The notes below the pieces were generated by a model. The model saw only the letters and a program-made list of their open reading frames with translations. It was not told where the DNA came from and did not search any database. Source: Armatimonadota bacterium (lineage in GTDB: Bacteria; Sysuimicrobiota; Sysuimicrobiia; Sysuimicrobiales; Sysuimicrobiaceae). From it: a stretch of DNA of 64,000 bases. The position numbers and the translations under genes were made by a program. Position 1 is the stretch's first letter. The number at the start of each line of letters is the position of its first letter. Positions 1 through 64,000 of this stretch are shown piece by piece. The stretch spans positions 2,292 through 66,291 of the forward strand of contig JANXBY010000038.1 of assembly GCA_025060455.1 (NCBI GenBank). The letters are read 5' to 3'.

Positions 1-43
1 CTGTTCCAGTTCGGGGAGTGAGGGCCACCGCGCGGAGGCGGGG

Positions 44-1768
44 ATGCGGAAGTTCGTCTCGGACCTGATCGTGGACCTGCTCCAGCGATTCGAGATTCCC
101 TACGTCAGCCTCAACCCGGGCAGCAGCTTCCGGGGGTTGCACGACTCCCTGGTGAACTACGGAGGGAACCGTCCGGAGATCGTGGAGTGTCCGCACGAGA
201 AGATCGCCGTGGGCATCGCCCATGGGTACGCGCGGGTCACCCGCCGCCCCATGGCCACCGTGCTGCACAACGTGGTCGGGCTGCTGCACGGAAGCATGGG
301 GATCTACCAGGCTTTCCTGGACCGGGTCCCCGTGCTGGTGCTGGGTGCGACGGGGCCCGCGGACGTGGCGCTGCGGCGGCCCCGGATCGACTGGGATCAC
401 ACCGCCCTCCTGCAGGGACAGGCGGTGCGGGACTTCGTCAAGTGGGACGACCAGCCTGTGGGCGTCGAGGCTCTGGTGGAGTCCTTCGCCCGTGCCTATC
501 GGGTGGCCTGCACGGAGCCCGCGGGCCCCGTGTACCTCTGCTACGACGTGGCGTTCCAGGAGGAGGCGCTCACCCGGGACGTGCCCCTCCCGGACCCGAC
601 CCGGGCGGCGTACACACGGCTGTCTGCGGAGCCCGGGGCCGTGGAGGTGGCCAGCGAGTGGCTGACGTCCGCCCGGAAGCCGGTGATCGTGGCGGACCTG
701 CTGGGCCGGCACCCAGAGATGGTGGCCGCCCTGGCCGAGCTGGCGGAACTGCTGGCAGCACCCGTGGTGGACGCGGGCGGGCGGCTGAACCTCCCCAACG
801 TGCACCCCCTGTGGCGCCGCAGCCGGGAGGTGGTCCGCGGGGCCGACTGCGTCCTGCTGCTGGACGTACGGGACAGCTTCGGTTGGCTGCACGACTACGA
901 CGAGCGGGAGCGGAAGGCGCAGCGGCTGGTGTCGGAAGGCTGCCGGGTGGTGGAGGTGGGGTTCGGAGACCTGGGCATCCGCGCGTGGTCGCACCAGTTC
1001 CAGCGATACCAGGAGGCGGACCTATCCATCCTGGCGGACACCCGGGACGCGGTGCCCGCGTTGGTGGAGGCGTGCCGGGACCGAATCCGGCGCCGTGGGG
1101 ATGCGGAAGACCGCCGGGTGCGGCTTTCCGCGTTGGCAGAAGAGCACGCACAGATGCGGGCGCGTTGGCGCGAGGTAGCCCAGTCGGCCCCTCCGAAGGC
1201 CCCCATGGCCACGGCCCGTTTCGCGTGGGAGGTCTGGCAGCAGATCCGGGACCGCGACTTCGTGTTCACGGGTAGCCTGGTGAACGACTGGGTGCTGAGG
1301 TTGTGGGAGTTCGACCGCCCGGACCGCTACTCGGGCAAACCCCTCGGCACGGCCACCCAGATCGGCATCAGCCTCGGGGTGGGGTTGGCGTACCGCGGCT
1401 CGGGGCGGCTGGTGGTGAACGTGCAGACGGACGGCGACTTGATGTACGACCTCGGGGCCCTGTGGGTGGCCAGCCACTTCCGAATCCCCATGCTCACGGT
1501 GATGTTTAACAACCGGGCGTACTACAACGACTGGGAGCACCAGATCGAGGTGGCGCGCCACCGCGGGCGGGACGAGGCGAACGCGTACGTGGGCATGGAG
1601 CTGGATCACCCGCCACCCGACTTCGCCGCCGTGGCCCGGGCCCTTGGGTGGTATGCGGAGGGGCCGCTCGAGGACGCGCGGGAGATCGGGCCTGCGGTGC
1701 GGCGGGCCTTAGAGGCCGTGGACAACGGAACTCCGGCGCTGGTGGACTGTGTCACCGCGTTTCGCTGA
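44..1768 (+). CDS. Thiamine pyrophosphate-dependent enzyme (acetolactate synthase/benzoylformate decarboxylase-like fold)
   Basis: 574 aa. N-terminal TPP-enzyme pyrimidine-binding region (NPGSSFRGLHDSL) and C-terminal TPP-binding region (GSGRLVVNVQTDGDLMYD). GGAGG ribosome-binding site before ATG at 44. Confidence 0.8.
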   Translation: MRKFVSDLIVDLLQRFEIPYVSLNPGSSFRGLHDSLVNYGGNRPEIVECPHEKIAVGIAHGYARVTRRPMATVLHNVVGLLHGSMGIYQAFLDRVPVLVLGATGPADVALRRPRIDWDHTALLQGQAVRDFVKWDDQPVGVEALVESFARAYRVACTEPAGPVYLCYDVAFQEEALTRDVPLPDPTRAAYTRLSAEPGAVEVASEWLTSARKPVIVADLLGRHPEMVAALAELAELLAAPVVDAGGRLNLPNVHPLWRRSREVVRGADCVLLLDVRDSFGWLHDYDERERKAQRLVSEGCRVVEVGFGDLGIRAWSHQFQRYQEADLSILADTRDAVPALVEACRDRIRRRGDAEDRRVRLSALAEEHAQMRARWREVAQSAPPKAPMATARFAWEVWQQIRDRDFVFTGSLVNDWVLRLWEFDRPDRYSGKPLGTATQIGISLGVGLAYRGSGRLVVNVQTDGDLMYDLGALWVASHFRIPMLTVMFNNRAYYNDWEHQIEVARHRGRDEANAYVGMELDHPPPDFAAVARALGWYAEGPLEDAREIGPAVRRALEAVDNGTPALVDCVTAFR

Positions 1769-1781
1769 GGACGTGGGCTCG

Positions 1782-3962
1782 ATGCGGACTGTAGGCCGCG
1801 CGGACGGGTGGGCCAAGGTCACGGGCCGCGCGGCGTACGCGGGCGATGTACGCCTGCCGGGGATGCTGTACGCGGCCTTGGTGCGCAGTCCACACCCCCA
1901 CGCGCGGCTCCTCCGGGTCGTGAAGGACGCCGCGTGGTCCGTACCGGGCGTGTGCGCGGTCCTCACGGGCGAGGACGTCCCCTACGGCACGTACGGGCGG
2001 CGGGTCCGGGACATGCCGGTGCTGGCGCGGGAGGTGGTACGCTTTGCGGGCGAGCGGGTGGCCGCGGTGGCCGCCCACAGCCTGCAGGCGGCCCGGGAGG
2101 CCGCACGTCGGGTGGAGGTGCACTACGAGCCGTTGCCCGCGGTCCTGGACCCGGAGGAGGCGCTTCGGCCGGACGCGCCGCGGGTGCACGAGGCCGCGTG
2201 GAGGTATCCGGGGGCCGTCGTGGGGCCCGACGACCCTCCGAACCTGCAGTCCCGCCGGGTGTGGCAGTACGGGGAGGACGTGGACGCGGTCCTGTCGCGC
2301 TGCCCCTACGTGTTCGACGAGACCTACACCATCCCCGCCGCCCACCAGGGGTATTTGGAGCCCCACGCGTGCGTGGCGTGGTGGAAGCCGGACGGCTCCG
2401 TGGAGGTGTGGGCGTCCAACAAGAGCCCTCACCGGCTGCGGGCTCAGCTCGCCGCGTGCCTGGGCGTCCCCGCAGACCGCGTCCGGGTGATGCCGGTGTA
2501 CGTGGGGGGGGACTTCGGTGGGAAAGGCTCGCCCATGGACGTGCCCGTGTGCGTGGCCCTGTCCCAGGCCACGGGCAGGCCCGTCAAGCTGGTAGTGGAC
2601 TACGAGGAGGACCTCACGGCCGCCAACCCGCGTCACAGCGCCGTGGTGCGGGTGCGGCTGGGGGTGGACGGAGAGGGCCGCATGCAGGCCCTGGACGTGC
2701 GCGCGGTGGTGGACGGCGGGGCGTACGCCGCCTTCAAGCCCGTGGAGCACGTGAACCTGAACGGGTTCGCGGAAGCGGGCAACACGTACCGGATCCGGGC
2801 GGTGCGGATCGAGAGCCTCATCGCGTACACCAACACCGTCCCCCGGGGCCACATGCGCTCGCCGGGTTCCCTGGAGGCCAACTTCGCCGTGGAGTCCACC
2901 GTGGACGTGGCTGCCCGGGCCTTGAGGCTCGATCCTCTGGAGTTCCGGCTGCGCAACGTCCTGCGCACGGGAGACCGAGGGACCTTGGGGGAACCGTGGA
3001 TGGAGGTCCGGGGCGAGGAGGTGGCCCGCGCGGCGCTGGCTGCCCTCCGCGAGGGTGAAGGGGCGGGGGAAGAATCGACGGCGGACGGCGGCCGGTGGGC
3101 GCGGGGAGTCGGGTTCGCCTTCTACTGCAGGGCGGCCCACGGCGGGGAGACGGAGGTGGAGCTGCGGCCCCAGCCGGACGGTTCCGTGGTGGTGCGGGTA
3201 CCGTTCCCGGACCAAGGGGGCGGGCAACACACCGTGGTCCGCAACGTGGTGCAGAGGGAGCTGGCCCTTCCCGCAGAGGCGGTGTGGGTGCAGCAGGCGG
3301 ACACGGAGGAGCTGGGCACGGACTCCGGGGTCGGCGGAAGCCGTGTGAGCCTCACGGCCAGCGCGGCCGCCGCGCAGGCGTGCGCGCAGCTAAGGGAACG
3401 GCTGCGGCAGGAGGGACTGGAGGGCTGGGAGCTGCGAGCAGCCCTGGCGGAGCTGGCGCGCCGCAGGCCAGGGGAGTCCGTGCGGGCCCAAGTAAAGGTG
3501 GACGAGGAGCTGTGGATGAACTCCTTCTGCGTGCAGGCGGCGCGGGTGCGGGTGGACCGCGACACCGGCGAGGTGCGGGTGGACGAACTGGTCACCGCCC
3601 TGGACGTGGCGGGAGTCCTGAACCCTCCCTCCCACCGGGCGCAGGTGGAGGGCGGGGTGGTCATGGGACTGGGCTCTGCCCTCTGCGAGGAGGTGGTGAT
3701 GGAAGACGGTCGCGTGGTGTCGGGTAACCTGCACGAGTACCGGCTGCCCTCCGTGAGCACGCTGCCACGTCTGCGGGTGGTGTTGGTGCCCGGCGGTCGG
3801 GGCTGGGGTCCGTACGGGGTGAAGCCGGTGGGGGAGATGACCAACGTGGCGGTGGCGGCCGCGGTGGCCAACGCGGTGGCGGACGCGGTGGGCGTCCGGG
3901 TCCGACGCCTTCCCATCTCCGCGGAGGCGGTGTACCGGGCGATGCAGGAGGCAGGTCGGTGA
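1782..3962 (+). CDS. Xanthine dehydrogenase/aldehyde oxidase-family molybdopterin-binding large subunit
   Basis: N-terminus MRTVGRADGWAKVTGRAAYAGD is typical of CoxL/XdhA-type Mo-hydroxylase large subunits and the length fits. Start is ambiguous (GTG 1749, GTG 1773 or ATG 1782); 1782 chosen to avoid a long overlap with the upstream gene. Confidence 0.85.
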   Translation: MRTVGRADGWAKVTGRAAYAGDVRLPGMLYAALVRSPHPHARLLRVVKDAAWSVPGVCAVLTGEDVPYGTYGRRVRDMPVLAREVVRFAGERVAAVAAHSLQAAREAARRVEVHYEPLPAVLDPEEALRPDAPRVHEAAWRYPGAVVGPDDPPNLQSRRVWQYGEDVDAVLSRCPYVFDETYTIPAAHQGYLEPHACVAWWKPDGSVEVWASNKSPHRLRAQLAACLGVPADRVRVMPVYVGGDFGGKGSPMDVPVCVALSQATGRPVKLVVDYEEDLTAANPRHSAVVRVRLGVDGEGRMQALDVRAVVDGGAYAAFKPVEHVNLNGFAEAGNTYRIRAVRIESLIAYTNTVPRGHMRSPGSLEANFAVESTVDVAARALRLDPLEFRLRNVLRTGDRGTLGEPWMEVRGEEVARAALAALREGEGAGEESTADGGRWARGVGFAFYCRAAHGGETEVELRPQPDGSVVVRVPFPDQGGGQHTVVRNVVQRELALPAEAVWVQQADTEELGTDSGVGGSRVSLTASAAAAQACAQLRERLRQEGLEGWELRAALAELARRRPGESVRAQVKVDEELWMNSFCVQAARVRVDRDTGEVRVDELVTALDVAGVLNPPSHRAQVEGGVVMGLGSALCEEVVMEDGRVVSGNLHEYRLPSVSTLPRLRVVLVPGGRGWGPYGVKPVGEMTNVAVAAAVANAVADAVGVRVRRLPISAEAVYRAMQEAGR

Positions 3963-4489
3963 GCGCCCGCACCGTGGAGCTGTTTGTGAACGGGCGGCGG
4001 GTCCAGGCGCCCGTGGAGGGCGCGGAGTTCCTCGCGGAGTTCTTGCGGGAGCGGCTGGGGCTTGCGGGCACCAAGGTCGGGTGCGGGATCGGGGCGTGTG
4101 GGCTATGCACCGTTTGGATGGATGGACAGGTGGTGAGCAGCTGCCTTGTGCCCGCGGTGGTGGCCGCAGGGCGGCACGTGTGGACGGTCGAGGGTCTGAC
4201 GGACCTCGCGGAGGGAAGGGTGACGGACGCGCCGCCGGGGCTTCCGAGTCCCCAGCTGGTCCAGGCGGTGCAGAGGGCGTTCGTGCAGTGCGAGGGGCTC
4301 CAGTGCGGGATCTGTACCCCAGGACAGGTGTGGGCGGTGTGTGCGCTGCTTTCGGAGGAACCGCGGCCCTCCGAGGAGCGGGTGCGCGAGTTCCTCGCCG
4401 GCAACCTGTGTCGGTGCACGGGCTACCAGGGCATCCTCAGGGCGGTCAGGCAGGCTTCGGAGGAGTGGGCTCCCAGTGAAGACCCCTGA
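3959..4489 (+). CDS. (2Fe-2S)-binding small subunit of the Mo-hydroxylase (CoxS/XdhC-like)
   Basis: 176 aa with a plant-ferredoxin-like cysteine cluster (CGIGACGLC) and a second cluster (CGICTPG, CRCTGY). 4-nt overlap with the large-subunit stop. Confidence 0.9.
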   Translation: MSARTVELFVNGRRVQAPVEGAEFLAEFLRERLGLAGTKVGCGIGACGLCTVWMDGQVVSSCLVPAVVAAGRHVWTVEGLTDLAEGRVTDAPPGLPSPQLVQAVQRAFVQCEGLQCGICTPGQVWAVCALLSEEPRPSEERVREFLAGNLCRCTGYQGILRAVRQASEEWAPSEDP

Positions 4490-5339
4490 GTACGTGACGC
4501 CCACAACCCTTCGCGAGGCGCTGGAGCTCCTTTCGGGCGCCGGCGGCGGGGAGGCCGTGGTGTGGGCGGGAGGGACAGGACTTGGACCCCTCCTGCGGCG
4601 GGGCCTGGCATCCCCCGCGGTGCTGCTGGGGCTGGAGAAGGTCGGGGAGCTGGGAGGCGTTCAGCCCGCGGACGGCGGCTTGCGGCTGGGTGCCACTGTG
4701 CGCCTGCGAGACCTGCAGCGTTCGCCCGTGGTTGCGGCCCGGGTCCCGGCGCTGGCGGACGCGGCCGGGCGGGTAGGAAACGTGCGGGTCCGGAGCCTGG
4801 CCACGCTCGGGGGACACCTGTGCCACGCGGACCCCGCGCAGGATCTGCCACCGGTGCTGGTGGCCCTGGGGGCGCGGGTGTGCCTTGTGAGTCTCCGGGG
4901 TACCAGGGTGTTGCCGCTGGAGGAGTTCTTCGTGGGGCCCCTGCAGACGGTCCTCTCCCCCGAGGAGCTCCTCACCGAGGTGTGGGTGCCGGGCGAGTCG
5001 GCCTCCCGTAACACGGTCTATGCGCGCTTTGCGCCCCGTAGCCCCGAGGACTACCCCACCGTGGGTGTGGCGGTCAGCGTGCGCCTGGATCCGGACGGCG
5101 TTTGTCAGGAGGCACGGGTGGCGGTGGGCGGGGCGGGGCCCACGGTGCTTCGGATCACGGCCGCGGAACAGGCCCTGGTGGGAGGGGTGCTGGCGGGGCA
5201 GCGGATCCGCGACGCCGCCCGGGAAGTAGAAGCCGCGGTAGACCCCTGGGACGACTCGCGGGGGAGCGCGGAGTACAAGCGGGCCATGGCGCGGGTGTGG
5301 ACGGAACGGGTTCTGCAGAAGTTGGCGGACGAAGTGTGA
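4476..5339 (+). CDS. FAD-binding medium subunit of the Mo-hydroxylase (CoxM-like)
   Basis: Starts VKTPEYVTPTTLREALELL...GGTGLG, a FAD-binding PCMH-type domain. An in-frame GTG at 4476 overlaps the small-subunit stop; the longer ORF from 4341 would overlap the previous gene by about 150 nt. Confidence 0.85.
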   Translation: MKTPEYVTPTTLREALELLSGAGGGEAVVWAGGTGLGPLLRRGLASPAVLLGLEKVGELGGVQPADGGLRLGATVRLRDLQRSPVVAARVPALADAAGRVGNVRVRSLATLGGHLCHADPAQDLPPVLVALGARVCLVSLRGTRVLPLEEFFVGPLQTVLSPEELLTEVWVPGESASRNTVYARFAPRSPEDYPTVGVAVSVRLDPDGVCQEARVAVGGAGPTVLRITAAEQALVGGVLAGQRIRDAAREVEAAVDPWDDSRGSAEYKRAMARVWTERVLQKLADEV

Positions 5340-5362
5340 GTCCACAGGAGGTGGTGATCCCC

Positions 5363-6370
5363 ATGGCGAGGTGGGTTTACCGCGGTTGGGTCGCCGCTGC
5401 GTTGGTGGTGGCCCTGGTGTCGGCTTCGGCCGCCCAGGCGGACCTCGTGGCCGCGGCCAAGCGGGAGGGCCGGGTGGTGCTGTACGGCTCCCTCACCACG
5501 CTGGACGTGGTGAACAAAATCTTCGAGAGCCGGTACGGGGTGTCCGTGGAGTACTGGCGGGCGGCGAGCACGCGGGTGCTGGACCGCGTGCTCAACGAGA
5601 CGCGGGCGGGCCGCCCCCAGTTTGACGTGGTGCAGACCAACAGCAGCCCCATGATGATCCTCCGGGAGGCAGGCGCGTTCGCCCGGTACGCCTCTCCCTC
5701 GTACGAGCTGTTCGGGAAGTCCACCCGGGACCCGCAGTCCCTGGTGTCCCCTCAGTTCCTGGTGATTCCCATCGGGATCGTGTACAACACGCGCCTGGTG
5801 CGCCCGGAGGAAGCACCCCGCAGCCTCACCGACCTCCTGGACGCGCGGTGGTCGGGCAAGGTGGTGATGGCCGACCCCACCCTGCACACCACCACTGCGC
5901 AGTGGCTGATGGAGCTGCGGTCGGTCCTGGGCGCGCAGTGGCGGCCGTTCCTGGAGGGGCTGGCAGGCCAGGTCGGCGCGTACGTGGAGTCCTTCATCCC
6001 CGTGGCAGACCGGCTGGTGCGGGGCGAGTTCCCGGTGGGCCTCACCTACATCCGGTACGTGTACCAGTTCGGGAAGGAAGGCGCGCCTTTGGACTACGTG
6101 CGGCTGCCCGTGTTCCTCGCGGACGGCCACCGCATCGCCCTGGGCGCGCGGACGAGCCGCCCCAACGCGGCCAAACTGTACATCGAGACCCTGCTGTCGC
6201 GCGCCGGCCTGCTGGCCCTGGCCCAGGACGGGGACTTCGTCTCCCTGCCCGGGGTTTACCCGCCGCTTCGGGACGCGGAACGGCTTCGGATCGTGGCCAT
6301 GCGGGACTACGACGAGGCGGGACTGACGCGAGCCCGGGAGGAGTTGGGCCGGATCTTCCGCAGGCGGTAG
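5363..6370 (+). CDS. Periplasmic substrate-binding protein (PBP2 fold, Fbp/Afu-like), orphan
   Basis: Real start is probably ATG 5363 (MARWVYRGWVAAALVVALVSASAAQA, signal peptide) rather than the 5102 ORF start. Extracellular solute-binding protein family 1-like. No cognate permease or ATPase adjacent. Confidence 0.75.
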   Translation: MARWVYRGWVAAALVVALVSASAAQADLVAAAKREGRVVLYGSLTTLDVVNKIFESRYGVSVEYWRAASTRVLDRVLNETRAGRPQFDVVQTNSSPMMILREAGAFARYASPSYELFGKSTRDPQSLVSPQFLVIPIGIVYNTRLVRPEEAPRSLTDLLDARWSGKVVMADPTLHTTTAQWLMELRSVLGAQWRPFLEGLAGQVGAYVESFIPVADRLVRGEFPVGLTYIRYVYQFGKEGAPLDYVRLPVFLADGHRIALGARTSRPNAAKLYIETLLSRAGLLALAQDGDFVSLPGVYPPLRDAERLRIVAMRDYDEAGLTRAREELGRIFRRR

Positions 6371-6821
6371 CGGCCCGCCCGTTCCTGGAGTGCTTCCCCT
6401 GGCAGGTGAGCCGTGCGGGGCACGCAATCGGGACACCCCGTAGCCTTGTACGGGAGAGGTGAGACGCCGGCCGCGACCGTCGCGTTTCGCCCGTGAGGTC
6501 TCGCGCGGCAGCGCCGGTGCAGCCCTTCCACGGGGTGTTGTTAGGGCCAGGAGCGGCGTGTCCCCTTTCTGGGGAGGGGGACACCGCGGACGGGGAAGGC
6601 CACGGGGGTGAAGAGGAACCAAGACCAACCGGTACCCCGTGGACGCCTGCCCGGCGGTGTCCTTTCACGCCCCCGTAGGTACGGGTCTCCTGGGCGCCGA
6701 CGGAGGGATTGCTGGGCTCCCAGCAACCCGGGTCGATCGTGCAGCCCGCGGGGCAGTGGCATGCGGCCGGTACGTGCACCGGTTCCCCCGGCTTGAGCTG
6801 TACCTGCCGGAGGAGTAACGC

Positions 6822-7610
6822 CTAGGGGGCGGAGGCGAGGCGGCGCCGGAGGCTTTCCTCGTAGGCGGTGTAGCCCAACCGGGCGGACACCTCCCGGCAG
6901 GCGGCCACGATGGCCCTGCGCAGCTCGTCCCTCTGCCGGTGGAACCGGTAGGCGGGCACCGACAGGCTCATGGCGGCCACCACCTCGCCTCGGTGGTCGC
7001 GGATGGGGGCCGCCACGCAGCACAGCTCCAGCACCGCCTCCTCGATGTCAAAGGCGTATCCGCGCAGGCGCACCTCCTCCAGCTCTGCCCGCAGCTGGTG
7101 CAGGTCAGTGATGGTGTTGGGGGTCAGGGCCGGTAGGCCGGTCCGCGCCAGCAGCGCCTCGACCTCGGGCCACGGGCGCGCGGCCAGGAGGATCTTGCCC
7201 ACGGCGCTGCAGTGCGCGGGCAGCTCCACACCCACCCCCGTGACCGACACCTGCACCGCCCGGGTGCCCTGTAACTTGTCCACGTACAGCACCCGGCCCG
7301 ACTCCATGGTGGCCAGGTGGACGGTCTCCCCGAACCGGCTCACCAAGTCCTCCATGACCGGCCGTGCCTCCACCCGGTACTGGGTCGTGGTCAGCAGGGT
7401 GGTGGAGAGGGCTAGGATCCGCCAGCCCAGGCGGTACCGCCGGTCGGAGGTCCGGCGCAGCAGGCCGATCTCGCACATAGTGCACAGGAGGGCGTGGGCG
7501 GTAGACTTGGGGATGCCGAGCAGGGAGGACACCTCGCTGACGCTGCGTTCGGGGTGAGTCGCCCCGAACAGCTCCAGCACCTGCCCCACCCGTCGGACCG
7601 TGCTGAGCAT
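6822..7610 (-). CDS. IclR-family transcriptional regulator
   Basis: 262 aa with an N-terminal HTH (VSEVSSLLGIPKSTAHALLCTMCEIGLL) and a C-terminal IclR effector-binding domain. Divergent from the downstream Liv-type/pobA operon. Confidence 0.9.
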   Translation of the reverse strand: MLSTVRRVGQVLELFGATHPERSVSEVSSLLGIPKSTAHALLCTMCEIGLLRRTSDRRYRLGWRILALSTTLLTTTQYRVEARPVMEDLVSRFGETVHLATMESGRVLYVDKLQGTRAVQVSVTGVGVELPAHCSAVGKILLAARPWPEVEALLARTGLPALTPNTITDLHQLRAELEEVRLRGYAFDIEEAVLELCCVAAPIRDHRGEVVAAMSLSVPAYRFHRQRDELRRAIVAACREVSARLGYTAYEESLRRRLASAP

Positions 7611-7663
7611 CTGTCTTGCTATTATACGGCTGGCCGAGATCCTCTGGAAGAGGTATTTTCCGG

Positions 7664-7687
7664 TATCGTGAACCTAGGTTCCGGATA
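7664..7687. promoter_or_regulatory. Near-perfect 24-bp palindrome TATCgtGAACCT/AGGTTCcgGATA (perfect 12-bp core GAACCTAGGTTC); candidate IclR operator
   Basis: Read directly in the iclR/livK-like divergent intergenic region, which is AT-richer than the surrounding genome. Flanked by direct repeats TTCCGGTAT and TTCCGGATA. Confidence 0.5.
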
Positions 7688-7776
7688 GAAGAACAGACCC
7701 CTTGCCCGGGGCAGCTCTGCGGCGGATTCTAGTGCCGGTCCGCTGGACCTCTGAAGTTGGTCGACGGGGGTGAGCC

Positions 7777-8973
7777 GTGGCTCGCAGCACGTTGTGGGTG
7801 TCGCTTCTGGTGCTGGCGCTGGCGGCGGGAAGCGCCGCGGGGCCGGCGGGGGTGGTGAAGTTGGGTGCCGTGATCCCGCTCACCGGCAGGTTCGCCTCCG
7901 GGGGAGCTCAAGTGCGCACGGGTTACGAGATGGCCGTGGAGGACCTGAACGCCCGGGGAGGGGTGCGTGTGGGCGGCCAGTCCCTGCGGGTGGAGCTGAC
8001 GATCCTGGACGACGAATCGGATCCCACCAAGACCGTGAGCAGGATGGAGGCCCTGGCCCAACAGGACATCGCCGCGTACCTGGGCGGGTTCGGCAGCGAC
8101 CTGCACGCGGCTGCGGCCGCGGTGGCGGAGAAGAACCGTATCCCGTACTGCGGGGTCGCCTTCGCCCTGTGGGGGATCCACCAGCGCGGCTACAAGTACC
8201 TCTTCTCACCGTTCCCCAAGTCACCTGAGCTGGCCATTGAAACCTACCGCATGCTCAACGGCTACCTCCCGCCGGACCAGCGGCCCCGGCGCGTGGCCAT
8301 CTTCGCGGAGCGCACCGACTGGGGCCGGGAGATGGCAAACCTGTGGTCCATCCGATCGACGGAGTTCGGCTACCAGGTGGTCTTCCAGGGGGAGTACACG
8401 GTGGGCACCCGCGACATGAGCGACCTGGTCCTGCGGGCCAAAGCCGCGGGCGCCGAGCTGGTCCTGGCGGTGCCGACACCTCCGGACGGGATCACGCTGG
8501 TGCGGCAGATGAAGGAGCTGGACTTCAACCCGAAGGCGTACGTGCTCATCCGGGCTCCCGACGCGCCCGCGTGGGGCCAGAGCCTGGGAAAGGACGGGGA
8601 CTACACCTTGCTCATGCCGGGGTGGCACCACGCGGTGAAGTTCCCTGGGGCCTCCGAGCTCAGCGCCAAGCACCAGCAGCGCTTCGGCCGACCCGCGGAC
8701 GTGCTGGTGGGCCCGTCCTACGCCTGCGTGCAGGTGGTCGCGGACGCCATCCAGCGGGCAGGGAGCCTGGACCGGGAACGGATTCGGGAGGCCATGGCCT
8801 CCACGAACCTCAGGGCCACGGTGGTGGGGCCGGTGCGGTTCCGCCCCGACGGCACGAGTCCCGTGACCACCGTGGTGGTGCAGTGGCAGGCTGGGCGGCA
8901 GGAGCTGGTGTGGCCCAGGCAGTTCGCCACGCGGCCGCTGGCCTACCCGGCTACCCCTTGGCGCAGCCGGTAG
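7777..8973 (+). CDS. ABC transporter substrate-binding protein, LivK/Leu-Ile-Val-binding family (candidate aromatic-acid binder)
   Basis: 398 aa with signal peptide and PBP1 LivK-type fold (GAVIPLTGRFASGGAQ...LDDESDPTKTVS). First gene of an operon ending in pobA. About 70% identical to the paralog at 28711. Confidence 0.9.
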   Translation: MARSTLWVSLLVLALAAGSAAGPAGVVKLGAVIPLTGRFASGGAQVRTGYEMAVEDLNARGGVRVGGQSLRVELTILDDESDPTKTVSRMEALAQQDIAAYLGGFGSDLHAAAAAVAEKNRIPYCGVAFALWGIHQRGYKYLFSPFPKSPELAIETYRMLNGYLPPDQRPRRVAIFAERTDWGREMANLWSIRSTEFGYQVVFQGEYTVGTRDMSDLVLRAKAAGAELVLAVPTPPDGITLVRQMKELDFNPKAYVLIRAPDAPAWGQSLGKDGDYTLLMPGWHHAVKFPGASELSAKHQQRFGRPADVLVGPSYACVQVVADAIQRAGSLDRERIREAMASTNLRATVVGPVRFRPDGTSPVTTVVVQWQAGRQELVWPRQFATRPLAYPATPWRSR

Positions 8974-9067
8974 GTGAGGGGGAGGGGCCATCGTCGGACG
9001 TCTGTCTGACACCACTGCGCCACGAGCTGGCGCGGCCGCCAGGAAGGCGCTGCTGCAGCTGTGGGGC

Positions 9068-9772
9068 TTGTCCAAGCGGTTCGGCGGGGTCCAGGCGGTG
9101 CGGGAGCTGGACCTGGAGGTGGGCGAGGGCGAGATCTTCGGCCTGCTGGGACCCAACGGCTCCGGGAAGACGACGGTCTTCAACTTAGTCGCCGGCGTGC
9201 TCGCCCCCGACGCCGGAGAGATCCGGTTCGGGGGCGTTCTCCTGAACGGGCTACCGCCCCACCGACGGGCGGCCCTCGGCGTGGCCCGGACCTTCCAATT
9301 GGTCCGCAGTCTGGGACGGCTCAGTGTTGCCGACAACGTGGCCGTGGCGCGGCTGTACGGGGCGACCCCCGCGCGGTCCGTGGACGCCGCCCGCCAGGAA
9401 GCCTCCCAACTGCTGGCCCTGGTCGGCCTCGCCGGTAAGGCACACCTGCCGGCGGCCAGCCTGAACCTGGCAGAGCGGCGCCGACTGGAGGTAGCCCGGG
9501 CCCTGGCGACCCGACCTCGGCTCCTGCTGCTCGACGAGCCGTTGGCGGGCCTGAACGCCGACGAGGTGCAGGCGGAGGTCGGGCTGTTCCGCCGGCTGCG
9601 GGAAGAAGGGCTCACTTTGGTCCTGGTAGAGCACAACGTGCCCGCGGTGCGCAGCCTGTGCGACCGCGTGGCCTTCCTGCACGCCGGGGAGAAGGTCGCG
9701 GAAGGATCCCCCGAGCAGGTGCTTTCCCACCCTCGGGTGGTGGAGGTGTACCTCGGAGGGGCCGCGGGATGA
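9068..9772 (+). CDS. ABC transporter ATP-binding protein (LivG-like)
   Basis: Walker A motif GPNGSGKTT. Apparent TTG start, since no in-frame ATG or GTG lies upstream after the stop at 8975-8977. Confidence 0.85.
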   Translation: MSKRFGGVQAVRELDLEVGEGEIFGLLGPNGSGKTTVFNLVAGVLAPDAGEIRFGGVLLNGLPPHRRAALGVARTFQLVRSLGRLSVADNVAVARLYGATPARSVDAARQEASQLLALVGLAGKAHLPAASLNLAERRRLEVARALATRPRLLLLDEPLAGLNADEVQAEVGLFRRLREEGLTLVLVEHNVPAVRSLCDRVAFLHAGEKVAEGSPEQVLSHPRVVEVYLGGAAG

Positions 9773-10485
9773 CCGCCCCTGCGCTGGAGCTCCGCGGTGT
9801 CCAGGCCGCGTACGGCGACGCGCAGGTGCTGTGGGGCGTGGACTGGCAGGTGAACCCCGGCGAGGTGGTGGCCGTGGTGGGCCCCAACGGCGCGGGGAAG
9901 AGTACGGCTTTGCGGGTGGTGGCAGGCCTCCTTCGGCCCCTCCGGGGCGAGGTGTGGTTCCATGGAGAACGCATCGACGGGCTTTCCCCAGACCAGGTGG
10001 TGGAGCGTGGGGTGGCCCTCGTGCCCGAGGGGCGGCGGCTGTTCGCGCACATGACGGTGCTGGAGAACCTGTTGCTGGGCGGCTACACCGCCCGTGCGCG
10101 GTCGGTGCGGCGGCAGACCCTACGGGAGGTCTTCGAACTGTTTCCGGTGCTGGCGGAGCGGTCCGGGCAGACAGCAGGTACCCTGTCCGGCGGGCAACAG
10201 CAGATGTTGGCCATCGCCCGGGGCCTGATGAGCCGTCCGCGGCTGCTGCTGCTGGACGAGCCGTCCCTGGGGCTTGCGCCCGTGGTGGTGCAGCAGGTCT
10301 ACGAGGTGGTACGCCGCATTGCGTTACAGGGGGTGACCGTGGTGGTGGTGGAGCAGAACGTGTTCCCGGTGTTGCACCACGCGCCGCGTGGTTACCTCAT
10401 GGCGGGCGGGAGGGTGGTGGCCCAGGGATCCGCGGAGACTCTCGTCCGCACCGAGGTGGTGCAGCGGTCGTACGTGGGGGGCTAG
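9769..10485 (+). CDS. ABC transporter ATP-binding protein (LivF-like)
   Basis: MTAPALELRGVQAAYGDAQVL...GPNGAGKST. ATGA overlap with the upstream stop; the longer ORF from 9658 is rejected. Confidence 0.9.
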   Translation: MTAPALELRGVQAAYGDAQVLWGVDWQVNPGEVVAVVGPNGAGKSTALRVVAGLLRPLRGEVWFHGERIDGLSPDQVVERGVALVPEGRRLFAHMTVLENLLLGGYTARARSVRRQTLREVFELFPVLAERSGQTAGTLSGGQQQMLAIARGLMSRPRLLLLDEPSLGLAPVVVQQVYEVVRRIALQGVTVVVVEQNVFPVLHHAPRGYLMAGGRVVAQGSAETLVRTEVVQRSYVGG

Positions 10486-11361
10486 GTGGAGGTCTGGCTG
10501 CAGAACGTCACCTTCGGGGCCCTGGTGGGAGGGCTGTACGGCCTAGCCGCGGTGGGGCTGGCCCTGGTGTTCGGGGTCCTCCGGATGCTGAACGTGGCCC
10601 ACGGGGAGCTCATCATGCTGGGCGGGTACGCCACCTTCTGGCTGTTCACCCTGTGGGGCACGGACCCGTACGTCTCCCTCCTGGTGGCCGCGCCGGCGCT
10701 GTTCGCCGTCGGGGTGGGGCTGTATGAGGGTCTGTTCGGAAGGCTGGTGCGTTTGCACGAGGAGTCCAAGGTTCAGCTTTCCATCCTGATTGGCTTCGGC
10801 CTGGCCCTGGTGCTGCACGCCCTGGCCATCCTCCTGTGGACCGCAGACGACCGTGCCGTCACCGCCGAGTACGCCGGCCGGGTGTTGCGGGCCGGGCCGC
10901 TGGTGGTGCCCCTCACGCGGCTCGCGGGCCTTGGGGTCGCGTTCGCGGTACTCGGGGCTCTGCAGCTGTTCCTCCAGCGCACCGACGCGGGGCGGGCCAT
11001 CCGAGCCACCGCGGAGGACTGGGAGGCGGCGTTCCTCATGGGCATCCCCGTGCGCCGCGTCTACCGTACCGCCTTCGCCCTAGGCAGCGCCCTGGCAGGG
11101 GTGGCCGGGAGCCTGGTGGCGGTGTCCGACGCCATCAGCCCCGCCATCGGTCTCAGCTGGACCCTTAAGGCACTCATCGTGGTGGTCCTGGCCGGGCTGG
11201 GCAGCATCTTCGGCACCTTCGTCGCGGGGGTGCTGTTGGGGGTCGCGGAGTCCGCGGCAGCCTTCGCCCTGGGCGGAGCATTCCGGGAGGTGGTGGGGCT
11301 CGTGCTGTTCGTGGCGGTGTTAGCCGTGCGGCCTCAGGGGCTGTTCGGGAGGGGGTTGTGA
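10486..11361 (+). CDS. Branched-chain-amino-acid-type ABC permease (LivH-like)
   Basis: 291 aa polytopic membrane protein. N-terminus LNVAHGELIMLGGYATF is typical of LivH. Confidence 0.9.
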   Translation: MEVWLQNVTFGALVGGLYGLAAVGLALVFGVLRMLNVAHGELIMLGGYATFWLFTLWGTDPYVSLLVAAPALFAVGVGLYEGLFGRLVRLHEESKVQLSILIGFGLALVLHALAILLWTADDRAVTAEYAGRVLRAGPLVVPLTRLAGLGVAFAVLGALQLFLQRTDAGRAIRATAEDWEAAFLMGIPVRRVYRTAFALGSALAGVAGSLVAVSDAISPAIGLSWTLKALIVVVLAGLGSIFGTFVAGVLLGVAESAAAFALGGAFREVVGLVLFVAVLAVRPQGLFGRGL

Positions 11362-12278
11362 ACCCCTCGGTGGCCGCGGCGGCCGCGGTGGCCCTGGCGG
11401 CTGCGTTGCCGTGGGTGGCGGGCGACGCGGCAGTGAACTGGGGGCTGCTGGTACTCCTGCAGGTGACGGTGGCGCAGTCGTGGAACCTCCTGGGGGGCTA
11501 CGGAGGCCAGGTGAATCTCGGTCACGCCGCGTTCTTCGGCATCGGTGCCCTGGTGACCCGCGGTCTGTGGGTGCAGGGCACCCCCGTGGTGGGGGCGCTG
11601 GTAGCGGGCTCCGCGGCGGCGGCCGTGGCGGGGCTGGTGGTGGGACTCCCGTCCCTGCGGCTCCGGGGCCCGTACTTCGCCATCGGCACCCTGGCCATGG
11701 CAGAGATCCTACGGATCGTGGTGGGGACCACCCTGCCGGAGGTGTCCGCGCTACCCTCGGATCTGATCACCGGCTACCGCCTGGTGCCCCGCTACTACCT
11801 GGCGTTGGCCCTGGCCGTCCTCAGCACCGCGGTGGTGTGGAGGGTGTCGTGCTCCCGGTTCGGGATGGGGCTCGTGGCGATCCGCGAGGACGAGTGGGTG
11901 GCCGAGACCGTGGGGGTGGACACCTACCGCCACAAGCTGGCCGCCCTGCTGCTGAGTGCGGCCCTCGCGGGAGCCGCGGGCGGTGCCTTCGGCTACTACC
12001 ACCTGAGCTTCTACCCGCAGTTCGTCTTCAGCCCCGTGTGGACCTTCGACGCGGTGCTCATGGTGTTCCTGGGCGGGATCGGGACCGTGTGGGGGCCGCC
12101 CGTGGGTGCGACCTTCTTCGTCCTGCTGCGGGAAGCCCTGGCGTTGCGGCTCACGGAGCTCCACGTGTTGGTGTTCGGAGCGGTGTTCGTGGTGGTGGTG
12201 CTGACCCTGCCGGGCGGGCTGGTGGACGTCGCCAGGGTCCTGCGGGCCATGCGGGTCCGGCGGCCACAACCTGCCTAG
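11358..12278 (+). CDS. Branched-chain-amino-acid-type ABC permease (LivM-like)
   Basis: 306 aa membrane protein (SWNLLGGYGGQVNLGHAAFFGIGA). 4-nt overlap with livH-like. Confidence 0.9.
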   Translation: MNPSVAAAAAVALAAALPWVAGDAAVNWGLLVLLQVTVAQSWNLLGGYGGQVNLGHAAFFGIGALVTRGLWVQGTPVVGALVAGSAAAAVAGLVVGLPSLRLRGPYFAIGTLAMAEILRIVVGTTLPEVSALPSDLITGYRLVPRYYLALALAVLSTAVVWRVSCSRFGMGLVAIREDEWVAETVGVDTYRHKLAALLLSAALAGAAGGAFGYYHLSFYPQFVFSPVWTFDAVLMVFLGGIGTVWGPPVGATFFVLLREALALRLTELHVLVFGAVFVVVVLTLPGGLVDVARVLRAMRVRRPQPA

Positions 12279-12303
12279 GCGACTCTCACCGAGGAGGCGG
12301 ATC

Positions 12304-12732
12304 ATGGCGGAAGCATTGCCCGAGCGCCAGATGTCGGAAGAGGAACTGCAGCGGCTACGGTCGGTGTACGTGGACCTGGTGGGGTTCGTCCCGCCCCGGA
12401 TCGAGGCCCGGACGGAGTTGCTGAGCCGGCTGGACCCGGAGGGCCTGCGGATGCAGGAGGAGATGCGGCGCCACTTCATGTACCCGAGGTGTTTTGACAC
12501 GAAGACCGCGCAGCTGATGCTGTTCGGCATGCTGCTCATGAACCTGCAGGACGCGGCGAAGCTGCATGCCATCGCCGCACGGCGGGCGGGCGCCACGTGG
12601 GAGGAGCTCAGCGCGGTGGTGGGACTGGCATTCCTGTTCCGAGGGCTGTCCGCGGCCAACTACGGCTTCCAGATCCTGCAGGAGATGGCGCAGTCGGAGG
12701 CGGGATCCGTGGAGGCCACCCAGAGGAGGTGA
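12304..12732 (+). CDS. Carboxymuconolactone decarboxylase (CMD/AhpD-like) family protein
   Basis: 142 aa, CMD-domain-like sequence. The family includes PcaC of the beta-ketoadipate pathway. Confidence 0.75.
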
Positions 12733-12737
12733 GGAGG

Positions 12738-13718
12738 ATGGCGGAGAGCCCAGTGGTGCAGCTGGCGCACGTGGAGATCCTCAGCCCGCGGCCGGAGCAG
12801 ACCCTGTGGTTCTTCCACGACCTGTTGGGGCTGGAGGAGACCGCCCGCCAGGGGCCGTCGGTGTACCTGCGGGCCTACGAGGACTGGTACCACCACACCC
12901 TCAAGGTGACGGAAGCGCCGGAGGCAGGATTGGGCCACATCGCGTGGAGGGCTGCCTCGGAGGAAGCCCTGGAAACGTTAGCCCGGCGCCTGGAGGAGCT
13001 GGGTTGGGGCCTGGGGTGGAGTGAGGGCGATCTGGGCCACGGCCGCGCGTACCGGTTCGTGACCCCGGACGGCCACCCCATGGAGGTACTGTGGGACGTG
13101 GAGTACTATCAGCCTCCAGCGGAGATGCGGACATCTCTCCGGAACCGACCACAGAGGCGGCCCCTGCGTGGGGTCCCCGTGCGCCGGATCGACCACGTGA
13201 ACGTGATGGCGCAGGCAGTGGGCCCGGTGCGGGAGTTCCTCACGGACGTCCTGGGCTTCCGCCTGCGGGAGCAGAAGATCGGCCAAGATGGGCAGGAGGT
13301 GGGGGCCTGGCTGAGCGTGAGCCCTCTCGTGCACGAGATCGCGGTGATGCGGGACGCCACGGGCCAGCGGGGCCGGTTCCACCACGTGGCGTACTGGTAC
13401 GGCTACCCGCAGCACCTGATGGACGCCGCGGACGTGATGGTGGACTACGGGGTGCGCATCGAGGCGGGGCCCGGCAAGCACGGCACCACCCAGGCGTACT
13501 TCATGTACGTGTTCGAGCCGGGCGGGGTCCGGGTGGAGCTGTTCGGGGACACGGGCTACCTCATTTTCGACCCCACGTGGAAGACGGTGGTGTGGGACGT
13601 GTCCAACGAGAGCGACCTGGAGCGCAGCAGCATCTGGTTCGGTGGCCGGCTGCCGGAGACCTTCTACACGTACGGGGTTCCCTCGGTGTCCTGGCAGGCG
13701 GTGGCGGGACGGCGCTAG
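12738..13718 (+). CDS. Type I extradiol ring-cleavage dioxygenase (catechol 2,3-dioxygenase-like, VOC superfamily)
   Basis: Starts [17 protein letters not shown] at ATG 12738 with a GAGGAGG ribosome-binding site. Two VOC modules; conserved H...H...E metal-ligand spacing as in XylE-type enzymes. Paralog of 38257-39267. Confidence 0.9.
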
Positions 13719-13772
13719 GCGCCTGCCTGTGAAACGCCGAGCGACGAAGGGCCGTACCTGCTGGGAAACGAC

Positions 13773-14420
13773 GTGGCGCCGCCCGCGGCGTTCGTCAGCG
13801 TCGAGCTGGTGGTGGACTTCGCGGGGGCGACCCGGCGGACGGCGGGATGGCCGGGCGGCGGGGAGCAGCTGGTGCAGGACGCCCGCTACACCATGAAGGG
13901 ATCCGCGGCCCCTGCCACCCTGCACGCAGGGACGCTTCCGGTGGAGTCGCGCGTGGAGGCAGACCTCCCCACGGGCCAGGTGGAGGGGGCGGTGCGGGCA
14001 GCGCCGGCCCACGGGCTGGTACGCCCCAGGGGCTCCAGGCGCTTCTCCCCCGTGCACAACGGTCGGCCCCTGCGGCCGGACAGGGTTCTACCCGCGGACG
14101 CCCCGCCGCCGCATCCACGGGACCTGTTCGCGCGCGGCAACATGGCCGGCGATCCGGGGGCGGTCCACAGGGACGGCCCCTCGCCTCAGACGCACCAGGA
14201 CACCAGCTACGACAGGTCCAGCTTGGCGGACAGCCAGGACACGGTCTTCCGCGCCGGGGCGGACGCGGACCCCGTGGTCGCCCACGTGTACCTGGACGGC
14301 GAGGAGGACGACGCCTTCGCGCAGGAGTTGGTGGCCGCGGGCGAGCGCACGTGCTTTCTGCACGCCCTGTCTCGGTCAGATCTGGACGTGCGGCTGGTCT
14401 TCGGTCCCGCGGGGTGGTAG
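13773..14420 (+). CDS. Hypothetical protein
   Basis: 215 aa ORF tightly packed between the dioxygenase and pobA (stop 2 nt before the pobA start). High GC3. No recognisable domain by eye. Confidence 0.45.
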   Translation: MAPPAAFVSVELVVDFAGATRRTAGWPGGGEQLVQDARYTMKGSAAPATLHAGTLPVESRVEADLPTGQVEGAVRAAPAHGLVRPRGSRRFSPVHNGRPLRPDRVLPADAPPPHPRDLFARGNMAGDPGAVHRDGPSPQTHQDTSYDRSSLADSQDTVFRAGADADPVVAHVYLDGEEDDAFAQELVAAGERTCFLHALSRSDLDVRLVFGPAGW

Positions 14421-14421
14421 G

Positions 14422-15618
14422 GTGGCAAGGACCCAGGTGGCTGTCGTGGGGGCGGGGCCGGCGGGCCTGCTGTTGAGCCACCTCCTGCACCAGGCGGGCG
14501 TGCGCAGCGTGGTGCTGGAAACCCGAAGCCGCGCATACGTGGAGCAGCGGGTGCGCGCCGGGGTCCTGGAGGACGGGACGCGCCAGATCCTCCTCCGGGC
14601 CGGGGTCGGGGAGCGGATGGAGCGGCAGGGCCTGGTACACGAGGGGGTCAACTTCGCGTTCGAGGGGTCGCTGCTGCACTTCGACTTTCCCGCCCTGACG
14701 GGGGGCCACACCATCACCGTTTACGGGCAGCAAGAGGTGGTGAAGGACCTCATCCGGGCCCGGTTGGACGCCGGCGGCGATGTGCGGTTCGAGGCCGAAG
14801 CGGTGCGGTTGGAGGACCTGGACGGGGTCGTCCGCGTGTACTACCGGAACCCCGACGGCTCCGAGGACTGCCTGGAGGCCGACTTCGTGGCGGGCTGTGA
14901 CGGCTCCCAGGGGATCTGCCGCGGGTGGTTGCCGGACTCCGTCCGGCGCGTGCACCAGCGGGCGTACCCGTTCGCGTGGTTGGGCATCCTGGCTGAGGCG
15001 CCCCCGGCTTCCCACGAGCTCATCTACGTGAACCACCACCGGGGCTTTGCCCTGTTCAGCATGCGCTCTCCCCACCTGTCGCGGAACTACATCCAGGTGC
15101 GCGCGGAGGAGACCCTGGAGGAGTGGCCCGACGAGCGCATCTGGGAGGAGCTGCAGCGCCGCCTGGACCGCGCCGCCCAGATCACCGTGGGGCCCGTGCG
15201 GGAGAAGAGCCTGGCGCCGCTTCGCAGCCTGGTGGTGGAGCCCATGCAGCACGGCCGGCTGTTCCTGGCCGGGGACGCGGCCCACGTGGTGCCGCCCACG
15301 GGCGCGAAGGGGCTGAACCTGGCGGTGTGCGACGTGGTGGTGCTGGCGCGGGCGCTGGTGGACTACTACCGGAGGGGTGAGGAGGCGGGTCTGCGGGCGT
15401 ACACCGACCGGTGCCTGGAGCACGTGTGGCAGGCAGAACACTTTTCCTGGTGGATGACGCAGCTGCTGCACCGCCTGGACGACCCGTTCGAGGAGGGGAT
15501 GCAGCGGGCGCAGCTGCGGGCGCTGCGCCGCAGCGAGGCCGCCCGCCGGTACCTGGCGGAGAACTACACGGGGGTGCACACCAGCCTGCGGTACGTGGAC
15601 TGGGTCCCCGCGGGGTGA
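14422..15618 (+). CDS. pobA: 4-hydroxybenzoate 3-monooxygenase (p-hydroxybenzoate hydroxylase)
   Basis: 398 aa, collinear with PobA: QVAVVGAGPAGLLL...GGHTITVYGQ...LAGDAAHVVPPTGAKGLNLA...SWWMT. Confidence 0.9.
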   Translation: MARTQVAVVGAGPAGLLLSHLLHQAGVRSVVLETRSRAYVEQRVRAGVLEDGTRQILLRAGVGERMERQGLVHEGVNFAFEGSLLHFDFPALTGGHTITVYGQQEVVKDLIRARLDAGGDVRFEAEAVRLEDLDGVVRVYYRNPDGSEDCLEADFVAGCDGSQGICRGWLPDSVRRVHQRAYPFAWLGILAEAPPASHELIYVNHHRGFALFSMRSPHLSRNYIQVRAEETLEEWPDERIWEELQRRLDRAAQITVGPVREKSLAPLRSLVVEPMQHGRLFLAGDAAHVVPPTGAKGLNLAVCDVVVLARALVDYYRRGEEAGLRAYTDRCLEHVWQAEHFSWWMTQLLHRLDDPFEEGMQRAQLRALRRSEAARRYLAENYTGVHTSLRYVDWVPAG

Positions 15619-15631
15619 GGGAGGCCCATGC

Positions 15632-16222
15632 CTACGGCGCCCGGAGGGGCCAGAGGGTAGGCAGCAGCGAGATCCCGAGCGCGTACAGCGCCGCCGCCAG
15701 GGGGAGGCCTACGCGCAGGTAGTCGCGGACCGTGTACCCGGCGGGCGCCATGACCAGGAGGTTCACCGCGTTGCCCAGCGGCGTAGCAAAGGTGGTCGCA
15801 GTGGCCGCCACCACGGCCACCGCCAGGGACGCAGGGCTAACCGCCAGCCGCGTGCTCGCCTCCAAGGCCACGGGCGCGAGGACCACTGTGGCCGCCACGC
15901 TGGGGACAAGTTGGTTCAGCACCACCCCCACCGCGTAGAGGTAGCAGAACGCCGTGAAGGGCGAGCCCGCCAGGGCCACCAGCGGCGAGAAAACGTCTTC
16001 TACCGCCCCGGTGCGCACCAGAACCCCGGAGCGGGGCAGCAGGCATGTCAGGAACACCACGCTGCGCCAATCCACCACCCGGTAGGCCTCCTCCGGGGAC
16101 AGGCAACGGAACCCCACCACCGCCACCGCGCCCGGCCTCCACCGCCCCCAGGCCAGAGCGGCCACGGCGCACCGCAGCAGGGCGAGGGCCAGAACGCCAG
16201 GGGCCGCGGAGGTGGGGTTCAC
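15632..16222 (-). pseudogene. Truncated C-terminal fragment of an SLC13/DASS-family anion permease (TrkA-C-containing type)
   Basis: The 196-aa ORF matches only the last third of YfbS-like permeases (LSPEEAYRVVDWRSV...TFATPLGNAVNLLVMAPAGYTVRDYLRVGLPLAAAL). Its 5' end abuts the stop of the thiolase gene, so the N-terminal roughly 400 aa are absent. Confidence 0.55.
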
Positions 16223-16232
16223 GAGCTCCGGG

Positions 16233-17399
16233 TCACGCCTCCCGCTCTACCGCCACCGCCACCGCCTCCCCGCCGCCCAGGCAGATGGCGGCGACGCCCC
16301 GACGTGCGCCCCGGCGCTGCATGGCATACAGGAGCGTGGTGAGGATGCGGGCCCCGGAAGCTCCGATGGGATGGCCCAGGGCCACCGCCCCTCCGTGCAC
16401 GTTCACCGGGTCCAGGGGCAGTCCCAGCTTGCGGCACACACCCAACACCACCGCCGCGAACGCCTCGTTGATCTCGTACAGGTCCACGTCTTCCTTGCGC
16501 CAGCCCACCCGGTCCAGCAGCCGCTCGATGGCGGCGGCCGGGGCGATGGTGAACCACTCGGGCGCGGTGGCCGCCTGCGCACACCCCACCACCCGGGCGA
16601 GAGGTTGGACGCCCACCCGGTCCGCCACGGACCGCTCCGCCACCACCAGCGCCGCGGCACCGTCGCTGATGCTGCTGGCGTTGGCCGCGGTCACCGTACC
16701 CTCTTTCTCGAAGGCGGGCTTCAGGGTCGGGATTCGGTCGAACTGCACCCGCCGCGGCTCCTCATCCTCCTCCACGCGCTTCCCGTCCGACTCCACGGGG
16801 ACTGTCTCCTGGCGGAACCAGCCGGAGTCCAGGGCCTGCAGAGCGAGTCGGTAGGATCGCTCCGCGTACGCGTCCTGGTCCTGCCGGCTGATGCGGTACT
16901 CCGCGGCCAGCAGCTCCGCGCACGACCCCATGTGGCAGTCGCGGTAGGGATCCCACAGCCCGTCAAGGATCATGGAGTCCTGGATTTCGCCGTGTCCGAG
17001 CCGGTATCCCGTGCGGGCCCGGGGAAGCAGGTAGGGCGCCCGGCTCATGTTCTCCATCCCCCCTGCCACGTACACCCGCCCATCGCCTGCCCGGATGGCC
17101 TGAGTAGCCAGCACCACCGCCTTGAGCCCCGACCCGCACATCTTGTTGACGGTCACCGCGCCCACGGAGTCGGGCAGTCCCGCGTACCGCGCCGCCTGTC
17201 GTGCGGGAGCCTGGCCCAGCCCCGCGGACAGGATGTTGCCAAGGATCACCTCGTCCACCTCTTCCGGCCGCACCCCGGCCCGTCGGACCGCCTCCTGAAC
17301 CACCACCGCGCCCAGGCGGGGCGCCGACACGTCTGCCAGGCCCCCCAAGAACCTGCCGATGGGCGTTCGCACCGCGCTCAAAATGACCGCTTCCGACAT
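16233..17399 (-). CDS. Acetyl-CoA C-acetyltransferase (thiolase II)
   Basis: 388 aa with MSEAVILSAVRTPIGRF and NKMCGSGLKAV motifs and the C-terminal thiolase signature. Confidence 0.9.
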   Translation of the reverse strand: MSEAVILSAVRTPIGRFLGGLADVSAPRLGAVVVQEAVRRAGVRPEEVDEVILGNILSAGLGQAPARQAARYAGLPDSVGAVTVNKMCGSGLKAVVLATQAIRAGDGRVYVAGGMENMSRAPYLLPRARTGYRLGHGEIQDSMILDGLWDPYRDCHMGSCAELLAAEYRISRQDQDAYAERSYRLALQALDSGWFRQETVPVESDGKRVEEDEEPRRVQFDRIPTLKPAFEKEGTVTAANASSISDGAAALVVAERSVADRVGVQPLARVVGCAQAATAPEWFTIAPAAAIERLLDRVGWRKEDVDLYEINEAFAAVVLGVCRKLGLPLDPVNVHGGAVALGHPIGASGARILTTLLYAMQRRGARRGVAAICLGGGEAVAVAVEREA

Positions 17400-17535
17400 G
17401 GCCCCACCTCGCAGGAGACCGCGGGAGCCCAGAGGACCCCCGCGGTCGACCCTTCGAGCCCATTCTACGCCGCATCTCCCAACCCGTGCGGCCGTCTGCT
17501 ATCCTGGCGGCGATCGCGGCGAGGAGGCGGGAGAA

Positions 17536-18879
17536 GTGCGCGACGAGTTTCCCCGGACCCGAGATGGTCACCTGTGCGTGGGCGGCTGCGACGCGGTGGA
17601 GCTGGCGCGCACCTTCGGGACACCGCTCCACGTGTTGGACGGTGGCCGCCTGCGGCGGAACCTGCAGGCCTACCGGGAGGCGTTTGCGGAGCACGCGCCC
17701 ACCGGACAACCCGTGTACGCCTCCAAGGCCCTGTGCACCGTGGCCACCTGCCAGCTGGTCCACCGGCACGGATTCTGGGTAGACGTGGCCTCCGGCGGAG
17801 AGCTTGCCACGGCCCTGCGGGCGGGGGTCCCCGCAGAACACCTGGTGTTCCACGGTAACTACAAGACCGAGGAAGAACTCCGGCTCGCGGTGCAGGCAGG
17901 CGTGGGCCGGGTGGCGGTGGACAACTTTCACGAACTGGACCTGCTGGACCGGCTGGCGCGGGAGGCGGGGCGGGTGGTGGACGTGTGGCTGCGGGTGACG
18001 CCCGGGATCGAACCGCACACGCATCGCGCCATCCAGACGGGAGGGGTGGACACGAAGTTCGGCTTTGGGATTCCCGACGGGACCGCGGCGCGGGCGGTGC
18101 GAGAAGCCGTGAACCGGCCGGGGCTGCGGGTGAGGGGTTTCCACAGCCACATCGGCTCCCAGATCCTGGAGCTGGAGCCGTTCCGGCAGAACGCGGAGCT
18201 GGTGGTGGCGTTCGCGCTGCAGGTGCGGTCCGAGCTGGGCTACGTGGCGGAGGAGGTAAACCTGGGCGGGGGACTGGGAATCCGCTACCTGGCCTCGGAC
18301 CGGCCGCCGAGCATCCACGCGTACGTGGCGGCGGTGGCCGCCGCGCTGTCCGCGGCGTGCGGGGCTGCGGACTACCCCGTGCCGCGGCTGTTCCTGGAGC
18401 CCGGGCGGTCCGTGGTGGGCCCCGCGGGGGTCACCCTGTACACCGTGGGGCCCATCAAGCAAATTCCTGGCGTCCGCACCTACGTGGCCGTGGACGGCGG
18501 CATGTACGAAAACCCCAGGCCTGCCCTGTACGGCGCCCGCTACGAGGCGGTGGTGGCGGAACGACCGGACGACCCGCCGCAGGGCGTCGTGGCCCTGGCG
18601 GGCCGGTGCTGCGAGTCCGGGGACGTGCTGGTGTGGGAAGCCGCCCTGCCTGCGGTGCGGCCCGGAGACGTGGTGGCGGTGTTCTCCACAGGGGCGTACA
18701 CGTACTCCATGGCCAGCAACTACAACCGTTTCCCGCGCCCGGCGGTGGTGCTGGCGGAGGACGGGCGGGCGACGGTCGTGGTGAGACGGGAGAGCTACGA
18801 GGACCTTCTGCGGCTGGACGTGGGGCTGTCGGAGGAAGGGGTCGAGGTGGTGGCCGCACGCGGCCCCTGCGCGAGTTGA
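17536..18879 (+). CDS. lysA: Diaminopimelate decarboxylase
   Basis: PLP-dependent fold III decarboxylase motifs (YASKAL, GGGLGI, CESGD). GTG start at 17536 preceded by GAGGAGG; the longer ORF from 17359 overlaps the antisense thiolase. Confidence 0.9.
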   Translation: MRDEFPRTRDGHLCVGGCDAVELARTFGTPLHVLDGGRLRRNLQAYREAFAEHAPTGQPVYASKALCTVATCQLVHRHGFWVDVASGGELATALRAGVPAEHLVFHGNYKTEEELRLAVQAGVGRVAVDNFHELDLLDRLAREAGRVVDVWLRVTPGIEPHTHRAIQTGGVDTKFGFGIPDGTAARAVREAVNRPGLRVRGFHSHIGSQILELEPFRQNAELVVAFALQVRSELGYVAEEVNLGGGLGIRYLASDRPPSIHAYVAAVAAALSAACGAADYPVPRLFLEPGRSVVGPAGVTLYTVGPIKQIPGVRTYVAVDGGMYENPRPALYGARYEAVVAERPDDPPQGVVALAGRCCESGDVLVWEAALPAVRPGDVVAVFSTGAYTYSMASNYNRFPRPAVVLAEDGRATVVVRRESYEDLLRLDVGLSEEGVEVVAARGPCAS

Positions 18880-18880
18880 C

Positions 18881-19483
18881 GTGCTGGGGCTGGAACCTGT
18901 GCAACTGGTGTTCACCGCGGCGGCGGTGCTGGTGGCCGCTACGGTACACGAGTACGCGCACGCATACGCGGCCGTGCAGCTGGGAGATCCCACCCCACGT
19001 TGGCTGGGACGGCTGACCCTGAACCCCCTCGCACACCTGGACCCCTTAGGTACGGCGCTGTTGCTCCTGGTGGGATTCGGGTGGGCCAAGCCGGTGCCCG
19101 TCAACCCCGCGCACTTCCAGGACCCCCGCAGGGGCGTGTTGCTGGTGGCGGTGGCGGGCCCGCTGGCCAACGTGTGCGTGGTCGGGGCCCTGGGTGTGCT
19201 GTACCGCCTGGGCCTGGTGCCGGAGGGCGGGTGGTTGGGGTCCTTCTGGGCCCGCATGCTGTACGTGAACGCGGTCCTCGCGGTGTTCAACCTGCTGCCC
19301 ATCCCTCCCCTGGACGGTTCCCGGGTGCTGCAAGCCCTGCTGCGCGGGGAGGCGGAGCAGGCGTACGCGCGCCTGCAGCCGTACGGGAACTTGCTGCTCC
19401 TGGTGCTGCTGGCCACGGGCTGGCTGGGACCGCTGCTGCGCGGGCCGGTGCTTTGGCTGGTTCGCTGGGCCGTGGGAGCGTGA
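18881..19483 (+). CDS. Site-2 protease-family (peptidase M50) membrane metallopeptidase
   Basis: 200 aa membrane protein with HEYAH zinc motif and an LNLLPIPPLDG motif. Confidence 0.8.
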   Translation: MLGLEPVQLVFTAAAVLVAATVHEYAHAYAAVQLGDPTPRWLGRLTLNPLAHLDPLGTALLLLVGFGWAKPVPVNPAHFQDPRRGVLLVAVAGPLANVCVVGALGVLYRLGLVPEGGWLGSFWARMLYVNAVLAVFNLLPIPPLDGSRVLQALLRGEAEQAYARLQPYGNLLLLVLLATGWLGPLLRGPVLWLVRWAVGA

Positions 19484-19492
19484 CGGGAGTCC

Positions 19493-20224
19493 ATGTCGGC
19501 CGGCCGTAGCCCCGTCGTCCGGGTGGCGGGTTTCGAGGGCCCCGTGGACGAGCTGGTCCGCCGCGCGCACGCGGGGGAGGTGGATCTGCGAGAGGTGGAC
19601 CTCACCTCCATGGTCCGAGCGTACCTCGACGGCCTCCGGGGTGAGGTGGACCTGGAAGAGGCCACGGAGTTCCTGTGGGCGGCGGCGGCCCTGGTGGAGA
19701 TGAAAAGCAGGCTGTTGCTGCCGCCCAAACCCCCGGCCCCGGAACCCGCCGTGGCCCAGGAGGAGGCCACGGACCTCGCGGAGCAGCTGCGCCAGCAGGT
19801 GGAGGAGTACCGGGTCTTCCGCGAGGCTGCGGAGGCTCTCGCCGCGCTGGAGGCCGTCCAGCGGCGGGTATTCACGAGGCCCCCAGAAGAGGGTTCCGAG
19901 GGCGAGCTGCCGTTGGTGGGGCTGACGGTGCAGGACCTGTTCGCCGCGTTCCGGCGCGTGCTGGAACGTTCCGAGAAGCCGGTGGAGGAGGTTCCGCGGG
20001 AGGGTGTGACGGTGGCCGACTGCATGCGCGCCATCCTGGCCCGTCTGGCCGCATCTCCCCACGGGCTGCAGTTTGACGAACTGTTCGAACCCGCCAGTCC
20101 CCGCATCGTGGTCATCGTGACCTTCCTCGCCCTCCTGGAGCTGGTGCGGCGGCGGCGGTTGCGCGTGGCGCAGATGGAGCCGTTCGGACCCATCCGGCTG
20201 TACGCCGCGGGAGGGGAGGCGTGA
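19493..20224 (+). CDS. scpA: Segregation and condensation protein A
   Basis: 243 aa. ScpA N-terminus (GFEGPVDELVRRAHAGEVDLREVDL) and conserved gene order before scpB. Confidence 0.9.
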   Translation: MSAGRSPVVRVAGFEGPVDELVRRAHAGEVDLREVDLTSMVRAYLDGLRGEVDLEEATEFLWAAAALVEMKSRLLLPPKPPAPEPAVAQEEATDLAEQLRQQVEEYRVFREAAEALAALEAVQRRVFTRPPEEGSEGELPLVGLTVQDLFAAFRRVLERSEKPVEEVPREGVTVADCMRAILARLAASPHGLQFDELFEPASPRIVVIVTFLALLELVRRRRLRVAQMEPFGPIRLYAAGGEA

Positions 20225-20784
20225 CGGAGGAGGACCGCGCCCGGACCCTGCGGTGTGCCTTGGAGTGCCTGCTTCTGGCAAGCGGGGGGCCGGTCCCCTT
20301 GCCGAAGCTGGCGCAGGCGCTGCAGTGCTCGGAGGAGGAAACCGAGGCGCTTTTGGCGCAGCTGGAGAAGGAGTACGAGGGCCGGGGCCTGATGCTCCAG
20401 CCGGTGGCCGGCGGCTGGCAGCTGTGCACGCGTCCGGAGTACGCGGACTACGTGACGCGGCTGGTGGCGGCGCAGCCGGAACCCTTGTCCCGGGCCACCC
20501 TGGAGACCCTGGCGGTGGTGGCGTACCGGCAGCCCGTCACCCGCGCGGAGGTGGAGGCGGTCCGGGGTGCCCGGAGCGACCACCACCTGCGCAAGCTCCT
20601 GGAGCGAAACCTGATCCGGGAGGTGGGCCGGAAACCCGGCCCCGGAAGCCCCATCCTGTACGGCACCACAGAGGTGTTCCTGAGGCACTTCGGCCTGCGG
20701 GACCTGTCCGACCTCCCGCCGCTGGAGGGCAGGCGGGTACAGGACATGCTGCGCACGCCCACGGGCAAGGAGGATGAGCGGTGA
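20221..20784 (+). CDS. scpB: Segregation and condensation protein B
   Basis: 187 aa with tandem winged-helix ScpB motifs. 4-nt overlap with scpA. Confidence 0.9.
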   Translation: MTEEDRARTLRCALECLLLASGGPVPLPKLAQALQCSEEETEALLAQLEKEYEGRGLMLQPVAGGWQLCTRPEYADYVTRLVAAQPEPLSRATLETLAVVAYRQPVTRAEVEAVRGARSDHHLRKLLERNLIREVGRKPGPGSPILYGTTEVFLRHFGLRDLSDLPPLEGRRVQDMLRTPTGKEDER

Positions 20785-21881
20785 GGGCTGGGCGGGTGGC
20801 CGCGCTGCTAGCCGCGCTCCTGGTGCAGCCTGCCGTAGCCAGGGGACAGCCTGCCCTGCAGGCGCAGGCGTTCGTGCTGATGGAGGCGCGCACCGGACAG
20901 GTGCTCGCAGAACACCGAGGGCGGCTGGCCTGGCCGCCGGCCAGCACCACGAAGGTCCTCACCGCGCTGCTGGTGGCGGAGTCCCTGGACCTGGACGCGG
21001 TGGTCACGGTGAGCCCCAGGGCCGCCGCCCAACGGGAGGGCGCTGCGGTGGGGCTGCGGGCCGGGGAGCGCCGCCGCGTGCGCGACCTGTTCTACGCCAT
21101 GTTGCTGGCCTCTGCCAACGACGCCGCGGTGGCCCTGGCGGAGGCTTCCGCGGGCAGCCTGGAGACGTTTGTACAGCGTATGAACCGCAGGGCACGGCAG
21201 CTGGGGGCCCACCACAGCCACTTCGTGAACCCGCACGGCCTTTACCACCCCCAGCACCGGTCCACCGCGTACGACCTGGCGCTGCTGGCGCGCGCTGCCC
21301 TGCGCAACCCCCGGGTCACGGAGGCGGTGGCCGCCGTGGAGTACGACTACCCTGAGGACGGAGGGCTGCGCCGCATCACCAACCGCAACCGCCTGCTGCG
21401 GACCTACCCGGGTGCCAACGGAGTCAAGACGGGCTGGATCGCGCAGTCCGGTCCCTGCTTGGTGGCGTCCGCGCGCCGGGGGGATCGGACGTTGATCGCG
21501 GTGGTGCTGGACTCCGCCCGGGTGTTCGAGGACGCTGCGGCGCTGCTGGACTTCGGGTTTTCCCGTTACGAGCTGCGGGCGCTGGCCCGGCCGGGCCAAG
21601 CTGTGGCGGAGCTACCGGTGCCCGGCGGACCAACGCTGAGGGCCGGCGTGCGGGACGAGTTGGTCTGGTCGGTAGCCCGCGGTGTGCCGGTGGAGTTGCG
21701 GCCCCGGTGGGAAGGGGAGCTGAGGCCGCCAGTGCCCGCGGGCCGGGACGTGGGCTGGGTGGAGGTCGTGGTGGACGGGCGGGTGGAAACGCGGGCGCGC
21801 CTGGTGGCGCTGCACGGGGTGGAGGAGAAGCCGGCGGGGAGCGTGTTCCGGTGGCTGTGGGAGCGGCTGTGGGGCCGGTAG
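20781..21881 (+). CDS. D-alanyl-D-alanine carboxypeptidase (peptidase S11, DacB-like)
   Basis: Signal peptide plus STTKVLTAL (SxxK), SAND (SxN) and KTG motifs. Confidence 0.9.
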   Translation: MRAGRVAALLAALLVQPAVARGQPALQAQAFVLMEARTGQVLAEHRGRLAWPPASTTKVLTALLVAESLDLDAVVTVSPRAAAQREGAAVGLRAGERRRVRDLFYAMLLASANDAAVALAEASAGSLETFVQRMNRRARQLGAHHSHFVNPHGLYHPQHRSTAYDLALLARAALRNPRVTEAVAAVEYDYPEDGGLRRITNRNRLLRTYPGANGVKTGWIAQSGPCLVASARRGDRTLIAVVLDSARVFEDAAALLDFGFSRYELRALARPGQAVAELPVPGGPTLRAGVRDELVWSVARGVPVELRPRWEGELRPPVPAGRDVGWVEVVVDGRVETRARLVALHGVEEKPAGSVFRWLWERLWGR

Positions 21882-22723
21882 TGCTCGCGTGCGCAGCGCT
21901 GCTGGCGGCGTCCGTACCCGCGGCCGCGCTGCAGGTGCTGGACGCCACGGGGACGCGGGTGGTGCTCCCACGGCCCGCGGTGCGGGTGGTGTCCCTGGCG
22001 CCGAGCGTCACCGAGGTGCTGTGGGCCCTGGGGGCGGGCCCTCAGGTGGTGGGAGTTTCCTCCGCGGACGACTATCCCCCAGGGGTCCGCACCCGGCCGC
22101 GGGTGGGTGGGGTGCGGGTGGACGAAGAGCGTCTGGCGAGCCTGCGGCCGGACCTGGTCGTCGGGGTGCAGAGCCTGCAGGGTCCGGTCCTGGCGAGGCT
22201 GCGCGCCCTGGGGTACCGGGTGGTGGCCCTGGAGGCCAACAGCCTGGAGGAGGCGTACCACTCCGTGGTGGTTCTGGGAGAGCTCACCGGCCGCGGAAAG
22301 GCGGCGCAGCAGCTGGTGGAGAGCATGCGGCGCGAGGAGGCCGCGGTGGCCAGCCGGTTGCAGGGCCGCCGGCGCGTGAGGGTGTTCGTGCAGGTTTGGG
22401 ATCAGCCCTTCATCACCGCGGGGGGCGGCACGTTCACCGACGACCTGGTGCGGCGGGCAGGTGGCCAGAACGTGTTCGCGGACCGGCGCGGGTGGCCGCA
22501 GGTATCCGAGGAGGAAGTTGTGGCCAGGGACCCGCAGTGCGTGGTGGTTCTCGGCAAGGGCGCGGACCGCTTGCGCCGCCGGGCTGCCTGGCAGCACACC
22601 ACAGCCCTCCAACGCGGCTGTGTGGGGGAGGTGGACCCGTCGTGGGCCGTGCGGCCTGGACCCCGAGCGGTGCTGGGGCTTCGGGCCCTCGCTCGCCTGC
22701 TGCACCCCGGGGTAGCTTGGTGA
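21881..22723 (+). CDS. Periplasmic binding protein, BtuF/FecB-like (TroA superfamily)
   Basis: RVVSLAPSVTEVLWALGAGPQVVGVSSADDYP...LRPDLVV pattern typical of cobalamin/siderophore binding proteins. Start is uncertain: several in-frame GTGs around 21860-21885. Confidence 0.75.
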   Translation: MLACAALLAASVPAAALQVLDATGTRVVLPRPAVRVVSLAPSVTEVLWALGAGPQVVGVSSADDYPPGVRTRPRVGGVRVDEERLASLRPDLVVGVQSLQGPVLARLRALGYRVVALEANSLEEAYHSVVVLGELTGRGKAAQQLVESMRREEAAVASRLQGRRRVRVFVQVWDQPFITAGGGTFTDDLVRRAGGQNVFADRRGWPQVSEEEVVARDPQCVVVLGKGADRLRRRAAWQHTTALQRGCVGEVDPSWAVRPGPRAVLGLRALARLLHPGVAW

Positions 22724-23499
22724 GGCTGGAGCTGTTGGGCGTGCACGTACGGCTGGACGGCCGAGAGGTGCTGAGCGGGGTGGATCTCGTGGTTCAAGCG
22801 GGCGAGCTGGTGGCGGTCTGCGGCCCCAACGGCGCGGGCAAGAGCACGCTACTGCGCTGCGCGGCGGGTTTGCTCAGGCCTCAGGCAGGCTCTGTGCGGG
22901 TGGACGGGGCGGAGGTCAGCTCCCTTCCGCCCAAGGAGAGAGCGCGCCGGGTGGGCTACCTCCCCCAGCAGCCGTCCGTACCTGCGGGGCTGCGGTGCGC
23001 GGAGGTGGCGCGCCTCGGCCGGTACGCGGCCAGCTCTGGCTGGACCCTGGGTTGGAGCGAGGCGGACGACGGGGCCGCGCGGGAGGCGCTGCGGGCCACG
23101 GACACCGCGCACCTGGCCGACCGCCCGGTGGAAGGCACCAGCGGCGGAGAGCGGCAGAGGGTCCTGCTGGCCAGGGTGCTGGCGCAGGGAGCCCGCCTAC
23201 TGGTCCTGGACGAGCCCACCGCCCACCTGGACCTCGCGCACCAGGTGCAGGTGGCTCGGCTGTTGCGCACGCTGTGCCAGCAAGGCTACTCGGTCCTGGC
23301 CGCCACCCACGACCTGAACCTGGCCTCCCTGTTCTTCCAGCGGCTGGTGCTGCTGGACCGCGGCCGCGTGGTCATTCAGGGGCCCTCGCGGGACGTCCTG
23401 CGGGACGAGACCGTGCGCAGCACGTACGGGCCCGCAGCGGTGGTGCTTCCGCACCCCCACTCGGGGCACCCGGTGGTGCTCCCGGAGGTCCCCGCGTGA
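22720..23499 (+). CDS. ABC transporter ATP-binding protein (FecE/BtuD-like)
   Basis: GPNGAGKSTLL Walker A, LSGGERQRVLLA signature, LDEPT Walker B. GTG start overlaps the upstream stop (GTGA). Confidence 0.85.
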   Translation: MRLELLGVHVRLDGREVLSGVDLVVQAGELVAVCGPNGAGKSTLLRCAAGLLRPQAGSVRVDGAEVSSLPPKERARRVGYLPQQPSVPAGLRCAEVARLGRYAASSGWTLGWSEADDGAAREALRATDTAHLADRPVEGTSGGERQRVLLARVLAQGARLLVLDEPTAHLDLAHQVQVARLLRTLCQQGYSVLAATHDLNLASLFFQRLVLLDRGRVVIQGPSRDVLRDETVRSTYGPAAVVLPHPHSGHPVVLPEVPA

Positions 23500-24176
23500 A
23501 CGGCGGGCTGAGGGTGGCCATCGACGGTCCTATGGGCGCGGGCAAGGGAACCGTGGCCCGCCTGGTAGCCTGCAGGTTGGGTTACCGCTACGTGGACACC
23601 GGTGCCATGTACCGGGCCGTGGCGTGGAAGGCCCTCAGGGAGGGCGTGGATCTGGAGGACCCGCGTGCGGTGGAGGAGGTGGCGCGGGCGGCGCGGATCC
23701 GGCTGGAACCGAACCCGGAGGGGATGCGGGTGTGGTGCGACGGGGAAGACGTCACCGAGGCCATCCGGTCCGCGCAGGTGTCCGCGGCGGTGGCTCGGGT
23801 GGCGGCCAACCCTGGCGTCCGGGCGCTGCTCACCGAGCAGCAGCGGGAGATGGCGCGCGGTGGCGGGGTGGTCATGGAGGGGCGGGATATCGGCACCGTG
23901 GTGCTGCCCGACGCGGAGGTGAAGGTGTTCCTCGAAGCCTCCCTGGAGGAGCGGGCGCGGCGGCGGTACGCGGAGCTTCGAGCGCGGGGCGAGGCCGTGT
24001 CCCTGGACCAGGTGCGAGAGCTGGTCCGCCGGGACGATGAGGTGGCCCGCACCCGGATCACCGCGCCCCTGCGGCGTGCCCAGGACGCGGTGTTGGTGGA
24101 CACCACGGGCCGCACGCCGGAGGAGGTGGCGGAGGAGATCGTGCGGTTGGTCGAAGCCCGCGTGGGGGTGCGGTGA
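23496..24176 (+). CDS. cmk: Cytidylate kinase
   Basis: VAIDGPMGAGKGTVARLVACRLGYRYVDTGAMYRAV. GTGA overlap with the upstream gene; the longer ORF from 22995 is rejected. Confidence 0.9.
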   Translation: MNGGLRVAIDGPMGAGKGTVARLVACRLGYRYVDTGAMYRAVAWKALREGVDLEDPRAVEEVARAARIRLEPNPEGMRVWCDGEDVTEAIRSAQVSAAVARVAANPGVRALLTEQQREMARGGGVVMEGRDIGTVVLPDAEVKVFLEASLEERARRRYAELRARGEAVSLDQVRELVRRDDEVARTRITAPLRRAQDAVLVDTTGRTPEEVAEEIVRLVEARVGVR

Positions 24177-24877
24177 TGGAGGTCCGAAGCGGCGAGGCGC
24201 TACGCCCGGAACTCCGGCGCGGCCTGGGAGACTGGGTGTACGCGGCCAGCAAGCTGCTCGTCCAAGGGGTGCTGTACGGTGTTTTCCGCATGGAGGTCAC
24301 GGGACGCGAGCATGAGCCGGCCGAAGGGCCGTTTTTGGCGGTGTCCAACCACTGGAGCGCCTTGGACCCGCCCGTGCTGGGCGCGGCCCTTCGGCGCAAG
24401 GTGCACTTCATGGCCAAGCAGGAGCTGTTCGCGATCCCGGTGCTGCGCAGCTGGATGCGGTGCATTGGAACCTTCCCCGTGCGCCGGGGACAGCCCGACC
24501 GGCAAGCCATCCGCACCGCGCTGCAGGTGCTGGAGCGGGGCGGGGTGGTGGGGATGTTCCCCGAGGGGACGCGCAACCCCCAGGGCTACCTGCTGCCCGC
24601 GGAACCCGGGGCGGCGTTCCTGGCCCTGAAGGCACGGGTTCCCATCCTACCGGTGGGGATCCTGGGGACGCTGGAGGTACTGCCCAAGGGCGCGTGGGTG
24701 CCCCGGATCCGCAAGATCCGGGTACGCATCGGACCGCCGTTTCGGGTGGACGACCTGGTGGACGCCCCGGACCGGTTGCAACAGGCCAGCGACCGCATCA
24801 TGGCTGCCATCGCGGCCCTGTTGGGTGTCCGCCCGCCGGCCCACGCACCGCACGGGCAAGGCCGGGACAGCCCGTGA
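24173..24877 (+). CDS. plsC: 1-acyl-sn-glycerol-3-phosphate acyltransferase
   Basis: HxxxxD acyltransferase motif (VSNHWSALD) and FPEGTR motif. Conserved cmk-plsC-ispH order. Confidence 0.9.
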   Translation: MMEVRSGEALRPELRRGLGDWVYAASKLLVQGVLYGVFRMEVTGREHEPAEGPFLAVSNHWSALDPPVLGAALRRKVHFMAKQELFAIPVLRSWMRCIGTFPVRRGQPDRQAIRTALQVLERGGVVGMFPEGTRNPQGYLLPAEPGAAFLALKARVPILPVGILGTLEVLPKGAWVPRIRKIRVRIGPPFRVDDLVDAPDRLQQASDRIMAAIAALLGVRPPAHAPHGQGRDSP

Positions 24878-24895
24878 TATGCTGGAGGTCAGGTC

Positions 24896-25744
24896 ATGCG
24901 CGTGGTGATCGCCAAGCACATGGGGTTCTGCGGGGGTGTGCGCAGGGCGGTGGACCTCGCCCTGCGCGCAGCGCGGAACGGGCAGGGTGGGGCTTCGACG
25001 TGGGGCCCCCTGATCCACAACCCGCAGGAAGTGGAGCGCCTGAGTCGGGAGGGCGTGCGGGTGGCGCAGCGTCCCGAAGAACTCTCCGGCGTGTTTGTGG
25101 TGTCCGCTTACGGGGTGGAGTCCGCGGTGCTGGAGGCGGTGCGGCAGCGCGGCATGGAGGTCGTGGACGCCACCTGTCCTGTGGTCACCCGGGCCCATGA
25201 GCTGGCCGAGAGGCTCGTGGAGGAGGGCTACTTCGTGGTGGCGGTGGGCGACCACGGGCACCCCGAGATGGTGACGTTGAAGGAGAAACTGGGAGACCGG
25301 GTGGCGGTGGTGCACACGCCGGAGGAGGTGGCCGCGCTCCGGCTGCGGGGCAAGGTGGCGGTGATCTCGCAAACCACCCAGTCCTTGGAGAACTTCCGCC
25401 GCATCGTGGCGGACATCGTGACGCGGGTCAAGGAGACGAAGGTGGTCAACACCCTGTGCCCCGCCATCACCGTGCGGCAGGAAGAGGCGCTGCGCCTGGT
25501 GGAGGAAGTGGACGTGCTGCTGGTGGTGGGGGGGCGCGGCAGCTCCAACACCACCCGGCTGGCGGAGATCGGCCGCCAGTGGGGGGTTGCCACCTACCAC
25601 GTGGAGACCGCGGACGAACTGCACCCCTCGTGGTTTTCCGCGGACTGTACCGTCGGCGTGATGTCCGGGGCGTCGACCCCCGACTGGATCATCGAGCAGG
25701 TGCTGGTGCGCCTGGACGAGATCCGCACCCAGCTCGGCGGCTGA
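24896..25744 (+). CDS. ispH: 4-hydroxy-3-methylbut-2-enyl diphosphate reductase
   Basis: 282 aa with MGFCGGVRRAV, ATCPVVT and NTLCPAI cysteine motifs of IspH/LytB. Confidence 0.95.
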   Translation: MRVVIAKHMGFCGGVRRAVDLALRAARNGQGGASTWGPLIHNPQEVERLSREGVRVAQRPEELSGVFVVSAYGVESAVLEAVRQRGMEVVDATCPVVTRAHELAERLVEEGYFVVAVGDHGHPEMVTLKEKLGDRVAVVHTPEEVAALRLRGKVAVISQTTQSLENFRRIVADIVTRVKETKVVNTLCPAITVRQEEALRLVEEVDVLLVVGGRGSSNTTRLAEIGRQWGVATYHVETADELHPSWFSADCTVGVMSGASTPDWIIEQVLVRLDEIRTQLGG

Positions 25745-25751
25745 GGCTCGG

Positions 25752-26168
25752 TCAGCCTCCCGGGTTCAGGAGCTGCGTGCACACAGACACCACGTGCTGG
25801 GCGTCCCTTCGGGCGCGGTCGGCGTCCTCCGCGGTGTACTCGAGGGTCGGGATGAAGTCCACATCTCCGTAGAAGGAGAACTCCCGTTCCTTCCTCAGCC
25901 ACTTCGAAATCCGGGCGAGGTCGCGGAGCTGGGTCTGGACCTCCGCGGGGAAGCGGTCGGCATGCTCCAGCAGAACGGGACCCACGTCGTGGAGCTTCGG
26001 AGGTTCCACACCGACGAGGCGAAGCGCGCCCTTCAGCGCCAGCTCCACGACCTCCTGTGCTTCCCGGACCACGTCGGAGTAGGCGCCCTGCTGGTACAGG
26101 AGGTCCAGCACGGGCAGGCGCTTCCGTGCCTTGTCCAGGTACGCGCGCCCCAGGGAGCTATTCGTCAC
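25752..26168 (-). CDS. HEPN-domain toxin of a HEPN/MNT toxin-antitoxin pair
   Basis: About 138 aa HEPN fold. GTG start overlaps the stop of the upstream MNT gene (GTGA). The track ORF extends to 26219, which would overlap MNT by 55 nt. Confidence 0.7.
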   Translation of the reverse strand: MTNSSLGRAYLDKARKRLPVLDLLYQQGAYSDVVREAQEVVELALKGALRLVGVEPPKLHDVGPVLLEHADRFPAEVQTQLRDLARISKWLRKEREFSFYGDVDFIPTLEYTAEDADRARRDAQHVVSVCTQLLNPGG

Positions 26169-26674
26169 AGTTCGAACTCCTCGCCGGGGCGGAACGGGTC
26201 TTTGAGCCGCCAGTACCACGCTCCCCCGTACGGGATGCGGCGGGCCCCCAGCTCCCGCAGGCGGTGCTGGAGCTCCGACAGGATCCGGGCGAAGAAGCCA
26301 CCGCGGTCGTACAGGATCCGCGCGTCCTCCGTCATGTCGAGGAACAAGGGAATCTTCCGCGCGGCCTCCTCGGGGGTCAGCAGGACGGGGGACAGGCTCG
26401 CCCGCACGCCGGCCTTAGAAGCCGCCCGCAGGTCTCCTTCCACGGCGTCCTCCACCGGCTCGAAGGTCTCCAGCCTGCGGACACGGCCACGCGGCAGGTC
26501 CTCCACCACCAGCAAGAGGTCCACGTCCGAATCCGGCCGAGGCACTCCCCGGCCCACGGAACCGAAGACGGCGAAGCTCACCAGCCGTTCTCCGTACACC
26601 CGGTGTGCTTCCTCGAGGCAGCGCCGCACAAGCCGCTCGTACGTGTGCCGGACGCCCGGGGCCATCGCTGCCAT
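26165..26674 (-). CDS. Nucleotidyltransferase (MNT/minimal NTase) antitoxin
   Basis: 169 aa. The GSVGRG...DSDVDLLLVVED motif is the Pol-beta-like NTase GS/DxD signature. Only the 3' 510 nt of the 26165-27670 antisense ORF is real. Confidence 0.8.
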   Translation of the reverse strand: MAAMAPGVRHTYERLVRRCLEEAHRVYGERLVSFAVFGSVGRGVPRPDSDVDLLLVVEDLPRGRVRRLETFEPVEDAVEGDLRAASKAGVRASLSPVLLTPEEAARKIPLFLDMTEDARILYDRGGFFARILSELQHRLRELGARRIPYGGAWYWRLKDPFRPGEEFEL

Positions 26675-26704
26675 TCTACCCCAGTGGTAACATGGGAAGC
26701 CGTA

Positions 26705-28048
26705 GTGCGCACGCGACGGCTTCCTCTCGTGGCCCTGGTGGGCCGTCCCAACGTAGGCAAGTCGGCGTTGTTCAACCGCATCGCGCGCCGGCGGCTGGCC
26801 ATCGTGGAGGACACGCCGGGGGTCACCCGCGACCGGCTGTACACGGAGGTGGAGTGGTCGGGCCGGCGGTTCGGGCTGGTGGACACGGGTGGCTACGTCC
26901 CCCGGTCCCAGGATCCCCTGGTGGAGCAGGTGCGGTGGCAGGCGCAGCAAGCGGTGGAGGAGGCAGACGTGGTGGTGTTGGTGGTGGACGCACAGGCGGG
27001 CGTTGTGCCGTCGGACCACGAGGTTGCGGAGGTGCTGCGGCGGTCCGGGAAGCCGGTGGTGGTGGCGGTGAACAAGGTGGACTCCCCCGGCGAGGCGGCC
27101 GCCGCGGGTGCGGAGTTCTCCGCCCTGGGATTTGAAGAGGTCGTCCCCGTCTCCGCCCTGCACGGGCTGCGGGTGAACGACCTGCTGGACCGAGTCCTGC
27201 GGCACCTGCCGGGGCCGGCGGAGGCGGAGGCGGAGGAGGAGGCGGTGCGGGTGTCGGTGGTGGGGCGTCCCAACGTGGGCAAGTCGTCCCTGGTGAACGC
27301 TCTGGTGGGCGCGCCGCGGGTGGTGGTGGACGAGCGGCCGGGCACCACCCGGGATGCCGTGGACACCCTCCTGCGGCACCGGGACCGGCCTTTCCTGCTG
27401 GTGGACACCGCCGGGCTGCGGCGCCGGGCCCGCGTGCGGGAGGCGCTGGAGTTCTACAGCGCGCGGCGGGCCCAGCAGGCCCTGGAGCGGTGCCACGTGG
27501 CGGTTCTGGTGGTGGACGCCTCGGAAGGCGTCACCGACCAGGATCAGCGCATTGCCCGGGAGGTGGCGGACCGGGGAAAGGCGCTGGTGGTGGCGGCCAA
27601 CAAATGGGACCTGGTGCGGGGGGGCCTGGCGGAGGAGCGGGCCAAGCAACTGTACCACGCCCTCCGGCACGTTTCATTCGCCCCGGTGCTCTTCGTCTCC
27701 GCCAAGACCGGCCGCAACGTCACCCGCATCCTGGACGCGGCCCTGCGGGTGGACCGAGCCCACGCCCTGCGGGTGCCCACCGGGCCGTTGAACCGCGCGG
27801 TGGAGGCTGCGGAGGCCGCACACCCAGCACCCGCAGACGCCTGGGGCCGGGCCCTGAAGATCTACTACGCCACTCAGGTCTCGACCCGTCCACCGACGGT
27901 GGCCCTGTTCGTGAACTTCCCGGAGCTGGCCACGGAGGCGTACCTGCGGCACCTGGAAGCCCGGTTGCGAGAGCGGTTCGACTTCGAGGGCACGCCGATC
28001 CGGTTCGTGTTGCGGGCGCGGCGGCCGCGCCGGGAGGAACGGCCGTGA
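26705..28048 (+). CDS. der: Ribosome-biogenesis GTPase Der (EngA)
   Basis: Two tandem GTPase domains (GRPNVGKS twice; DTGG and DTAG), then a KH-like C-terminus. Start is ambiguous: in-frame GTG at 26684, 26705 or 26726. The 26057 ORF start is rejected because it overlaps the antisense toxin-antitoxin genes. Confidence 0.9.
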   Translation: MRTRRLPLVALVGRPNVGKSALFNRIARRRLAIVEDTPGVTRDRLYTEVEWSGRRFGLVDTGGYVPRSQDPLVEQVRWQAQQAVEEADVVVLVVDAQAGVVPSDHEVAEVLRRSGKPVVVAVNKVDSPGEAAAAGAEFSALGFEEVVPVSALHGLRVNDLLDRVLRHLPGPAEAEAEEEAVRVSVVGRPNVGKSSLVNALVGAPRVVVDERPGTTRDAVDTLLRHRDRPFLLVDTAGLRRRARVREALEFYSARRAQQALERCHVAVLVVDASEGVTDQDQRIAREVADRGKALVVAANKWDLVRGGLAEERAKQLYHALRHVSFAPVLFVSAKTGRNVTRILDAALRVDRAHALRVPTGPLNRAVEAAEAAHPAPADAWGRALKIYYATQVSTRPPTVALFVNFPELATEAYLRHLEARLRERFDFEGTPIRFVLRARRPRREERP

Positions 28049-28665
28049 CGGGGCCGCTGCTGCTCCTGGCCGCCTACCTCCTGGGTTCCGTGCCCACGGG
28101 CCTTTGGGTGGTACGCGCGGTGCTGGGCGTGGACGTACGGCAGCTGGGAAGCGGGAACACCGGGACCACGAACGTGTACCGAGTGGCAGGACCGTGGGTG
28201 GGTGCCGTGGTGCTGTTGCTGGACGCCGCCAAGGGAGCGCTGCCGGTGCTGGCCAGCGGCGCCCTGGGCCTGGGGGCCGGCTGGACGGTGGCCGCAGGCC
28301 TGAGCAGCGTGGTGGGGCACAACTGGTCCGTGTTCCTGGGCTTCCGGGGCGGGAAAGGGGTGGCCACCAGCCTCGGAGCGCTGACGGCGCTGTCACCCAC
28401 CGCAGCCGCTGTGGCCGTCGTGGTGTGGGGGACCGCGGTGGTGGTGACCCGCTACGCGTCCGTGGGGAGTCTCCTCGCCATGCTGTCGGTGCCCGTGACC
28501 CTGCTGGCGAGGGGAGAGCCGGGAGCCCACGTGGCGTTGGGGGCGGCGCTGGCGGCACTGGGCATCTGGCGCCACCGGTCGAACCTCCGGCGGCTGCGGG
28601 AGGGGACCGAGCTGAAGGTCACCGACCGGCCGTCCGGCCCCGGCGGGAGGGACGTGCGGGCGTAG
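28045..28665 (+). CDS. plsY: Glycerol-3-phosphate acyltransferase PlsY
   Basis: About 206 aa membrane protein (GSGNTGTTNVYR motif). GTGA overlap with der. Confidence 0.9.
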   Translation: MTGPLLLLAAYLLGSVPTGLWVVRAVLGVDVRQLGSGNTGTTNVYRVAGPWVGAVVLLLDAAKGALPVLASGALGLGAGWTVAAGLSSVVGHNWSVFLGFRGGKGVATSLGALTALSPTAAAVAVVVWGTAVVVTRYASVGSLLAMLSVPVTLLARGEPGAHVALGAALAALGIWRHRSNLRRLREGTELKVTDRPSGPGGRDVRA

Positions 28666-28685
28666 TTGTTGACAATCCAGTCAAC
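28664..28685. promoter_or_regulatory. Perfect 8+6+8 inverted repeat TTGTTGAC-AATCCA-GTCAACAA containing a TTGACA -35-like box; candidate promoter/operator
   Basis: Read directly in the sequence, 26-47 nt upstream of the GTG start of the second livK-like gene. A related half-site (TTGTAGACAA) sits at the promoter at 43036-43064. Confidence 0.4.
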
Positions 28686-28710
28686 AACGTGGTAGCAAGA
28701 CGGCGAGGGG

Positions 28711-29919
28711 GTGGTGGCGGTGAAAGCACCGAGGTGGCTCGCGCTGGTCGGGTTGCTGTGCGGGGCCCTGGTGGCGGCGAGCAGCGCCGCGCCGGTGCGC
28801 AGCATCCGGCTGGGGGCGGTGATTCCCCTGAGCGGGGGACTGGCGGCCAACGGACGGTTCATCCGGGCCGGCTACGAGTTCGCGGTGGAGTACCTGAATG
28901 CGCGCGGCGGGGTGCGGCTCGGGGGACAGCGGGTGCCCTTGGAGCTGACGGTGCTGGACGACGAGTCGGACCCCACCAAGACCGTGAGCCGGATGGAGAG
29001 CCTTGCCCAGATGGGCATCTCCGCCTACCTGGGCGGGGTGGGAAGCCACCTGCACGCCGCGGCCGCGGCGGTGGCGGAGAAGAACCAGGTCCCGTACTGT
29101 GGGGTGGGGTTCGCCCTGTGGAGCATCCACCAGCGCGGCTACAAGTACCTGTTCAGCCCCTTCCCCAAGTCGCCGGAACTGGCCGTGGAGACGTACCGCA
29201 TCCTGAACGCGTACGTACCCCCGGAGCAGCGGCCCCGGCGCGTGGCCATCTTCGCGGAGCGCACCGACTGGGGCAAGGAGCAGGCGGACCTGTGGGTCAC
29301 CCGGTCTCGGGAGTTCGGCTACGAGGTGGTGTTCCGGGGCGAGTACACCGTGGGCGCGCGGGACGTGAGCGACCTTATCCTCCGGGCCCGCGCGGCCGGC
29401 GCGGAGCTGGTGCTGGCTGTACCCACCCCCGTGGACACCATCACCATGGTCCGGCAGATGCGCGAGCTGGGCTTTACGCCGAAGGCCTTCTTCGCGCTGC
29501 GGGGCGCGGACTCCATCGCGGTCCGGCAGGCCCTGGGAAAGGACGGAGACTTCTGGGTCTCCATGCCCGGGTGGCACCACGCGGTGAAGTACCCTGGGGT
29601 GGACGAGCTCAACGCGTGGTACCAGCGGCGGTTCGGCACGCCCGCGGAGGTGGCGGTCGGCTCCGCGGTGGCCTGCGTGCAGGTGATCGCCGCGGCGGTC
29701 GAGGATGCGCAGAGCACCGAGCCTACGAAGATCCGGGACGCGGTGGCCAAGGTGAACCTGATGACCATGGCGGGGCGGGTGCGCTTCCGGCCCGACGGCA
29801 CGAGCCCCGTGCCCGTGATCGCGCACCAGTGGCAGAACGGCCAGAGCGTGCTCATCTGGCCGCGGGAGTTCGCCACCGCGCCCTTCGCGTACCCGGCCAC
29901 GCCGTTCGGGGCGCGCTAG
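28711..29919 (+). CDS. ABC transporter substrate-binding protein, LivK family (orphan paralog)
   Basis: 402 aa. Collinear with, and about 70% identical to, the protein at 7777-8973. No permease or ATPase genes follow. Confidence 0.9.
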   Translation: MVAVKAPRWLALVGLLCGALVAASSAAPVRSIRLGAVIPLSGGLAANGRFIRAGYEFAVEYLNARGGVRLGGQRVPLELTVLDDESDPTKTVSRMESLAQMGISAYLGGVGSHLHAAAAAVAEKNQVPYCGVGFALWSIHQRGYKYLFSPFPKSPELAVETYRILNAYVPPEQRPRRVAIFAERTDWGKEQADLWVTRSREFGYEVVFRGEYTVGARDVSDLILRARAAGAELVLAVPTPVDTITMVRQMRELGFTPKAFFALRGADSIAVRQALGKDGDFWVSMPGWHHAVKYPGVDELNAWYQRRFGTPAEVAVGSAVACVQVIAAAVEDAQSTEPTKIRDAVAKVNLMTMAGRVRFRPDGTSPVPVIAHQWQNGQSVLIWPREFATAPFAYPATPFGAR

Positions 29920-29931
29920 GCGCATTCGACA

Positions 29932-30957
29932 ATGAAGGTCTTCAGACTCGTGGCGATCGGCGTAGCGCTGGCCTTAGCCGGTGCGCGACATGCCGGCGGG
30001 CAGCGGCTACCGGTCCAGCTAGATCTGCCGGTTGTTCCCGCCCTGGAACCCGCTCTACCGGTGCTCGTGGCGGAGGCAGCGGGGTACTTCCGAGGAGAGG
30101 GCGTCGAGGTGACGCGGATCCTCCTAACAGGAGGTGTTTCCATCCGAAATCTCCTGATTGGCGGGCGGGCGACGTTCGGAGTTCTCGGCACCGAGCACAT
30201 TCCACTGGCGCGCACTGCGGGGTCTCCGCTGAAGGCCGTAGCGTCGGTGTATGACCGGCTACATGTCACGCTCATCGTGCGCTCGGGACTTCGGGACCAG
30301 GTGAAGTCGGTGGAACACCTACGGGGACGGGTAGTGGGCGTGACCGCGCCCGGGTCCTTCACCTGGTCTGTTGCCGTGACGTTCCTGAAACGGGCGGGTC
30401 TGGAGCCCGAGCGCGATGTGCGGTTGCTGGCCGTGGGCACGGACGCTCACGTTCTGTATGCGGCCTTGCAGACCGGTCGGGTGGACGCCTTGGCTTTCAG
30501 CGAGCCCGTGCTCAGCCGGGCTGTGGTGGATGGAATAGGGTTCGTACTGGTGGATGTCTTTGATCCCGTCGTGGCGCGGCGGTGGATGGGCTCTGACCTT
30601 CTAATGGTCGGCGTGCTGGCGACCACGGAAACCGCTGCGCATACGCAACCGGAGGTGGTCGGCGCTTTGGTGAGGGGGATCAGCAAAGGTCTGGCGTATA
30701 TCCGCAGCCACGGGGCGGATGAGACCATTCAGCTGGTTGTTGGAAACCCGAAGACGTCGCAGCTGTTGCAGGGGGTATCGCGGGAGCTCGCGGTGCGGAT
30801 GATCCACCGCATTCGTCGGGGCTACGGCACAGGGTGTTTGAGTCCTGCTGGCTACCGGGCGGAGCTGCGGAGGATGATCGACACGGGGGTCCTCCCGCAG
30901 CCGGTGTCCTTTGAGGAGGCTACGGACGCCCGTTGGGCGGGGGTGTGCCCTCGGTAG
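29932..30957 (+). CDS. ABC transporter substrate-binding protein, NMT1/SsuA/TauA-like (orphan)
   Basis: 341 aa with signal peptide and PBP2 NitT/TauT-type fold. Noticeably lower GC than its neighbours. Confidence 0.75.
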   Translation: MKVFRLVAIGVALALAGARHAGGQRLPVQLDLPVVPALEPALPVLVAEAAGYFRGEGVEVTRILLTGGVSIRNLLIGGRATFGVLGTEHIPLARTAGSPLKAVASVYDRLHVTLIVRSGLRDQVKSVEHLRGRVVGVTAPGSFTWSVAVTFLKRAGLEPERDVRLLAVGTDAHVLYAALQTGRVDALAFSEPVLSRAVVDGIGFVLVDVFDPVVARRWMGSDLLMVGVLATTETAAHTQPEVVGALVRGISKGLAYIRSHGADETIQLVVGNPKTSQLLQGVSRELAVRMIHRIRRGYGTGCLSPAGYRAELRRMIDTGVLPQPVSFEEATDARWAGVCPR

Positions 30958-30990
30958 TGCGGGAACCGCGCCGGGGAGGAGGGGACGCGG

Positions 30991-31998
30991 TTGGCAATCC
31001 GGCTGGGCCTGCTGATGGCGTTGCTGGTGGTGCCGGCGTGGGCTGGAGCTCCAGCGACAGCCCAGGCGGCCTTCTCGGGGAGGACGGTCACCATCCTCGT
31101 GGGGTACTCACCAGGGGGCGGGTACGATCGCACGGCGCGCCTTGTGTCTCGCTATCTTCCGAGGTACCTTCCCGGCAGTCCCACGGTCGTCGTGCAGAAC
31201 ATGCCGGGTGCAAACAGCATCGTGGCAGCCAACCACCTGTATAATCTCGTACGGCCAGATGGTTTAACCATCGGACTGTTCGCGCGAAACCTAGTCCTGG
31301 CGCAACTGGTCGGAGTAGAGGGAATCCGGGTGGACATGGGGAGGTGGCAGTGGATCGGGAGCCCGGCGGTGGAGACCGACGTCCTAGCGGTTCGCTCCGA
31401 CTTGCCGTACCGGAATGTCCTAGAACTCCGCCGAGCCGACCCACCGGTGGTGTTCGGAGCATCTGGGCCGGGCGACGTCACCTACGACTTTCCACTCGCC
31501 CTGCGAGCGTTTCTCAATCTGAACATCCGTGTTGTTAGCGGCTACCCAGGGAGCGCAGACATCATGCTGGCGATCGAACGCAAGGAGGTAGACGGACGGG
31601 CAGGTTCCTGGTCCTCGCTCAGGCCGTTCGTCCATCGGGGGCTGATCCGGCCGCTGGTTCGCACACCGTCCGACAACCCAGAGCTGCAGGCGATTCCGGC
31701 GGATCTGGAGCTGCCGGTTGGAGCCCTTGCCCGCGAGGTGCTCCGGCTGCGGGCGGTGCCGAACCGGCTGGGGCGGCCTTTCGTGGCCCCGCCAGCCACC
31801 CCGCCGAACGTCGTGGCCGCATACCGGGAAGCGTTTCGTCGGATAACGGAAGACCGGGAGTTCTTAGTGGAGGCGGAACGGGCAGGTTTGGAGGTGACCT
31901 GGGTCTCCGGCGACGAGTGCCTACGGATCGTGCAGGGGGTGCTAGCCAGCCCTCCGTCCGTGGTGCGGGTGTTCCGGGAGTTCTTTCGGTTCCAGTAG
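30991..31998 (+). CDS. Tripartite tricarboxylate transporter substrate-binding protein (TctC/Bug family), orphan
   Basis: 335 aa with signal peptide. VGYSPGGGYDRTARL matches the Bug-family carboxylate-binding motif. No tctAB nearby. Lower GC. Confidence 0.8.
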   Translation: MAIRLGLLMALLVVPAWAGAPATAQAAFSGRTVTILVGYSPGGGYDRTARLVSRYLPRYLPGSPTVVVQNMPGANSIVAANHLYNLVRPDGLTIGLFARNLVLAQLVGVEGIRVDMGRWQWIGSPAVETDVLAVRSDLPYRNVLELRRADPPVVFGASGPGDVTYDFPLALRAFLNLNIRVVSGYPGSADIMLAIERKEVDGRAGSWSSLRPFVHRGLIRPLVRTPSDNPELQAIPADLELPVGALAREVLRLRAVPNRLGRPFVAPPATPPNVVAAYREAFRRITEDREFLVEAERAGLEVTWVSGDECLRIVQGVLASPPSVVRVFREFFRFQ

Positions 31999-32066
31999 GG
32001 GTTCGCCCATCGGGGCAAGAGCTGGAAAGTCCCGGTGGTGTGCCTTCAATGAGCTTACAGGGGAGC

Positions 32067-33470
32067 ATGATGGAGAAGTCTCGGCCGGCGCGGAGCCTCC
32101 AGGAGGTCCTGGACGCGGTGGGAAATGTGGTGGCCTTTCTGTATAACAACCCCACCGGTGCTCGCCCGTTTCCCGTGGTCCCGCCGGAGTTCACCAACTG
32201 GCGGGACGAACAACACGCGTGGCGTGAGACGGTGGCGTTGTTCGACCTGTCGCACCACATGAGTGACCTATACGTCTACGGGCCGGACGCCTTTGCGCTG
32301 TTGGAGCACCTGGCCATCAACAGCTTCCGCAATTTCCGGCCGGGGATGGCGAAGCAGTTCGTGGCATGCACCAAGGAGGGCTACGTCGTCGGGGACGCGG
32401 TCTTGTTCTACCTGGAGGCCCAGACGTTTCAGCTGGTGGGGCGTCCCTCGGCGCTCAAGTGGGTGCAGTACCACGGAGAGGCTGGTCGGTGGCGGGTGAG
32501 ATGCGAGAGGGACGACTGGTCGTTGGCTGACCCCCATAGGCCGCGGAAGGTGTACCGCTACCAGCTGCAGGGGCCTAACGCTCCCGCACTGCTCGAGAAG
32601 CTCAACGGTGGGCCACTACCCCACGTGAAGTTCTTCCAAATGACTTGGATCACCGTCGCGGGACGGAGGGTGATGTTTTTGCACCACGGTATGGCGGGAG
32701 TGGCAGGCGGGGAGCTGTTCGGCCCTTGGGAGGACGGGCCGGCCGTACGGGGTGCCATCGTGGAGGCGGGCCGAGAGTTCGGCCTGCGCCAGGTAGGGAG
32801 CCGAGCGTATGCCACGAACGCCCTGGAGTCCGGGTGGATCTCTGGGGTCGTACCCGCCATCTACGTGGACGAGGAACTGCGCGCGTACCGAGAGTGGCTA
32901 CCCGCAACCAGCTACGAGGCCACGGGATCCTTGGGCGGCAGCTTCTACTCGCGTTACATCGAAGACTACTACCTGACTCCCTGGGATCTGGGCTACGGCC
33001 ACATCCTGAAGTTCGACCACGACTTTGTGGGCCGCGAGGCCCTGGAGGTCAAGGCCCAGCAACCCCACCGACGAAAGGTCACCCTGGTATGGGACCCGCG
33101 GGACGTGGCCGCTGTTTTCGAAACTCTGTTCACACGCCCGAAGGGGCAACGTGCTAAGTACCTGGACCTTCCTGTGCCCCGGTACAGCATGTGGCAGTAC
33201 GACCGTGTCGAGAGTCCGGACGGCCGAATGGTTGGGATTTCCACCTCGTGTGGCTACAGCTCGAACGAAGGGGCAATGTTGTCGCTCGCCATGGTTGAAC
33301 CCGAGTACAGCGAGCCGGGGACGCGGGTGGTAGTGATCTGGGGCGAGGAAGGCGGCGGGTCGCGGAAGCCGAGCGTGGAGCGGCACGCGCAGGTGGAGAT
33401 CCGGGCTACCGTGGCGCCGGTCCCGTACTCGGAGGCGGCCCGGCGGTACCGCCAGGCGGTGTCGGGTTAG
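32067..33470 (+). CDS. Tetrahydrofolate-dependent aromatic O-demethylase (LigM/DesA-like, GcvT fold), copy 1
   Basis: About 467 aa. Collinear, as far as I recall the sequence, with Sphingobium LigM (LQEVL..., PVVPPEFTNWRDEQHAWRE, YEATGSLGGSF, VLWGEEGGGSRKPSVE). Start chosen at ATG 32067/32070 near GGGGAG; the 31917 ORF start adds an unlikely extension. Confidence 0.85.
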   Translation: MMEKSRPARSLQEVLDAVGNVVAFLYNNPTGARPFPVVPPEFTNWRDEQHAWRETVALFDLSHHMSDLYVYGPDAFALLEHLAINSFRNFRPGMAKQFVACTKEGYVVGDAVLFYLEAQTFQLVGRPSALKWVQYHGEAGRWRVRCERDDWSLADPHRPRKVYRYQLQGPNAPALLEKLNGGPLPHVKFFQMTWITVAGRRVMFLHHGMAGVAGGELFGPWEDGPAVRGAIVEAGREFGLRQVGSRAYATNALESGWISGVVPAIYVDEELRAYREWLPATSYEATGSLGGSFYSRYIEDYYLTPWDLGYGHILKFDHDFVGREALEVKAQQPHRRKVTLVWDPRDVAAVFETLFTRPKGQRAKYLDLPVPRYSMWQYDRVESPDGRMVGISTSCGYSSNEGAMLSLAMVEPEYSEPGTRVVVIWGEEGGGSRKPSVERHAQVEIRATVAPVPYSEAARRYRQAVSG

Positions 33471-33627
33471 AACCGCCTGTTGCGAAGCAGCCTGAGGCGC
33501 GGATGAGCCAGCGTGCGCAACCAGCACGTCACTGGGACTGTGGAGGGGCTGGATCACCGCGTCTCACTCCGGTGACGGGCCCTGGCACGACGAGGCGGTT
33601 CCGTGATGAGGAGGACGGTGGTCTGTC

Positions 33628-35268
33628 GTGACACAGCCGCTGGTAGACGTGGCGCGGTCTCTACATCTCCGGGACGACGAGGTCGTTCCGTACGGCCGGG
33701 ACAAGGCCAAAGTTCTGGTCGACGCCCTGCACCGGCGCCAAGGGTGGCCCGACGGCGCCCTGGTGCTGGTTACCGGGATCAACCCCACCGCCGCGGGTGA
33801 AGGGAAGACCACCACCGCCATCGGCCTCGCGGACGCCCTGCGACGTCTGGGCCGGCGAGCGGTGGTGGCCCTCCGGGAGCCCTCCATGGGGCCGTGCTTC
33901 GGGGCCAAGGGAGGGGGAACGGGTGGGGGCCGGGCCCAGGTGGTCCCCGCGGACGACATCAACCTGCACTTCACCGGAGACCTACACGCGGTGGCGGCGG
34001 CCCACAACCTGATCGCGGCGGTGGCGGACAACGCCCTGTTCCACCGCAGGGTGCCGGGGCTGCGCCCAGACAACGTCTGGTGGCGGCGCGTGCTGGACAC
34101 CAACGACCGTGCCCTGCGACAGGTGGTCGTGGGGCTAGGTGGGGGCGCGCACGGGGTCGCACGGGAGACCGGCTTTGACATCACCGCGGCGTCCGAGGTG
34201 ATGGCGGTACTGTGTCTGGCGCAAGACCGTGTGGACCTGAAGGCGCGGCTGGGCCGGATGGTGGTGGGCGAGCGGGAAGACGGCAGCCTGGTCACCGTGT
34301 GGGACCTGGGCGTGGCGGGCGCCGCCGCCGCCCTGCTGAAGGACGCGCTGCACCCCAACCTCGTTCAGACCCTGGAGGGCACCCCAGCCTTCGTGCACGG
34401 TGGCCCGTTCGCGAACATCGCGCACGGCTGCAGCAGCCTGGTGGCGACCCAGCTGGCGTTGAAGTGTGCGGAGCTGGTGGTCACGGAGGCGGGGTTCGGG
34501 ACAGACCTCGGGGCGGAGAAGTTCGTGCACATCAAGTGCCGCACGGGGCGGCTACGGCCCGGCGTGGCGGTGGTGGTTGCTTCCGTGAGAGCCCTGCGGA
34601 GGCATGGAGGCGCGGGCAACCGTGCGGAGCAGCCTGACCCCGCCGCGGTGGAGCGGGGGATGGCAAACCTGGACAAGCACGTGGAGAACGTCCGCCACCT
34701 GGGCCTGCAGCCGGTGGTAGCGGTGAACTGTTTCGGGGGTGACGCGCGGGAAGAGGTGGAGCTGGTGCTGGATCACTGCGACGCCCTCGGAGTGCCCGCG
34801 GCGCGTTTCCGGGCGTGGGAACTCGGCGCCGAGGGTGGGCTGGAGCTGGCGGAGCTGGTGGACGCCCTCGTCCGCAACCACCAGGGGATCTCCGGGACTC
34901 GTTTCCTGTACGAGCCCAGCTGGCCGTTTGAGCGCAAGCTGGAAGCCATAGCCACTACCCTGTACGGCGCGGCCGGCGTGGATCTGTCCCCGCGGGCGCG
35001 GGCCAAGCTGTCCCGGTACGAGCAGCTCGGCTACCGGGAGCTGGCGGTGTGCGTGGCCAAGACCCAGTACTCGCTGTCGGACGACCCGAACAAGCTCGGC
35101 CGGCCCCAGGGCTTCCGCATCACGGTGCGGGACGTGCAGCTATCCGCCGGGGCGGGCTTCGTGGTGGCCTACAGCGGCGACGTGCTGACCATGCCGGGGC
35201 TGCCCAAGCACCCCGCCGCCGAGCGGTTCGACCTGACCTCCGAGGGGCGGATCGTCGGGCTCACCTGA
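33628..35268 (+). CDS. fhs: Formate-tetrahydrofolate ligase (LigH-like)
   Basis: 546 aa, collinear with Fhs (TPAGEGKTTT P-loop, FGAKGG). GTG start with a GAGGAGG ribosome-binding site. Confidence 0.95.
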   Translation: MTQPLVDVARSLHLRDDEVVPYGRDKAKVLVDALHRRQGWPDGALVLVTGINPTAAGEGKTTTAIGLADALRRLGRRAVVALREPSMGPCFGAKGGGTGGGRAQVVPADDINLHFTGDLHAVAAAHNLIAAVADNALFHRRVPGLRPDNVWWRRVLDTNDRALRQVVVGLGGGAHGVARETGFDITAASEVMAVLCLAQDRVDLKARLGRMVVGEREDGSLVTVWDLGVAGAAAALLKDALHPNLVQTLEGTPAFVHGGPFANIAHGCSSLVATQLALKCAELVVTEAGFGTDLGAEKFVHIKCRTGRLRPGVAVVVASVRALRRHGGAGNRAEQPDPAAVERGMANLDKHVENVRHLGLQPVVAVNCFGGDAREEVELVLDHCDALGVPAARFRAWELGAEGGLELAELVDALVRNHQGISGTRFLYEPSWPFERKLEAIATTLYGAAGVDLSPRARAKLSRYEQLGYRELAVCVAKTQYSLSDDPNKLGRPQGFRITVRDVQLSAGAGFVVAYSGDVLTMPGLPKHPAAERFDLTSEGRIVGLT

Positions 35269-36829
35269 GGGCGCGGGACGCCTGCGGACTGAGCGGGGCG
35301 GGTCGGGGTTCGGGCAGAACTTCCGCGCGGGAGCCCTGACCCCGGAAGTGGTGGACCCACGAGCACGTACCCCGCACCTCTTCCGGCACAGGAGCCACCC
35401 ACGTGGCTTCCCACTGCAACACGCGGCCCGTGTGCTTGGCCAGCCGGTACACGCGCGCGTGGATGCACTCCCGGTCGCCGAACTCACAGGTGTTGCCGTC
35501 GGTGCCGCCGCAGGGGCCGTTGGCGAGGCCCTTGGGGCAGGTCTCCGGGCACACGAAGAAGGTGTGCGGCAGCCGACACGACCCGCACATCTGGCAGCCC
35601 AGCCAGCCGCCCTTGAGGGCGTGCTCCACCCGGCCCAAAGCCCTGCCGGCAGCGCTGCGGGGGTCGGTGCGAGCCACCAAAGCTCCCGCCGCGCGGGCCA
35701 GGGGCGAGCCGTGGTCGAACACCCAACGGTCCAAGGCCTGCAGGATCCGGAACCGGCGGATCTCCGCGGGGGAGGCCAGGGCGTCGTAGGGTGGGGCGTC
35801 CAGGTAGAAGGGGTCTTCGGGGACCAGCCGCACCGGTCGGCGGTCAGGGTGCCGCATGAACTCGTCCCACGCGGACTCCCAGGATCTCAAGTCCGGGCAG
35901 TCGCGCCGCCACCGCTCCACCGCGTCGAGGAGCTCCTCGAGGGTGCGCGGGGTGTGGGCGCCGCACACGTGGGCGCCGGCGAGCCCGAGCCGGGCCGCGC
36001 CTACCACCTGCAGCGCGGCCCGCAGGATGGCCCTCTGGCGGCCGTGGTCCGGAGCCTTTGCTTCTGCCTCAAGACACCGCAGCAGGTCCGGAGGCACGTA
36101 CACCCCCGGCAGAGTAGCTCCCTGCAGGAGCCGCGCGGCCAGCCGGGGAGTGAGCAGCCACACGGTGGCCAGCACCGGGGGGTGCAGGCCCCGCCGGCCC
36201 AACCAGCCCGCCAGCTCCACCAGCTTGCGGGGATCCCACCCGATCTGGGTGATCAACAGGTCCGCGCCTGCCCGCAGCTTCTTAGCGGCCTTCACGTACT
36301 GGCCCAGCAGGGCTTCCTCCCGGTACTTAAAGGGGTTCACTGCCGCGGCCAGCAGGGAGTCCGGAAGCTCGTGGCGGGCCATGCGCAGAGCGTCCACGGA
36401 GTCCAGGTAGCGGGCAGATCCCTCCCGGGGAGGCTCCCTCAGGGCATCTCCGGTCAGGAACAAGAAGCTCTGAAGCCCACCCGTGCGGGCGCGCTCCAGG
36501 TCCCGCTGGAGGTGTAAGGCGGTGCGGCCCTTGCCTGCCCAGTGGACGAGCGGGACGGTCCCGGTGACCTCCGCTACCCGCAAGGCGACCGAGATGGGGT
36601 CGTGGTCGCGATCCGTCCGCACCCGGTCGGAGACGGTAATGGCCGTTGCCCGCCCGTCCTCTTGCAGCCAGCGGGCGAGTGCCGTGACTTCCGACACCAC
36701 ATCCTCCAGGGGCTTTGAGCCCAGGAGGGGCGGTGACTCCACGGTGAGGGCGAAGCCTCTCCGGCCCAGGACCTCCGCGAGGCGGCTCCGGTACCCGCGG
36801 CCGGTGCCCGAGGAGGCGTCGTGCCCCAT
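35261..36829 (-). CDS. Methylenetetrahydrofolate reductase (MetF-like) fused to an MTHFR C-terminal zinc-ribbon domain (MetV-like)
   Basis: About 523 aa from ATG 36829 (MGHDASSG...). N-terminal MTHFR TIM-barrel. C-terminal CQMCGSCRLPHTFFVCPETCPKGLANGPCGG...CEFGDREC cysteine cluster characteristic of MetV. Start ATG overlaps the upstream ligM-like stop (ATGA). The 37057 ORF start is rejected. Confidence 0.8.
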   Translation of the reverse strand: MGHDASSGTGRGYRSRLAEVLGRRGFALTVESPPLLGSKPLEDVVSEVTALARWLQEDGRATAITVSDRVRTDRDHDPISVALRVAEVTGTVPLVHWAGKGRTALHLQRDLERARTGGLQSFLFLTGDALREPPREGSARYLDSVDALRMARHELPDSLLAAAVNPFKYREEALLGQYVKAAKKLRAGADLLITQIGWDPRKLVELAGWLGRRGLHPPVLATVWLLTPRLAARLLQGATLPGVYVPPDLLRCLEAEAKAPDHGRQRAILRAALQVVGAARLGLAGAHVCGAHTPRTLEELLDAVERWRRDCPDLRSWESAWDEFMRHPDRRPVRLVPEDPFYLDAPPYDALASPAEIRRFRILQALDRWVFDHGSPLARAAGALVARTDPRSAAGRALGRVEHALKGGWLGCQMCGSCRLPHTFFVCPETCPKGLANGPCGGTDGNTCEFGDRECIHARVYRLAKHTGRVLQWEATWVAPVPEEVRGTCSWVHHFRGQGSRAEVLPEPRPAPLSPQASRALR

Positions 36830-38226
36830 CAGCGGCGTGTCACCGCCGCCCGGTACTGGCGTGCGGCCTCCGAGAAGGGAACGGGCGCCACGGAGGCGCG
36901 GATCTCCACCTGCACGTGGGGCTCCACGCTGGGCTTGCGCGACCCGCCGCCCTCCTCGCCCCAGACCACCACCACCCGCGTCCCGGGGGTGCTGTAGGGT
37001 TCCTCCACGACGGCCAACGACAGCATGGCGTGGTCGTTCCAGCTGTAGCCCGGCCACATGGAGAACCCGACCACTTCACCACGGTCGTTGAGCACCTTGT
37101 CGTACATCCAGGTGGCGTACTGGGACACCGGGAGGTCGATGTACTTGGCCTGCTGGCCGGACGGCTTGGTGAACAACGTCCCGAAGGCCTGGGCCACGTC
37201 GTCCCCGTCCCACACCAGGGTCACCCTCCTGCGGTGGGGACCCTTGGCCTTGGCCTCCAGGGCGTCGCGGCCCACGAAGTCGTGGTCAAACTTCAGGATG
37301 TGGCCGTACCCCAGCTCCCACGGGGTGAGGTAGTAGTCCTCCACGTTGCGGGAGAAGAAGCTCCCGCCCAGGGAGCCCACCGCTTCGTAGCTGTTCGCGG
37401 GTAGCCACTGGCGGTACGGCCGCAGCTCCTCGCCGGTGTAGATGGCGGGGAGGGGGCAGGGGATCCACCCGGAGTCCAGGGCGTTGGTGGCGTATGCCCG
37501 GGAGCCAACCTGCCGCAGCCCGAACTCCTGGCCCGCCTCGACGATGGCCGCCTTCACCGCGGGCCCATCCTCGAAGGGCCCGAACAGCTCGGCCCCCGCC
37601 ACGCCTGCCATGCCGTGGTGCAGCATGCGCACCCTCCGGCCCGCGATGGTGATCCAGCCCATGTGGAAGAACTTCACATCTGGCAGCGGGCCGCCGTTGA
37701 GCTTCTCCAGCAGGGCGGGAGCGTTGGGGCCCTGCAACTGGTAGCGGTACACCTTCCGGGGCCGGTGGGGGTCCAGCACCGACCACTCGTCCCGCTCCAG
37801 CTGCACGTCGTAGCCGCCGGTCTGGGCGTGGTACTGGACCCAGTTGTGGGCAGAGGGCCGGCCCACCAACTGAAAGCTCTCGCGGTCCAGGTAGAACAGG
37901 ATGCCGTCCCCGATCACGTAGCCCGCGGGAGTGCACACCACCAGCTGCTTGGCCCGGCCGGGCTCGAAGTTCTTGAAGCTGTTGATGGCCAGACGCTCCA
38001 GCAGCCGGAAGGCGTCGGGGCCCCGCACGTACAGGTCCGTCATGTGGTAGGAGAGGTCGTAGAGGGCCACCGTCTCCCGCCAGGACCGCTGCTCGTCCCG
38101 CCAGTTGGTGAACTCCGGGGGCACCACGGGGTAGATCCGGGTGCCCGTGCGGTTGTTGTACAGGAACTCGGCGATGTTGGGCACCGAGTCCAAGACCTCC
38201 TGAAGGTTGCGCGGCGCGGCGCTCAC
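36829..38226 (-). CDS. Tetrahydrofolate-dependent aromatic O-demethylase (LigM/DesA-like), copy 2
   Basis: 465 aa, collinear with copy 1 and with LigM. High GC, native-like composition. Confidence 0.85.
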   Translation of the reverse strand: MSAAPRNLQEVLDSVPNIAEFLYNNRTGTRIYPVVPPEFTNWRDEQRSWRETVALYDLSYHMTDLYVRGPDAFRLLERLAINSFKNFEPGRAKQLVVCTPAGYVIGDGILFYLDRESFQLVGRPSAHNWVQYHAQTGGYDVQLERDEWSVLDPHRPRKVYRYQLQGPNAPALLEKLNGGPLPDVKFFHMGWITIAGRRVRMLHHGMAGVAGAELFGPFEDGPAVKAAIVEAGQEFGLRQVGSRAYATNALDSGWIPCPLPAIYTGEELRPYRQWLPANSYEAVGSLGGSFFSRNVEDYYLTPWELGYGHILKFDHDFVGRDALEAKAKGPHRRRVTLVWDGDDVAQAFGTLFTKPSGQQAKYIDLPVSQYATWMYDKVLNDRGEVVGFSMWPGYSWNDHAMLSLAVVEEPYSTPGTRVVVVWGEEGGGSRKPSVEPHVQVEIRASVAPVPFSEAARQYRAAVTRR

Positions 38227-38256
38227 CGTCCTCCCCCCTTTCGGTGTGTTCGCCCC

Positions 38257-39267
38257 TTAACGCTTCGCCTCCGCACGGCCGGCAGCCACTTCCACGGGCG
38301 GTGTGCCGTACGTGTGGAAGGTGGCCACCGTGGGCAGGCCCCATGCCTGCCCCTTCTTGCGCTCCGCCTCGCTCCAGACCACCGGCTTCCAGTCCGGAGC
38401 CAGCAGCAGGCGGGCCCCGGGGCAGGCGATCTCGAACCGGTTCCCCCCAGGCTCGTACACGTACAGGAAGAAGGTCTGCTGGATCGCGTGCTTGTGCGGC
38501 CCGGTCTCGATGGGGACCCCATACTCCAGGCAGACGTCCGCGGCCCGCAGCACCTCCTCCCGGCTGTCCACCGCGTAGGTGAGGTGGTGGAAGCGACCGC
38601 GGCAGCCGGTGGCGTCCTCGGTGATGGCCAGGTCGTAGGTCTTGTTGCACACCGTCAGCCACGCGCCCTTCTCCGAGCCGTCGTCGAACACGACGGCTTC
38701 CGTGAGACGGAACCCCAGCACCTCCTGGAAGAACCGACGGCTGGTCCGGACGTCCGCGGCGAAAAAGTTCACGTGGTCCAGGCGGCGCAGGTTGCAGCCG
38801 CGGGCGGGAAATCGGGAGGCCTGGTTCTTGAGGGCAGGCCGGGTGTCGGGGGTCGGCCGGTACCACTCCACCTCGTACAGCAGCTCCAGCAGGTGGCCGT
38901 CGGGGTCCCGGAAGCGGTAGGCGGGACCGTGGCCCAGGTCGCCGTCTACCCAGCCTTCCCCGAGCCCCGACCGCTCCACCGCCTCCACGCGCCGCTGTAG
39001 GGCTTCGGGGCTGGTGGCCCGGAAGGCGCAGTGGCCCATGCCCGGGTACGGGGAGGCGGTGACCTTGAGGGTGTGGTGGGCGTAGTCGTCCCACCCTCGC
39101 AGGTACACGGACTCGCCCTGCCGGCCGCTCTGCACCAACCCCATGACCTCCGTGAAGAAGCGGACCGTGTCCTCGAGTTTGGGGGTGAGCAACTCCACGT
39201 GGCTGAGGTGGGCCACATCGAAGCTTAGGGGTCCCACGCTGAACTTCAGTTCCTCCACACCGACCAC
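38257..39267 (-). CDS. Type I extradiol ring-cleavage dioxygenase (catechol 2,3-dioxygenase-like), copy 2
   Basis: 336 aa, paralog of 12738-13718 (FSVGPLSFDVAHLSHVELLTP...HHLTYAV...YVYEPGGNRFE). Confidence 0.9.
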   Translation of the reverse strand: MVGVEELKFSVGPLSFDVAHLSHVELLTPKLEDTVRFFTEVMGLVQSGRQGESVYLRGWDDYAHHTLKVTASPYPGMGHCAFRATSPEALQRRVEAVERSGLGEGWVDGDLGHGPAYRFRDPDGHLLELLYEVEWYRPTPDTRPALKNQASRFPARGCNLRRLDHVNFFAADVRTSRRFFQEVLGFRLTEAVVFDDGSEKGAWLTVCNKTYDLAITEDATGCRGRFHHLTYAVDSREEVLRAADVCLEYGVPIETGPHKHAIQQTFFLYVYEPGGNRFEIACPGARLLLAPDWKPVVWSEAERKKGQAWGLPTVATFHTYGTPPVEVAAGRAEAKR

Positions 39268-39280
39268 CCCCCGGTGGTTG

Positions 39281-39904
39281 CTAGCCGCCTGCCACCTGCC
39301 TGCGCAGCCCGTGCAGGTCGTAGGTGAGGGCTCCCTGTTCCAGCTGGGCCCGTAGCGCCGCCTCCCGCGCCGCCCTGGCCCGGGCGGCCTCCAGCACGTC
39401 GGGAACCCGCTCCGCGGCTACCACCACGGCACCGTCCGCGTCCAGCACCACCACGTCCCCCGGACGGACTGTGGTGCCGCCCACCACCACCGGTTTGTCG
39501 ATGGCGCCCCACACGGACTTGCCCGCGCCGCGCACGCTCACGAACCGGGCCCAGACGGGGAGGCCCAGGGCCCGCAGTTCCTCCACGTCCCGGACGGCTC
39601 CGTCCACCAGGACCGCCGCCGCGCCCCTCACCTTGGCCTGCAGGGCGAGGATCTCACCCACCAGGGCCACCGGTGCCGGCTCGGGCATGGAAACCACCAG
39701 CACGTCCCCGGGCTGCACCCGCTCCATAACCGCGTGCACCATGAGGTTGTCGTCCTGACCGCACCGCACCGTCCGGGCAGGCCCTGCGGCGCGGCTGCCG
39801 GGCACCACCTGGACCCAGGGGCCTTCCAGCAGGCCCGTGCGGCCCGCGGCCTCGTACACCGTGGCCACGCCCAACTGCGCCAGCTCCCTCATCTGCGTGT
39901 TCAC
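39281..39904 (-). CDS. RraA-family aldolase/decarboxylase (LigK/GalC-like)
   Basis: 207 aa RraA fold (GDVLVVSMPEP...VLVDGAVRDVEEL). The family includes LigK of the protocatechuate 4,5-cleavage pathway (4-carboxy-4-hydroxy-2-oxoadipate aldolase). Confidence 0.8.
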   Translation of the reverse strand: MNTQMRELAQLGVATVYEAAGRTGLLEGPWVQVVPGSRAAGPARTVRCGQDDNLMVHAVMERVQPGDVLVVSMPEPAPVALVGEILALQAKVRGAAAVLVDGAVRDVEELRALGLPVWARFVSVRGAGKSVWGAIDKPVVVGGTTVRPGDVVVLDADGAVVVAAERVPDVLEAARARAAREAALRAQLEQGALTYDLHGLRRQVAGG

Positions 39905-40638
39905 AACTCCCTCACCACCTGGGGCAGGAGGCGTTGGAACGCCTCCGCGTACTGGATGCCTCGGTCACCTGACAGGCGGCGCGCGTGGTTGGCCCGCCGC
40001 TGCGCCGTAGCGGTGTAGTAGTCCACCAGGTACCGCTGGGAGGCCACCGCCTCCATGGCCTGCCGCTTGAGGGCGAACACGGGCGTGATGTCCAAGAAAG
40101 TGGTGGGGACGAACCCGCACACCTCCGACTGGTGTGGCTCGAACGCGAGCACCTCCGCCGGCCGCACCGTCTGGAAGGCGCTGGCCACGCCCGCACCGGA
40201 GGCCAGCTGTCGGGCCCGTTCGGTGGCCTGGTACGCCACCGGATGGTCGGGGTTGAAGGGATCGCGCTCCGTGTGCGTGAGGATCACGTCCGGGGCCCAC
40301 TCCCGAATGACGGAGGCCAGCTCCTCTACCCGCTCCGTGCCTGCCTCCAGGGGGTAGTCACCCCAGTCCAGGCAGCGGAAGGAGGCGCCGAGCACCTCCG
40401 CGGCGCGGCTGGCTTCCTCGTGGCGGATGGCTTTGACGCGCTCCACCGTCTGGCCAGGCTGTGCCCACAGTTCCCCCGACTCCCCACGCTCGCCGTACGA
40501 CAGCGCCACCACCAGGGCGGATCCCCCGCGCCGGGTGACGGTGGCAATGGCGCCCGCCGCACGCCACACGAAGTCCGCCGCGTGGGCGCTCACCACCAGC
40601 AGCCGCCGGGCCACGCGGGCGTCCAGCTGGGCCGTCAC
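39901..40638 (-). CDS. PIG-L/LmbE-family deacetylase-like protein
   Basis: About 245 aa from GTG 40638 (VTAQLDARVARRLLVVSAHAADFVW...). HxDD-like N-terminal motif of LmbE-like hydrolases. 4-nt overlaps at both ends. The longer ORF to 40953 overlaps the GntR gene. Confidence 0.7.
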   Translation of the reverse strand: MTAQLDARVARRLLVVSAHAADFVWRAAGAIATVTRRGGSALVVALSYGERGESGELWAQPGQTVERVKAIRHEEASRAAEVLGASFRCLDWGDYPLEAGTERVEELASVIREWAPDVILTHTERDPFNPDHPVAYQATERARQLASGAGVASAFQTVRPAEVLAFEPHQSEVCGFVPTTFLDITPVFALKRQAMEAVASQRYLVDYYTATAQRRANHARRLSGDRGIQYAEAFQRLLPQVVREL

Positions 40639-41318
40639 GGGATCGCCACCTCCGAGGTCTGCCGGGCCACCTCCCGCAGGGTGGCCGCCACCGCCTCCAG
40701 GTGCGCCCGCATGCTCGCCTCCGCGGCGTCGGGATCCTTCGCGGCCACCGCGTCCACGATGGCCCGGTGCTCCTGAAGGGACCGGGGCAGGCGGCCCGGG
40801 GCCAGCACGGTGCGGTACTGGTACCGAACCATCTGGGCCCGCAAGGAGTCGAGGAGGCGTGCGGCGGTCAGGTGGCGACTGGCTGTTACCAGCACCTCGT
40901 GGAACCGGCGGTTGCACTCCGTGTACCGAAAGGTGTCGCCCTTGCGGGCGCACGCCGCCATCTCGCGAAGGATGGATCGCAGCTGGCGGAGGTCCTGCGG
41001 TGTGGCCCGCTGGGCCGCGTGCCGCGCCGCGAGCCCCTCCAGGGCAGCCCGGGCCTCCAGGATCTCCACCGCCTCCTGCTCCGTCAGCAAGCGGACCCGC
41101 GCGCCCCGGTTGGGAGCGCGTTCCACCACGCCTTCCTGCTCCAGCCGGGCCAGAGCGGTCCGCACCGCAGCCCGTCCCACGCCCAGCATGCGGACCAGCT
41201 CGGCTTCCACCAGCCGTTGCCCGGGAACCAGGCGGCCCTCCAGGACCGCCCGGCGCAGCTCCTGGTAGCAGTAGGACTCGCCGTGGCCGCGCTGCAGCCG
41301 CCGCCCCTTGGCCCTCAA
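40635..41318 (-). CDS. GntR-family transcriptional regulator (FadR/FCD subfamily)
   Basis: About 227 aa. Winged HTH (YQELRRAVLEGRLVPGQRLVEAELVRMLGVGRAAVRTALARLEQEG) plus FCD domain. Only plausible start is a TTG overlapping the upstream stop (TTGA). Confidence 0.75.
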   Translation of the reverse strand: MRAKGRRLQRGHGESYCYQELRRAVLEGRLVPGQRLVEAELVRMLGVGRAAVRTALARLEQEGVVERAPNRGARVRLLTEQEAVEILEARAALEGLAARHAAQRATPQDLRQLRSILREMAACARKGDTFRYTECNRRFHEVLVTASRHLTAARLLDSLRAQMVRYQYRTVLAPGRLPRSLQEHRAIVDAVAAKDPDAAEASMRAHLEAVAATLREVARQTSEVAIP

Positions 41319-42238
41319 CCGTCCACCCCCGATCGGCCGATCCGCACCGAGTTGCGCAACATGGTCCTGACCGCCTCCTCCGACAACCCCAAGCTCAGGA
41401 GCCGGTCCACCATCAGGGGCAGGCCGTCCTCCACAGGGGGTGCGTGCACCTGACCCAGGTCGCTGGACAGGAAAGAGTGCTGGGCACCTACCTCCTGCAC
41501 CACCTCCACCAGCTCTTCCCAGGAGATTTTCCCGCTGTGGGCGGTGCCAAAGCACCGCTCCAGCCACGCGCCCTCCCGTGCCAGCTGCCTCTGGTCGTGG
41601 ACGCCCAGGCGCTGGGTGGGGAAGTCCGGGTGCGTCACCACGATGCACCGGACTCCCGCGGACCGGGCGGCTTCCACTACAGCGAAGATCTCGTCCCGGG
41701 ACAGATGGCCGGTGGCCAGGACCATTTGGTGACGCGCCACCACCCGCAGCACGTCCCGCAACTCGGGCAAAGGCTCCCCACGACTGTCCACCACCCGGAC
41801 CGGGTCATACCGCAGACCTGCCCGACGCAACTCCTCCTGCATCTGGGCCCACACCGGCCGCCGGCCCTCGGTGGGGTGTCGCCCGGGGCTTTCGTTCTCC
41901 GCGTCCACGGTGGGTAGCCACACGATGCGCGCTCCCTCCCGCGCGGCGATCTCCACCGCCACGGGGTTCAGCCCGCCCACAGATGCGTTGAGGCAGATGG
42001 AGCCCAGCACGTCCACCTCCGGGACGACAGTCCGGGCCAGCCGGGCACGGCCCGCGGTGGGCGTGTAGTGGGACTTGATGGCAAACCCCGCCAGGCCCCG
42101 CTCCGCGAACCGCCGGGCCACCTCCAGGTCGTCCGCCCGGCGCGGGAGGACGTCGGGCGCGCTGTGCACGTGGAGGTCGTACGCGCCGCGCACCAGCGCC
42201 AGCGCCCGGGGACTGGGCACGGATTCGTGTTGGTTCAC
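41315..42238 (-). CDS. Metal-dependent hydrolase, amidohydrolase/TIM-barrel-like (DLHVHS motif)
   Basis: About 307 aa from GTG 42238. YDLHVHSAPD metal-binding motif and a KSHY motif. The N-terminal 227 aa of the track ORF are an antisense artefact. Confidence 0.65.
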   Translation of the reverse strand: MNQHESVPSPRALALVRGAYDLHVHSAPDVLPRRADDLEVARRFAERGLAGFAIKSHYTPTAGRARLARTVVPEVDVLGSICLNASVGGLNPVAVEIAAREGARIVWLPTVDAENESPGRHPTEGRRPVWAQMQEELRRAGLRYDPVRVVDSRGEPLPELRDVLRVVARHQMVLATGHLSRDEIFAVVEAARSAGVRCIVVTHPDFPTQRLGVHDQRQLAREGAWLERCFGTAHSGKISWEELVEVVQEVGAQHSFLSSDLGQVHAPPVEDGLPLMVDRLLSLGLSEEAVRTMLRNSVRIGRSGVDG

Positions 42239-43017
42239 GGGCCCCCCGCCAGATCCTCCAGCCACTTCGCCGACGCCCGGGCCACCCGCGGCGGCACCTT
42301 CAGCTCCTCGAGCAGCTCGCAGGCAGCCCGCATCTCGTCCACCCGTCGGGCCGCGTGGAGTCGGGTGCCCTCGACCAGGCGCCGCAGCAGCTGTGCGTCG
42401 GCCTCCAACAGGGTCCGTTGGATGTCCTCGTAGGTCTCCTCCTCGCAGCCTAGGGCGTGCGCCGCCGCCAGGGCTTCCCACACCGCGGCGGCCAGTCCCT
42501 TCATGAAAACGCTGCGAACCAGCTTCCGGCTGGCCGCAACTCCCACCTCCGGCCCCAGCACCTGCACCGGCAGCCCCAACGGTCCGAGCCGATTCGCCAG
42601 CGCCTGGGCCCCGGGCCCGCTGGCCAGCGCGGGCGTGCGGAGGCCACGGCCCAGCACGGGTGCCATCAACGCCACGTCCGCAAACAGGGCCCCGCTGGGC
42701 TCCACCACCGCACCGACCCGGCGCTTGAGGGCGGGAGAGGTGGTGTTGCAGTCCGCGTACACCTGGCCGGGCCGAAGCACCGGGCGTACAGACTCGGCGA
42801 CGTCTAGGGCGGCAGACGGGGTGGTCAGGACGAGGATCACATCCGCCTGCGCCGCTGCACCGGCGGGGTGCGGCGCCAGGGGTACCGCGCCGGGCACCCG
42901 TTTGGGCTGCGGATCCCACCCCACCACCTGCGCGCCTACCCGGGCCAGGTCCTCCGCCACGGCGCTGCCGGCTTCTCCCAGGCCGAACACCGCCACCGTG
43001 AGGGAGGGCGCGGACAC
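42235..43017 (-). CDS. NAD(P)-binding oxidoreductase (6-phosphogluconate/3-hydroxyisobutyrate dehydrogenase-like)
   Basis: About 260 aa from GTG 43017. Rossmann motif VAVFGLGEAGSAVAEDL. First gene behind the promoter at 43036-43064. Confidence 0.65.
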   Translation of the reverse strand: MSAPSLTVAVFGLGEAGSAVAEDLARVGAQVVGWDPQPKRVPGAVPLAPHPAGAAAQADVILVLTTPSAALDVAESVRPVLRPGQVYADCNTTSPALKRRVGAVVEPSGALFADVALMAPVLGRGLRTPALASGPGAQALANRLGPLGLPVQVLGPEVGVAASRKLVRSVFMKGLAAAVWEALAAAHALGCEEETYEDIQRTLLEADAQLLRRLVEGTRLHAARRVDEMRAACELLEELKVPPRVARASAKWLEDLAGGP

Positions 43018-43035
43018 CCGTGGCTGCACGGCGGC

Positions 43036-43064
43036 ATTGTATTTCCCGGCGCCCGCACTGTCAA
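43036..43064 (-). promoter_or_regulatory. Consensus sigma-70 promoter: TTGACA, 17 nt, TACAAT (minus strand)
   Basis: Read directly: the reverse complement of 43036-43064 is TTGACAgtgcgggcgccgggaaaTACAAT. It sits 19 nt upstream of the oxidoreductase GTG and 58 nt downstream of the tRNA-Pro 3' end. Confidence 0.7.
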
Positions 43065-43122
43065 CTTTGTTGTAGACAATCTTGCAGTGGAGACCACGGG
43101 ACAACGGGTGAACACGGCTTTT

Positions 43123-43199
43123 TGGTCGGGCCGGGCGGATTTGAACCGCCGACCTCCTGAACCCCATTCAGGTGCGCTCCCAGGCTGCGCTACGGCCCG
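43123..43199 (-). tRNA. tRNA-Pro (anticodon GGG)
   Basis: 77-nt cloverleaf read on the minus strand: CGGGCCG acceptor stem, GCGC D-stem, anticodon loop AUGGGGU (U33, GGG, G37), GGCGG/CCGCC T-stem with UUCAAAU loop, discriminator A, encoded CCA. Confidence 0.85.
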
Positions 43200-43222
43200 C
43201 GTGCGGATTATATCATGGTCCC

Positions 43223-43858
43223 GTGGGCACGTCCGGCCGGCTCACCGTGGCCTTCTTGGGGGTGCTGGTGGCCTCCGTGGCAGGCTTCACCGCGGCCGGG
43301 TGGGCGTCCCGCAGCCCGCAGGTACACGCGGCGCGGATGCTTCAGGCGCTCCGGAACGGTGACGCGGAGCAAGCCCTGCAGTGGGTAGACGTACCCGCGG
43401 TGGCCGCGTCCGTGGTGGACGTGCTGCAGGAGGAGTGGGCGGCAGCCCGGGCCGGAGACCCGGGCCGCTACGTGGCCTCGCCCCTGGCGCGGCCGCTGTT
43501 CCGCGCGGCGTTCGGCCTGGCGAGGGGGCAGGTGCAGCGCCGCGTGGAGGAGGAGATCCGGGCGACCCTGCGGCGGATCGCGGCGGGTGGACCGGACTCA
43601 CCGGTCCGCCTACCCCGGTGGGGAGGGCTGCCCGTGAGCGTGGCCGCGGTGCTGTGGTTCGCGGACTTCCAGTGGGTCGCCCAGGACCGGGTGCGGGTGT
43701 CTGCAGGGCCCCAGGACAGGCCCTGGGTCCGGGTGGAGATGGCCTGGCGCCAGGGGCGTTGGGTGGTGGTGGCCGCAGACCGCGACTGGGTGGCTTCCCT
43801 GGTAAGACCCCGCCTGGTGAATCCCGAGGCTCAACAGCCCGCCCCGACCGACCGGTGA
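43223..43858 (+). CDS. Hypothetical membrane-anchored protein
   Basis: About 211 aa from GTG 43223 with an N-terminal transmembrane helix (LTVAFLGVLVASVAGFTAAGWA). The 43172 ORF start overlaps the tRNA gene and is rejected. Confidence 0.5.
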   Translation: MGTSGRLTVAFLGVLVASVAGFTAAGWASRSPQVHAARMLQALRNGDAEQALQWVDVPAVAASVVDVLQEEWAAARAGDPGRYVASPLARPLFRAAFGLARGQVQRRVEEEIRATLRRIAAGGPDSPVRLPRWGGLPVSVAAVLWFADFQWVAQDRVRVSAGPQDRPWVRVEMAWRQGRWVVVAADRDWVASLVRPRLVNPEAQQPAPTDR

Positions 43859-43903
43859 AGCCTGCGGAGGCCAGGATCCCGGAGGCCTCCCGTGGACGGC
43901 TCC

Positions 43904-44515
43904 CTACAGCCTGCGGACCAAGCCCACCGCCTTGCCCTCGATCACCACCTCGCGGGTGTAGATGGGCTCCATGGCTGGGTTTTCCGGCTGCAGCCGGATG
44001 CGATCCCCTTCCCGGTAGAAGCGCTTGACTGTGGCCTCGTCGCCGATGCGGGCCACCACGATGTCGCCGTCCTGGGCGTGGGACTGGCGGCGCACCACGA
44101 GATAGTCCCCGTCGTAGATCCCCGCACCCACCATGGAGTCCCCGCGGACCCGGAGCATGAAGCACTCTCCGCTCCCCACGAAGTCCTCGGGCAGGGTGAA
44201 GGAGTCTTCGATGTTCTGCTCTGCCAGGATGGGAGCACCCGCGGTGACCCGCCCCACCACCGGCAGCGACACCACGCGCTTGTGGGGCAGGCTTGTGGGG
44301 TCCTTGAGGACCTCGATGGCGCGGGGCTTGCTGGGATCCCGCCGCAGGTATCCTTTCTTCTCCAGGGCGCTGAGGTGGCTGTGCACGGTGGAGCTGCTGG
44401 TGAGGTGGAGGGCGTTTCCGATGTCCCGCACGGAGGGCGGGTAGCCCCGCCGGCGGGTGTACTCAATCACGTAGTCCAGAATCTGGCGCTGCCGCCGTGT
44501 GAGCCCTCTGCTCAT
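43904..44515 (-). CDS. lexA: LexA repressor
   Basis: 203 aa. N-terminal winged HTH ([15 protein letters not shown]) and a C-terminal S24 peptidase domain with AG cleavage site and Ser/Lys dyad context (GDSM, VKRF). The long antisense ORF 43904-45871 is rejected. Confidence 0.95.
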
Positions 44516-44573
44516 GGTCGTCCCCCTTTGCGCTGAGCGTGACCGTATCTTACCACACAGGTTTTCGATAGGC

Positions 44574-44585
44574 AAACGTCTGTTC
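44574..44585. promoter_or_regulatory. Candidate Cheo-type LexA box (AAACGTCTGTTC, one mismatch to GAAC-N4-GTTC)
   Basis: Read directly, about 58 nt upstream of the lexA ATG in the lexA/rny divergent region. Confidence 0.3.
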
Positions 44586-44707
44586 ATGCTGTCCTTGACC
44601 CCCGGGGTGCGGGGGCCGTAGACTAAAGCCCGAAGGCGAAGACGCACCGCCCACAGGGGAGGTGACGGAACACGAACGCCACCGAGTTCGCCGCGCTGCT
44701 GGGCGCG

Positions 44708-46213
44708 GTGGGCGTGGTGGCCTTCATCGGCGGCTACGTTCTCCGGAAGCTGATCGCGGAAGCGAAGATCCGTTCGGCGGAGCAGGAAGCCCGCCGGATC
44801 GTGGAAGAGGCGCGACGTGAGGCCGAGTCCAAGGTCAAAGAGGCCCTCCTGGAGGCCAAGGAAGAGGCGCTGCGGATCCGCCGCGAGGCGGAGCGGGAGA
44901 CCCGCGAGCAGCGTGCGGACCTCCAGCGCCTGGAGCGGCGGCTCGTCCAGCGTGAGGAGGCCCTGGACCGCAGGGCGGACCAGCTCGAGCGTCGTGAGCG
45001 CGCGATCCAGCAGCAGGAGCAGGAACTGGCCCAGCGAGCCGAGGAGGTCAACGCGCTCATCGGCGAACAGCGGCAGGCTCTGGAACGCATCGCAGGCCTG
45101 ACCGCGGAGGAGGCGCGCCAGCGGCTCCTCGAGCAGGTGGAGGCGGACGTCCGCGAGGACGCTCTCGCACGCATCCGCAAGATCGAGCGGGAGGCCCGGG
45201 AGGAGGCGGAGCGCCGCGCGCGGGAGATCCTCGCCCTGGCCATCCAGCGCACCGCCGCGGACCACACGGCGGAGGTCACGGTCTCCGTGGTGCCCCTGCC
45301 CTCCGACGAGATGAAGGGCCGCATCATCGGCCGCGAGGGCCGCAACATCCGGGCCCTGGAGGCCCTCACGGGGGTGGATTTGATCATCGACGACACCCCC
45401 GAGGCGGTGACCCTGTCGTCCTTTGACCCCGTGCGCCGGGAAGTGGCCAAGATCGCCCTGGAGAAGCTCATGTCGGACGGCCGCATCCACCCAGCCCGGA
45501 TCGAGGAGATGGTGGAGAAAGCGCAGCGAGAGCTGGAGGAACGCATCGTGCAGGAGGGGGAGCGGGCCGCCCTGGAGGCCGGCGTGCACGGCCTGCACCC
45601 CGACCTGATCAAGCTGCTGGGCCGGCTGAAGTTCCGGACGTCGTACGGCCAGAACGTCCTGCAGCACTCGGTGGAGGTGGCGCTGCTGGCCGGGGAGCTG
45701 GCGGCGCAGCTGGGCGCGGACGTGGCCCTGGCCCGCCGCGCCGGCCTGCTGCACGACATCGGGAAGGCCCTGACCCACGAGGTCCAGGGCAGCCACACCC
45801 AGATCGGCCTGGACATCGCCCGGCGCTACCACGAGCACCCGGCGGTGCTGAACGCCATCCTGTACCACCACGGGGAGGAGGAGGCCAAGTACGTGGAGGC
45901 GGTCCTGGTGGCGGCCGCCGACGCCATCTCCGGATCACGTCCGGGGGCGCGCAAGGAGTCGGTGGAGATGTACATCCAGCGGCTGCAGGCCCTCGAGCAG
46001 CTGGCCACCTCCTTCCCGGGGGTGGAGAAGGCGTACGCCATCCAGGCGGGCCGAGAAATCCGGGTCATCGTCCGGCCCAACGAGGTGGACGACCTGGCCG
46101 CCTACCGTCTGGCCCGCGACCTGGCCCGCAAGATCGAGGCAGACCTGGACTACCCCGGCCAGATCAAGGTCACCGTCCTCCGGGAGACCCGGGTGGTGGA
46201 GTACGCGCGCTGA
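44708..46213 (+). CDS. rny: Ribonuclease Y
   Basis: N-terminal membrane anchor, coiled coil, KH domain ([15 protein letters not shown]) and HD domain (HDIGK). See findings for the anomalous start region. Confidence 0.9.
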
Positions 46214-46222
46214 AGCCTCCCG

Positions 46223-46753
46223 ATGGAGTCGTACGCCCAGCAGACCGTCCGCGTGCTGCCCGACAGCGTGAGCTTCGTGGCGGCACTATTGGTGGAGTTC
46301 CCCGAGTTCACCGGCGCGGCGTTTGACCCGCGGACCGGAACCGTCCGCCTGACCTTACTGGTGGGGCGAAGGCTCCCGGCCAGGGGCCGGGTGAAGTTCG
46401 CCCGCAGGCTCGAGGACTCCATCGCCGTCCTGCACGAGCTCCATGGCGGCCTGCCCCCGCGTGTGGAGGTTCGCTGGCAGACGGGCCCCAACTTCACCCG
46501 GTTCGAACTGATCCGGTCCGTGGAGGACCTGACCGTGGAAGAGGTGCGGGTGGTGGCGCAGGTGGCCCGGGAAGCGTTCGGGCCAGACCTGCTGGCGGGG
46601 GAGGCGAGCTTCGAAGAGGGCCGGGAAGAGGAGCTGCGTTACGCCCTGGAGCACGCCCGCCACCTGCGCCCCAGCCGGCCCGTGGTGGGCCTGCGGGAGG
46701 GGGGGAGGGTGCTCGTGTACTACGTCCGCCGCCCGCGGGAGCGGATGCCTTGA
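46223..46753 (+). CDS. Hypothetical protein
   Basis: 176 aa ORF packed between rny and ymdB (4-nt overlap with ymdB). Coding-like GC3. No recognisable domain. Confidence 0.45.
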   Translation: MESYAQQTVRVLPDSVSFVAALLVEFPEFTGAAFDPRTGTVRLTLLVGRRLPARGRVKFARRLEDSIAVLHELHGGLPPRVEVRWQTGPNFTRFELIRSVEDLTVEEVRVVAQVAREAFGPDLLAGEASFEEGREEELRYALEHARHLRPSRPVVGLREGGRVLVYYVRRPRERMP

Positions 46754-47535
46754 GGATCCTGTTCGTCGGGGACGTCCACGGCAGACCAGGCCGCAGGGCG
46801 GTGGCCCGGCGCGTGCCGTCCCTGCGCCGGGAGCTGGGCGTGGACTTCGTGGTGGCCAACGCGGAGAACAGCGCGGGCGGAGCTGGGCTGACCCCCCAGA
46901 CGGCCGCAGAGCTGTTCGAGGCGGGGGTGGATGTCCTCACCGGGGGAAACCACACTTGGGCCAAGCGGGAGGCGTACGAGTTTTTGGACTCCGACCCTCG
47001 GGTGGTGCGTCCCGCCAACTACCCGCCGGGGGTCCCCGGCCACGGCAGCACGGTGGTGCGCCGCGGGGGCCTGGCGCTGGCCGTGCTGAACCTGCAGGGG
47101 CGGGTCTTTATGGAACCCCTGGACGACCCGTTCCGCGTGGCCCGGGCGGAGGTGGACCGCCTGCGGGAGGTGACTCCCTTCGTCCTGGTGGACTTCCACG
47201 CCGAGGCCACCTCCGAGAAGGTGGCCATGGGTTACCACCTGGACGGCCGGGTCACCGCGGTGTTGGGCACCCACACCCACGTGCAGACCGCTGATGAGCG
47301 GGTGCTGCCGGGCGGGACCGCCTACATCACGGACGTGGGGATGACCGGCCCCCGGGATGGGGTGATCGGGGTGGACCGAGACGCCATCCTCCAGCGGTTC
47401 CTGACCCAGCTGCCCGTGCGGTTTGAGGTGGCCGCAGGGCCGGTGCAGTTCAGCGCGGTGCTCGTGGAGGCGGACGGATCCGGGCGCGCCACCGCCATCC
47501 GCCGCATCCACGAGCTGGACGCATCCGCGCGTTGA
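46750..47535 (+). CDS. YmdB-family metallophosphoesterase (2',3'-cyclic-nucleotide 2'-phosphodiesterase, TIGR00282-like)
   Basis: 261 aa (MRILFVGDVHGRPGRRAV...GNHTW...HAEATSEK). Conserved position after rny. Confidence 0.9.
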   Translation: MRILFVGDVHGRPGRRAVARRVPSLRRELGVDFVVANAENSAGGAGLTPQTAAELFEAGVDVLTGGNHTWAKREAYEFLDSDPRVVRPANYPPGVPGHGSTVVRRGGLALAVLNLQGRVFMEPLDDPFRVARAEVDRLREVTPFVLVDFHAEATSEKVAMGYHLDGRVTAVLGTHTHVQTADERVLPGGTAYITDVGMTGPRDGVIGVDRDAILQRFLTQLPVRFEVAAGPVQFSAVLVEADGSGRATAIRRIHELDASAR

Positions 47536-47542
47536 GGGCGCC

Positions 47543-48382
47543 GTGCGCGCGGACCTGCACACCCACACCAGCGCCTCCGACGGCACCCTGTCCCCGCGGC
47601 AGCTGGTGCAGGAGGCCAAGGCGGCGGGGCTGGCGGTGCTGGCGGTGACCGACCACGACACCACCGACGGCATCCCGGAGGCTGTGGAAGAGGCGGCCCG
47701 CTGCGGGATCGAGCTGATCCCCGGAGTGGAGCTGAGCACCGACGTGCCCGGGTCGGAGGTCCACATCCTTGGCTACTTCGTGGACTGGCGCGACCGGGAG
47801 TTGGCGGGGCTGCTGGGGCAGCTGCGAGAAGGCCGCGTCGCCCGGGCTCAGGAGATGGTCCGCCGGTTGAACCGACTGGGCGTGGCCCTCACCTTCGAGG
47901 AAGTGCTACGACACGCGGACGGTGTCGTGGGCCGCCCTCACGTGGCCCGGGCGCTGGTGGCTGCGGGCTACGTGCCAAGCTTCGAGGAGGCTTTCAGCCG
48001 GTACCTGGCCAGGGGCAGGCCCGCGTACGTGGAGCGGGAGCGGTTCACCCCGGAGGAGGCGGTGCAGGCGGTTCTACGGGCCGGCGGGGTGCCCGTGTTC
48101 GCCCACCCGCTGTGGGGCGGGGACCGGGAGAGGGTGGCGCGGTTGGTGGAGGTGGGCCTGGCGGGCATCGAGGTGTACTACCCGGACCACGCACCGCAGG
48201 ACGTGCGGCGGTTCCTGGACTGGGCGGAGGAGTTCGGGTTGGTGGCCACCGGAGGCAGCGACTACCACGGACCGGGGCCTGCCAGCCGCGCAACGTTGGG
48301 CAGCGTCTACGTCCCGCCGGGCGCGGTGGAGGCCCTCCGGGAGGTCTGGGCCTCCGGGCGGCGCCGGCCTGCAGGACGGTGA
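47543..48382 (+). CDS. PHP-domain metal-dependent phosphoesterase (TrpH/YciV-like)
   Basis: VRADLHTHTSASDG...VTDHDT...FAHP. GTG start at 47543; the 47423 ORF start overlaps ymdB. Confidence 0.85.
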   Translation: MRADLHTHTSASDGTLSPRQLVQEAKAAGLAVLAVTDHDTTDGIPEAVEEAARCGIELIPGVELSTDVPGSEVHILGYFVDWRDRELAGLLGQLREGRVARAQEMVRRLNRLGVALTFEEVLRHADGVVGRPHVARALVAAGYVPSFEEAFSRYLARGRPAYVERERFTPEEAVQAVLRAGGVPVFAHPLWGGDRERVARLVEVGLAGIEVYYPDHAPQDVRRFLDWAEEFGLVATGGSDYHGPGPASRATLGSVYVPPGAVEALREVWASGRRRPAGR

Positions 48383-48397
48383 GGGAGGAGGCGGACC

Positions 48398-48619
48398 GTG
48401 AGGTGCCCGAGGTGCGGCACGGAGAACCCCGAGCGGAAGATCGTGTGCCGGAAGTGCGGGGCGCGCCTGCGCGCTACGGCGCCGGCGTCGTCGCCGGTCA
48501 CCCAGGAGACCGAGCCGGAGCTCATGCGGCGGTTGCGGTGGGACCTGGTGCGGGTGGGGGCCACCTTCGCTGTGGCCGCGGCGGTGGCGGTGGCCCTGGG
48601 GTTGTTCGTGTTGCGCTGA
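48398..48619 (+). CDS. Small zinc-ribbon membrane protein (hypothetical)
   Basis: 73 aa: CPRCG...CRKCG zinc ribbon, then a C-terminal transmembrane helix. Confidence 0.4.
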   Translation: MRCPRCGTENPERKIVCRKCGARLRATAPASSPVTQETEPELMRRLRWDLVRVGATFAVAAAVAVALGLFVLR

Positions 48620-48627
48620 CGTATAAT

Positions 48628-48895
48628 CCAGGGGAAGGCAACGCGGGGGAGGAGTAGCCGCGCGGCCGGCCCAGCGAGGGCGCGGCGGTGTGCAGGCGCC
48701 TGCCGGACCGGCGGCGAACGTCGCCCCCAAGCCGCGGGAGGAAGGGCAGTAGAACCCGCCGGGTGGCGCCCGTGACCGCGCTCCAGAGGGCCGGGTACCC
48801 CCGTTGAGTGCGGGGCTTTGCCCGGAAGGAAGGTGGTACCGCGGAGCGCCGCTCCGTCCTTTCGGACGGGCGGCGCTTTGACGTGGGGAGGTGTG
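48628..48895 (+). ncRNA. T-box riboswitch leader of valS
   Basis: TATAAT -10 at 48622-48627. Conserved T-box sequence AAGGTGGTACCGCGG at 48830-48844. Intrinsic terminator GCGCCGCTCCGTCC-TTTC-GGACGGGCGGCGC followed by TTTG (48846-48880), with the T-box overlapping its 5' arm (antiterminator arrangement). Confidence 0.75.
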
Positions 48896-48898
48896 CAG

Positions 48899-51538
48899 AT
48901 GCAGGAGCTGCCGAAGGCGTACGACCCCTCCCAAGTGGAGGAGAACTGGTACCGCGCCTGGATGGAGCGGGGCTACTTCCGCGCCCTGCCGGACCCCCAG
49001 CGGGCCCCGTGGGCGGTGATGATGCCCCTCCCCAACGTCACGGGCGAGCTTCACATCGGACACGCTCTCAACAACACCCTGCAGGACGTACAGACCCGCT
49101 TCTGGCGCATGCGAGGACGCAACGCCCTCTACCAACCCGGTACCGACCACGCGGGAATCGCCACCCAAAACGTGGTAGAGCGGGAGCTGGCGCGGGAGGG
49201 GCTACGGAGGGAGGACCTGGGGCGCGAGGGGTTCGAGCAGCGGGTGTGGCGGTGGGTGCACAAGTACGGGCAGATCATCTACACCCAGCTGCAGCGCCTG
49301 GGCGTGTCCTGCGACTGGGACCGTAAGATCTTCACCCTGGACCCCGACTACTACGACGCGGTCCTTGAAGCCTTCGTGCGCCTGCACCAGCGGGGGCGCA
49401 TCTACCGCAGCCGGGACTACATGGTGAACTGGTGCCCCCGGTGCGCCACCGCCATCTCCGACCTGGAGGTGGAGTACGACGAGGTCGACAGCTTCCTGTG
49501 GTTCGTGCGCTACCCGGGCGCGGACGGCTCCGAGGGGGTCGTCATCGCCACCCAGAGGCCCGAGACCATCCTGGCGGACGTGGCGGTGGCGGTACACCCC
49601 GACGACGCCCGATACCGCCATCTGGTGGGTCGGCACGTGGTCGTGCCCCTGGTGGACCGGGCGGTCCCCGTGGTGGCAGACCGCAGGGTGGACCCGGAGT
49701 TCGGCACCGGGGCGGTGAAGATCACGCCCGGCCACGACCCCCTGGACTACGAGGTCGGCAAGGACCACTCGTTGCCCGTGGTCGTGGTGATCGCGGAGGA
49801 CGGGCGGATGAACGAACAGGCGGGCCGGTTCGCCGGGTTGGACCGGTTTGAAGCCCGCGAGCGGGTGGCGCAGGCACTCCAGGACCTGGGGCTGGTGGTC
49901 CGGCGCGAGCCGTACCGGACCCGGGTGGGGCGGTGTGACCGCTGCCACACGGTGATCGAGCCCCTGCTCAGCGAGCAGTGGTTCTGTGACGTGCGGGAGA
50001 TGGCGCAGCGGGCCGCGGAAGCCATCCGCACGGGGCGGGTGCGGTTCTTCCCGGAGCGGTGGGCGCGGGTAGCCGTGGACTGGCTGGACAACATCCGGCC
50101 GTGGTGCATCTCCCGCCAACTCTGGTGGGGGCACCGGATCCCCGCGTGGTGGTGCGAGGGCTGCTCGCAGCCCGTGGTGTCAAAGGCCGCCCCCTCACAC
50201 CCGTGTCCCGGGTGCGGTGCCTCCCGCTGGCGGCAGGACCCGGATGTGCTGGACACGTGGTTCAGCAGCGCCCTGTGGCCCTTCGCCACCCTGGGCTGGC
50301 CCCAGGACACGGACGACCTGCGGTACTTCTACCCTACCAGCGTGCTCATCACCGACCGCGGGATTATCTTCCTCTGGGTGTGCCGGATGATCATGTTCGG
50401 CCTGGAGTTCATGGGGGAGGTGCCCTTCCACCACGTGTACATCAACCCCACGGTGATGGACCTCCAGGGGCGGCGCATGAGCAAGTCCCTGGGCACCGGG
50501 GTGGACCCCCTGCAGGCCATCCAGCGGTACGGCGCGGACGCCCTGCGGCTCGGCCTGGTGGTGCGGTGTTCGCAGGCGCAGCAGGACCTGCGCTTTGACG
50601 AGAAGATGGTGGCGGACACCCGCAACTTCGCCAACAAGATCTGGAACGCAGCCCGCTACGTCCACCGCAGCCTGGCGGGCTGGGACCCGCGGGCCGCAGA
50701 CCCCGACCGGCTGGCGTACAGCACGCCGGACCGGTGGATCACCAGCCGCCTGCACCGCACCGTGGAGGCGGTGACCGCGGCCTACCAGGAGTACGAGTTC
50801 GACCGGGCTGCCCGCTCCCTCTACCACTTCCTTTGGAGCGAGTACTGCGACTGGTACCTGGAGATGAGCAAGGTGCTGCTCCAGGACCCAGCCGCCCAGG
50901 AGGCCACCCGGTACACCCTGTGGCGGACCCTGGAGGTGAGCCTGCGCCTGCTGCACCCCATCATGCCCTTCGTGACGGAGGCCGCCTGGCAGGCCCTGCC
51001 CCACGAGGGCGAAAGCCTCATGGTGGCTGCGTGGCCGCAGGCGGACCCGCGGTGGCGGGACGACGGTGGGGAGGCCCAGGTGGCGCGGCTGCAGGAGGTG
51101 GTGCGGGAGATCCGCAGCCTGCGGGCGGACCTGCGCACCCCGCCCCAGGAACGGGTGGACGTGCAGCTGGTGGCCGGCCCCGAGCGCGCGAGCCTGGAGG
51201 CGCACCGCGCGCTGGTGGAGTTCCTGGCCCGGGCCCGGGTGGCCTTCGTGGAGGAAAGCCAGCGCCCGCACCCTGCCGCGGGGGGTGTCGCAGGCCCGGT
51301 GGAGGTGTGGGTGCCCTTGGACCGGGCCCAGGCCGACCGCCTGGCGCAGCGGGCCCGGGAAGAGCTGGAAGAGGTGGAGCGGGAGCTAGAGCGGGTGCGG
51401 GCGCGGCTTGCGAACCCTGACTTCGTGCAGCGGGCGCCCGCGGAGGTGGTGGAGGCGGAGCGGGAACGGCTCCGCCAGGCGGAAGCCCGGCGCGAAAAGC
51501 TGACCCGGTACGTGGTGGCAGGCACCCAGCGGGCTTAG
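48899..51538 (+). CDS. valS: Valine--tRNA ligase
   Basis: 879 aa from ATG 48899 with a GGGGAGGTG ribosome-binding site. HIGH motif (PNVTGELHIGHAL), KMSKS (RMSKSLG) and a C-terminal coiled coil. The 48818 ORF start is rejected. Confidence 0.95.
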   Translation: MQELPKAYDPSQVEENWYRAWMERGYFRALPDPQRAPWAVMMPLPNVTGELHIGHALNNTLQDVQTRFWRMRGRNALYQPGTDHAGIATQNVVERELAREGLRREDLGREGFEQRVWRWVHKYGQIIYTQLQRLGVSCDWDRKIFTLDPDYYDAVLEAFVRLHQRGRIYRSRDYMVNWCPRCATAISDLEVEYDEVDSFLWFVRYPGADGSEGVVIATQRPETILADVAVAVHPDDARYRHLVGRHVVVPLVDRAVPVVADRRVDPEFGTGAVKITPGHDPLDYEVGKDHSLPVVVVIAEDGRMNEQAGRFAGLDRFEARERVAQALQDLGLVVRREPYRTRVGRCDRCHTVIEPLLSEQWFCDVREMAQRAAEAIRTGRVRFFPERWARVAVDWLDNIRPWCISRQLWWGHRIPAWWCEGCSQPVVSKAAPSHPCPGCGASRWRQDPDVLDTWFSSALWPFATLGWPQDTDDLRYFYPTSVLITDRGIIFLWVCRMIMFGLEFMGEVPFHHVYINPTVMDLQGRRMSKSLGTGVDPLQAIQRYGADALRLGLVVRCSQAQQDLRFDEKMVADTRNFANKIWNAARYVHRSLAGWDPRAADPDRLAYSTPDRWITSRLHRTVEAVTAAYQEYEFDRAARSLYHFLWSEYCDWYLEMSKVLLQDPAAQEATRYTLWRTLEVSLRLLHPIMPFVTEAAWQALPHEGESLMVAAWPQADPRWRDDGGEAQVARLQEVVREIRSLRADLRTPPQERVDVQLVAGPERASLEAHRALVEFLARARVAFVEESQRPHPAAGGVAGPVEVWVPLDRAQADRLAQRAREELEEVERELERVRARLANPDFVQRAPAEVVEAERERLRQAEARREKLTRYVVAGTQRA

Positions 51539-51677
51539 ACCACCCCAGAAATTGCGGCAGCGTTTTCCGGGGTGGTCCACTCCACGTTCCGCTCTCGTCG
51601 CCAGGCCCACGGGGACGACCAGGGAGGCTGGGCGTGCGCGCCGAAGTGCTCCCCAGACCGGAAGTGCGGAGGGGTCC

Positions 51678-52451
51678 ATGGAGTTCCAAAACATCTTGAC
51701 TCACGTGGACGGCCACGTGGCCACCATCCGGCTGAACCGTCCCAAGGTGCTGAACGCCCTGAACGGCCAGACCATGGACGAGCTGTGCGCGGCCCTGGAC
51801 GCCTTCGAGGCGGACCCCCAGGTGCGCGTGGTGGTGCTCACGGGCGACGAGCGCGCCTTCGCCGCGGGCGCGGACATCGGCGAGTTCGCCGGGGTGACAC
51901 CCGTGGGGATGCTGGAGGGGCCGCGGGGCAAACGGTGGGACCGCATCCGCGCGTTCCCCAAACCGCTGATCGCCGCGGTGAGCGGCTACTGCCTGGGCGG
52001 TGGCTGCGAGCTCGCCATGGCCTGCGACCTCATCGTGGCGTCCGAGACCGCGCGGTTCGGCCAACCGGAGATCAACCTGGGCATCCTGCCCGGTGCGGGG
52101 GGCACCCAGCGGCTGCCGCGGGCTGTGGGCAAGCACCGGGCTATGGAGATGATCCTCACGGGCTGCCACATCACCGCGCAGCAGGCGTACGAGTGGGGCC
52201 TGGTGAACCGGGTCGTACCACCGGAGGCCCTCATGGACGAGGCGTACGCCCTCGCCCGGGAGATCGCCAGCAAGGCTCCGGTGGCCGTGCGGCTGGCGAA
52301 GGCGGCGGTGCTGCGGTCCATGGACACCCCCCTGGACGTGGGGCTGGACTACGAACGGCGACTGTTCGCCATTGCATTCGGCACCGAGGACAAGGAGGAG
52401 GGCGTGCGGGCGTTTCTGGAGAAGCGGAAGCCGGTCTTCCAGGGACGGTAA
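51678..52451 (+). CDS. Enoyl-CoA hydratase/isomerase (crotonase family)
   Basis: 257 aa from ATG 51678. Crotonase fold (FAAGADI, AAVSGYCLGGGCELAMACD). Confidence 0.85.
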   Translation: MEFQNILTHVDGHVATIRLNRPKVLNALNGQTMDELCAALDAFEADPQVRVVVLTGDERAFAAGADIGEFAGVTPVGMLEGPRGKRWDRIRAFPKPLIAAVSGYCLGGGCELAMACDLIVASETARFGQPEINLGILPGAGGTQRLPRAVGKHRAMEMILTGCHITAQQAYEWGLVNRVVPPEALMDEAYALAREIASKAPVAVRLAKAAVLRSMDTPLDVGLDYERRLFAIAFGTEDKEEGVRAFLEKRKPVFQGR

Positions 52452-52461
52452 GGGGGGTGCC

Positions 52462-53241
52462 ATGGAGTACCAGACCATCCGGTGGGAGCTGTCCGAGGGT
52501 GTGCTGACGGTGACCCTGAACCGGCCGGAGGTGCTGAACGCGGTCAACGACCGGATGGCGGAGGAGCTGCTGGACGCCCTGCGCCGGGCGGGCCGGGAGC
52601 CAGAGGTGCGCAGCGTGATCCTCACCGGAGCAGGGCGGGCCTTCTGCTCGGGCCAGGACCTGCGGGAGCGGGCCGCCGGTGAGTTCTCCTACGCGCAGCA
52701 CATCCGGTCCCGGTACGCGCCTGTGATCCTCCAGCTCCACGGGCTGGAGAAACCCGTCCTGGCCGCGGTGAACGGGGTCGCCGCGGGCGCGGGTGCAAGC
52801 CTGGCCCTGGCGTGCGACCTGCGGGTGGCCGCGGAGGAGGCCAGCTTCCTGCAGGCGTTCACGCGCATCGGCCTGGTGCCGGACTCCGGCGCTACTTACT
52901 TCCTGCCGCGCCTGGTGGGCCTGGGCAAAGCATTCGAAATGTGCTACCTGGCGGAGCCCATCCCGGCGCCGGAGGCCCTCCGGCTCGGCCTGGTGAACTG
53001 GGTGGTCCCCGCCGCCGAGCTCATGGACAAGGCGCGGGAGGTGGCCCGCCGCCTGGCCTCCGGCCCCACCCGGGCGTACGGGCTCACCAAGCGGGCTCTG
53101 CTGCGCAACCTACGGTCCGACCTGCCCGCGGCGTTGGACTACGAGGCGATGCTGCAGGACGCCGCAGGCCGCACGGGGGACCACCGGGAAGGGGTGCAGG
53201 CGTTTTTGGAGAAGCGGCCGCCCCGCTACACGGGCCGTTAG
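52462..53241 (+). CDS. Enoyl-CoA hydratase/isomerase (PaaG-like)
   Basis: 259 aa from ATG 52462 ([26 protein letters not shown]). Confidence 0.85.
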
Positions 53242-53260
53242 GGCCCTTTGGGAGGATCCG

Positions 53261-54460
53261 GTGCGGGACGTGGTGGTGGTGGACGCGGTGCGCACGCCCG
53301 TAGGGCGGTATGGGGGCGTGCTGCGGGACGTGCGGCCTGACGACCTGGCCGCCCTGGTGATCTCGGCCCTGGTGCGCCGGGCCGGGATCGACCCCACCCG
53401 CATCGAGGACGTGGTGTTCGGGTGCGCCAACCAGGCGGGCGAGGACAACCGGAACGTGGCCCGCATGGCCGCGCTGCTGGCGGGCCTCCCCGTGGAGGTC
53501 CCCGGGCAGACCGTCAACCGCCTGTGCGGCAGCGGGCTGCAGGCTGCGGTGACCGCGTACCACGCCATCCGTTGCGGGGACGGCGACGTGATGATCGCGG
53601 GCGGCGTGGAGAGCATGACCCGCGCGCCCTTCGTGGTGGCGAAGGCGCCGGAGCCCTGGAGCCGCAAGCTGGAAGTGTACGACACCACCATCGGCTGGCG
53701 GTTCACCAACCCGCGCCTGGCGGAGAAGTACCCGCCGTACTCCATGGGGGAGACCGCGGAGAACGTGGCGGAGCGCTACGGCATCAGCCGGGAGGAGCAG
53801 GACCGCTACGCCCTCTTGAGCCAGCAGCGTGCGGCCCGGGCCGCGGCGGAAGGTCGGTTCCGGGACGAGCTCGTGCCCGTGGTGGTACCGCAGCCCTCCG
53901 GCGAGCCGGCGGTGGTGGACCGGGACGAACACCCCCGCCCGGACGCGACCCTGGAGGCGCTGGCGCGCCTGCGGCCCGCCTTCCGCAAGGGCGGCACGGT
54001 CACCGCGGGCAACAGCTCCGGGATCAACGACGGCGCCGCGGCGCTTCTTCTGGCCGAGGCCCGCACCGCCGACCAGCTGGGCCTGCGGCCCATGGCCAGG
54101 ATTGTGGCCACAGCGGTGGCGGGCGTGGACCCGGCCTATATGGGCATCGGCCCGGTGCCTGCGGTGCGCAAGGCGCTGGCCCGGGCAGGCCTGCGGGTGG
54201 AGGACGTGGACCTGGTGGAGCTCAACGAGGCCTTCGCAAGCCAGGTGCTGGCGTGCGTGCGGGAGCTGGGGCTGGATCTGGAGCGGGTGAACGTGAACGG
54301 GGGCGCCATCGCCCTGGGCCACCCCCTGGGTGCGTCCGGCGCGCGCATCCTCGGCCACCTGGTGTGGGAGATGCGCCGGCGTGAGGCGCGGTATGGCCTG
54401 GCTACCATGTGCATCGGAGTGGGCCAGGGGATCGCCGTGGTGGTAGAGCGGGTGCCGTAA
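53261..54460 (+). CDS. 3-oxoadipyl-CoA thiolase-type acetyl-CoA C-acyltransferase (PaaJ/PcaF-like)
   Basis: 399 aa, closely collinear, as far as I recall, with E. coli PaaJ ([38 protein letters not shown]). Confidence 0.9.
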
Positions 54461-54527
54461 CGCCCGGCGCGCCCGCGGCCGCTGCTATACTGGGACGGGT
54501 TCCTACAGTTCGGAGGTCGAGCCGGAG

Positions 54528-55877
54528 GTGCGTTCCCACACCCTGCGCGTGTTCATCCTGCTGACCCTGGCTGCGGCGTCCTTCCAGGTGGTGTTCCAGC
54601 CTGTGCGCCTGGACGGCTGGCGGCCCTCCTGGCAACCCCCACAGCCCCGCCTGCGGCTGGGGCTGGACCTGCAGGGCGGCACCCGGATCGTGCTGGAGGC
54701 GGAGCGCCGGCCCGGGGTGGACGTGACCCCCGACAAGGTGGACGCGGCCATGCGGGTCATCGAGAACCGCATCGACGCCCTGGGCGTGGCCGAGCCCCTG
54801 TTGCAGCGGCAGGGCCAGGACCGCATCATCGTGGAGTTCCCGGGCCTGCAGGACCCTCAGCGGGCCAAAGAGCTCATCGGCCGCACCGCCCTGCTGGAGT
54901 TCGTGGACACCGACCACCAGAGCCTGCCCCGGGGCGCGGAGTGGCTGCCGGACAACCGGAGGGTGCGGCTGCCGGACGGGCAGGTGGTGCCGCTCCCCAA
55001 GAAGGTGGTGGTCACGGGTGCGGACCTGCGGGACGCCCGCGCGGAGTTCGACCAGCAATCCCTGCAGTGGCTGGTGCGGTTCCGGTTCGGCGGTGAAGGC
55101 GCGCGGAAGTTCGAGGAGCACACCGGCCGCAGCATCGGGGAGTACCTCACCATCGTTCTGGACAACCGTGTGCTCTCCTCGCCCGTGATCCGCGCCCGCA
55201 TTCCCGGTGAAGGCGTGATCGAGGGCAGCTTCACCGCGGACGAGGCGCGGGACCTGGCCATCCTGCTGCGGGGTGGGGCGCTTCCGGTGCCCGTCCGGCC
55301 GGTGGAGGAGCGCACCGTGGGACCCACCTTGGGCCGGGACTCCATCGACCGCAGCCTCCGGGCCGGCTGGATCGCCGCGGTGGCGGTGGTGGTGTTCGTA
55401 AGCCTGTACTACCGGCTGCCCGGAGTTCTGGCGTCGCTGTCCCTGGGCCTGTTCGCCCTGCTGGTGCTGGGCCTGCTGGCGAGCCTGGGCGCCACCCTCA
55501 CCCTGCCCGGGATCGCGGGGATCATCCTCAGCGTGGGAATGGCGGTGGACGGCAACGTGATCATCTTCGAGAAGATGAAGGAAGAGCTGCGGGCGGGTAA
55601 GACCGTGCGGGCCGCGGTGGCCGCGGGCTGGCGGAGAGGCCTGGTGACCATTTTGGACTCCAACGTGACTACCCTCATCGGCGCCGCGGTGCTGCTGTGG
55701 CTGGGTACCGGCCCCATCCGGGGCTTCGCGGTGACCCTCACCCTGGGTGTGCTGGCGTCCATGTTCACCGCGGTCCTGGCCACCCGCTGGCTGGTGGAGC
55801 TGTGCGCGGACCTCGGCCTGGGAGGTTCGCTGGCGCGGGTGGCGGACCTGCCGCGGGCGCGGGAGGTGGCGGCGTGA
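54528..55877 (+). CDS. secD: Protein translocase subunit SecD
   Basis: 449 aa with periplasmic domain and C-terminal transmembrane bundle ([12 protein letters not shown]). Confidence 0.9.
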
Positions 55878-56830
55878 GGGCCTGGAACCTCATGGGGAAC
55901 CGGCGGTGGCTCTACCTGGCCTCTGCCCTGGTGGTGGTGGCCAGCCTGGCGGCCATGGCCGTCCAGCCCGCCCTGGGCCGGCCGGTGTTGAACTGGGGCG
56001 TGGACTTCACCGGCGGCACCCTGATCACCTTCCGGTTCCAGGACCGGTCGGTGTCCACGGGGCAGGTGCGGGCCGGGCTGCAGCCTCTGGGGCTGGGAGA
56101 AGCGGTGATCCAGAAGGTGCAGGAGACGGGCGACATCTCCGTGCGCACCCGTCACCTGGAGCCGGAGGAGCGCCGCCGGGTGGAGCAGGTTCTGCGGGAG
56201 CGGGTGGGATCGTTCACGGTGCTGAGCGTAGACGACGTGGGGCCCAAGATCGGCCGCGAGCTGCGGAACATCGCCATCCTCGGGGTGGCGTTGGGGCTGG
56301 CCCTGCAGGTGGTGTACGTGTCGTTGCGCTTCCGGTCGGTGCGGTTCGCGGTGGCCGCGGACCTAGCCCTGCTCCATGACCTGCTGCTGGTCCTCGGCGT
56401 GTTCGCCCTGACCCGCGCCACCGTGGACAGCAGCTTCGTGGCGGTCCTGCTCACCGTGGTGGGATACTCCATCAACGACACCATCGTGGTCTTCGACCGG
56501 GTACGGGAGAACCTGCAGCTGCGGGGCCGGGAGCCGTTCGCGGACCTGGTGAACCGCAGCGTCCTGGAGGCCCTGGTCCGGTCCCTGAACACCGCCCTTA
56601 CGACCCTGCTGGCCATCGGAAGCGTGTACCTGTTCGGCGGGCCCACCGTCCGCGACTTCGCCCTGGGGCTGACGGTGGCGGTGCTCACCGGCGGGTGGTC
56701 GTCCATCGGGGTGGCGAGCCCGATCCTGGTGGACCTGACGGAGTGGGCGGAGCGACGCGCAGGCCAGGTGGCGGTGCAACCTGCCGCCCGGCCCGCCCGG
56801 GCGGCCGCCACCGGCCGCCGCCGCTCCTAG
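55874..56830 (+). CDS. secF: Protein translocase subunit SecF
   Basis: GTG overlapping the secD stop (alternative ATG at 55892). Typical SecF transmembrane pattern (VGYSINDTIVVFDR). Confidence 0.9.
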   Translation: MRAWNLMGNRRWLYLASALVVVASLAAMAVQPALGRPVLNWGVDFTGGTLITFRFQDRSVSTGQVRAGLQPLGLGEAVIQKVQETGDISVRTRHLEPEERRRVEQVLRERVGSFTVLSVDDVGPKIGRELRNIAILGVALGLALQVVYVSLRFRSVRFAVAADLALLHDLLLVLGVFALTRATVDSSFVAVLLTVVGYSINDTIVVFDRVRENLQLRGREPFADLVNRSVLEALVRSLNTALTTLLAIGSVYLFGGPTVRDFALGLTVAVLTGGWSSIGVASPILVDLTEWAERRAGQVAVQPAARPARAAATGRRRS

Positions 56831-56920
56831 CCGCGCAGGCCACCGGCCGCCGCGCGGGCGGTGCACGGTCCAACCCACCTGTCCGCACCCTCCCTGGGCT
56901 GGTAGACTTCGAGCAGAACC

Positions 56921-57229
56921 ATGCGCCTTCTAAGCGCGGTGGGGTTCGTCCTGGCGGTGCTCTCGGTGGTGCTCATGCTGAGCAACGCCGGCACCTCCGA
57001 TCGCTACCCGCTGCGCCTTGCGGGCTGGACGGTGTTGCACGACACCCTCCCCACCCTGCTGGTCCTGGCCCTGTTCGCCGGCGCCACCATCGCGGGCCTG
57101 CCCCTGAGCCTGGCTAACTGGTGGCTGCGCAGGCGCGTGGCGGGCCTGGAGCGCGAGCTTCGGGCGGCGCGGCAGGCCCACGCTCCGAGGGGACCTGCGC
57201 CGGCTTCGCGGGAGGGGTCGGGGCTGTGA
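56921..57229 (+). CDS. Small two-helix membrane protein (hypothetical)
   Basis: 102 aa. Two hydrophobic helices, then a basic C-terminus. Stop overlaps the recJ GTG. Confidence 0.4.
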   Translation: MRLLSAVGFVLAVLSVVLMLSNAGTSDRYPLRLAGWTVLHDTLPTLLVLALFAGATIAGLPLSLANWWLRRRVAGLERELRAARQAHAPRGPAPASREGSGL

Positions 57230-60200
57230 CGGCCGCGCGGTGGCCGCGCAGCCGCCGGTGGACCTTCTGCCCCGTTCACCCCCAAAGGGACGACCTGGCG
57301 CGCGACCTCGGGCTGCTGCCCGTCACCGCGCAGCTGCTGGCGGCGAGAGGCTGGGTGGACCCCGAGGCCGCGGACCGTTTCCTGCGTGCTCCCCTGGAAA
57401 CGCTGACCCCCCCGAGCCGCCTTCCGGGACTGCCGGAGGCGGCCCGCGTGGTCTGGGAGTCCGCGCGGCAGGGACGGCGGATCACCGTGTATGGAGACTT
57501 CGACGCGGACGGCGTGTGCGCGACGGCGGTCCTGGTCCGCGGGCTGCGCGCCCTGGGCGTGCACGCGGAAGCTTACGTCCCGCACCGGTTGCACGAGGGC
57601 TACGGTCTGCATGCGGAGGCGGTGCGCAGGCTCGCGGAGTCCGGCACGGGCTGCCTGGTGGCCGTGGACTGCGGGGTGGGCGCGCTGAGCGAGGTCGCGC
57701 TGGCCAAGCACCTTGGAATGGCGGTCGTGGTGGTGGACCACCACGAGCCTCCTCCGGTGCTCCCCGCTGCGGACGCCGTGGTGGACCCGAAGGTGGCGGA
57801 CCTGCCGTACCCCTTCCGCGGCTACTGCGCCTCGGGGCTCGCGTGGCAGCTGGTGGCCGCCCTGCGCGCACTTGCGGGGGCGCTGGCCACCGAGGAGCTG
57901 CTGGAGCTGGCCGCGGTGGGGACGGTGGCAGACGTGGTGCCGCTGGTGGACGACAACCGCGTGATCGTGCGCCACGGCCTGCGTCGTCTGGCGGAGGCGC
58001 CGGTGGTAGGCCTGCGGGCGCTGCTGCGCGCCGCGGGGCTGGAAGCTCCGGTGGACGCGGACGACGTGGCGTGGAGGCTTGCGCCGCGGCTCAACGCGGC
58101 CGGGAGGGTGGACACCGCCCACACCGCCTTGAAGCTCCTCCTCACGGATGACCCTCAGGAAGCTCAGGAGCTGGCCGCGCAGCTGGAACGCCACAACGCG
58201 CACCGCCAGCGCCTGCACGACCACGCCCTGGGCCAGGCCCTGGCGGCGGTGGAAACCGAAGGGCTGGCAGACCGTCCCGGGATCGTGGTGTGGGGTGAGG
58301 GATGGCACCCCGGCGTGGTAGGTCTGGTGGCGGGCAAGCTGCGTGAGGCGTACTGGAGGCCCGCCGTGGCCCTGGCGGTGGAGGGGGACAAAGCCCGCGG
58401 GTCTGCCCGGGGGACGCCGGAGGTAGACCTGGTGGAGGTGCTGGGGGAGTGTGCGGCGCTGCTGGATCGGTTCGGAGGCCACGCCGCCGCGGCGGGCCTG
58501 GAGCTGCCTGCGCACCGGCTGGGGGAGTTCCGCCGGCGGTTCGAAGAGGCGGTGTCCGCGCGGGTCTGCCCGGACCGGCTGGTGCCTGAGCTGGTGGTGG
58601 AAGCGCAGGTGGAGCTGGCTGACATTACCGACCGGCTGGTGGAAGAGCTGTCGCGGCTGGAGCCATACGGGGCAGGTAACCCGAGGCCGGTGCTGGCGGT
58701 CCGGGGCCTAAGGCCGCTGGAAGTGGCGGTCTGGGGCACGGGGGAGCACCTGTGGCTGCGGGTGTGCGACGGCCTCCAGGTTGCGGACGCGGTGGGCTTC
58801 GGGTTGGGCGGCTGGGGTGAGGTGGTGGCGTTCGTCCAGCCGGAGCTGGAGCTTGCCGGCTACCCCGAGCGCGACCGGTGGCAGGGGGGCGGGTTCCGGT
58901 GGGTGGTGGAGGACCTGCGGGCGCCGGGGCTGGAGCCGGACAGGGTCCTCACCGACACGGCCCTGCTCCTGCGGCGCCTGGCGGACCGAGCGGACGACTA
59001 CCTGGCCGAGGCTTTCCGCGCCGTGGAAGTCCGGCCGGCTTTCTTCACCAAAGTGGTGGGGGTGAGCTTCGAGGGTCGCCAGGACGTGGTGGCGCAGCTT
59101 GCGCCGGGCGAAGAGCTGGCGCTGCGGCGCGAGCCGGACAACCCCGTAGACCCCCACGCCGTCCAGGTGGTAAGGCGGGACGGGGCGGTGGTGGGCTACC
59201 TGAACTCCGCCCTGGCGGGCCGGCTGGCGCCGTACCTGGACCGGGGCGTCCGCTACCGCGCCACGGTTACCGCGGTCACCGGCGGCGGAGACCGGCACAG
59301 GGGCGTGAACCTGCGCGTAGAGCAGGATGCCCCTCAACCCCGAGCTTCCTGGGTGCGGTTCGCGCTGCAGGCTACAGACAGGAATCTCCACCAGCTGGGA
59401 AGGCTGCTGTGGGCGGGGGACTGCGTGGGCGACGAGCTCCGGGGGGCGCTCGGGCGGCTACAGGAGGGCGCGCGGGTGGCGGTGGTGAGCGGCCCGCGGC
59501 CGGAGTGCGCCCGGCTGGCACTGCTCGCGGTTGCCTCCCACGCGCTAGGGGGCCGGCCTGCGTTGGTGGTGTGCTCCCTGGCGGAGCTGGCCGATGCCCG
59601 GTGGCAAGGGTGGAAAGGCGCCCTGGAGAGGGTCGGCTTGCAGGTCGGCCGGCTGCACGGTTTGGTGGGCCGCGGCGAGCTGCAGGAGGCTGAGCAGCTC
59701 GCGAAGGCTGGCGTGCTGGACGTGGTATTCACCACGCCCACGTACGTGGGCCGGCGGCCGGAGGTGGTCTCGCGCGGTTGCCTGGTGGTGGCGGAGGGGT
59801 GGTCGGACGGCCAGCTGCCCCCGGAGCTGGCCGCGCACGAGGGACCCTTGCTGTGGGTGGTGTGGGACCCCGCGCTGAGGCCGGCGGGTTGGGAGGTATT
59901 TGGCCTTTCGGAGGCCCGCAGCTCTGTGCGCGTGGTGGACGCCCGGCGCCGGGAGAAGACCGTGGAGGACCTGCTGCGGCAGCGGCCCGGCCTCCTGTTC
60001 GCGGCCGGGCCCGCTTCCGCCGTGGAGCTGTCCCGCTCGCTGTCCTCCGGGATGCGGGTGGCCTATGACCACCCGGGGCTCCCCTCCGCGGTGCGGGAAA
60101 CCCTGGTGGGGCTGTTCAACCAGGGTAAGCTGGACGGCCTGGTGTGCGGTGGCACGGCCCCGGAAGGTGTGCGCGCGGGCTTTCGGGCGTGGCTGGCCCC

Positions 60201-60711
60201 CACGGCCCGGGAGGTGTTCCTACAGCAGGCCGGCTGCGGGCTTGAGGACCGGGACGGGGCGACCCTCGTGCTGGCCTTCGGGCCGGAGGCGCTGCACCGG
60301 GCCCGGCTGGAGTGGAACAGCCGGCACCCGCCACGCAAGGCCCTGGCGGCCATCTACCGCCTCCTGCGGCAGCTACCCGGACAACCCCGGTGGCCGGACG
60401 ACGAGTTGGCCGCGCGGGTACGGGACTCCACCGGCCTGGATCCCCGGCTGGCGGTCCCCGCGGCGTTGAGCGTCCTGGAGGCGGCGGAGCTGGTGCGCAG
60501 GGAACGGGCAGCCGGCGGATGGCGGGTGGAGCTGTGCCCCTCCGAGGGCCGGAAGGACCTGGGGGCGGTACTGCGTTTCGCGGAAGGGGAGCGGAGCCGC
60601 GCGGCGTTTGAAGCTGGGGCCCGGTGGCTGGTCGGTTGCCCGGCGGTGGAGGTTCTGGAGCGGGTGGCCTCGGGCTCGGTTGCCGGCCGCGCGCCCTCGG
60701 GTGCAGGATAA
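57226..60711 (+). CDS. recJ: Single-stranded-DNA exonuclease RecJ with C-terminal HIRAN domain and degenerate RecQ-like helicase module
   Basis: 1161 aa from GTG 57226. DHH (VYGDFDADGV, DHH), DHHA1 and OB-fold core to about 58900. HIRAN-like stretch about 59051-59285 (VVGVSFEGRQDV...GEELALRREPDNPVDPHAVQVV...VVGYL). SF2/RecQ-like segment about 59380-60170 with Walker A replaced by GPRPECAR and DEAH replaced by AEGW. Confidence 0.85.
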   Translation: MTAARWPRSRRWTFCPVHPQRDDLARDLGLLPVTAQLLAARGWVDPEAADRFLRAPLETLTPPSRLPGLPEAARVVWESARQGRRITVYGDFDADGVCATAVLVRGLRALGVHAEAYVPHRLHEGYGLHAEAVRRLAESGTGCLVAVDCGVGALSEVALAKHLGMAVVVVDHHEPPPVLPAADAVVDPKVADLPYPFRGYCASGLAWQLVAALRALAGALATEELLELAAVGTVADVVPLVDDNRVIVRHGLRRLAEAPVVGLRALLRAAGLEAPVDADDVAWRLAPRLNAAGRVDTAHTALKLLLTDDPQEAQELAAQLERHNAHRQRLHDHALGQALAAVETEGLADRPGIVVWGEGWHPGVVGLVAGKLREAYWRPAVALAVEGDKARGSARGTPEVDLVEVLGECAALLDRFGGHAAAAGLELPAHRLGEFRRRFEEAVSARVCPDRLVPELVVEAQVELADITDRLVEELSRLEPYGAGNPRPVLAVRGLRPLEVAVWGTGEHLWLRVCDGLQVADAVGFGLGGWGEVVAFVQPELELAGYPERDRWQGGGFRWVVEDLRAPGLEPDRVLTDTALLLRRLADRADDYLAEAFRAVEVRPAFFTKVVGVSFEGRQDVVAQLAPGEELALRREPDNPVDPHAVQVVRRDGAVVGYLNSALAGRLAPYLDRGVRYRATVTAVTGGGDRHRGVNLRVEQDAPQPRASWVRFALQATDRNLHQLGRLLWAGDCVGDELRGALGRLQEGARVAVVSGPRPECARLALLAVASHALGGRPALVVCSLAELADARWQGWKGALERVGLQVGRLHGLVGRGELQEAEQLAKAGVLDVVFTTPTYVGRRPEVVSRGCLVVAEGWSDGQLPPELAAHEGPLLWVVWDPALRPAGWEVFGLSEARSSVRVVDARRREKTVEDLLRQRPGLLFAAGPASAVELSRSLSSGMRVAYDHPGLPSAVRETLVGLFNQGKLDGLVCGGTAPEGVRAGFRAWLAPTAREVFLQQAGCGLEDRDGATLVLAFGPEALHRARLEWNSRHPPRKALAAIYRLLRQLPGQPRWPDDELAARVRDSTGLDPRLAVPAALSVLEAAELVRRERAAGGWRVELCPSEGRKDLGAVLRFAEGERSRAAFEAGARWLVGCPAVEVLERVASGSVAGRAPSGAG

Positions 60712-60714
60712 GGT

Positions 60715-62928
60715 ATGACCACCCGGCTGGATGCGGGTGTGCCGCAGGGAGTGGAGCTGCCCGCGGAGATGCAGCGGCTGCTGGAGCGGGTCCGGGAGAT
60801 CCAGCCCCAGGCGGACCTGGACCTGCTGAGGCGGGCGTACGCGTTCGCGGCCCGGGCCCACGAGGGCCAGGTGCGGCGCTCCGGAGAGCCCTACGTGATG
60901 CACTCCGTGGCTGTGGCCCAGATCCTGGCGGACCTGCGCATGGACGCCACCACGGTGGCCGCCGCCCTGCTGCACGACGTCCCCGAGGACACGCCCCAGA
61001 CCCTGGACGAACTCCGGCGGGAGTTCGGGGACGAGATCGCCACCCTGGTGGACGGGGTCACCAAGCTGGGCAAGATCCAGTGGCGCAGCCAGGAAGAGAA
61101 GCAGGCGGAAAACCTGCGCAAGATGTTCCTGGCCATGGCCAGCGATGTGCGGATCATCCTCATCAAGCTGGCCGACCGGCTCCACAACCTGCGCACCATG
61201 CACGTGATGCCCCCCGAGCACCAGCGCCGGAAGGCCCGGGAGACCCTAGAGATCTACGCGCCGCTGGCCAAGCGCCTGGGGATCGGGCAGCTGCAGAACG
61301 AGCTGGAGGACCGGGCCTTCGCCATCCTGGAGCCGGAGGCGTACCGGGAGATCGTGGAGTCCCTGCGGGAGGCGCAGCAGCAGCAGGAGGACGTGCTGCG
61401 GACCATCCAGGAGGAGCTGTACCGGGAGCTCAACCGGGCCGGCATCCGGGTGGAGCGGCAGCACATCACCGCCCGGCCCAAACATGCCTACAGCATCTAC
61501 CGGAAGATGCAGCGGCCCGAGTACCAGGGGCAGGGCATCGCCCGCATCTACGACCGGCTGGGGGTGCGGGTCATCGTGGACGACGTGAAGGACTGCTACG
61601 CGGCTTTGGGGGTGGTGCACTCCCTGTGGCGGCCCATCCCGGGGGAGTTCGACGACTACATCGCCAATCCCAAGCCCAGCGGCTACCAGTCCCTGCACAC
61701 CACCGTCATCTACCGGGGCCAGCCCCTGGAGATCCAGATCCGCACCCACCGGATGCATCAGGAGGCGGAGTACGGCATCGCCGCCCACTGGCGATACAAG
61801 GAAGGCAAGGCAGGGACCCGGGACCGGTCCTTCGAGGAGAAGCTGTCCTGGCTGCGCCAGCTCTTGGAGTGGCACCAGGAGATGCAGGACGCCCAGGAGT
61901 TCATGCGGTCGGTGAAGCTCGACCTGTTCCGCAACGAGGTGTTCGTGTTCACCCCCAAGGGGGACGTGGTGGACCTGCCCAGCGGCGCGACCCCCGTGGA
62001 CTTCGCTTACCGCATCCACACCGACGTGGGCCACCGGTGCGTGGGGGCCAAGGTGAACGGCCGGCTGGTGCCCCTCAGCTATCGGCTGCGGAGCGGGGAC
62101 ATCGTGGAGATCCTTACCTCCAAGACGTCTCCAGGGCCGAGCCGGGACTGGCTGGAGTTCGTGGTCACCAGCAACGCCCGTACCAAGATCCGCCAGTGGT
62201 TCCGCCGGCAGCAGCGGGAAGAGAACGTGGCCCGCGGCAAGGAGATGCTGGAGCGGGAGCTGCGGCGCCTGGGCCTGCTGTCCACGCTCCTGCGGGCGGA
62301 GCGGATCAAGGAGGCGTGCGAGAAGCTGCAGGTCCCCACCGAGGAGGATCTGTACGCCGCCCTGGGCAACGGCGACCTGACCCTCCTGCAGGTGGTGCAC
62401 GCCCTGGGGGGACCGCCCGCGCCCAGCCCGGAACCCGCCGCGCCCCAGGCCCAGCCTTCCGCCGCGGCGCCGGCCAGGGGGCTGCGTGTCCGGGGCGTGG
62501 ACAACGTGCTCATGACCCTGGCCCGGTGCTGCATGCCCCTGCCTGGGGACGACGTGGTGGGCTACATCACCCGGGGGCGGGGCGTGACGATTCACCGCCG
62601 GGACTGCCGGAACCTGGACTACCTGCGCCAGCACGGGGAGCGGCTGCTGGAGGTGGAGTGGGAGCCGTCCCCGGACGGCAGCTACCCCGTGGAGATCCAG
62701 GTGGAGGCCCTAGACCGCGTGGGCCTGCTCAAGGACGTCCTCAGCGCGGTGGCGGACACCCGCACCAACGTGCTTTCGGTGAACGCCCACGTGCGCCGCG
62801 ACAAGGTGGGCGTGATCCACCTCACGGTGGACATCCGGAACGTAGGCCAGCTGACCGCAGTCCTCCAGCGGATCGGCAAGCTGCCCGACGTGTACCGGGT
62901 GGAACGGCTGACCGCGGGCGGCCGGTAG
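60715..62928 (+). CDS. relA: Bifunctional (p)ppGpp synthetase/hydrolase RelA/SpoT
   Basis: 737 aa. HD domain (HDVPEDT), synthetase domain (RPKHAYSIYRK, GYQSLHTTV), TGS and ACT domains. Confidence 0.95.
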   Translation: MTTRLDAGVPQGVELPAEMQRLLERVREIQPQADLDLLRRAYAFAARAHEGQVRRSGEPYVMHSVAVAQILADLRMDATTVAAALLHDVPEDTPQTLDELRREFGDEIATLVDGVTKLGKIQWRSQEEKQAENLRKMFLAMASDVRIILIKLADRLHNLRTMHVMPPEHQRRKARETLEIYAPLAKRLGIGQLQNELEDRAFAILEPEAYREIVESLREAQQQQEDVLRTIQEELYRELNRAGIRVERQHITARPKHAYSIYRKMQRPEYQGQGIARIYDRLGVRVIVDDVKDCYAALGVVHSLWRPIPGEFDDYIANPKPSGYQSLHTTVIYRGQPLEIQIRTHRMHQEAEYGIAAHWRYKEGKAGTRDRSFEEKLSWLRQLLEWHQEMQDAQEFMRSVKLDLFRNEVFVFTPKGDVVDLPSGATPVDFAYRIHTDVGHRCVGAKVNGRLVPLSYRLRSGDIVEILTSKTSPGPSRDWLEFVVTSNARTKIRQWFRRQQREENVARGKEMLERELRRLGLLSTLLRAERIKEACEKLQVPTEEDLYAALGNGDLTLLQVVHALGGPPAPSPEPAAPQAQPSAAAPARGLRVRGVDNVLMTLARCCMPLPGDDVVGYITRGRGVTIHRRDCRNLDYLRQHGERLLEVEWEPSPDGSYPVEIQVEALDRVGLLKDVLSAVADTRTNVLSVNAHVRRDKVGVIHLTVDIRNVGQLTAVLQRIGKLPDVYRVERLTAGGR

Positions 62929-63011
62929 GAGAACTCCCGCGGCCTCTGGAAACGGTTCTCCGGCCGCCGCGATCCTTGCCCGGACCGGCGGACCTGCGTG
63001 CGGAGGGAAAT

Positions 63012-63779
63012 ATGGGACTGCTACAGGACCGCTGCGCCCTCGTGATGGGGGTGGCCAACCGGTGGAGCATCGCGTGGGGGATCGCCCGCGCCTTCCACCG
63101 GGAGGGTGCCCGCTGCGTGCTCACCTACCTGGGGGAACGGGAGGAGGAGAACGTCCGCAAGCTGGCCACAGAGCTGCGCGACCCTGTGCTGCTCCGGTGC
63201 GACGTCACCCGGGACCAGGACCTGGAGGCCCTGCGGGAGCAGCTGCAAGAACAGGTGGGCCGGGTGGACGTGCTGGTGCACAGCATCGCCTACGCGCGCA
63301 CCGAGGACCTGCGGGGCCGGTTCCTGGACACCAGCCGCGAGGGGTACCTGGTGGCGCAGAACGTGAGCGCGTACTCCCTGGTGGCCTGCGCCCGGGCAGT
63401 GGCCCCCCTCATGCCCGAGGGCGGTTCCATCCTCACCCTGACCTACCTGGCCAGTGAGCGGGTGTTCCCCAACTACAACGTGATGGCGGTGTGCAAGGCG
63501 GCCCTGGAGGCGTGTGTGCGGTACCTGGCCTACGAGCTGGGAGAACGCGGGATCCGGGTGAACGCCATCTCCGCGGGGCCCATCCGCACCGCCTCCGCCC
63601 GGGCCGTGGCGGGGCTGTCGGACTTCATCGAGACGTACCGGCAGCGGGCGCCCCTGCGGCGGACCGTGGATCAGGAGGAGGTGGGCGACGCCGCGGTGTT
63701 CCTGGCGAGCCCCCTCAGCCGCGGCGTGACCGGTCAGGTGCTGTTCGTGGACGCCGGCTACCACATCATGGGCGTGTAG
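63012..63779 (+). CDS. fabI: Enoyl-[acyl-carrier-protein] reductase (NADH)
   Basis: 255 aa from ATG 63012 (GVANRWSIAWGIA, YxxxxxK: YNVMAVCKAAL). Confidence 0.9.
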   Translation: MGLLQDRCALVMGVANRWSIAWGIARAFHREGARCVLTYLGEREEENVRKLATELRDPVLLRCDVTRDQDLEALREQLQEQVGRVDVLVHSIAYARTEDLRGRFLDTSREGYLVAQNVSAYSLVACARAVAPLMPEGGSILTLTYLASERVFPNYNVMAVCKAALEACVRYLAYELGERGIRVNAISAGPIRTASARAVAGLSDFIETYRQRAPLRRTVDQEEVGDAAVFLASPLSRGVTGQVLFVDAGYHIMGV

Positions 63780-63856
63780 GCGCCGAGTTGCCCGAACGGC
63801 CCTGGTCGCCCACAATGGTGGCCTGGAAACCCTTTCCGCAACGTGGAGGCACCCGG

Positions 63857-64000
63857 TGACGGCGAACTACACCGCGCAGCGCGTTTCGGTGTTCCAGGAG
63901 TCCGTGATCCGGGAGATGACCCGCCTGTGCGGGCAGTACGGCGGGATCAACCTGGCCCAGGGCTTCCCCGACTTCGACCCTCCCCAGGAGCTGTTGGAAG
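63857..64000 (+). CDS. Class I/II PLP-dependent aminotransferase (5' partial, runs off the window)
   Basis: GTG 63857. The N-terminus VFQESVIREMTRL...INLAQGFPDF is typical of aspartate/MtnE-type aminotransferases. Confidence 0.6.

Follow-up and report, generated by a model that had tools for sequence, protein, structure and literature searches.

The window, a stretch of 64,000 nt from a high-GC bacterium that probably inhabits a hot spring, carries eight minus-strand open reading frames, G1–G8, in the region 35261–43064 (Table 1). ORF, Pfam and NCBIfam checks found all eight, and the families named in an earlier sequence-only reading were borne out. That reading had described almost all junctions as 4-nt overlaps, a mild overstatement: this holds for four of the seven, the others being a 1-nt overlap and two short gaps. 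Translational coupling was seen at four junctions. The TTG start of the GntR gene within TTGA was confirmed and is the sole start that preserves the entire wHTH. G6 starts at GTG 39267 or at GTG 39258, the latter with better Shine-Dalgarno spacing. A scan of 34.8–43.4 kb returned no internal promoters or terminators exceeding shuffle expectation.

Table 1. Features of the eight-gene operon and the convergent operon; gene coordinates count the stop codon.
Feature	Coordinates	Strand	Description	Junction to next gene
G1	42235-43029	-	NAD_binding_2 + DUF1932 (Pfam), 264 aa	GTGA, 4-nt overlap
G2	41315-42238	-	DUF6282, 307 aa; amidohydrolase fold at structural level only	TTGA, 4-nt overlap
G3	40635-41318	-	GntR + FCD (Pfam), FadR-type	GTGA, 4-nt overlap
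G4	39901-40638	-	PIG-L fold, GalB-type	GTGA, 4-nt overlap
G5	39281-39904	-	RraA-like, CHA aldolase model NF006731	13-nt gap; 22 nt with GTG 39258
G6	38257-39267	-	Two-domain VOC, TIGR03211	30-nt gap carrying GGGGGGAGG Shine-Dalgarno sequence
G7	36829-38226	-	LigM/DesA family, NF047885	TGATG, 1-nt overlap
G8	35261-36829	-	MTHFR + DUF5981, 522 aa	
Sigma-70-type promoter	43036-43064	-	TTGACA-17-TACAAT, 11/12 matches	
Operator-like palindrome	43070-43079	-	TTGTCTACAA (TTGT-N2-ACAA), 5 nt upstream of -35 hexamer	
Second operator-like site	28666-28687	+	TTGTTGACAA, within inverted repeat TTGTTGAC-N6-GTCAACAA	
Convergent companion operon	28711-35268	+		
Peripla_BP_6 solute-binding protein	28711-29919	+		
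NMT1 solute-binding protein	29932-30957	+		
TctC solute-binding protein	30991-31998	+		
LigM/DesA paralogue	32049 or 32067 to 33470	+		
Formate-THF ligase (Fhs)	33628-35268	+	End overlaps G8 end by 8 nt	

Of 80 species loci, 62 carried the four genes DUF6282-GalB-RraA-VOC (G2, G4, G5 and G6) in one uninterrupted block; these loci span at least five phyla, including Actinomycetota, Chloroflexota, Deinococcota and Sysuimicrobiota, and Geobacillus has such a block as well. The linkage of dioxygenase and aldolase is therefore no quirk of this genome. Most loci held this core without the dehydrogenase, and many in Solirubrobacterales carried a CoA-transferase pair and an IclR regulator. Among the 80 loci, 24 had a G1 homologue no more than 4 kb from DUF6282, as did 19 of the 62 with all four core genes, and it mostly lay directly upstream of DUF6282. 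It recurred in cassettes of Sysuimicrobiota, Deinococcota, Bacillota (Geobacillus among them), Rubrobacter and Thermoleophilia, and its presence among cassette loci did not track VOC subtype, LigM or PobA. Because G1 adjoins only 19–24 of the 80 cassettes, the core must work without it, or a dehydrogenase gene lies elsewhere in the genome. A GntR/FCD gene accompanied the cassette in 36 of the 80 loci, standing directly upstream of DUF6282 in 32 of those 36, and was also present in Geobacillus; the in-operon regulator noted earlier is present, but its mid-operon position is a local rearrangement. On the best explanation, Terrabacteria-type phyla share the core as an ancient mobile cassette, to which G1, LigM and MetF are lineage-specific additions.

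The consensus promoter claimed ahead of G1 proved real. It was the only sigma-70-like match in 34.8–43.4 kb, where shuffled sequences averaged 0.3, and it was kept in three relatives (L001, L009 and L010). Because the G1 start codon (GTG in the window, ATG in L010) begins 7 nt past the -10 hexamer, the transcript probably lacks a leader. The palindrome beside the -35 hexamer is a candidate binding site of the regulator G3. TTGT-N2-ACAA occurred twice in 64 kb against 0.14 expected, once at the eight-gene operon and once at the convergent SBP-LigM-Fhs operon, where the site lies 24 nt ahead of the first gene and overlaps a TTGACA hexamer; in L001 and L010 the equivalent position holds a TTGTCAACAA site. 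TTGT-NN-ACAA was unchanged across four relatives. The 80 genome loci gave 47 matches, of which 37, spread over 36 loci, preceded a cassette gene start by no more than 260 nt, and Geobacillus had a TTGT-N3-ACAA form at its three cassette promoters.

Judging from these sites, G3 is presumed to repress both operons, and the plus-strand operon is probably part of the same regulon. G3 would bind TTGT-N2-ACAA beside the -35 hexamer of the leaderless promoter and the second site ahead of the convergent operon, until an aromatic acid or an intermediate of the pathway releases it. Its wHTH + FCD architecture is that of FadR-subfamily GntR regulators. Bacillus subtilis GntR, of this subfamily, has the operator core TTGT-AT-ACAA, likewise a short palindrome of the form TTGT...ACAA that abuts or overlaps a promoter. 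Unlike in that subfamily, the G3 gene sits mid-operon and begins with TTG in this lineage.

Homology identifies G7 as a THF-dependent aryl O-demethylase of the LigM/DesA family. It scored 603.7 on the LigM model NF047885 (cut-off 580) and 654.6 on the DesA model (cut-off 800), and it shares 75% identity with its paralogue on the plus strand. G8 matched PF02219 (E = 2.6e-11) and PF12225 (E = 3e-17), the C-terminal DUF5981 domain being Cys-rich, and the LigM-MetF order is repeated in relatives. By the same homology, methyl-THF from G7 would be recycled by G8, and the C1 unit by G8 together with the adjacent Fhs.

G4 aligned over its full length with PDB 5CGZ (E = 9.5e-58, 45% identity), with which it shares the motif SAH[AS]ADFVWRA, and by this homology it is a GalB-type 4-oxalomesaconate (4-carboxy-2-hydroxymuconate) hydratase of PIG-L fold. 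The PIG-L protein had been counted as an exotic extra hydrolase; since it is the known type of the Pseudomonas putida gallate pathway, that part of the novelty argument falls. A role as a thiol-biosynthesis deacetylase was rejected, the BshB/MshB models matching far below cut-off. G5 is, on homology and residue conservation, a CHA aldolase of LigK/GalC type. It scored 185.2 on the equivalog NF006731 (cut-off 179) and aligned gap-free with 3NOJ, the P. putida F1 HMG/CHA aldolase (E = 2e-41, 41% identity). All catalytic and metal residues are retained: R105, D106, E181 and R177 correspond to Arg-123, Asp-124, Glu-199 and Arg-195, and K129, H57, N53 and R22 to Lys-147, His-75, Asn-71 and Arg-40. 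A GalB-type G4 and an intact G5 fix the pathway end as oxalomesaconate to CHA to pyruvate and oxaloacetate, in which G4 would hydrate oxalomesaconate and G5 would split the product.

G6 is identified from its sequence as an Fe/Mn 2-His-1-carboxylate VOC (type I) extradiol dioxygenase and the predicted ring-cleaving enzyme. It passed the TIGR03211 'catechol 2,3-dioxygenase' model (333, cut-off 320). The metal triad H165/H228/E279 is conserved, plus Y269, H260 and W203. The two-domain fold and 2-His-1-Glu triad are shared with RHA1 AphC (7Q2A/3LM4), an alkylcatechol enzyme and the nearest characterised relative, and with HPCD/MndD and XylE; equivalents of the type I residues Tyr257, His248 and Trp192 are also retained. 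In contrast to HPCD, the acid-base His200, the usual second-sphere residue, is replaced by Tyr211, as in the 58% identical 9WGJ of Geobacillus zalihae and 23 of 70 cassette enzymes, and the carboxylate-binding Arg243 and Arg293 are missing. The gene partners also differ from those of type I extradiols, coming from a 4-carboxylated pathway in place of HMS dehydrogenase and hydrolase. Proximal cleavage is the norm for type I enzymes acting on 4-substituted catechols, and on protocatechuate it would fall at the 2,3 and not the 4,5 bond. For G6 we infer 4,5 cleavage of protocatechuate, with gallate or 3-O-methylgallate as probable further substrates. Some G6-like enzymes, such as that of Alicyclobacillus, are not accompanied by the cassette.

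The middle steps would fall to G1 and G2. The homologues found for G1, an NAD(P)-binding dehydrogenase, were structural-genomics entries with no assigned function (3QSG, 1I36 and 4EZB). G2 had no PDB or NCBIfam sequence match. Structurally it has a metal-type amidohydrolase TIM barrel and retains the canonical ligand set HxH / acid / H / H / D. PTE-like lactonases are its nearest folds, alongside dipeptidases and TatD, and LigI ranks lower. The protein had been read as a LigI/LigJ relative, a kinship that its sequence (DUF6282) did not bear out, the fold being a generic amidohydrolase barrel. The pairing of a dehydrogenase with a following enzyme of amidohydrolase fold, whose closest folds are lactonases, fits a sequence of hemiacetal, lactone and acid. 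G1 may thus be an analogue of the CHMS dehydrogenase (LigC/PmdC), oxidising the semialdehyde CHMS, in its cyclic hemiacetal form, to the lactone 2-pyrone-4,6-dicarboxylate (PDC), and G2 a functional LigI analogue, a metal-dependent lactonase opening PDC to oxalomesaconate. The hemiacetal and lactone chemistry of CHMS has been described (PMC11489326). DUF6282 also occurs alone next to ABC transporters.

Elsewhere in the window, a PobA gene, whose product makes protocatechuate, lies beside a second VOC dioxygenase (VOC-2), with no lower pathway of their own adjoining them. None of the roughly 45 window genes was of LigB-type dioxygenase, LigC, LigI/LigJ or PrpF type, and no PrpF-type isomerase (LigU/GalD) was present in any cassette neighbourhood read. 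Canonical pathways need this isomerase.

Taken together, the operon has somewhat better than even prospects of being, as proposed step by step above, a catabolic unit that controls its own expression and takes methoxylated and hydroxylated benzoates to pyruvate and oxaloacetate. Substrates would be vanillate/protocatechuate and/or syringate/3-O-methylgallate/gallate. The protocatechuate 4,5 / gallate route appears to have been reassembled here, with non-orthologous enzymes upstream and the known last two, and THF-dependent O-demethylation would feed it. The proposal of an undescribed variant pairing a type I dioxygenase with a LigK-like aldolase thus holds at its core and is strengthened by the linkage, with the PIG-L, LigI/LigJ and GntR-position parts corrected, and our literature search found no description of this route. 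Counting against it are the proximal-cleavage norm, the sparse G1, the missing LigU/GalD and the occurrence of G6-like enzymes and DUF6282 outside the cassette.

The operon might instead serve a gallate/3-O-methylgallate (syringyl) route only, which we consider unlikely. Extradiol enzymes turn pyrogallol-type substrates into a hydroxymuconate and a pyrone carboxylate; G6 would accordingly give oxalomesaconate and PDC or the methyl ester CHMOD, either of which G2 would hydrolyse, G1 would be an accessory with another role, and protocatechuate would be handled elsewhere, by VOC-2 or the beta-ketoadipate pathway, for example. The dehydrogenase-free core of most loci agrees with this, as do the higher score of both LigM paralogues on the DesA (syringate) than on the LigM model, the second VOC enzyme adjoining PobA, and the Solirubrobacterales CoA-transferase and IclR genes, which hint at a separate ortho route. 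However, G7 passes the LigM (vanillate) cut-off, and G1, which heads the operon, overlaps G2 by 4 nt and recurs in cassettes of several groups, would have no evident function in a route confined to gallate. Less probable still is that G2 is no lactonase and replaces the LigU/GalD oxalomesaconate isomerase/tautomerase, or acts as a hydratase or decarboxylase. The amidohydrolase-fold LigJ, uronate isomerase and ACMSD perform such reactions, the fold match is generic, the PrpF-type isomerase is missing from every cassette neighbourhood read, and loci with no dehydrogenase to make PDC still carry G2; yet its full ligand set and closest folds point to hydrolysis, and its adjacency to G1 suits the usual dehydrogenase and lactonase pair.

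Protocatechuate 2,3-type or generic catechol meta-cleavage seems very improbable. G6 would cleave proximally, as its relatives AphC and HPCD do and as its TIGR03211 match might suggest, G2 would be an ACMSD/PraH-like decarboxylase (the Paenibacillus 2,3 pathway has an amidohydrolase-like one), and G4 and G5 would act on non-carboxylated 2-oxopentenoate / 4-hydroxy-2-oxovalerate analogues. Against this, G4 resembles over its full length an enzyme specific for 4-carboxy-2-hydroxymuconate, G5 passes the CHA-aldolase cut-off, and no aldehyde dehydrogenase, 4-oxalocrotonate tautomerase/decarboxylase or HMS hydrolase was found in the window or the cassettes. That the clustering is incidental, with the RraA-like protein regulating an RNase (an RNase Y gene lies 2 kb away) and the PIG-L protein a thiol-biosynthesis deacetylase, is scarcely credible and already contradicted by the sequence data, as the RraA and BshB/MshB matches are weak and far below cut-off against strong aldolase and GalB matches, gene order is kept in 62 of 80 loci with a dedicated regulator and operator, and four junctions are coupled.

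The favoured protocatechuate 4,5 / gallate route follows the logic of Sphingobium sp. SYK-6 (LigAB, LigC, LigI, LigU, LigJ, LigK; DesA, LigM, DesB, DesZ; PMC6888825), namely cleavage, oxidation, lactone hydrolysis, hydration and aldol cleavage to pyruvate and oxaloacetate. Both systems link THF-dependent O-demethylases to MetF and formate-THF ligase, the SYK-6 ligM-metF-ligH operon paralleling G7-G8 (PMC6888825), and both end in a LigK/RraA-like aldolase. Here, however, the dioxygenase is VOC and not LigB-type (LigAB, DesB), the dehydrogenase NAD_binding_2/DUF1932 and not Gfo/Idh/MocA (LigC), the hydrolase candidate DUF6282 and not Amidohydro_2 (LigI), the hydratase PIG-L/GalB and not LigJ, and the regulator GntR/FCD and not LysR (LigR) or MarR (DesR); LigU is missing and MetF bears the additional DUF5981 domain. 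Compared with the gal cluster of P. putida KT2440 (GalA, GalD, GalB, GalC), G4 is a GalB homologue and G5 is homologous to 3NOJ, the enzyme type represented by GalC, and the final two steps are therefore orthologous. In place of GalA, a fused LigB-type gallate dioxygenase, stands the VOC enzyme, GalD (PrpF) is missing, the regulator family differs, and DUF6282, DUF1932, O-demethylase and C1 genes are included.

No publication on the G. zalihae cassette or 9WGJ, deposited as 'catechol 1,2-dioxygenase', was found in the literature search. This cassette shares the VOC, GntR/FCD, DUF6282, PIG-L, RraA-like and DUF1932 dehydrogenase set, as well as the Tyr in its VOC enzyme and an operator of the same type. 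In contrast to the operon here, its VOC gene is divergent from the other cassette genes, and an MFS transporter and an esterase stand in the place of LigM and MetF.

Eight open reading frames (G1 to G8) were found on the minus strand, and all matched the families that the sequence-only reading had assigned to them, as checked in Pfam and NCBIfam. The proposed consensus promoter was the sole sigma-70-like site within 8.6 kb of this DNA (GC content ~71%) and was kept in three related contigs; a tRNA-Pro gene lies directly upstream of it. The GTG start of G1 is positioned ~6–7 nt past the −10 hexamer, and one relative carries an ATG at the same position, which makes a leaderless operon mRNA probable. 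The first four junctions, from G1/G2 to G4/G5, read GTGA, TTGA, GTGA, and GTGA; they are followed by a gap of 13–22 nt, a 30-nt gap containing a strong SD, and TGATG. Overlaps of 4 nt thus account for four of the seven, so the statement that almost all are held only in part (two gaps and the TGATG depart from it), and the start of the GntR gene was indeed a TTG inside TTGA. G8 and fhs, the last gene of a plus-strand operon (three SBP genes, the G7 paralogue LigM-1, and Fhs), are convergent, their 3' ends share 8 nt, and no terminator-like structure was seen between them.

Coordinates, strands, and assignments of features in the window
Feature	Coordinates	Strand	Assignment or remark
Operon promoter	43064-43036	minus	TTGACA-17-TACAAT
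G1 GTG start (position 43029) and −10 hexamer	43027-43041	minus	
Eight-gene operon, G1 to G8	43029-35261	minus	
G1		minus	NAD_binding_2 + DUF1932
G2		minus	DUF6282
G3		minus	GntR + FCD
G4		minus	PIG-L
G5		minus	RraA-like
G6		minus	two-domain VOC dioxygenase
G6 codon for Tyr211	38635-38637	minus	
G7		minus	LigM
G8		minus	MTHFR + DUF5981
fhs and MetF-like gene (G8)	33628-36829		
3' overlap of G8 and fhs	35261-35268		
GC dip	30000-33500		0.64-0.66
Three SBP genes in a row	28711-31998	plus	ABC LivK-type, ABC NMT1/SsuA-type, tripartite TctC
Second palindrome copy	28666-28675		
Second aromatic-catabolic cluster	44-15618	plus	
TPP enzyme	within 44-15618	plus	
Mo-hydroxylase, large subunit	1749-3962	plus	
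Mo-hydroxylase, 2Fe-2S subunit	3959-4489	plus	
Mo-hydroxylase, FAD subunit	4341-5339	plus	
SBP	within 44-15618	plus	
IclR regulator	6822-7610	minus	PcaR/PobR-like
Complete ABC transporter	7777-12278	plus	LivK-type
CMD-family protein	12304-12732	plus	
VOC-2 extradiol dioxygenase	12738-13718	plus	48% identical to G6, closest to RHA1 AphC
ORF without family	13773-14420	plus	
PobA	14422-15618	plus	4-hydroxybenzoate 3-monooxygenase

The closing steps of the pathway were identified from G4 and G5. G4, earlier taken for an unusual extra hydrolase, proved to be a GalB homologue, matching 5CGZ (P. putida GalB, 4-oxalomesaconate hydratase) over its full length with 45% identity (E = 9.5e-58), and thus represents the GalB type of oxalomesaconate hydratase rather than LigJ. 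A thiol-biosynthesis PIG-L deacetylase (BshB/MshB/Mca) was rejected, as the best match, BshB1, reached 66 bits and the cut-off is 182.5. G5 exceeded the NCBIfam equivalog cut-off for CHA aldolase/oxaloacetate decarboxylase (NF006731, 185.2 vs. 179). Its alignment to 3NOJ was gap-free, with R105, D106, and E181 corresponding to Arg-123, Asp-124, and Glu-199, including the Arg-Asp metal/enolate motif of CHA/HMG aldolases (LigK/GalC), and the equivalents of Arg-195, Lys-147, His-75, and Asn-71 were also kept. The earlier view of G5 as a LigK-like aldolase is thereby supported at the sequence level. An RraA RNase E regulator was ruled out (NF006875, 74 vs. a cut-off of 136): RraA has ~160 aa and lacks the aldolase C-terminal helix, and G5 has 207 aa with the Glu-199 equivalent present. 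If G4 is a GalB-type hydratase and G5 a CHA aldolase, as these matches predict, the pathway must run through oxalomesaconate and CHA and end in pyruvate and oxaloacetate.

The ring-cleaving enzyme G6 contains two VOC domains (PF00903) and passed the catechol 2,3-dioxygenase equivalog model (TIGR03211, 333.1 vs. a cut-off of 320.2). Its 2-His-1-carboxylate triad (H165/H228/E279) was kept in 70/70 homologues, and its nearest solved relative was 9WGJ (58% identity), the source of which was traced to Geobacillus zalihae. G6 has the triad and fold of type I (VOC) extradiol dioxygenases but not their usual second-sphere His, as Tyr211 occupies the site of the catalytic His (HPCD His200/XylE His199). 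This Tyr is shared by 9WGJ and by 23 of the 70 cassette enzymes in the motif NK[ST]Y[DE]; the other 47 (IAAHELIY) carry His, as does VOC-2, the second dioxygenase in the window. In Alicyclobacillus acidoterrestris, a 68%-identical relative of 9WGJ is flanked by an MFS transporter and a RidA-like gene, and the cassette is absent from the vicinity, so this dioxygenase clade also occurs outside the cassette. Papers on the Bacillus ligniniphilus C23O and on Paenibacillus mhq were considered as leads and proved unrelated.

The two genes at the head of the operon have no relatives that have been characterised. G1, with its NAD_binding_2 and DUF1932 domains, falls outside the Gfo/Idh/MocA CHMS dehydrogenases (LigC/PmdC), and its relatives in the PDB were structural-genomics proteins only. 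G2 had been described as an amidohydrolase-like relative of LigI/LigJ. This was mistaken, as G2 gave no NCBIfam match and none in the PDB by sequence or profile search, and the operon holds no LigI-type (Amidohydro_2) PDC hydrolase. The only informative comparison for G2 was a fold search, in which LigI did not stand out. Invariant residues H23/H25, D112/E116, H178, H203, and D260 are located at the C-terminal ends of strands 1, 4, 5, 6, and 8, which is the classic pattern of metal ligands. In Ktedonosporobacter rubrisoli (L003/L012) and a Streptomyces sp. (L081), DUF6282 occurs beside an NMT1-type ABC transporter without GalB, aldolase, or VOC genes, which gives the family at least one further genomic setting. 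Apparent fusions in metagenome proteins, an HpcH/HpaI aldolase-DUF6282 (616 aa) and GntR/FCD-DUF6282 (520–541 aa) (P0242, P0247, P0255), may be real or read-through from gene calling and were given no weight as evidence.

Bacteria channel lignin-derived vanillate and syringate mainly through the protocatechuate 4,5-cleavage and gallate pathways, and industrial production of the polymer precursor PDC (2-pyrone-4,6-dicarboxylate) relies on the same pathways. To our knowledge, LigB-type dioxygenases, LigC, and LigI are found in all characterised versions. No LigB-superfamily dioxygenase (PF02900, PF07746) was detected in the operon or among ~45 window genes scanned. LigC and LigI/J genes were likewise absent from the scanned genes, as was a PrpF-type isomerase (LigU/GalD) from these genes and from six annotated homologue neighbourhoods. 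Compared with the canonical lig/pmd/pcm sets, no LigAB/PmdAB-type dioxygenase, LigC/PmdC, LigI, or LigU/GalD was therefore found; the candidates for dioxygenase, dehydrogenase, hydrolase, and regulator all lie outside the canonical families, and the isomerase is absent. The final two steps and the O-demethylation/C1 module, by comparison, have orthologous counterparts in P. putida gal and SYK-6 lig/des.

Oxalomesaconate has three known sources, namely direct gallate cleavage, PDC hydrolysis, and the 3-O-methylgallate product CHMOD (PMC6888825). The hemiacetal chemistry of the semialdehyde ring-cleavage product CHMS has been described, with PmdC as a Gfo/Idh/MocA-like enzyme (PMC11489326). The order of a dehydrogenase and then a lactonase-like amidohydrolase, with translational coupling at the operon head, fits the sequence CHMS hemiacetal to PDC to oxalomesaconate. 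We therefore propose that G6 would act as a protocatechuate 4,5- (and/or gallate) dioxygenase, G1 as a LigC analogue forming PDC, and G2 as a LigI analogue opening it, with G4 (GalB) and G5 (aldolase) performing the closing steps. PobA, which forms protocatechuate, is encoded in the same window and provides contextual support for the protocatechuate role. An argument against 4,5-cleavage by G6 is that proximal cleavage is the usual mode of type I enzymes on 4-substituted catechols. The dehydrogenase is missing from most cassettes, and the four-gene core (G6, G2, G4, and G5) may therefore represent a gallate/3-O-methylgallate route. As LigU/GalD is absent, G2 might instead take the isomerase step. 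A protocatechuate 2,3 or catechol route was rejected.

Taken together, we consider it possible, with confidence falling just short of even, that Terrabacteria-type phyla (Actinomycetota, Chloroflexota, Deinococcota, Bacillota, and Sysuimicrobiota) have independently put together a protocatechuate-4,5/gallate pathway with three non-Proteobacterial-type enzymes, no dedicated oxalomesaconate isomerase, and conserved GntR/TTGT-N2-3-ACAA control. The three enzymes would be a VOC dioxygenase cleaving distal to the carboxyl (one subclade with the catalytic His replaced by Tyr), a DUF1932 hemiacetal dehydrogenase, and a DUF6282 metal-dependent PDC lactonase. The sequence-only reading of an undescribed variant pathway was thus right in substance, its errors being those on PIG-L and LigI/LigJ.

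The distribution of the cassette was investigated in one genome per species, which yielded 80 loci from Solirubrobacterales, Thermoleophilia, Rubrobacter, Thermomicrobium, Ktedonobacteria, Thermus/Meiothermus, Trueperaceae, and Sysuimicrobiota. Partners were counted by tblastn within 4 kb of DUF6282 (~10 kb for LigM). DUF6282 was accompanied by a GalB homologue at 76/80 loci, by the aldolase at 68, and by the VOC dioxygenase at 67, and all four core genes were present at 62. The DUF1932 dehydrogenase was found at 24 of the 80 loci (19 with the four core genes), and its presence showed no clean pattern with VOC subtype, LigM, or PobA. LigM was found at 15/80 and GntR/FCD at 36/80 (32 directly upstream, three in the position seen in the window). 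All six annotated neighbourhoods contained DUF6282-PIG-L-RraA-Glyoxalase, some with GntR/FCD, DUF1932, and GCV_T. The closest relatives were hot-spring MAGs of Candidatus Tepidifontimicrobium and other Sysuimicrobiota (CSP1-3), with 78–80% identity and full synteny with the window from RNase Y/LexA to PlsY, and the window is probably derived from the same family. In Geobacillus, the 9WGJ gene is divergent from an adjoining GntR-DUF6282-PIG-L-RraA-DUF1932-MFS-esterase cluster; the cassette is therefore also present in a cultured thermophile, and its dioxygenase has already been crystallised. We found no description of the cassette in the literature and no published account of the Geobacillus 9WGJ gene or cassette. 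Several genes recurred beside the cassette at loci L013-L088, mostly Solirubrobacterales: a TPP enzyme upstream at 39 loci, a SnoaL_4-domain protein immediately following the VOC gene at 30, and an IclR regulator together with a CoA-transferase pair at ~21, besides GMC oxidoreductases and a Meth_synt_2 protein.

The regulator G3 contains a PF00392 wHTH domain and a PF07729 FCD domain, as in the FadR subfamily of GntR regulators, and a palindrome is present at the promoter. This candidate operator, TTGTCTACAA, is located 5 nt upstream of the −35 hexamer, and TTGT-NN-ACAA was unchanged in four aligned relatives. The motif TTGT-N2-ACAA occurs twice in the 64 kb (0.14 expected), the second time before the first gene of the convergent operon. 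Across the 80 loci (1.41 Mb), 37 of 47 copies were located no more than 260 nt upstream of the start of a cassette gene; at the three cassette promoters of Geobacillus the spacer is one nucleotide longer (TTGT-N3-ACAA). The palindrome at both promoters and its enrichment upstream of cassettes are strong evidence for a conserved pair of GntR regulator and putative operator, and they indicate that 28.7–43.1 kb forms one predicted regulon.

This regulator-operator pair and the conservation across phyla extend the finding beyond a single odd operon. If the proposed pathway is true, a widespread alternative enzyme set, partly thermophile-derived, has been overlooked by current pathway-annotation tools and would explain vanillate/syringate-type use by many Actinomycetota, Chloroflexota, Deinococcota, and uncultured hot-spring phyla. 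It would also provide functions for two DUF families, of which DUF6282 alone, with homologues in the thousands, comprises 3,335 clusters at 50% identity, as well as thermostable enzymes forming and opening PDC and a GntR/operator biosensor.

Genes for O-demethylation and C1 transfer were found on both strands. G7 scored 603.7 for LigM (NF047885, cut-off 580), and LigM-1, 75% identical to it, scored 556 and 649, below both the LigM and the DesA cut-offs. G8 matched PF02219 with 43.9 bits (gathering threshold 24) and PF12225, and was far under the NCBIfam MetF cut-offs; Fhs scored 753 for NF010030 (cut-off 652). A linked methylene-THF reductase and formate-THF ligase are thus present. With G7 and its paralogue, Fhs, and G8, the window repeats the logic of the ligM-metF-ligH arrangement of Sphingobium SYK-6 (PMC6888825). 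In the description of Sysuimicrobiota (PMC11604079), fhs and folD were counted as methyl-branch genes and taken to indicate the reductive glycine pathway. Here, an aromatic O-demethylation regulon contains both fhs and the MetF-like gene, so that genes earlier counted to autotrophic C1 pathways (PMC11604079) have, at least in this case, a catabolic context. The three SBP genes, each of a different transporter class, have no permease or ATPase beside them, and the only LivK-type membrane components lie 16 kb off. The GC dip coincides exactly with the NMT1-SBP, TctC-SBP, and LigM-1 genes, which are missing from the syntenic relatives L001 and L010, and this suggests a recent insertion or duplication in the lineage of the window.

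A second aromatic-catabolic cluster contains PobA, whose reaction yields protocatechuate, and VOC-2; no lower pathway of its own is located beside them, and the cluster has no TTGT-N2-ACAA site. Its CMD-family protein might supply the missing isomerase step. In a Meiothermus MAG (L052:13032-13647), a CMD gene 68% identical to that of the window directly follows the DUF1932 gene of the cassette and is preceded by a TTGTTGACAA site.

What the first reader, a model, noticed from the sequence alone, without database searches (positions are those of the whole stretch)
57226..60711. RecJ exonuclease naturally fused to a HIRAN domain and a catalytically degenerate RecQ-like helicase module
The ORF is uninterrupted for 1161 codons. 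This is about 400-500 aa longer than typical bacterial RecJ. After the DHH/DHHA1/OB core comes a clear HIRAN-like stretch (VVGVSFEGRQDV...LRREPDNPVDPHAVQVV...VVGYL). HIRAN domains recognise 3'-OH ends at stalled forks in eukaryotic HLTF. Next comes a segment collinear with RecQ RecA-like domains 1 and 2, but with Walker A (GPRPECAR) and DEAH (AEGW) destroyed, then a possible winged-helix tail. RecJ and RecQ act together in the RecF pathway. A single polypeptide combining the 5'-3' nuclease, a 3'-end sensor and a pseudo-helicase scaffold has, to my knowledge, not been described.
Basis: partly seen in the sequence, partly recalled or inferred. Interest (0 to 1): 0.75.

Follow-up and report, generated by a model that had tools for sequence, protein, structure and literature searches.

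The report
RecJ nuclease fused to dead helicase
This is the bacterium's ordinary recJ DNA-repair nuclease gene, permanently fused to a DNA-3'-end-binding HIRAN domain and a RecQ-type helicase module whose ATP-burning residues have all been lost; relatives in other bacteria keep the same fusion with a working helicase, and I found no paper that describes either form.

Summary
Window 57226-60711 (+) is one 1161-codon gene.

**Domains**
- The RecJ core is intact (TIGR00644, 454 bits, above cutoff).
- A HIRAN domain follows (Pfam E 2.4e-14).
- The gene ends in a winged-helix tail.

**ATPase motifs**
- Walker A reads GPRPECA, DExH reads AEGW, and motif VI reads QQAGCGLEDRDG. All are destroyed.

**Not an assembly artefact**
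- More than 100 independent homologues share the architecture.
- The secD-secF-recJ-relA gene order is conserved.

- Every one of 138 relatives in this clade lacks the catalytic residues. The clade matches the uncultivated phylum CSP1-3/Sysuimicrobiota, and the 138 form one clade in a tree.
- About 78 more distant proteins keep GxGKS, DExH and GRxGRDG. Most are RecJ-HIRAN-helicase fusions, including those of cultured Thermincola.
- The dead module is under purifying selection (dN/dS 0.26).
- The tail belongs to long RecJs, not to the RecQ RQC region.

**Likely role (inferred):** an ATP-independent module that recognises DNA structure and targets RecJ.

Databases call all of these simply RecJ. 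I found no literature on them.

The parts
57226..60711 (+). Whole gene: recJ-HIRAN-pseudohelicase, 1161 aa plus TAA stop
   Evidence: ORF and translation. Identical to GenBank MCS7235591.1/MDW8156202.1, named 'RecJ [Armatimonadota bacterium]'. The full-length AF2 model has pLDDT 92.4 and pTM 0.88.
57211..57228 (+). Shine-Dalgarno GGAGG (57211-57215) and GTG start (57226-57228), which overlaps the TGA of the upstream ORF
   Evidence: Read directly from the sequence. The same 4-nt overlap occurs in L002.
57478..57924 (+). DHH domain (aa 85-233) with the catalytic motifs GDFDADG, VDCG and DHH; GTVAD follows at aa 232-236
   Evidence: Pfam PF01368 E 8e-20. The motif residues are invariant across 117 homologues. 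Coordinates.
58282..58557 (+). DHHA1 domain (aa 353-444) including GGHAAAAG
   Evidence: Pfam PF02272 E 1.4e-14. G417, G418 and H419 are invariant.
58600..58887 (+). RecJ OB-fold domain (aa 459-554)
   Evidence: Pfam PF17768 E 8e-17. Matches solved RecJ structures 5f54, 8y30 and 2zxo, E 1e-74 to 1e-86.
58921..59037 (+). Helical linker (aa 566-604) between the OB fold and HIRAN, with the conserved motif DRADDYL
   Evidence: AF2 helices 578-602 with pLDDT about 80-90. The standalone HIRAN-helicase P0173 starts exactly here.
59038..59325 (+). HIRAN domain (aa 605-700) with the conserved NPxD (NPVD, aa 639-642)
   Evidence: Pfam PF08797 E 2.4e-14, or 4.7e-16 when scanned alone. Pairwise phmmer to the human HLTF HIRAN gives E 1e-5. 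The model shows a beta-barrel.
59326..59910 (+). RecA-like lobe 1 of the RecQ-derived module (aa 701-895), ATPase-dead
   Evidence: The family profile aligns to E. coli RecQ aa 23-355. AF2 pLDDT is above 90. dN/dS is 0.30.
59491..59511 (+). Walker A relic GPRPECA (aa 756-762). The position of RecQ K53 is Cys and that of S54 is Ala.
   Evidence: hmmalign to E. coli RecQ and the motif census. Coordinates.
59791..59802 (+). DExH relic AEGW (aa 856-859). The position of RecQ E147 is Gly.
59911..60285 (+). RecA-like lobe 2 (aa 896-1020) with conserved VDxR and AYDHPGLPxxVR (RecQ FDRPN and YHAGL equivalents)
   Evidence: dN/dS is 0.13, as constrained as the RecJ core.
60223..60258 (+). Motif VI relic QQAGCGLEDRDG (aa 1000-1011). 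Both arginine-finger positions are lost (Cys and Glu).
60286..60675 (+). Winged-helix domain plus two-helix tail (aa 1021-1150) with the conserved motif DL..S/VLRF/Y.EG.R
   Evidence: AF2 topology is H-H-H-beta-beta followed by two helices. A tail HMM hits the C-termini of 811-960-aa RecJs with E down to 1e-21. There are sub-threshold PF10141 hits. Weak matches to ArsR wHTH proteins and to the RecJ 8y30 C-terminus.
56921..57229 (+). Upstream 102-aa membrane ORF (LapA_dom-like), translationally coupled to recJ
   Evidence: Pfam PF06305 E 6.6e-6, just below cutoff. Conserved upstream of the long recJ in L002, L003 and L007.
54528..56830 (+). secD (54528-55877) and secF (ends at 56830), the conserved upstream neighbours
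   Evidence: Pfam. Synteny in relatives.
60715..62928 (+). relA/spoT (737 aa), starting 3 nt after the recJ stop
   Evidence: Pfam HD_4, RelA_SpoT, TGS and ACT. Synteny in relatives.

Best explanation
**What it is (shown)**
This is the housekeeping recJ of a bacterium of the uncultivated phylum CSP1-3, also called GAL15 or Candidatus Sysuimicrobiota, which NCBI labels Armatimonadota. It sits in the conserved secD-secF-recJ-relA operon-like block. It encodes one rigid multidomain protein, in this order:
- a catalytically intact RecJ 5'-3' single-strand DNA exonuclease core (DHH, DHHA1, OB);
- a HIRAN domain;
- a two-lobed SF2 module of RecQ ancestry;
- a winged-helix C-terminal domain shared with other long RecJs.

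**How it arose (shown, except 'one inactivation event', which rests on a quick tree)**
- The protein descends from a RecJ-HIRAN-RecQ-like helicase fusion.
- That fusion still exists with intact GxGKS, DExH and GRxGRDG motifs in Thermincola, in Clostridia and Bacillota metagenome-assembled genomes (MAGs), and in at least one Actinomycetota MAG.
- In the lineage leading to this gene the Walker A lysine, the motif II glutamate, both motif VI arginines and the aromatic-rich loop were lost. A neighbour-joining tree places all the dead forms in one clade, which suggests a single loss.
- The fold and many residues unrelated to the ATPase stayed under purifying selection.

**How it most likely works (inferred)**
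- The C-terminal half no longer unwinds DNA. It acts as an ATP-independent module that recognises and holds DNA structures.
- HIRAN caps a free 3'-OH single-stranded end, as it does in HLTF.
- The dead RecQ-like lobes and the winged helix hold the adjoining strand or duplex at a single-strand/duplex junction.
- Together they place or license the RecJ active site on the 5' strand of gaps, stalled or reversed forks, and break ends.
- The ancestral active form would be a one-polypeptide version of the RecQ+RecJ resection pair of the RecF pathway. This clade keeps the targeting function without the motor.
For: **Anatomy**
- Pfam and NCBIfam domains.
- RecJ catalytic residues D91/D93/D95, D148, D171-H172-H173, D236 and G417-G418-H419 are invariant across 117 homologues and present here.
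- HIRAN matches the HLTF HIRAN.
- The family profile matches RecQ best among all solved helicases: 4tmu 1e-18, 1oyw 2.5e-15, RECQ4 3.6e-15, against Hel308 1e-12 and Mfd/RecG about 1e-11.
- The profile scores 59 bits over E. coli RecQ aa 23-355.
- The AF2 model of the module has pLDDT 92.8 and pTM 0.92.

**Dead motifs**
- Across 117 homologues, no K was tallied at the Walker A lysine position (the tally shows only the eight commonest residues: R 53, W 22, G 14, L 10 and so on).
- No E was tallied at the motif II glutamate (G 66, A 19 and so on). R326 has no R tallied, and R329 is R in 6.
- The per-sequence classification places none of those 117 in the intact-motif class.

**Origin**
- Of the module-bearing proteins in hand that could be classified (216), 78 have intact motifs and 138 are dead.
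- The dead ones form one clade in a neighbour-joining tree (138 of 138).
- The window protein aligns end to end with the active Thermincola ferriacetica RecJ: 31% identity, E 4e-179.
- In the active forms the helicase part is best matched by the recQ models TIGR01389 (1e-52 to 1e-59) and TIGR00614.

**Still functional**
- dN/dS against a 90%-identical orthologue is 0.26 for the module, 0.13 for lobe 2 and 0.136 for the RecJ core.
- The full-length model has pTM 0.88, meaning a confident fixed arrangement of domains.

**Housekeeping locus**
- The secD-secF-small ORF-recJ-relA order is conserved in three relatives.

**Taxon**
-, plus PMC11604079.

**Background**
- RecJ alone digests 5'-tailed DNA. 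RecQ is needed at blunt or 3'-tailed ends (PMC4846377).
- HIRAN recruits HLTF to forks and binds a single-stranded dinucleotide in a conserved cavity (PMC4666394).
Against: - No biochemical data exist for any member, so DNA binding by the dead module and by this HIRAN is inferred.
- HLTF Y93, which stacks on the bound base, is Val here (NPVD). The binding pocket may therefore differ.
- dN/dS comes from one sequence pair.
- The NJ tree is a quick identity-distance tree. Fast-evolving dead sequences could cluster artificially.
- I could not check whether these genomes also carry a separate recQ. That bears on whether the module replaces a helicase or docks one.
Confidence: 0.6

Rival explanations
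1. The C-terminal half is mainly a protein-docking scaffold. It recruits a separate motor or partner to RecJ, such as a true RecQ, UvrD, a HerA-like ATPase, SSB or RecA. DNA is not its main ligand.
For: - The extra C-terminal domain of Deinococcus RecJ mediates binding to HerA, and a C-terminal element binds the SSB tail (PMC4663267; PMC4846377).
- The most conserved part shared by the active, dead and helicase-less long RecJs is the winged-helix tail. That would fit a conserved partner-binding element.
Against: - HIRAN and the SF2 lobes are nucleic-acid-binding folds.
- Lobe 2, which contacts DNA in RecQ, is the most constrained part (dN/dS 0.13).
- No candidate partner gene is conserved next to recJ.
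Confidence: 0.2
2. The module is a decaying relic with no function of its own. It is retained only because removing it would destabilise RecJ.
For: - All catalytic motifs are gone.
- Lobe 1 and the tail evolve two to three times faster than the RecJ core.
- Other RecJs of 811-960 aa keep only the tail, and some keep partial lobes. This suggests the helicase part can be lost.
- Four relatives lack a Pfam-detectable HIRAN.
Against: - dN/dS is 0.26, far below 1.
- The full fold is preserved across 138 sequences that share only about 35% identity.
- Many residues unrelated to the ATPase are invariant: H811-G812, D905/R907, Y947/H949/P953, R1117, E1120 and G1121.
Confidence: 0.1
3. The module still binds or hydrolyses a nucleotide through non-canonical residues. 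For example, many relatives have Arg in place of the Walker lysine (GPGRGR). It would then act as a slow switch rather than a motor.
For: In 53 of 117 relatives the Walker A lysine position is Arg, and the glycine-rich loop GPGRG is conserved.
Against: - In the window protein the loop is GPRPECA, with no basic or hydroxyl residue.
- The motif II Glu is Gly, and both motif VI Arg positions are lost.
- No E was tallied at the motif II position in any relative.
Confidence: 0.07
4. Assembly or sequencing artefact: a frameshift or chimera joined recJ to a neighbouring gene.
For: None found. The genome is about 73% G+C, so long spurious ORFs are common in the window.
Against: - More than 100 independently assembled homologues of 1100-1224 aa share the same domain order, down to 39% identity.
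- These include complete genomes of cultured Thermincola.
- The neighbours are conserved.
- The single-chain model is confident throughout.
Confidence: 0.01

Closest known systems
Bacterial RecJ (TIGR00644; structures from Thermus thermophilus 2zxo, Deinococcus radiodurans 5f54, and 8y30)
   Same: - DHH, DHHA1 and OB core with every catalytic residue.
- Scores above the equivalog cutoff.
- Sits in the usual recJ genomic position next to secDF and relA.
- Lineage-specific C-terminal additions to RecJ are known. The Deinococcus-Thermus CTD enhances DNA binding and binds HerA (PMC4663267).
   Different: - It carries about 600 extra residues: HIRAN, two RecA-like lobes and a winged helix.
- The Deinococcus-Thermus domain IV is not matched.
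RecJ-HIRAN-RecQ-like helicase fusions with intact motifs (e.g. Thermincola potens JR ADG82069.1 / UniProt D5XEJ8, T. ferriacetica WP_052216456.1; annotated only as RecJ)
   Same: - Same domain order from end to end.
- 31% identity over the whole length, E 4e-179.
- Same linker, same tail and same conserved tail motif (LRF/LRY.EG).
   Different: Those proteins keep GTGRGKS, DE(x)H, the HRPxY loop and GRxGRDG. The window protein and its whole clade have lost all of them.
RecQ family helicases (E. coli RecQ, WRN, RECQL1)
   Same: - Best sequence-profile and best structural match for the module.
- Collinear through motifs 0 to VI.
- RecQ-type signatures remain recognisable: FDRPN appears as VDxR, YHAGL..R as YDHPGLP..VR, and GRAGRDG as G.AG.DG.
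- WRN is a precedent for a natural exonuclease-RecQ fusion (my own knowledge).
   Different: - No ATPase residues.
- No Zn-binding subdomain, no RQC and no HRDC.
- Even the active relatives score below the recQ_fam cutoff: 160-184 bits against 219.8.
- The tail is of RecJ type, not RQC.
HLTF/Rad5 HIRAN domain
   Same: - Significant direct similarity: E 1e-5 pairwise, and Pfam above cutoff.
- The conserved NPxD segment is present.
- It is attached to an SF2 module, as in HLTF.
   Different: - The partner here is a RecQ-like fold rather than SNF2, and it is inactive.
- HLTF Y93 is Val here.
- The associated catalytic activity is a 5'-3' nuclease, not fork reversal or ubiquitin ligation.
Catalytically dead helicase or nuclease relatives used as scaffolds (C-terminal cassette of Brr2; Cdc45 as a dead RecJ)
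   Different: No homology beyond the superfamily. This is an analogy only, and the statement about the inactive Brr2 cassette comes from my own knowledge.

Membership tests
RecJ (single-stranded-DNA-specific 5'-3' exonuclease, TIGR00644) | Whole-protein score above the curated equivalog cutoff | tested here: met
   454.6 bits against a cutoff of 396.9, covering aa 33-553.
RecJ (single-stranded-DNA-specific 5'-3' exonuclease, TIGR00644) | DHH-family metal-binding motifs (DxD, D, DHH, D) and the DHHA1 GGH motif | tested here: met
   GDFDADG at aa 90-96, VDCG at 147-150, DHH at 171-173, GTVAD at 232-236 and GGHAAAAG at 417-424. All are invariant in 117 homologues.
RecJ (single-stranded-DNA-specific 5'-3' exonuclease, TIGR00644) | RecJ-type OB fold after DHHA1 | tested here: met
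   PF17768 E 8e-17, aa 459-554.
RecJ (single-stranded-DNA-specific 5'-3' exonuclease, TIGR00644) | 5'-3' exonuclease activity on ssDNA | not testable with these tools
   Needs an enzyme assay.
HIRAN domain (PF08797) | Profile match above the Pfam gathering score | tested here: met
   53.4 bits against 24.7. Scanned alone, 58.8 bits.
HIRAN domain (PF08797) | Conserved DNA-binding cavity residues (HLTF N90/N91, Y72, Y93) | tested here: inconclusive
   DNPVD aligns with HLTF NNPYD. N91 and the Asp are kept, N90 is Asp and Y93 is Val. Y72 is not covered by the alignment.
HIRAN domain (PF08797) | Binding of a free 3'-OH ssDNA end | not testable with these tools
   Needs binding assays.
SF2 helicase fold (two RecA-like lobes) | Two tandem RecA-like alpha/beta lobes | tested here: met
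SF2 helicase fold (two RecA-like lobes) | Walker A GxGK[ST], motif II DExx and motif VI arginine fingers (an active ATPase) | tested here: not met
   GPRPECA, AEGW and QQAGCGLEDRDG. No K or E was tallied at the key positions in 117 relatives.
RecQ family (TIGR00614 / TIGR01389) | Score above the curated family cutoff | tested here: not met
   The window protein has no recQ hit. Dead relative P0033 scores 52-59 bits. Active relatives score 160-184 bits against a cutoff of 219.8 for TIGR00614.
RecQ family (TIGR00614 / TIGR01389) | RecQ is the closest helicase family by profile and by fold | tested here: met
RecQ family (TIGR00614 / TIGR01389) | RQC region (Zn-binding Cys4 plus RecQ-type winged helix) after lobe 2 | tested here: not met
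   - No Cys4 cluster in the window protein or in the active relatives.
- The RecQ alignment ends at aa 355, before the Zn domain.
- The tail matches long-RecJ C-termini instead.
Long-RecJ C-terminal domain (PF10141 ssDNA-exonuc_C-like) | Profile similarity of the last ~125 aa to the C-terminal domain of other long RecJs | tested here: inconclusive
   - The family tail HMM hits 811-960-aa RecJs that have no helicase Pfam hits, with E 1e-8 to 1e-21.
- Matches to PF10141 itself are only sub-threshold: 25.4 bits against a cutoff of 26.4 in P0266, E 2e-4 in the P0173 tail, and none for the window tail.
- The tail profile matches the RecJ 8y30 C-terminus at E 0.27.

The most novel reading that the evidence does not exclude
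The RecJ-HIRAN-RecQ-like proteins are a previously unrecognised class of single-polypeptide resection and fork-processing machines. In the CSP1-3 clade the motor has become an ATP-independent gate. RecJ would be licensed to degrade the 5' strand only when HIRAN has captured the neighbouring nascent 3'-OH end and the dead RecQ-like lobes have clamped the junction. That would be a bacterial counterpart of HLTF-type 3'-end sensing, coupled to nuclease action instead of fork reversal.
Probability: 0.3. Interest if true: 0.75.

Novelty: new variant of a known kind. Interest (0 to 1): 0.6.

Why it matters
- RecQ and RecJ are the textbook helicase-nuclease pair of the RecF pathway. How they are coordinated is unclear, and no direct contact was found in Deinococcus (PMC4846377).
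- A natural covalent fusion of the two, joined through a 3'-end-binding HIRAN domain, gives a direct handle on that coupling.
- It also gives a first functional context for bacterial HIRAN domains.
- A whole phylum-level clade keeps the fold after losing every ATPase residue. That offers a natural separation-of-function experiment, comparing targeting or scaffolding with unwinding.
- The intact orthologues from cultured Thermincola can serve as matched active controls.
- On the practical side, hundreds of database entries named only 'RecJ' hide a helicase or pseudohelicase half.

Tried and rejected
1. **Single-sequence Pfam and PDB searches of the C-terminal 473 aa.** They gave only marginal helicase hits: Helicase_C 0.037, DEAD 0.17 and Pol theta 0.25. 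A family profile was needed.
2. **Word-indexed homologue search with the C-terminus alone.** It found only 2 proteins. The full-length query found the family.
3. **The exhaustive representative search.** It used profile A1, which unintentionally included the RecJ_OB and HIRAN parts of P0001. Many hits are therefore plain RecJs. I sorted them afterwards with a C-terminal HMM.
4. **Genome-contig scans.** The scan with the single C-terminal protein found nothing. Alignment A4 was too divergent to give patterns. A1 gave 3 loci.
5. **The afdb50 fold search.** It was not available.
6. **Apparent 'intermediate' states KSEGRR and KSDGRR.** These were alignment shifts in proteins with intact DEGH/DExH, not partial decay.
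7. **A tblastn hit of E. coli RecQ at window 37934-38233 (-).** E was 0.014. The ORF there has no Pfam domain, so I dismissed the hit as chance in a high-GC frame.
8. **Literature searches.** Searches for RecJ with HIRAN and for RecJ-helicase fusions returned only noise or nothing.
9. **The frameshift or artefact explanation.** Rejected on comparative grounds.
10. **A Pfam census over the full alignment.** It exceeded the residue limit.

Full report
**1. The observation**

The window has about 73% G+C, so long ORFs occur in many frames. The frame in question, 57226-60711 (+), is validated along its whole length by domain matches and homologues.

It translates to 1161 aa ending in TAA. An in-frame GTG at 57121 would add 35 residues. 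Four things favour GTG 57226:
- A GGAGG lies 10 nt upstream (57211-57215).
- The GTG overlaps the TGA of the preceding 102-aa ORF.
- The same 4-nt overlap is seen in a relative (L002).
- Homologues are 1156-1166 aa long.

**2. Domain content of the N-terminal 700 residues**

- Pfam finds DHH (aa 85-233), DHHA1 (353-444), RecJ_OB (459-554) and HIRAN (606-686). HIRAN scores E 2.4e-14, above the gathering score.
- NCBIfam's recJ equivalog TIGR00644 scores 454.6 bits against a cutoff of 396.9.
- Solved RecJ structures match at E 1e-72 to 1e-86.
- All DHH-family catalytic motifs are present, and they are invariant in an alignment of 117 homologues: GDFDADG, VDCG, DHH, GTVAD and GGHAAAAG.
- The HIRAN segment alone matches the human HLTF HIRAN domain by pairwise phmmer (E 1e-5). 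DNPVD aligns with HLTF NNPYD.
- In HLTF, that segment lines the cavity that holds a single-stranded dinucleotide, and the N90/N91 double mutant loses function (PMC4666394).

**3. The C-terminal 470 residues**

*Sequence.* Taken alone, the sequence gives only marginal Helicase_C (E 0.037) and DEAD (E 0.17) hits.

A full-length search recovered more than 100 proteins of 1100-1224 aa with the same architecture. Many carry precomputed Helicase_C hits and a few carry DEAD hits.

A profile built from 117 of them matches RecQ best among all solved helicases:

| Target | E-value |
|---|---|
| C. sakazakii RecQ (4tmu) | 1e-18 |
| E. coli RecQ (1oyw) | 2.5e-15 |
| RECQ4 | 3.6e-15 |
| Hel308 | 1e-12 |
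| Mfd, RecG | about 1e-11 |

The profile aligns collinearly with E. coli RecQ residues 23-355, which cover both RecA-like lobes (59 bits).

*Structure.* An AlphaFold2 model of the region is very confident (pLDDT 92.8, pTM 0.92).
- Its best Foldseek matches are RECQL1, WRN and RECQL5, followed by Mfd and bacterial RecQs.
- The module is therefore an SF2 two-lobe fold of RecQ-like ancestry.

**4. The ATPase is dead, here and in the whole clade**

I mapped the motifs through the alignment to E. coli RecQ:

| Motif | RecQ | Window protein |
|---|---|---|
| I (Walker A) | PTGGGKS | SGPRPECA (K53 to C, S54 to A) |
| II | DEAH | AEGW (E147 to G) |
| VI | QETGRAGRDG | QQAGCGLEDR (R326 to C, R329 to E) |

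The aromatic-rich loop between motifs II and III is also gone.

Across the 117 homologues (the tally shows the eight commonest residues per position):
- No Lys was tallied at the Walker lysine position (R 53, W 22, G 14, L 10 and so on).
- No Glu was tallied at the motif II glutamate position (G 66, A 19 and so on).
- R326 has no Arg tallied, and R329 is Arg in only 6.
- The per-sequence classification places none of these 117 in the intact-motif class.

Residues unrelated to catalysis are invariant or nearly so:
- RLHG (aa 809-812);
- VDxR (905/907), the equivalent of RecQ FDRPN;
- AYDHPGLP..VR (946-957), the equivalent of RecQ YHAGL..R;
- the tail motif LRF.EG.R.

**5. Where it came from**

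An exhaustive HMMER search of 1.8 billion cluster representatives turned up two further groups:
- RecJ-HIRAN-helicase fusions of about 1200-1300 aa with strong DEAD and Helicase_C Pfam hits;
- HIRAN-helicase proteins of 630-710 aa without a RecJ part.

Their sequences show intact GTGRGKS, DE(x)H, an HRPxY loop, TATA, and QQSGRxGRDG. In NCBIfam their helicase part is best matched by recQ (TIGR01389, E 1e-52 to 1e-59). It also matches recQ_fam (TIGR00614, 160-184 bits, below the 219.8 cutoff).

Classification of the module-bearing proteins in hand (216 usable):
- 78 have intact motifs and 138 are dead.
- In a neighbour-joining tree of the module, all 138 dead sequences form one clade with no active member inside.
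- Mean identity is 35% within the dead group, 42% within the active group and 24% between them.

Named active members include RecJ of Thermincola potens JR (ADG82069.1, UniProt D5XEJ8) and T. ferriacetica. There are also MAG proteins labelled Clostridia, Bacillota and Actinomycetota. All are annotated simply as RecJ.

The window protein aligns end to end with the Thermincola protein: 31% identity, E 4e-179. Its aa 582-1136 align with the standalone HIRAN-helicase P0173 (E 2.6e-42).

The standalone forms sit on contigs shorter than 6 kb. They may be split genes or truncated gene calls.

**6. The tail**

The model shows a helix-helix-helix-hairpin winged-helix unit (aa 1037-1103), followed by two helices.
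- A tail-only HMM hits the C-termini of many 811-960-aa RecJs that have no Pfam HIRAN or helicase domain, with E down to 1e-21.
- Two sub-threshold matches to Pfam PF10141 appear. PF10141 is the 'single-strand DNA-specific exonuclease C-terminal domain'.
- A tail profile weakly matches ArsR-type winged-helix regulators (E 0.095). It also matches residues 643-728 of the 757-aa RecJ structure 8y30 (E 0.27).
- There is no Zn-binding Cys cluster.

The winged helix is therefore best read as the C-terminal domain of long RecJs. HIRAN and the RecQ-like lobes lie between the OB fold and that domain. It is not a RecQ RQC element.

**7. Is the dead module still used?**

I compared the gene codon by codon with a 90%-identical orthologue (L007) using the Nei-Gojobori method:

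| Region | dN/dS |
|---|---|
| RecJ core | 0.136 |
| HIRAN | 0.22 |
| Lobe 1 | 0.30 |
| Lobe 2 | 0.13 |
| Winged helix plus tail | 0.32 |
| Whole C-terminal module | 0.26 |

- All regions are under purifying selection. Lobe 1, which used to hold the ATP site, is more relaxed.
- The full-length model has pLDDT 92.4 and pTM 0.88. For a protein of 1161 residues and about six domains, that indicates one confident, compact arrangement rather than beads on a string.
- I could not inspect the coordinates, so the geometry is not known.

**8. Context and organism**

- The gene order is valS, two enoyl-CoA hydratases, thiolase, secD, secF, a small LapA_dom membrane ORF, recJ, relA/spoT and an enoyl-ACP-reductase-like SDR. 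relA starts 3 nt after the recJ stop.
- The secD-secF-small ORF-recJ-relA core is conserved in three relatives. One of them lies on a 3.15-Mb contig.
- The long gene therefore occupies the conserved recJ position next to secDF and relA. This makes it most likely the organism's housekeeping recJ and not an accessory or mobile copy.
- The identical protein is in GenBank as RecJ of an 'Armatimonadota bacterium' MAG.
- Close relatives come from 'candidate division GAL15' and from Candidatus Tepidifontimicrobium thermophilum, in the phylum Ca. Sysuimicrobiota.
- CSP1-3, GAL15 and Sysuimicrobiota are the same uncultivated phylum, formerly placed with Armatimonadota (PMC11604079). That paper does not mention RecJ.

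**9. Mechanism**

*Shown:*
- an intact RecJ nuclease core;
- a bona fide HIRAN domain;
- a RecQ-derived fold without ATPase residues;
- selection on all parts;
- descent from an active fusion.

*Established background:*
- RecJ degrades ssDNA 5'-3' and can start alone on 5'-tailed duplexes. RecQ is needed at blunt or 3'-tailed ends.
- No direct RecJ-RecQ contact was found in Deinococcus (PMC4846377).
- HIRAN recruits HLTF to forks and orients its motor (PMC4666394).

*Inferred:*
- The active fusions are one-polypeptide RecQ+RecJ resection or fork-processing enzymes with a built-in 3'-end sensor.
- In the CSP1-3 clade the C-terminal half has become an ATP-independent DNA-structure recognition and clamping module. 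It targets or licenses RecJ at gaps, stalled or reversed forks, or break ends.

*Rivals (detailed separately):* a protein-docking scaffold, a functionless relic, a non-canonical nucleotide switch, and an artefact. The last is excluded.

**10. Novelty**

- All parts are known domains, and nuclease-helicase fusions are known in principle (WRN, AddAB, Dna2; my own knowledge).
- The architecture is abundant in databases but labelled only RecJ.
- Full-text searches for RecJ with 'HIRAN domain', and for RecJ-helicase or RecJ-RecQ fusions, found no description. The library lacks many subscription papers.
- I rate it a new variant of a known kind. It is of moderate to good interest because it offers a natural, testable link between RecQ, RecJ and 3'-end sensing, together with a natural ATPase-dead series.

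Noticed in passing
window 56921-57229 (+): A 102-aa LapA_dom-like membrane ORF lies between secF and recJ. Its TGA overlaps the recJ GTG start (GTGA). A small ORF in this position is conserved in relatives (L002, L003, L007). Its link to recJ, if any, is unknown.
   Followed up: partly
proteins P0235, P0199, P0240, P0266, P0242, P0213 and others (not in the window): RecJs of 811-960 aa share the same winged-helix tail but have no Pfam-detectable HIRAN or helicase domain. They carry 150-390 uncharacterised residues between the OB fold and the tail. P0219 (1162 aa) keeps only Helicase_C. P0177 (915 aa), in the exhaustive search, matched only the lobe 2 and tail part of the profile, and Pfam finds no helicase domain in it. 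This looks like a series of progressive loss of the helicase part.
   Followed up: partly
proteins P0173, P0174, P0178, P0202, P0166, P0228 (not in the window): These are HIRAN + active RecQ-like helicase + RecJ-type tail proteins of 630-710 aa without a RecJ core. They start exactly at the linker that follows the OB fold in the fusions. The three whose contig length was looked up (P0173, P0174, P0178) sit on contigs of 3.5-5.9 kb. They may be split recJ genes or truncated gene calls. JGI even named one 'single-stranded-DNA-specific exonuclease'.
   Followed up: no
protein P0169 (1848 aa, not in the window): A giant protein with three RecJ_OB, three DHH and two DHHA1 stretches plus a Toprim-like hit. 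It appears to be a tandem multi-RecJ and also ends with the same tail.
   Followed up: no
proteins P0022, P0023, P0025, P0068 (dead clade, 1100-1109 aa): These members of the dead clade have no precomputed Pfam HIRAN hit, although they align through that region. HIRAN may also be decaying in a sub-lineage.
   Followed up: no
window 60709-60717: The recJ TAA stop and the relA/spoT ATG are separated by only 3 nt (taaGGTatg). This suggests co-transcription and possibly coupled translation of the repair nuclease and the stringent-response synthetase, an adjacency conserved in the relatives.
   Followed up: partly
window 43123-43199 (-): This is the only RNA gene found in the 64-kb window: tRNA-Pro (GGG). 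No other Rfam family reaches its gathering score.
   Followed up: yes
window 37286-39094 (-): A 602-aa ORF with no Pfam hit gave a weak tblastn match to E. coli RecQ (E 0.014). It is probably a spurious high-GC ORF overlapping real genes on other frames. The neighbouring ORF at 35261-37057 (-) is MTHFR-like.
   Followed up: partly
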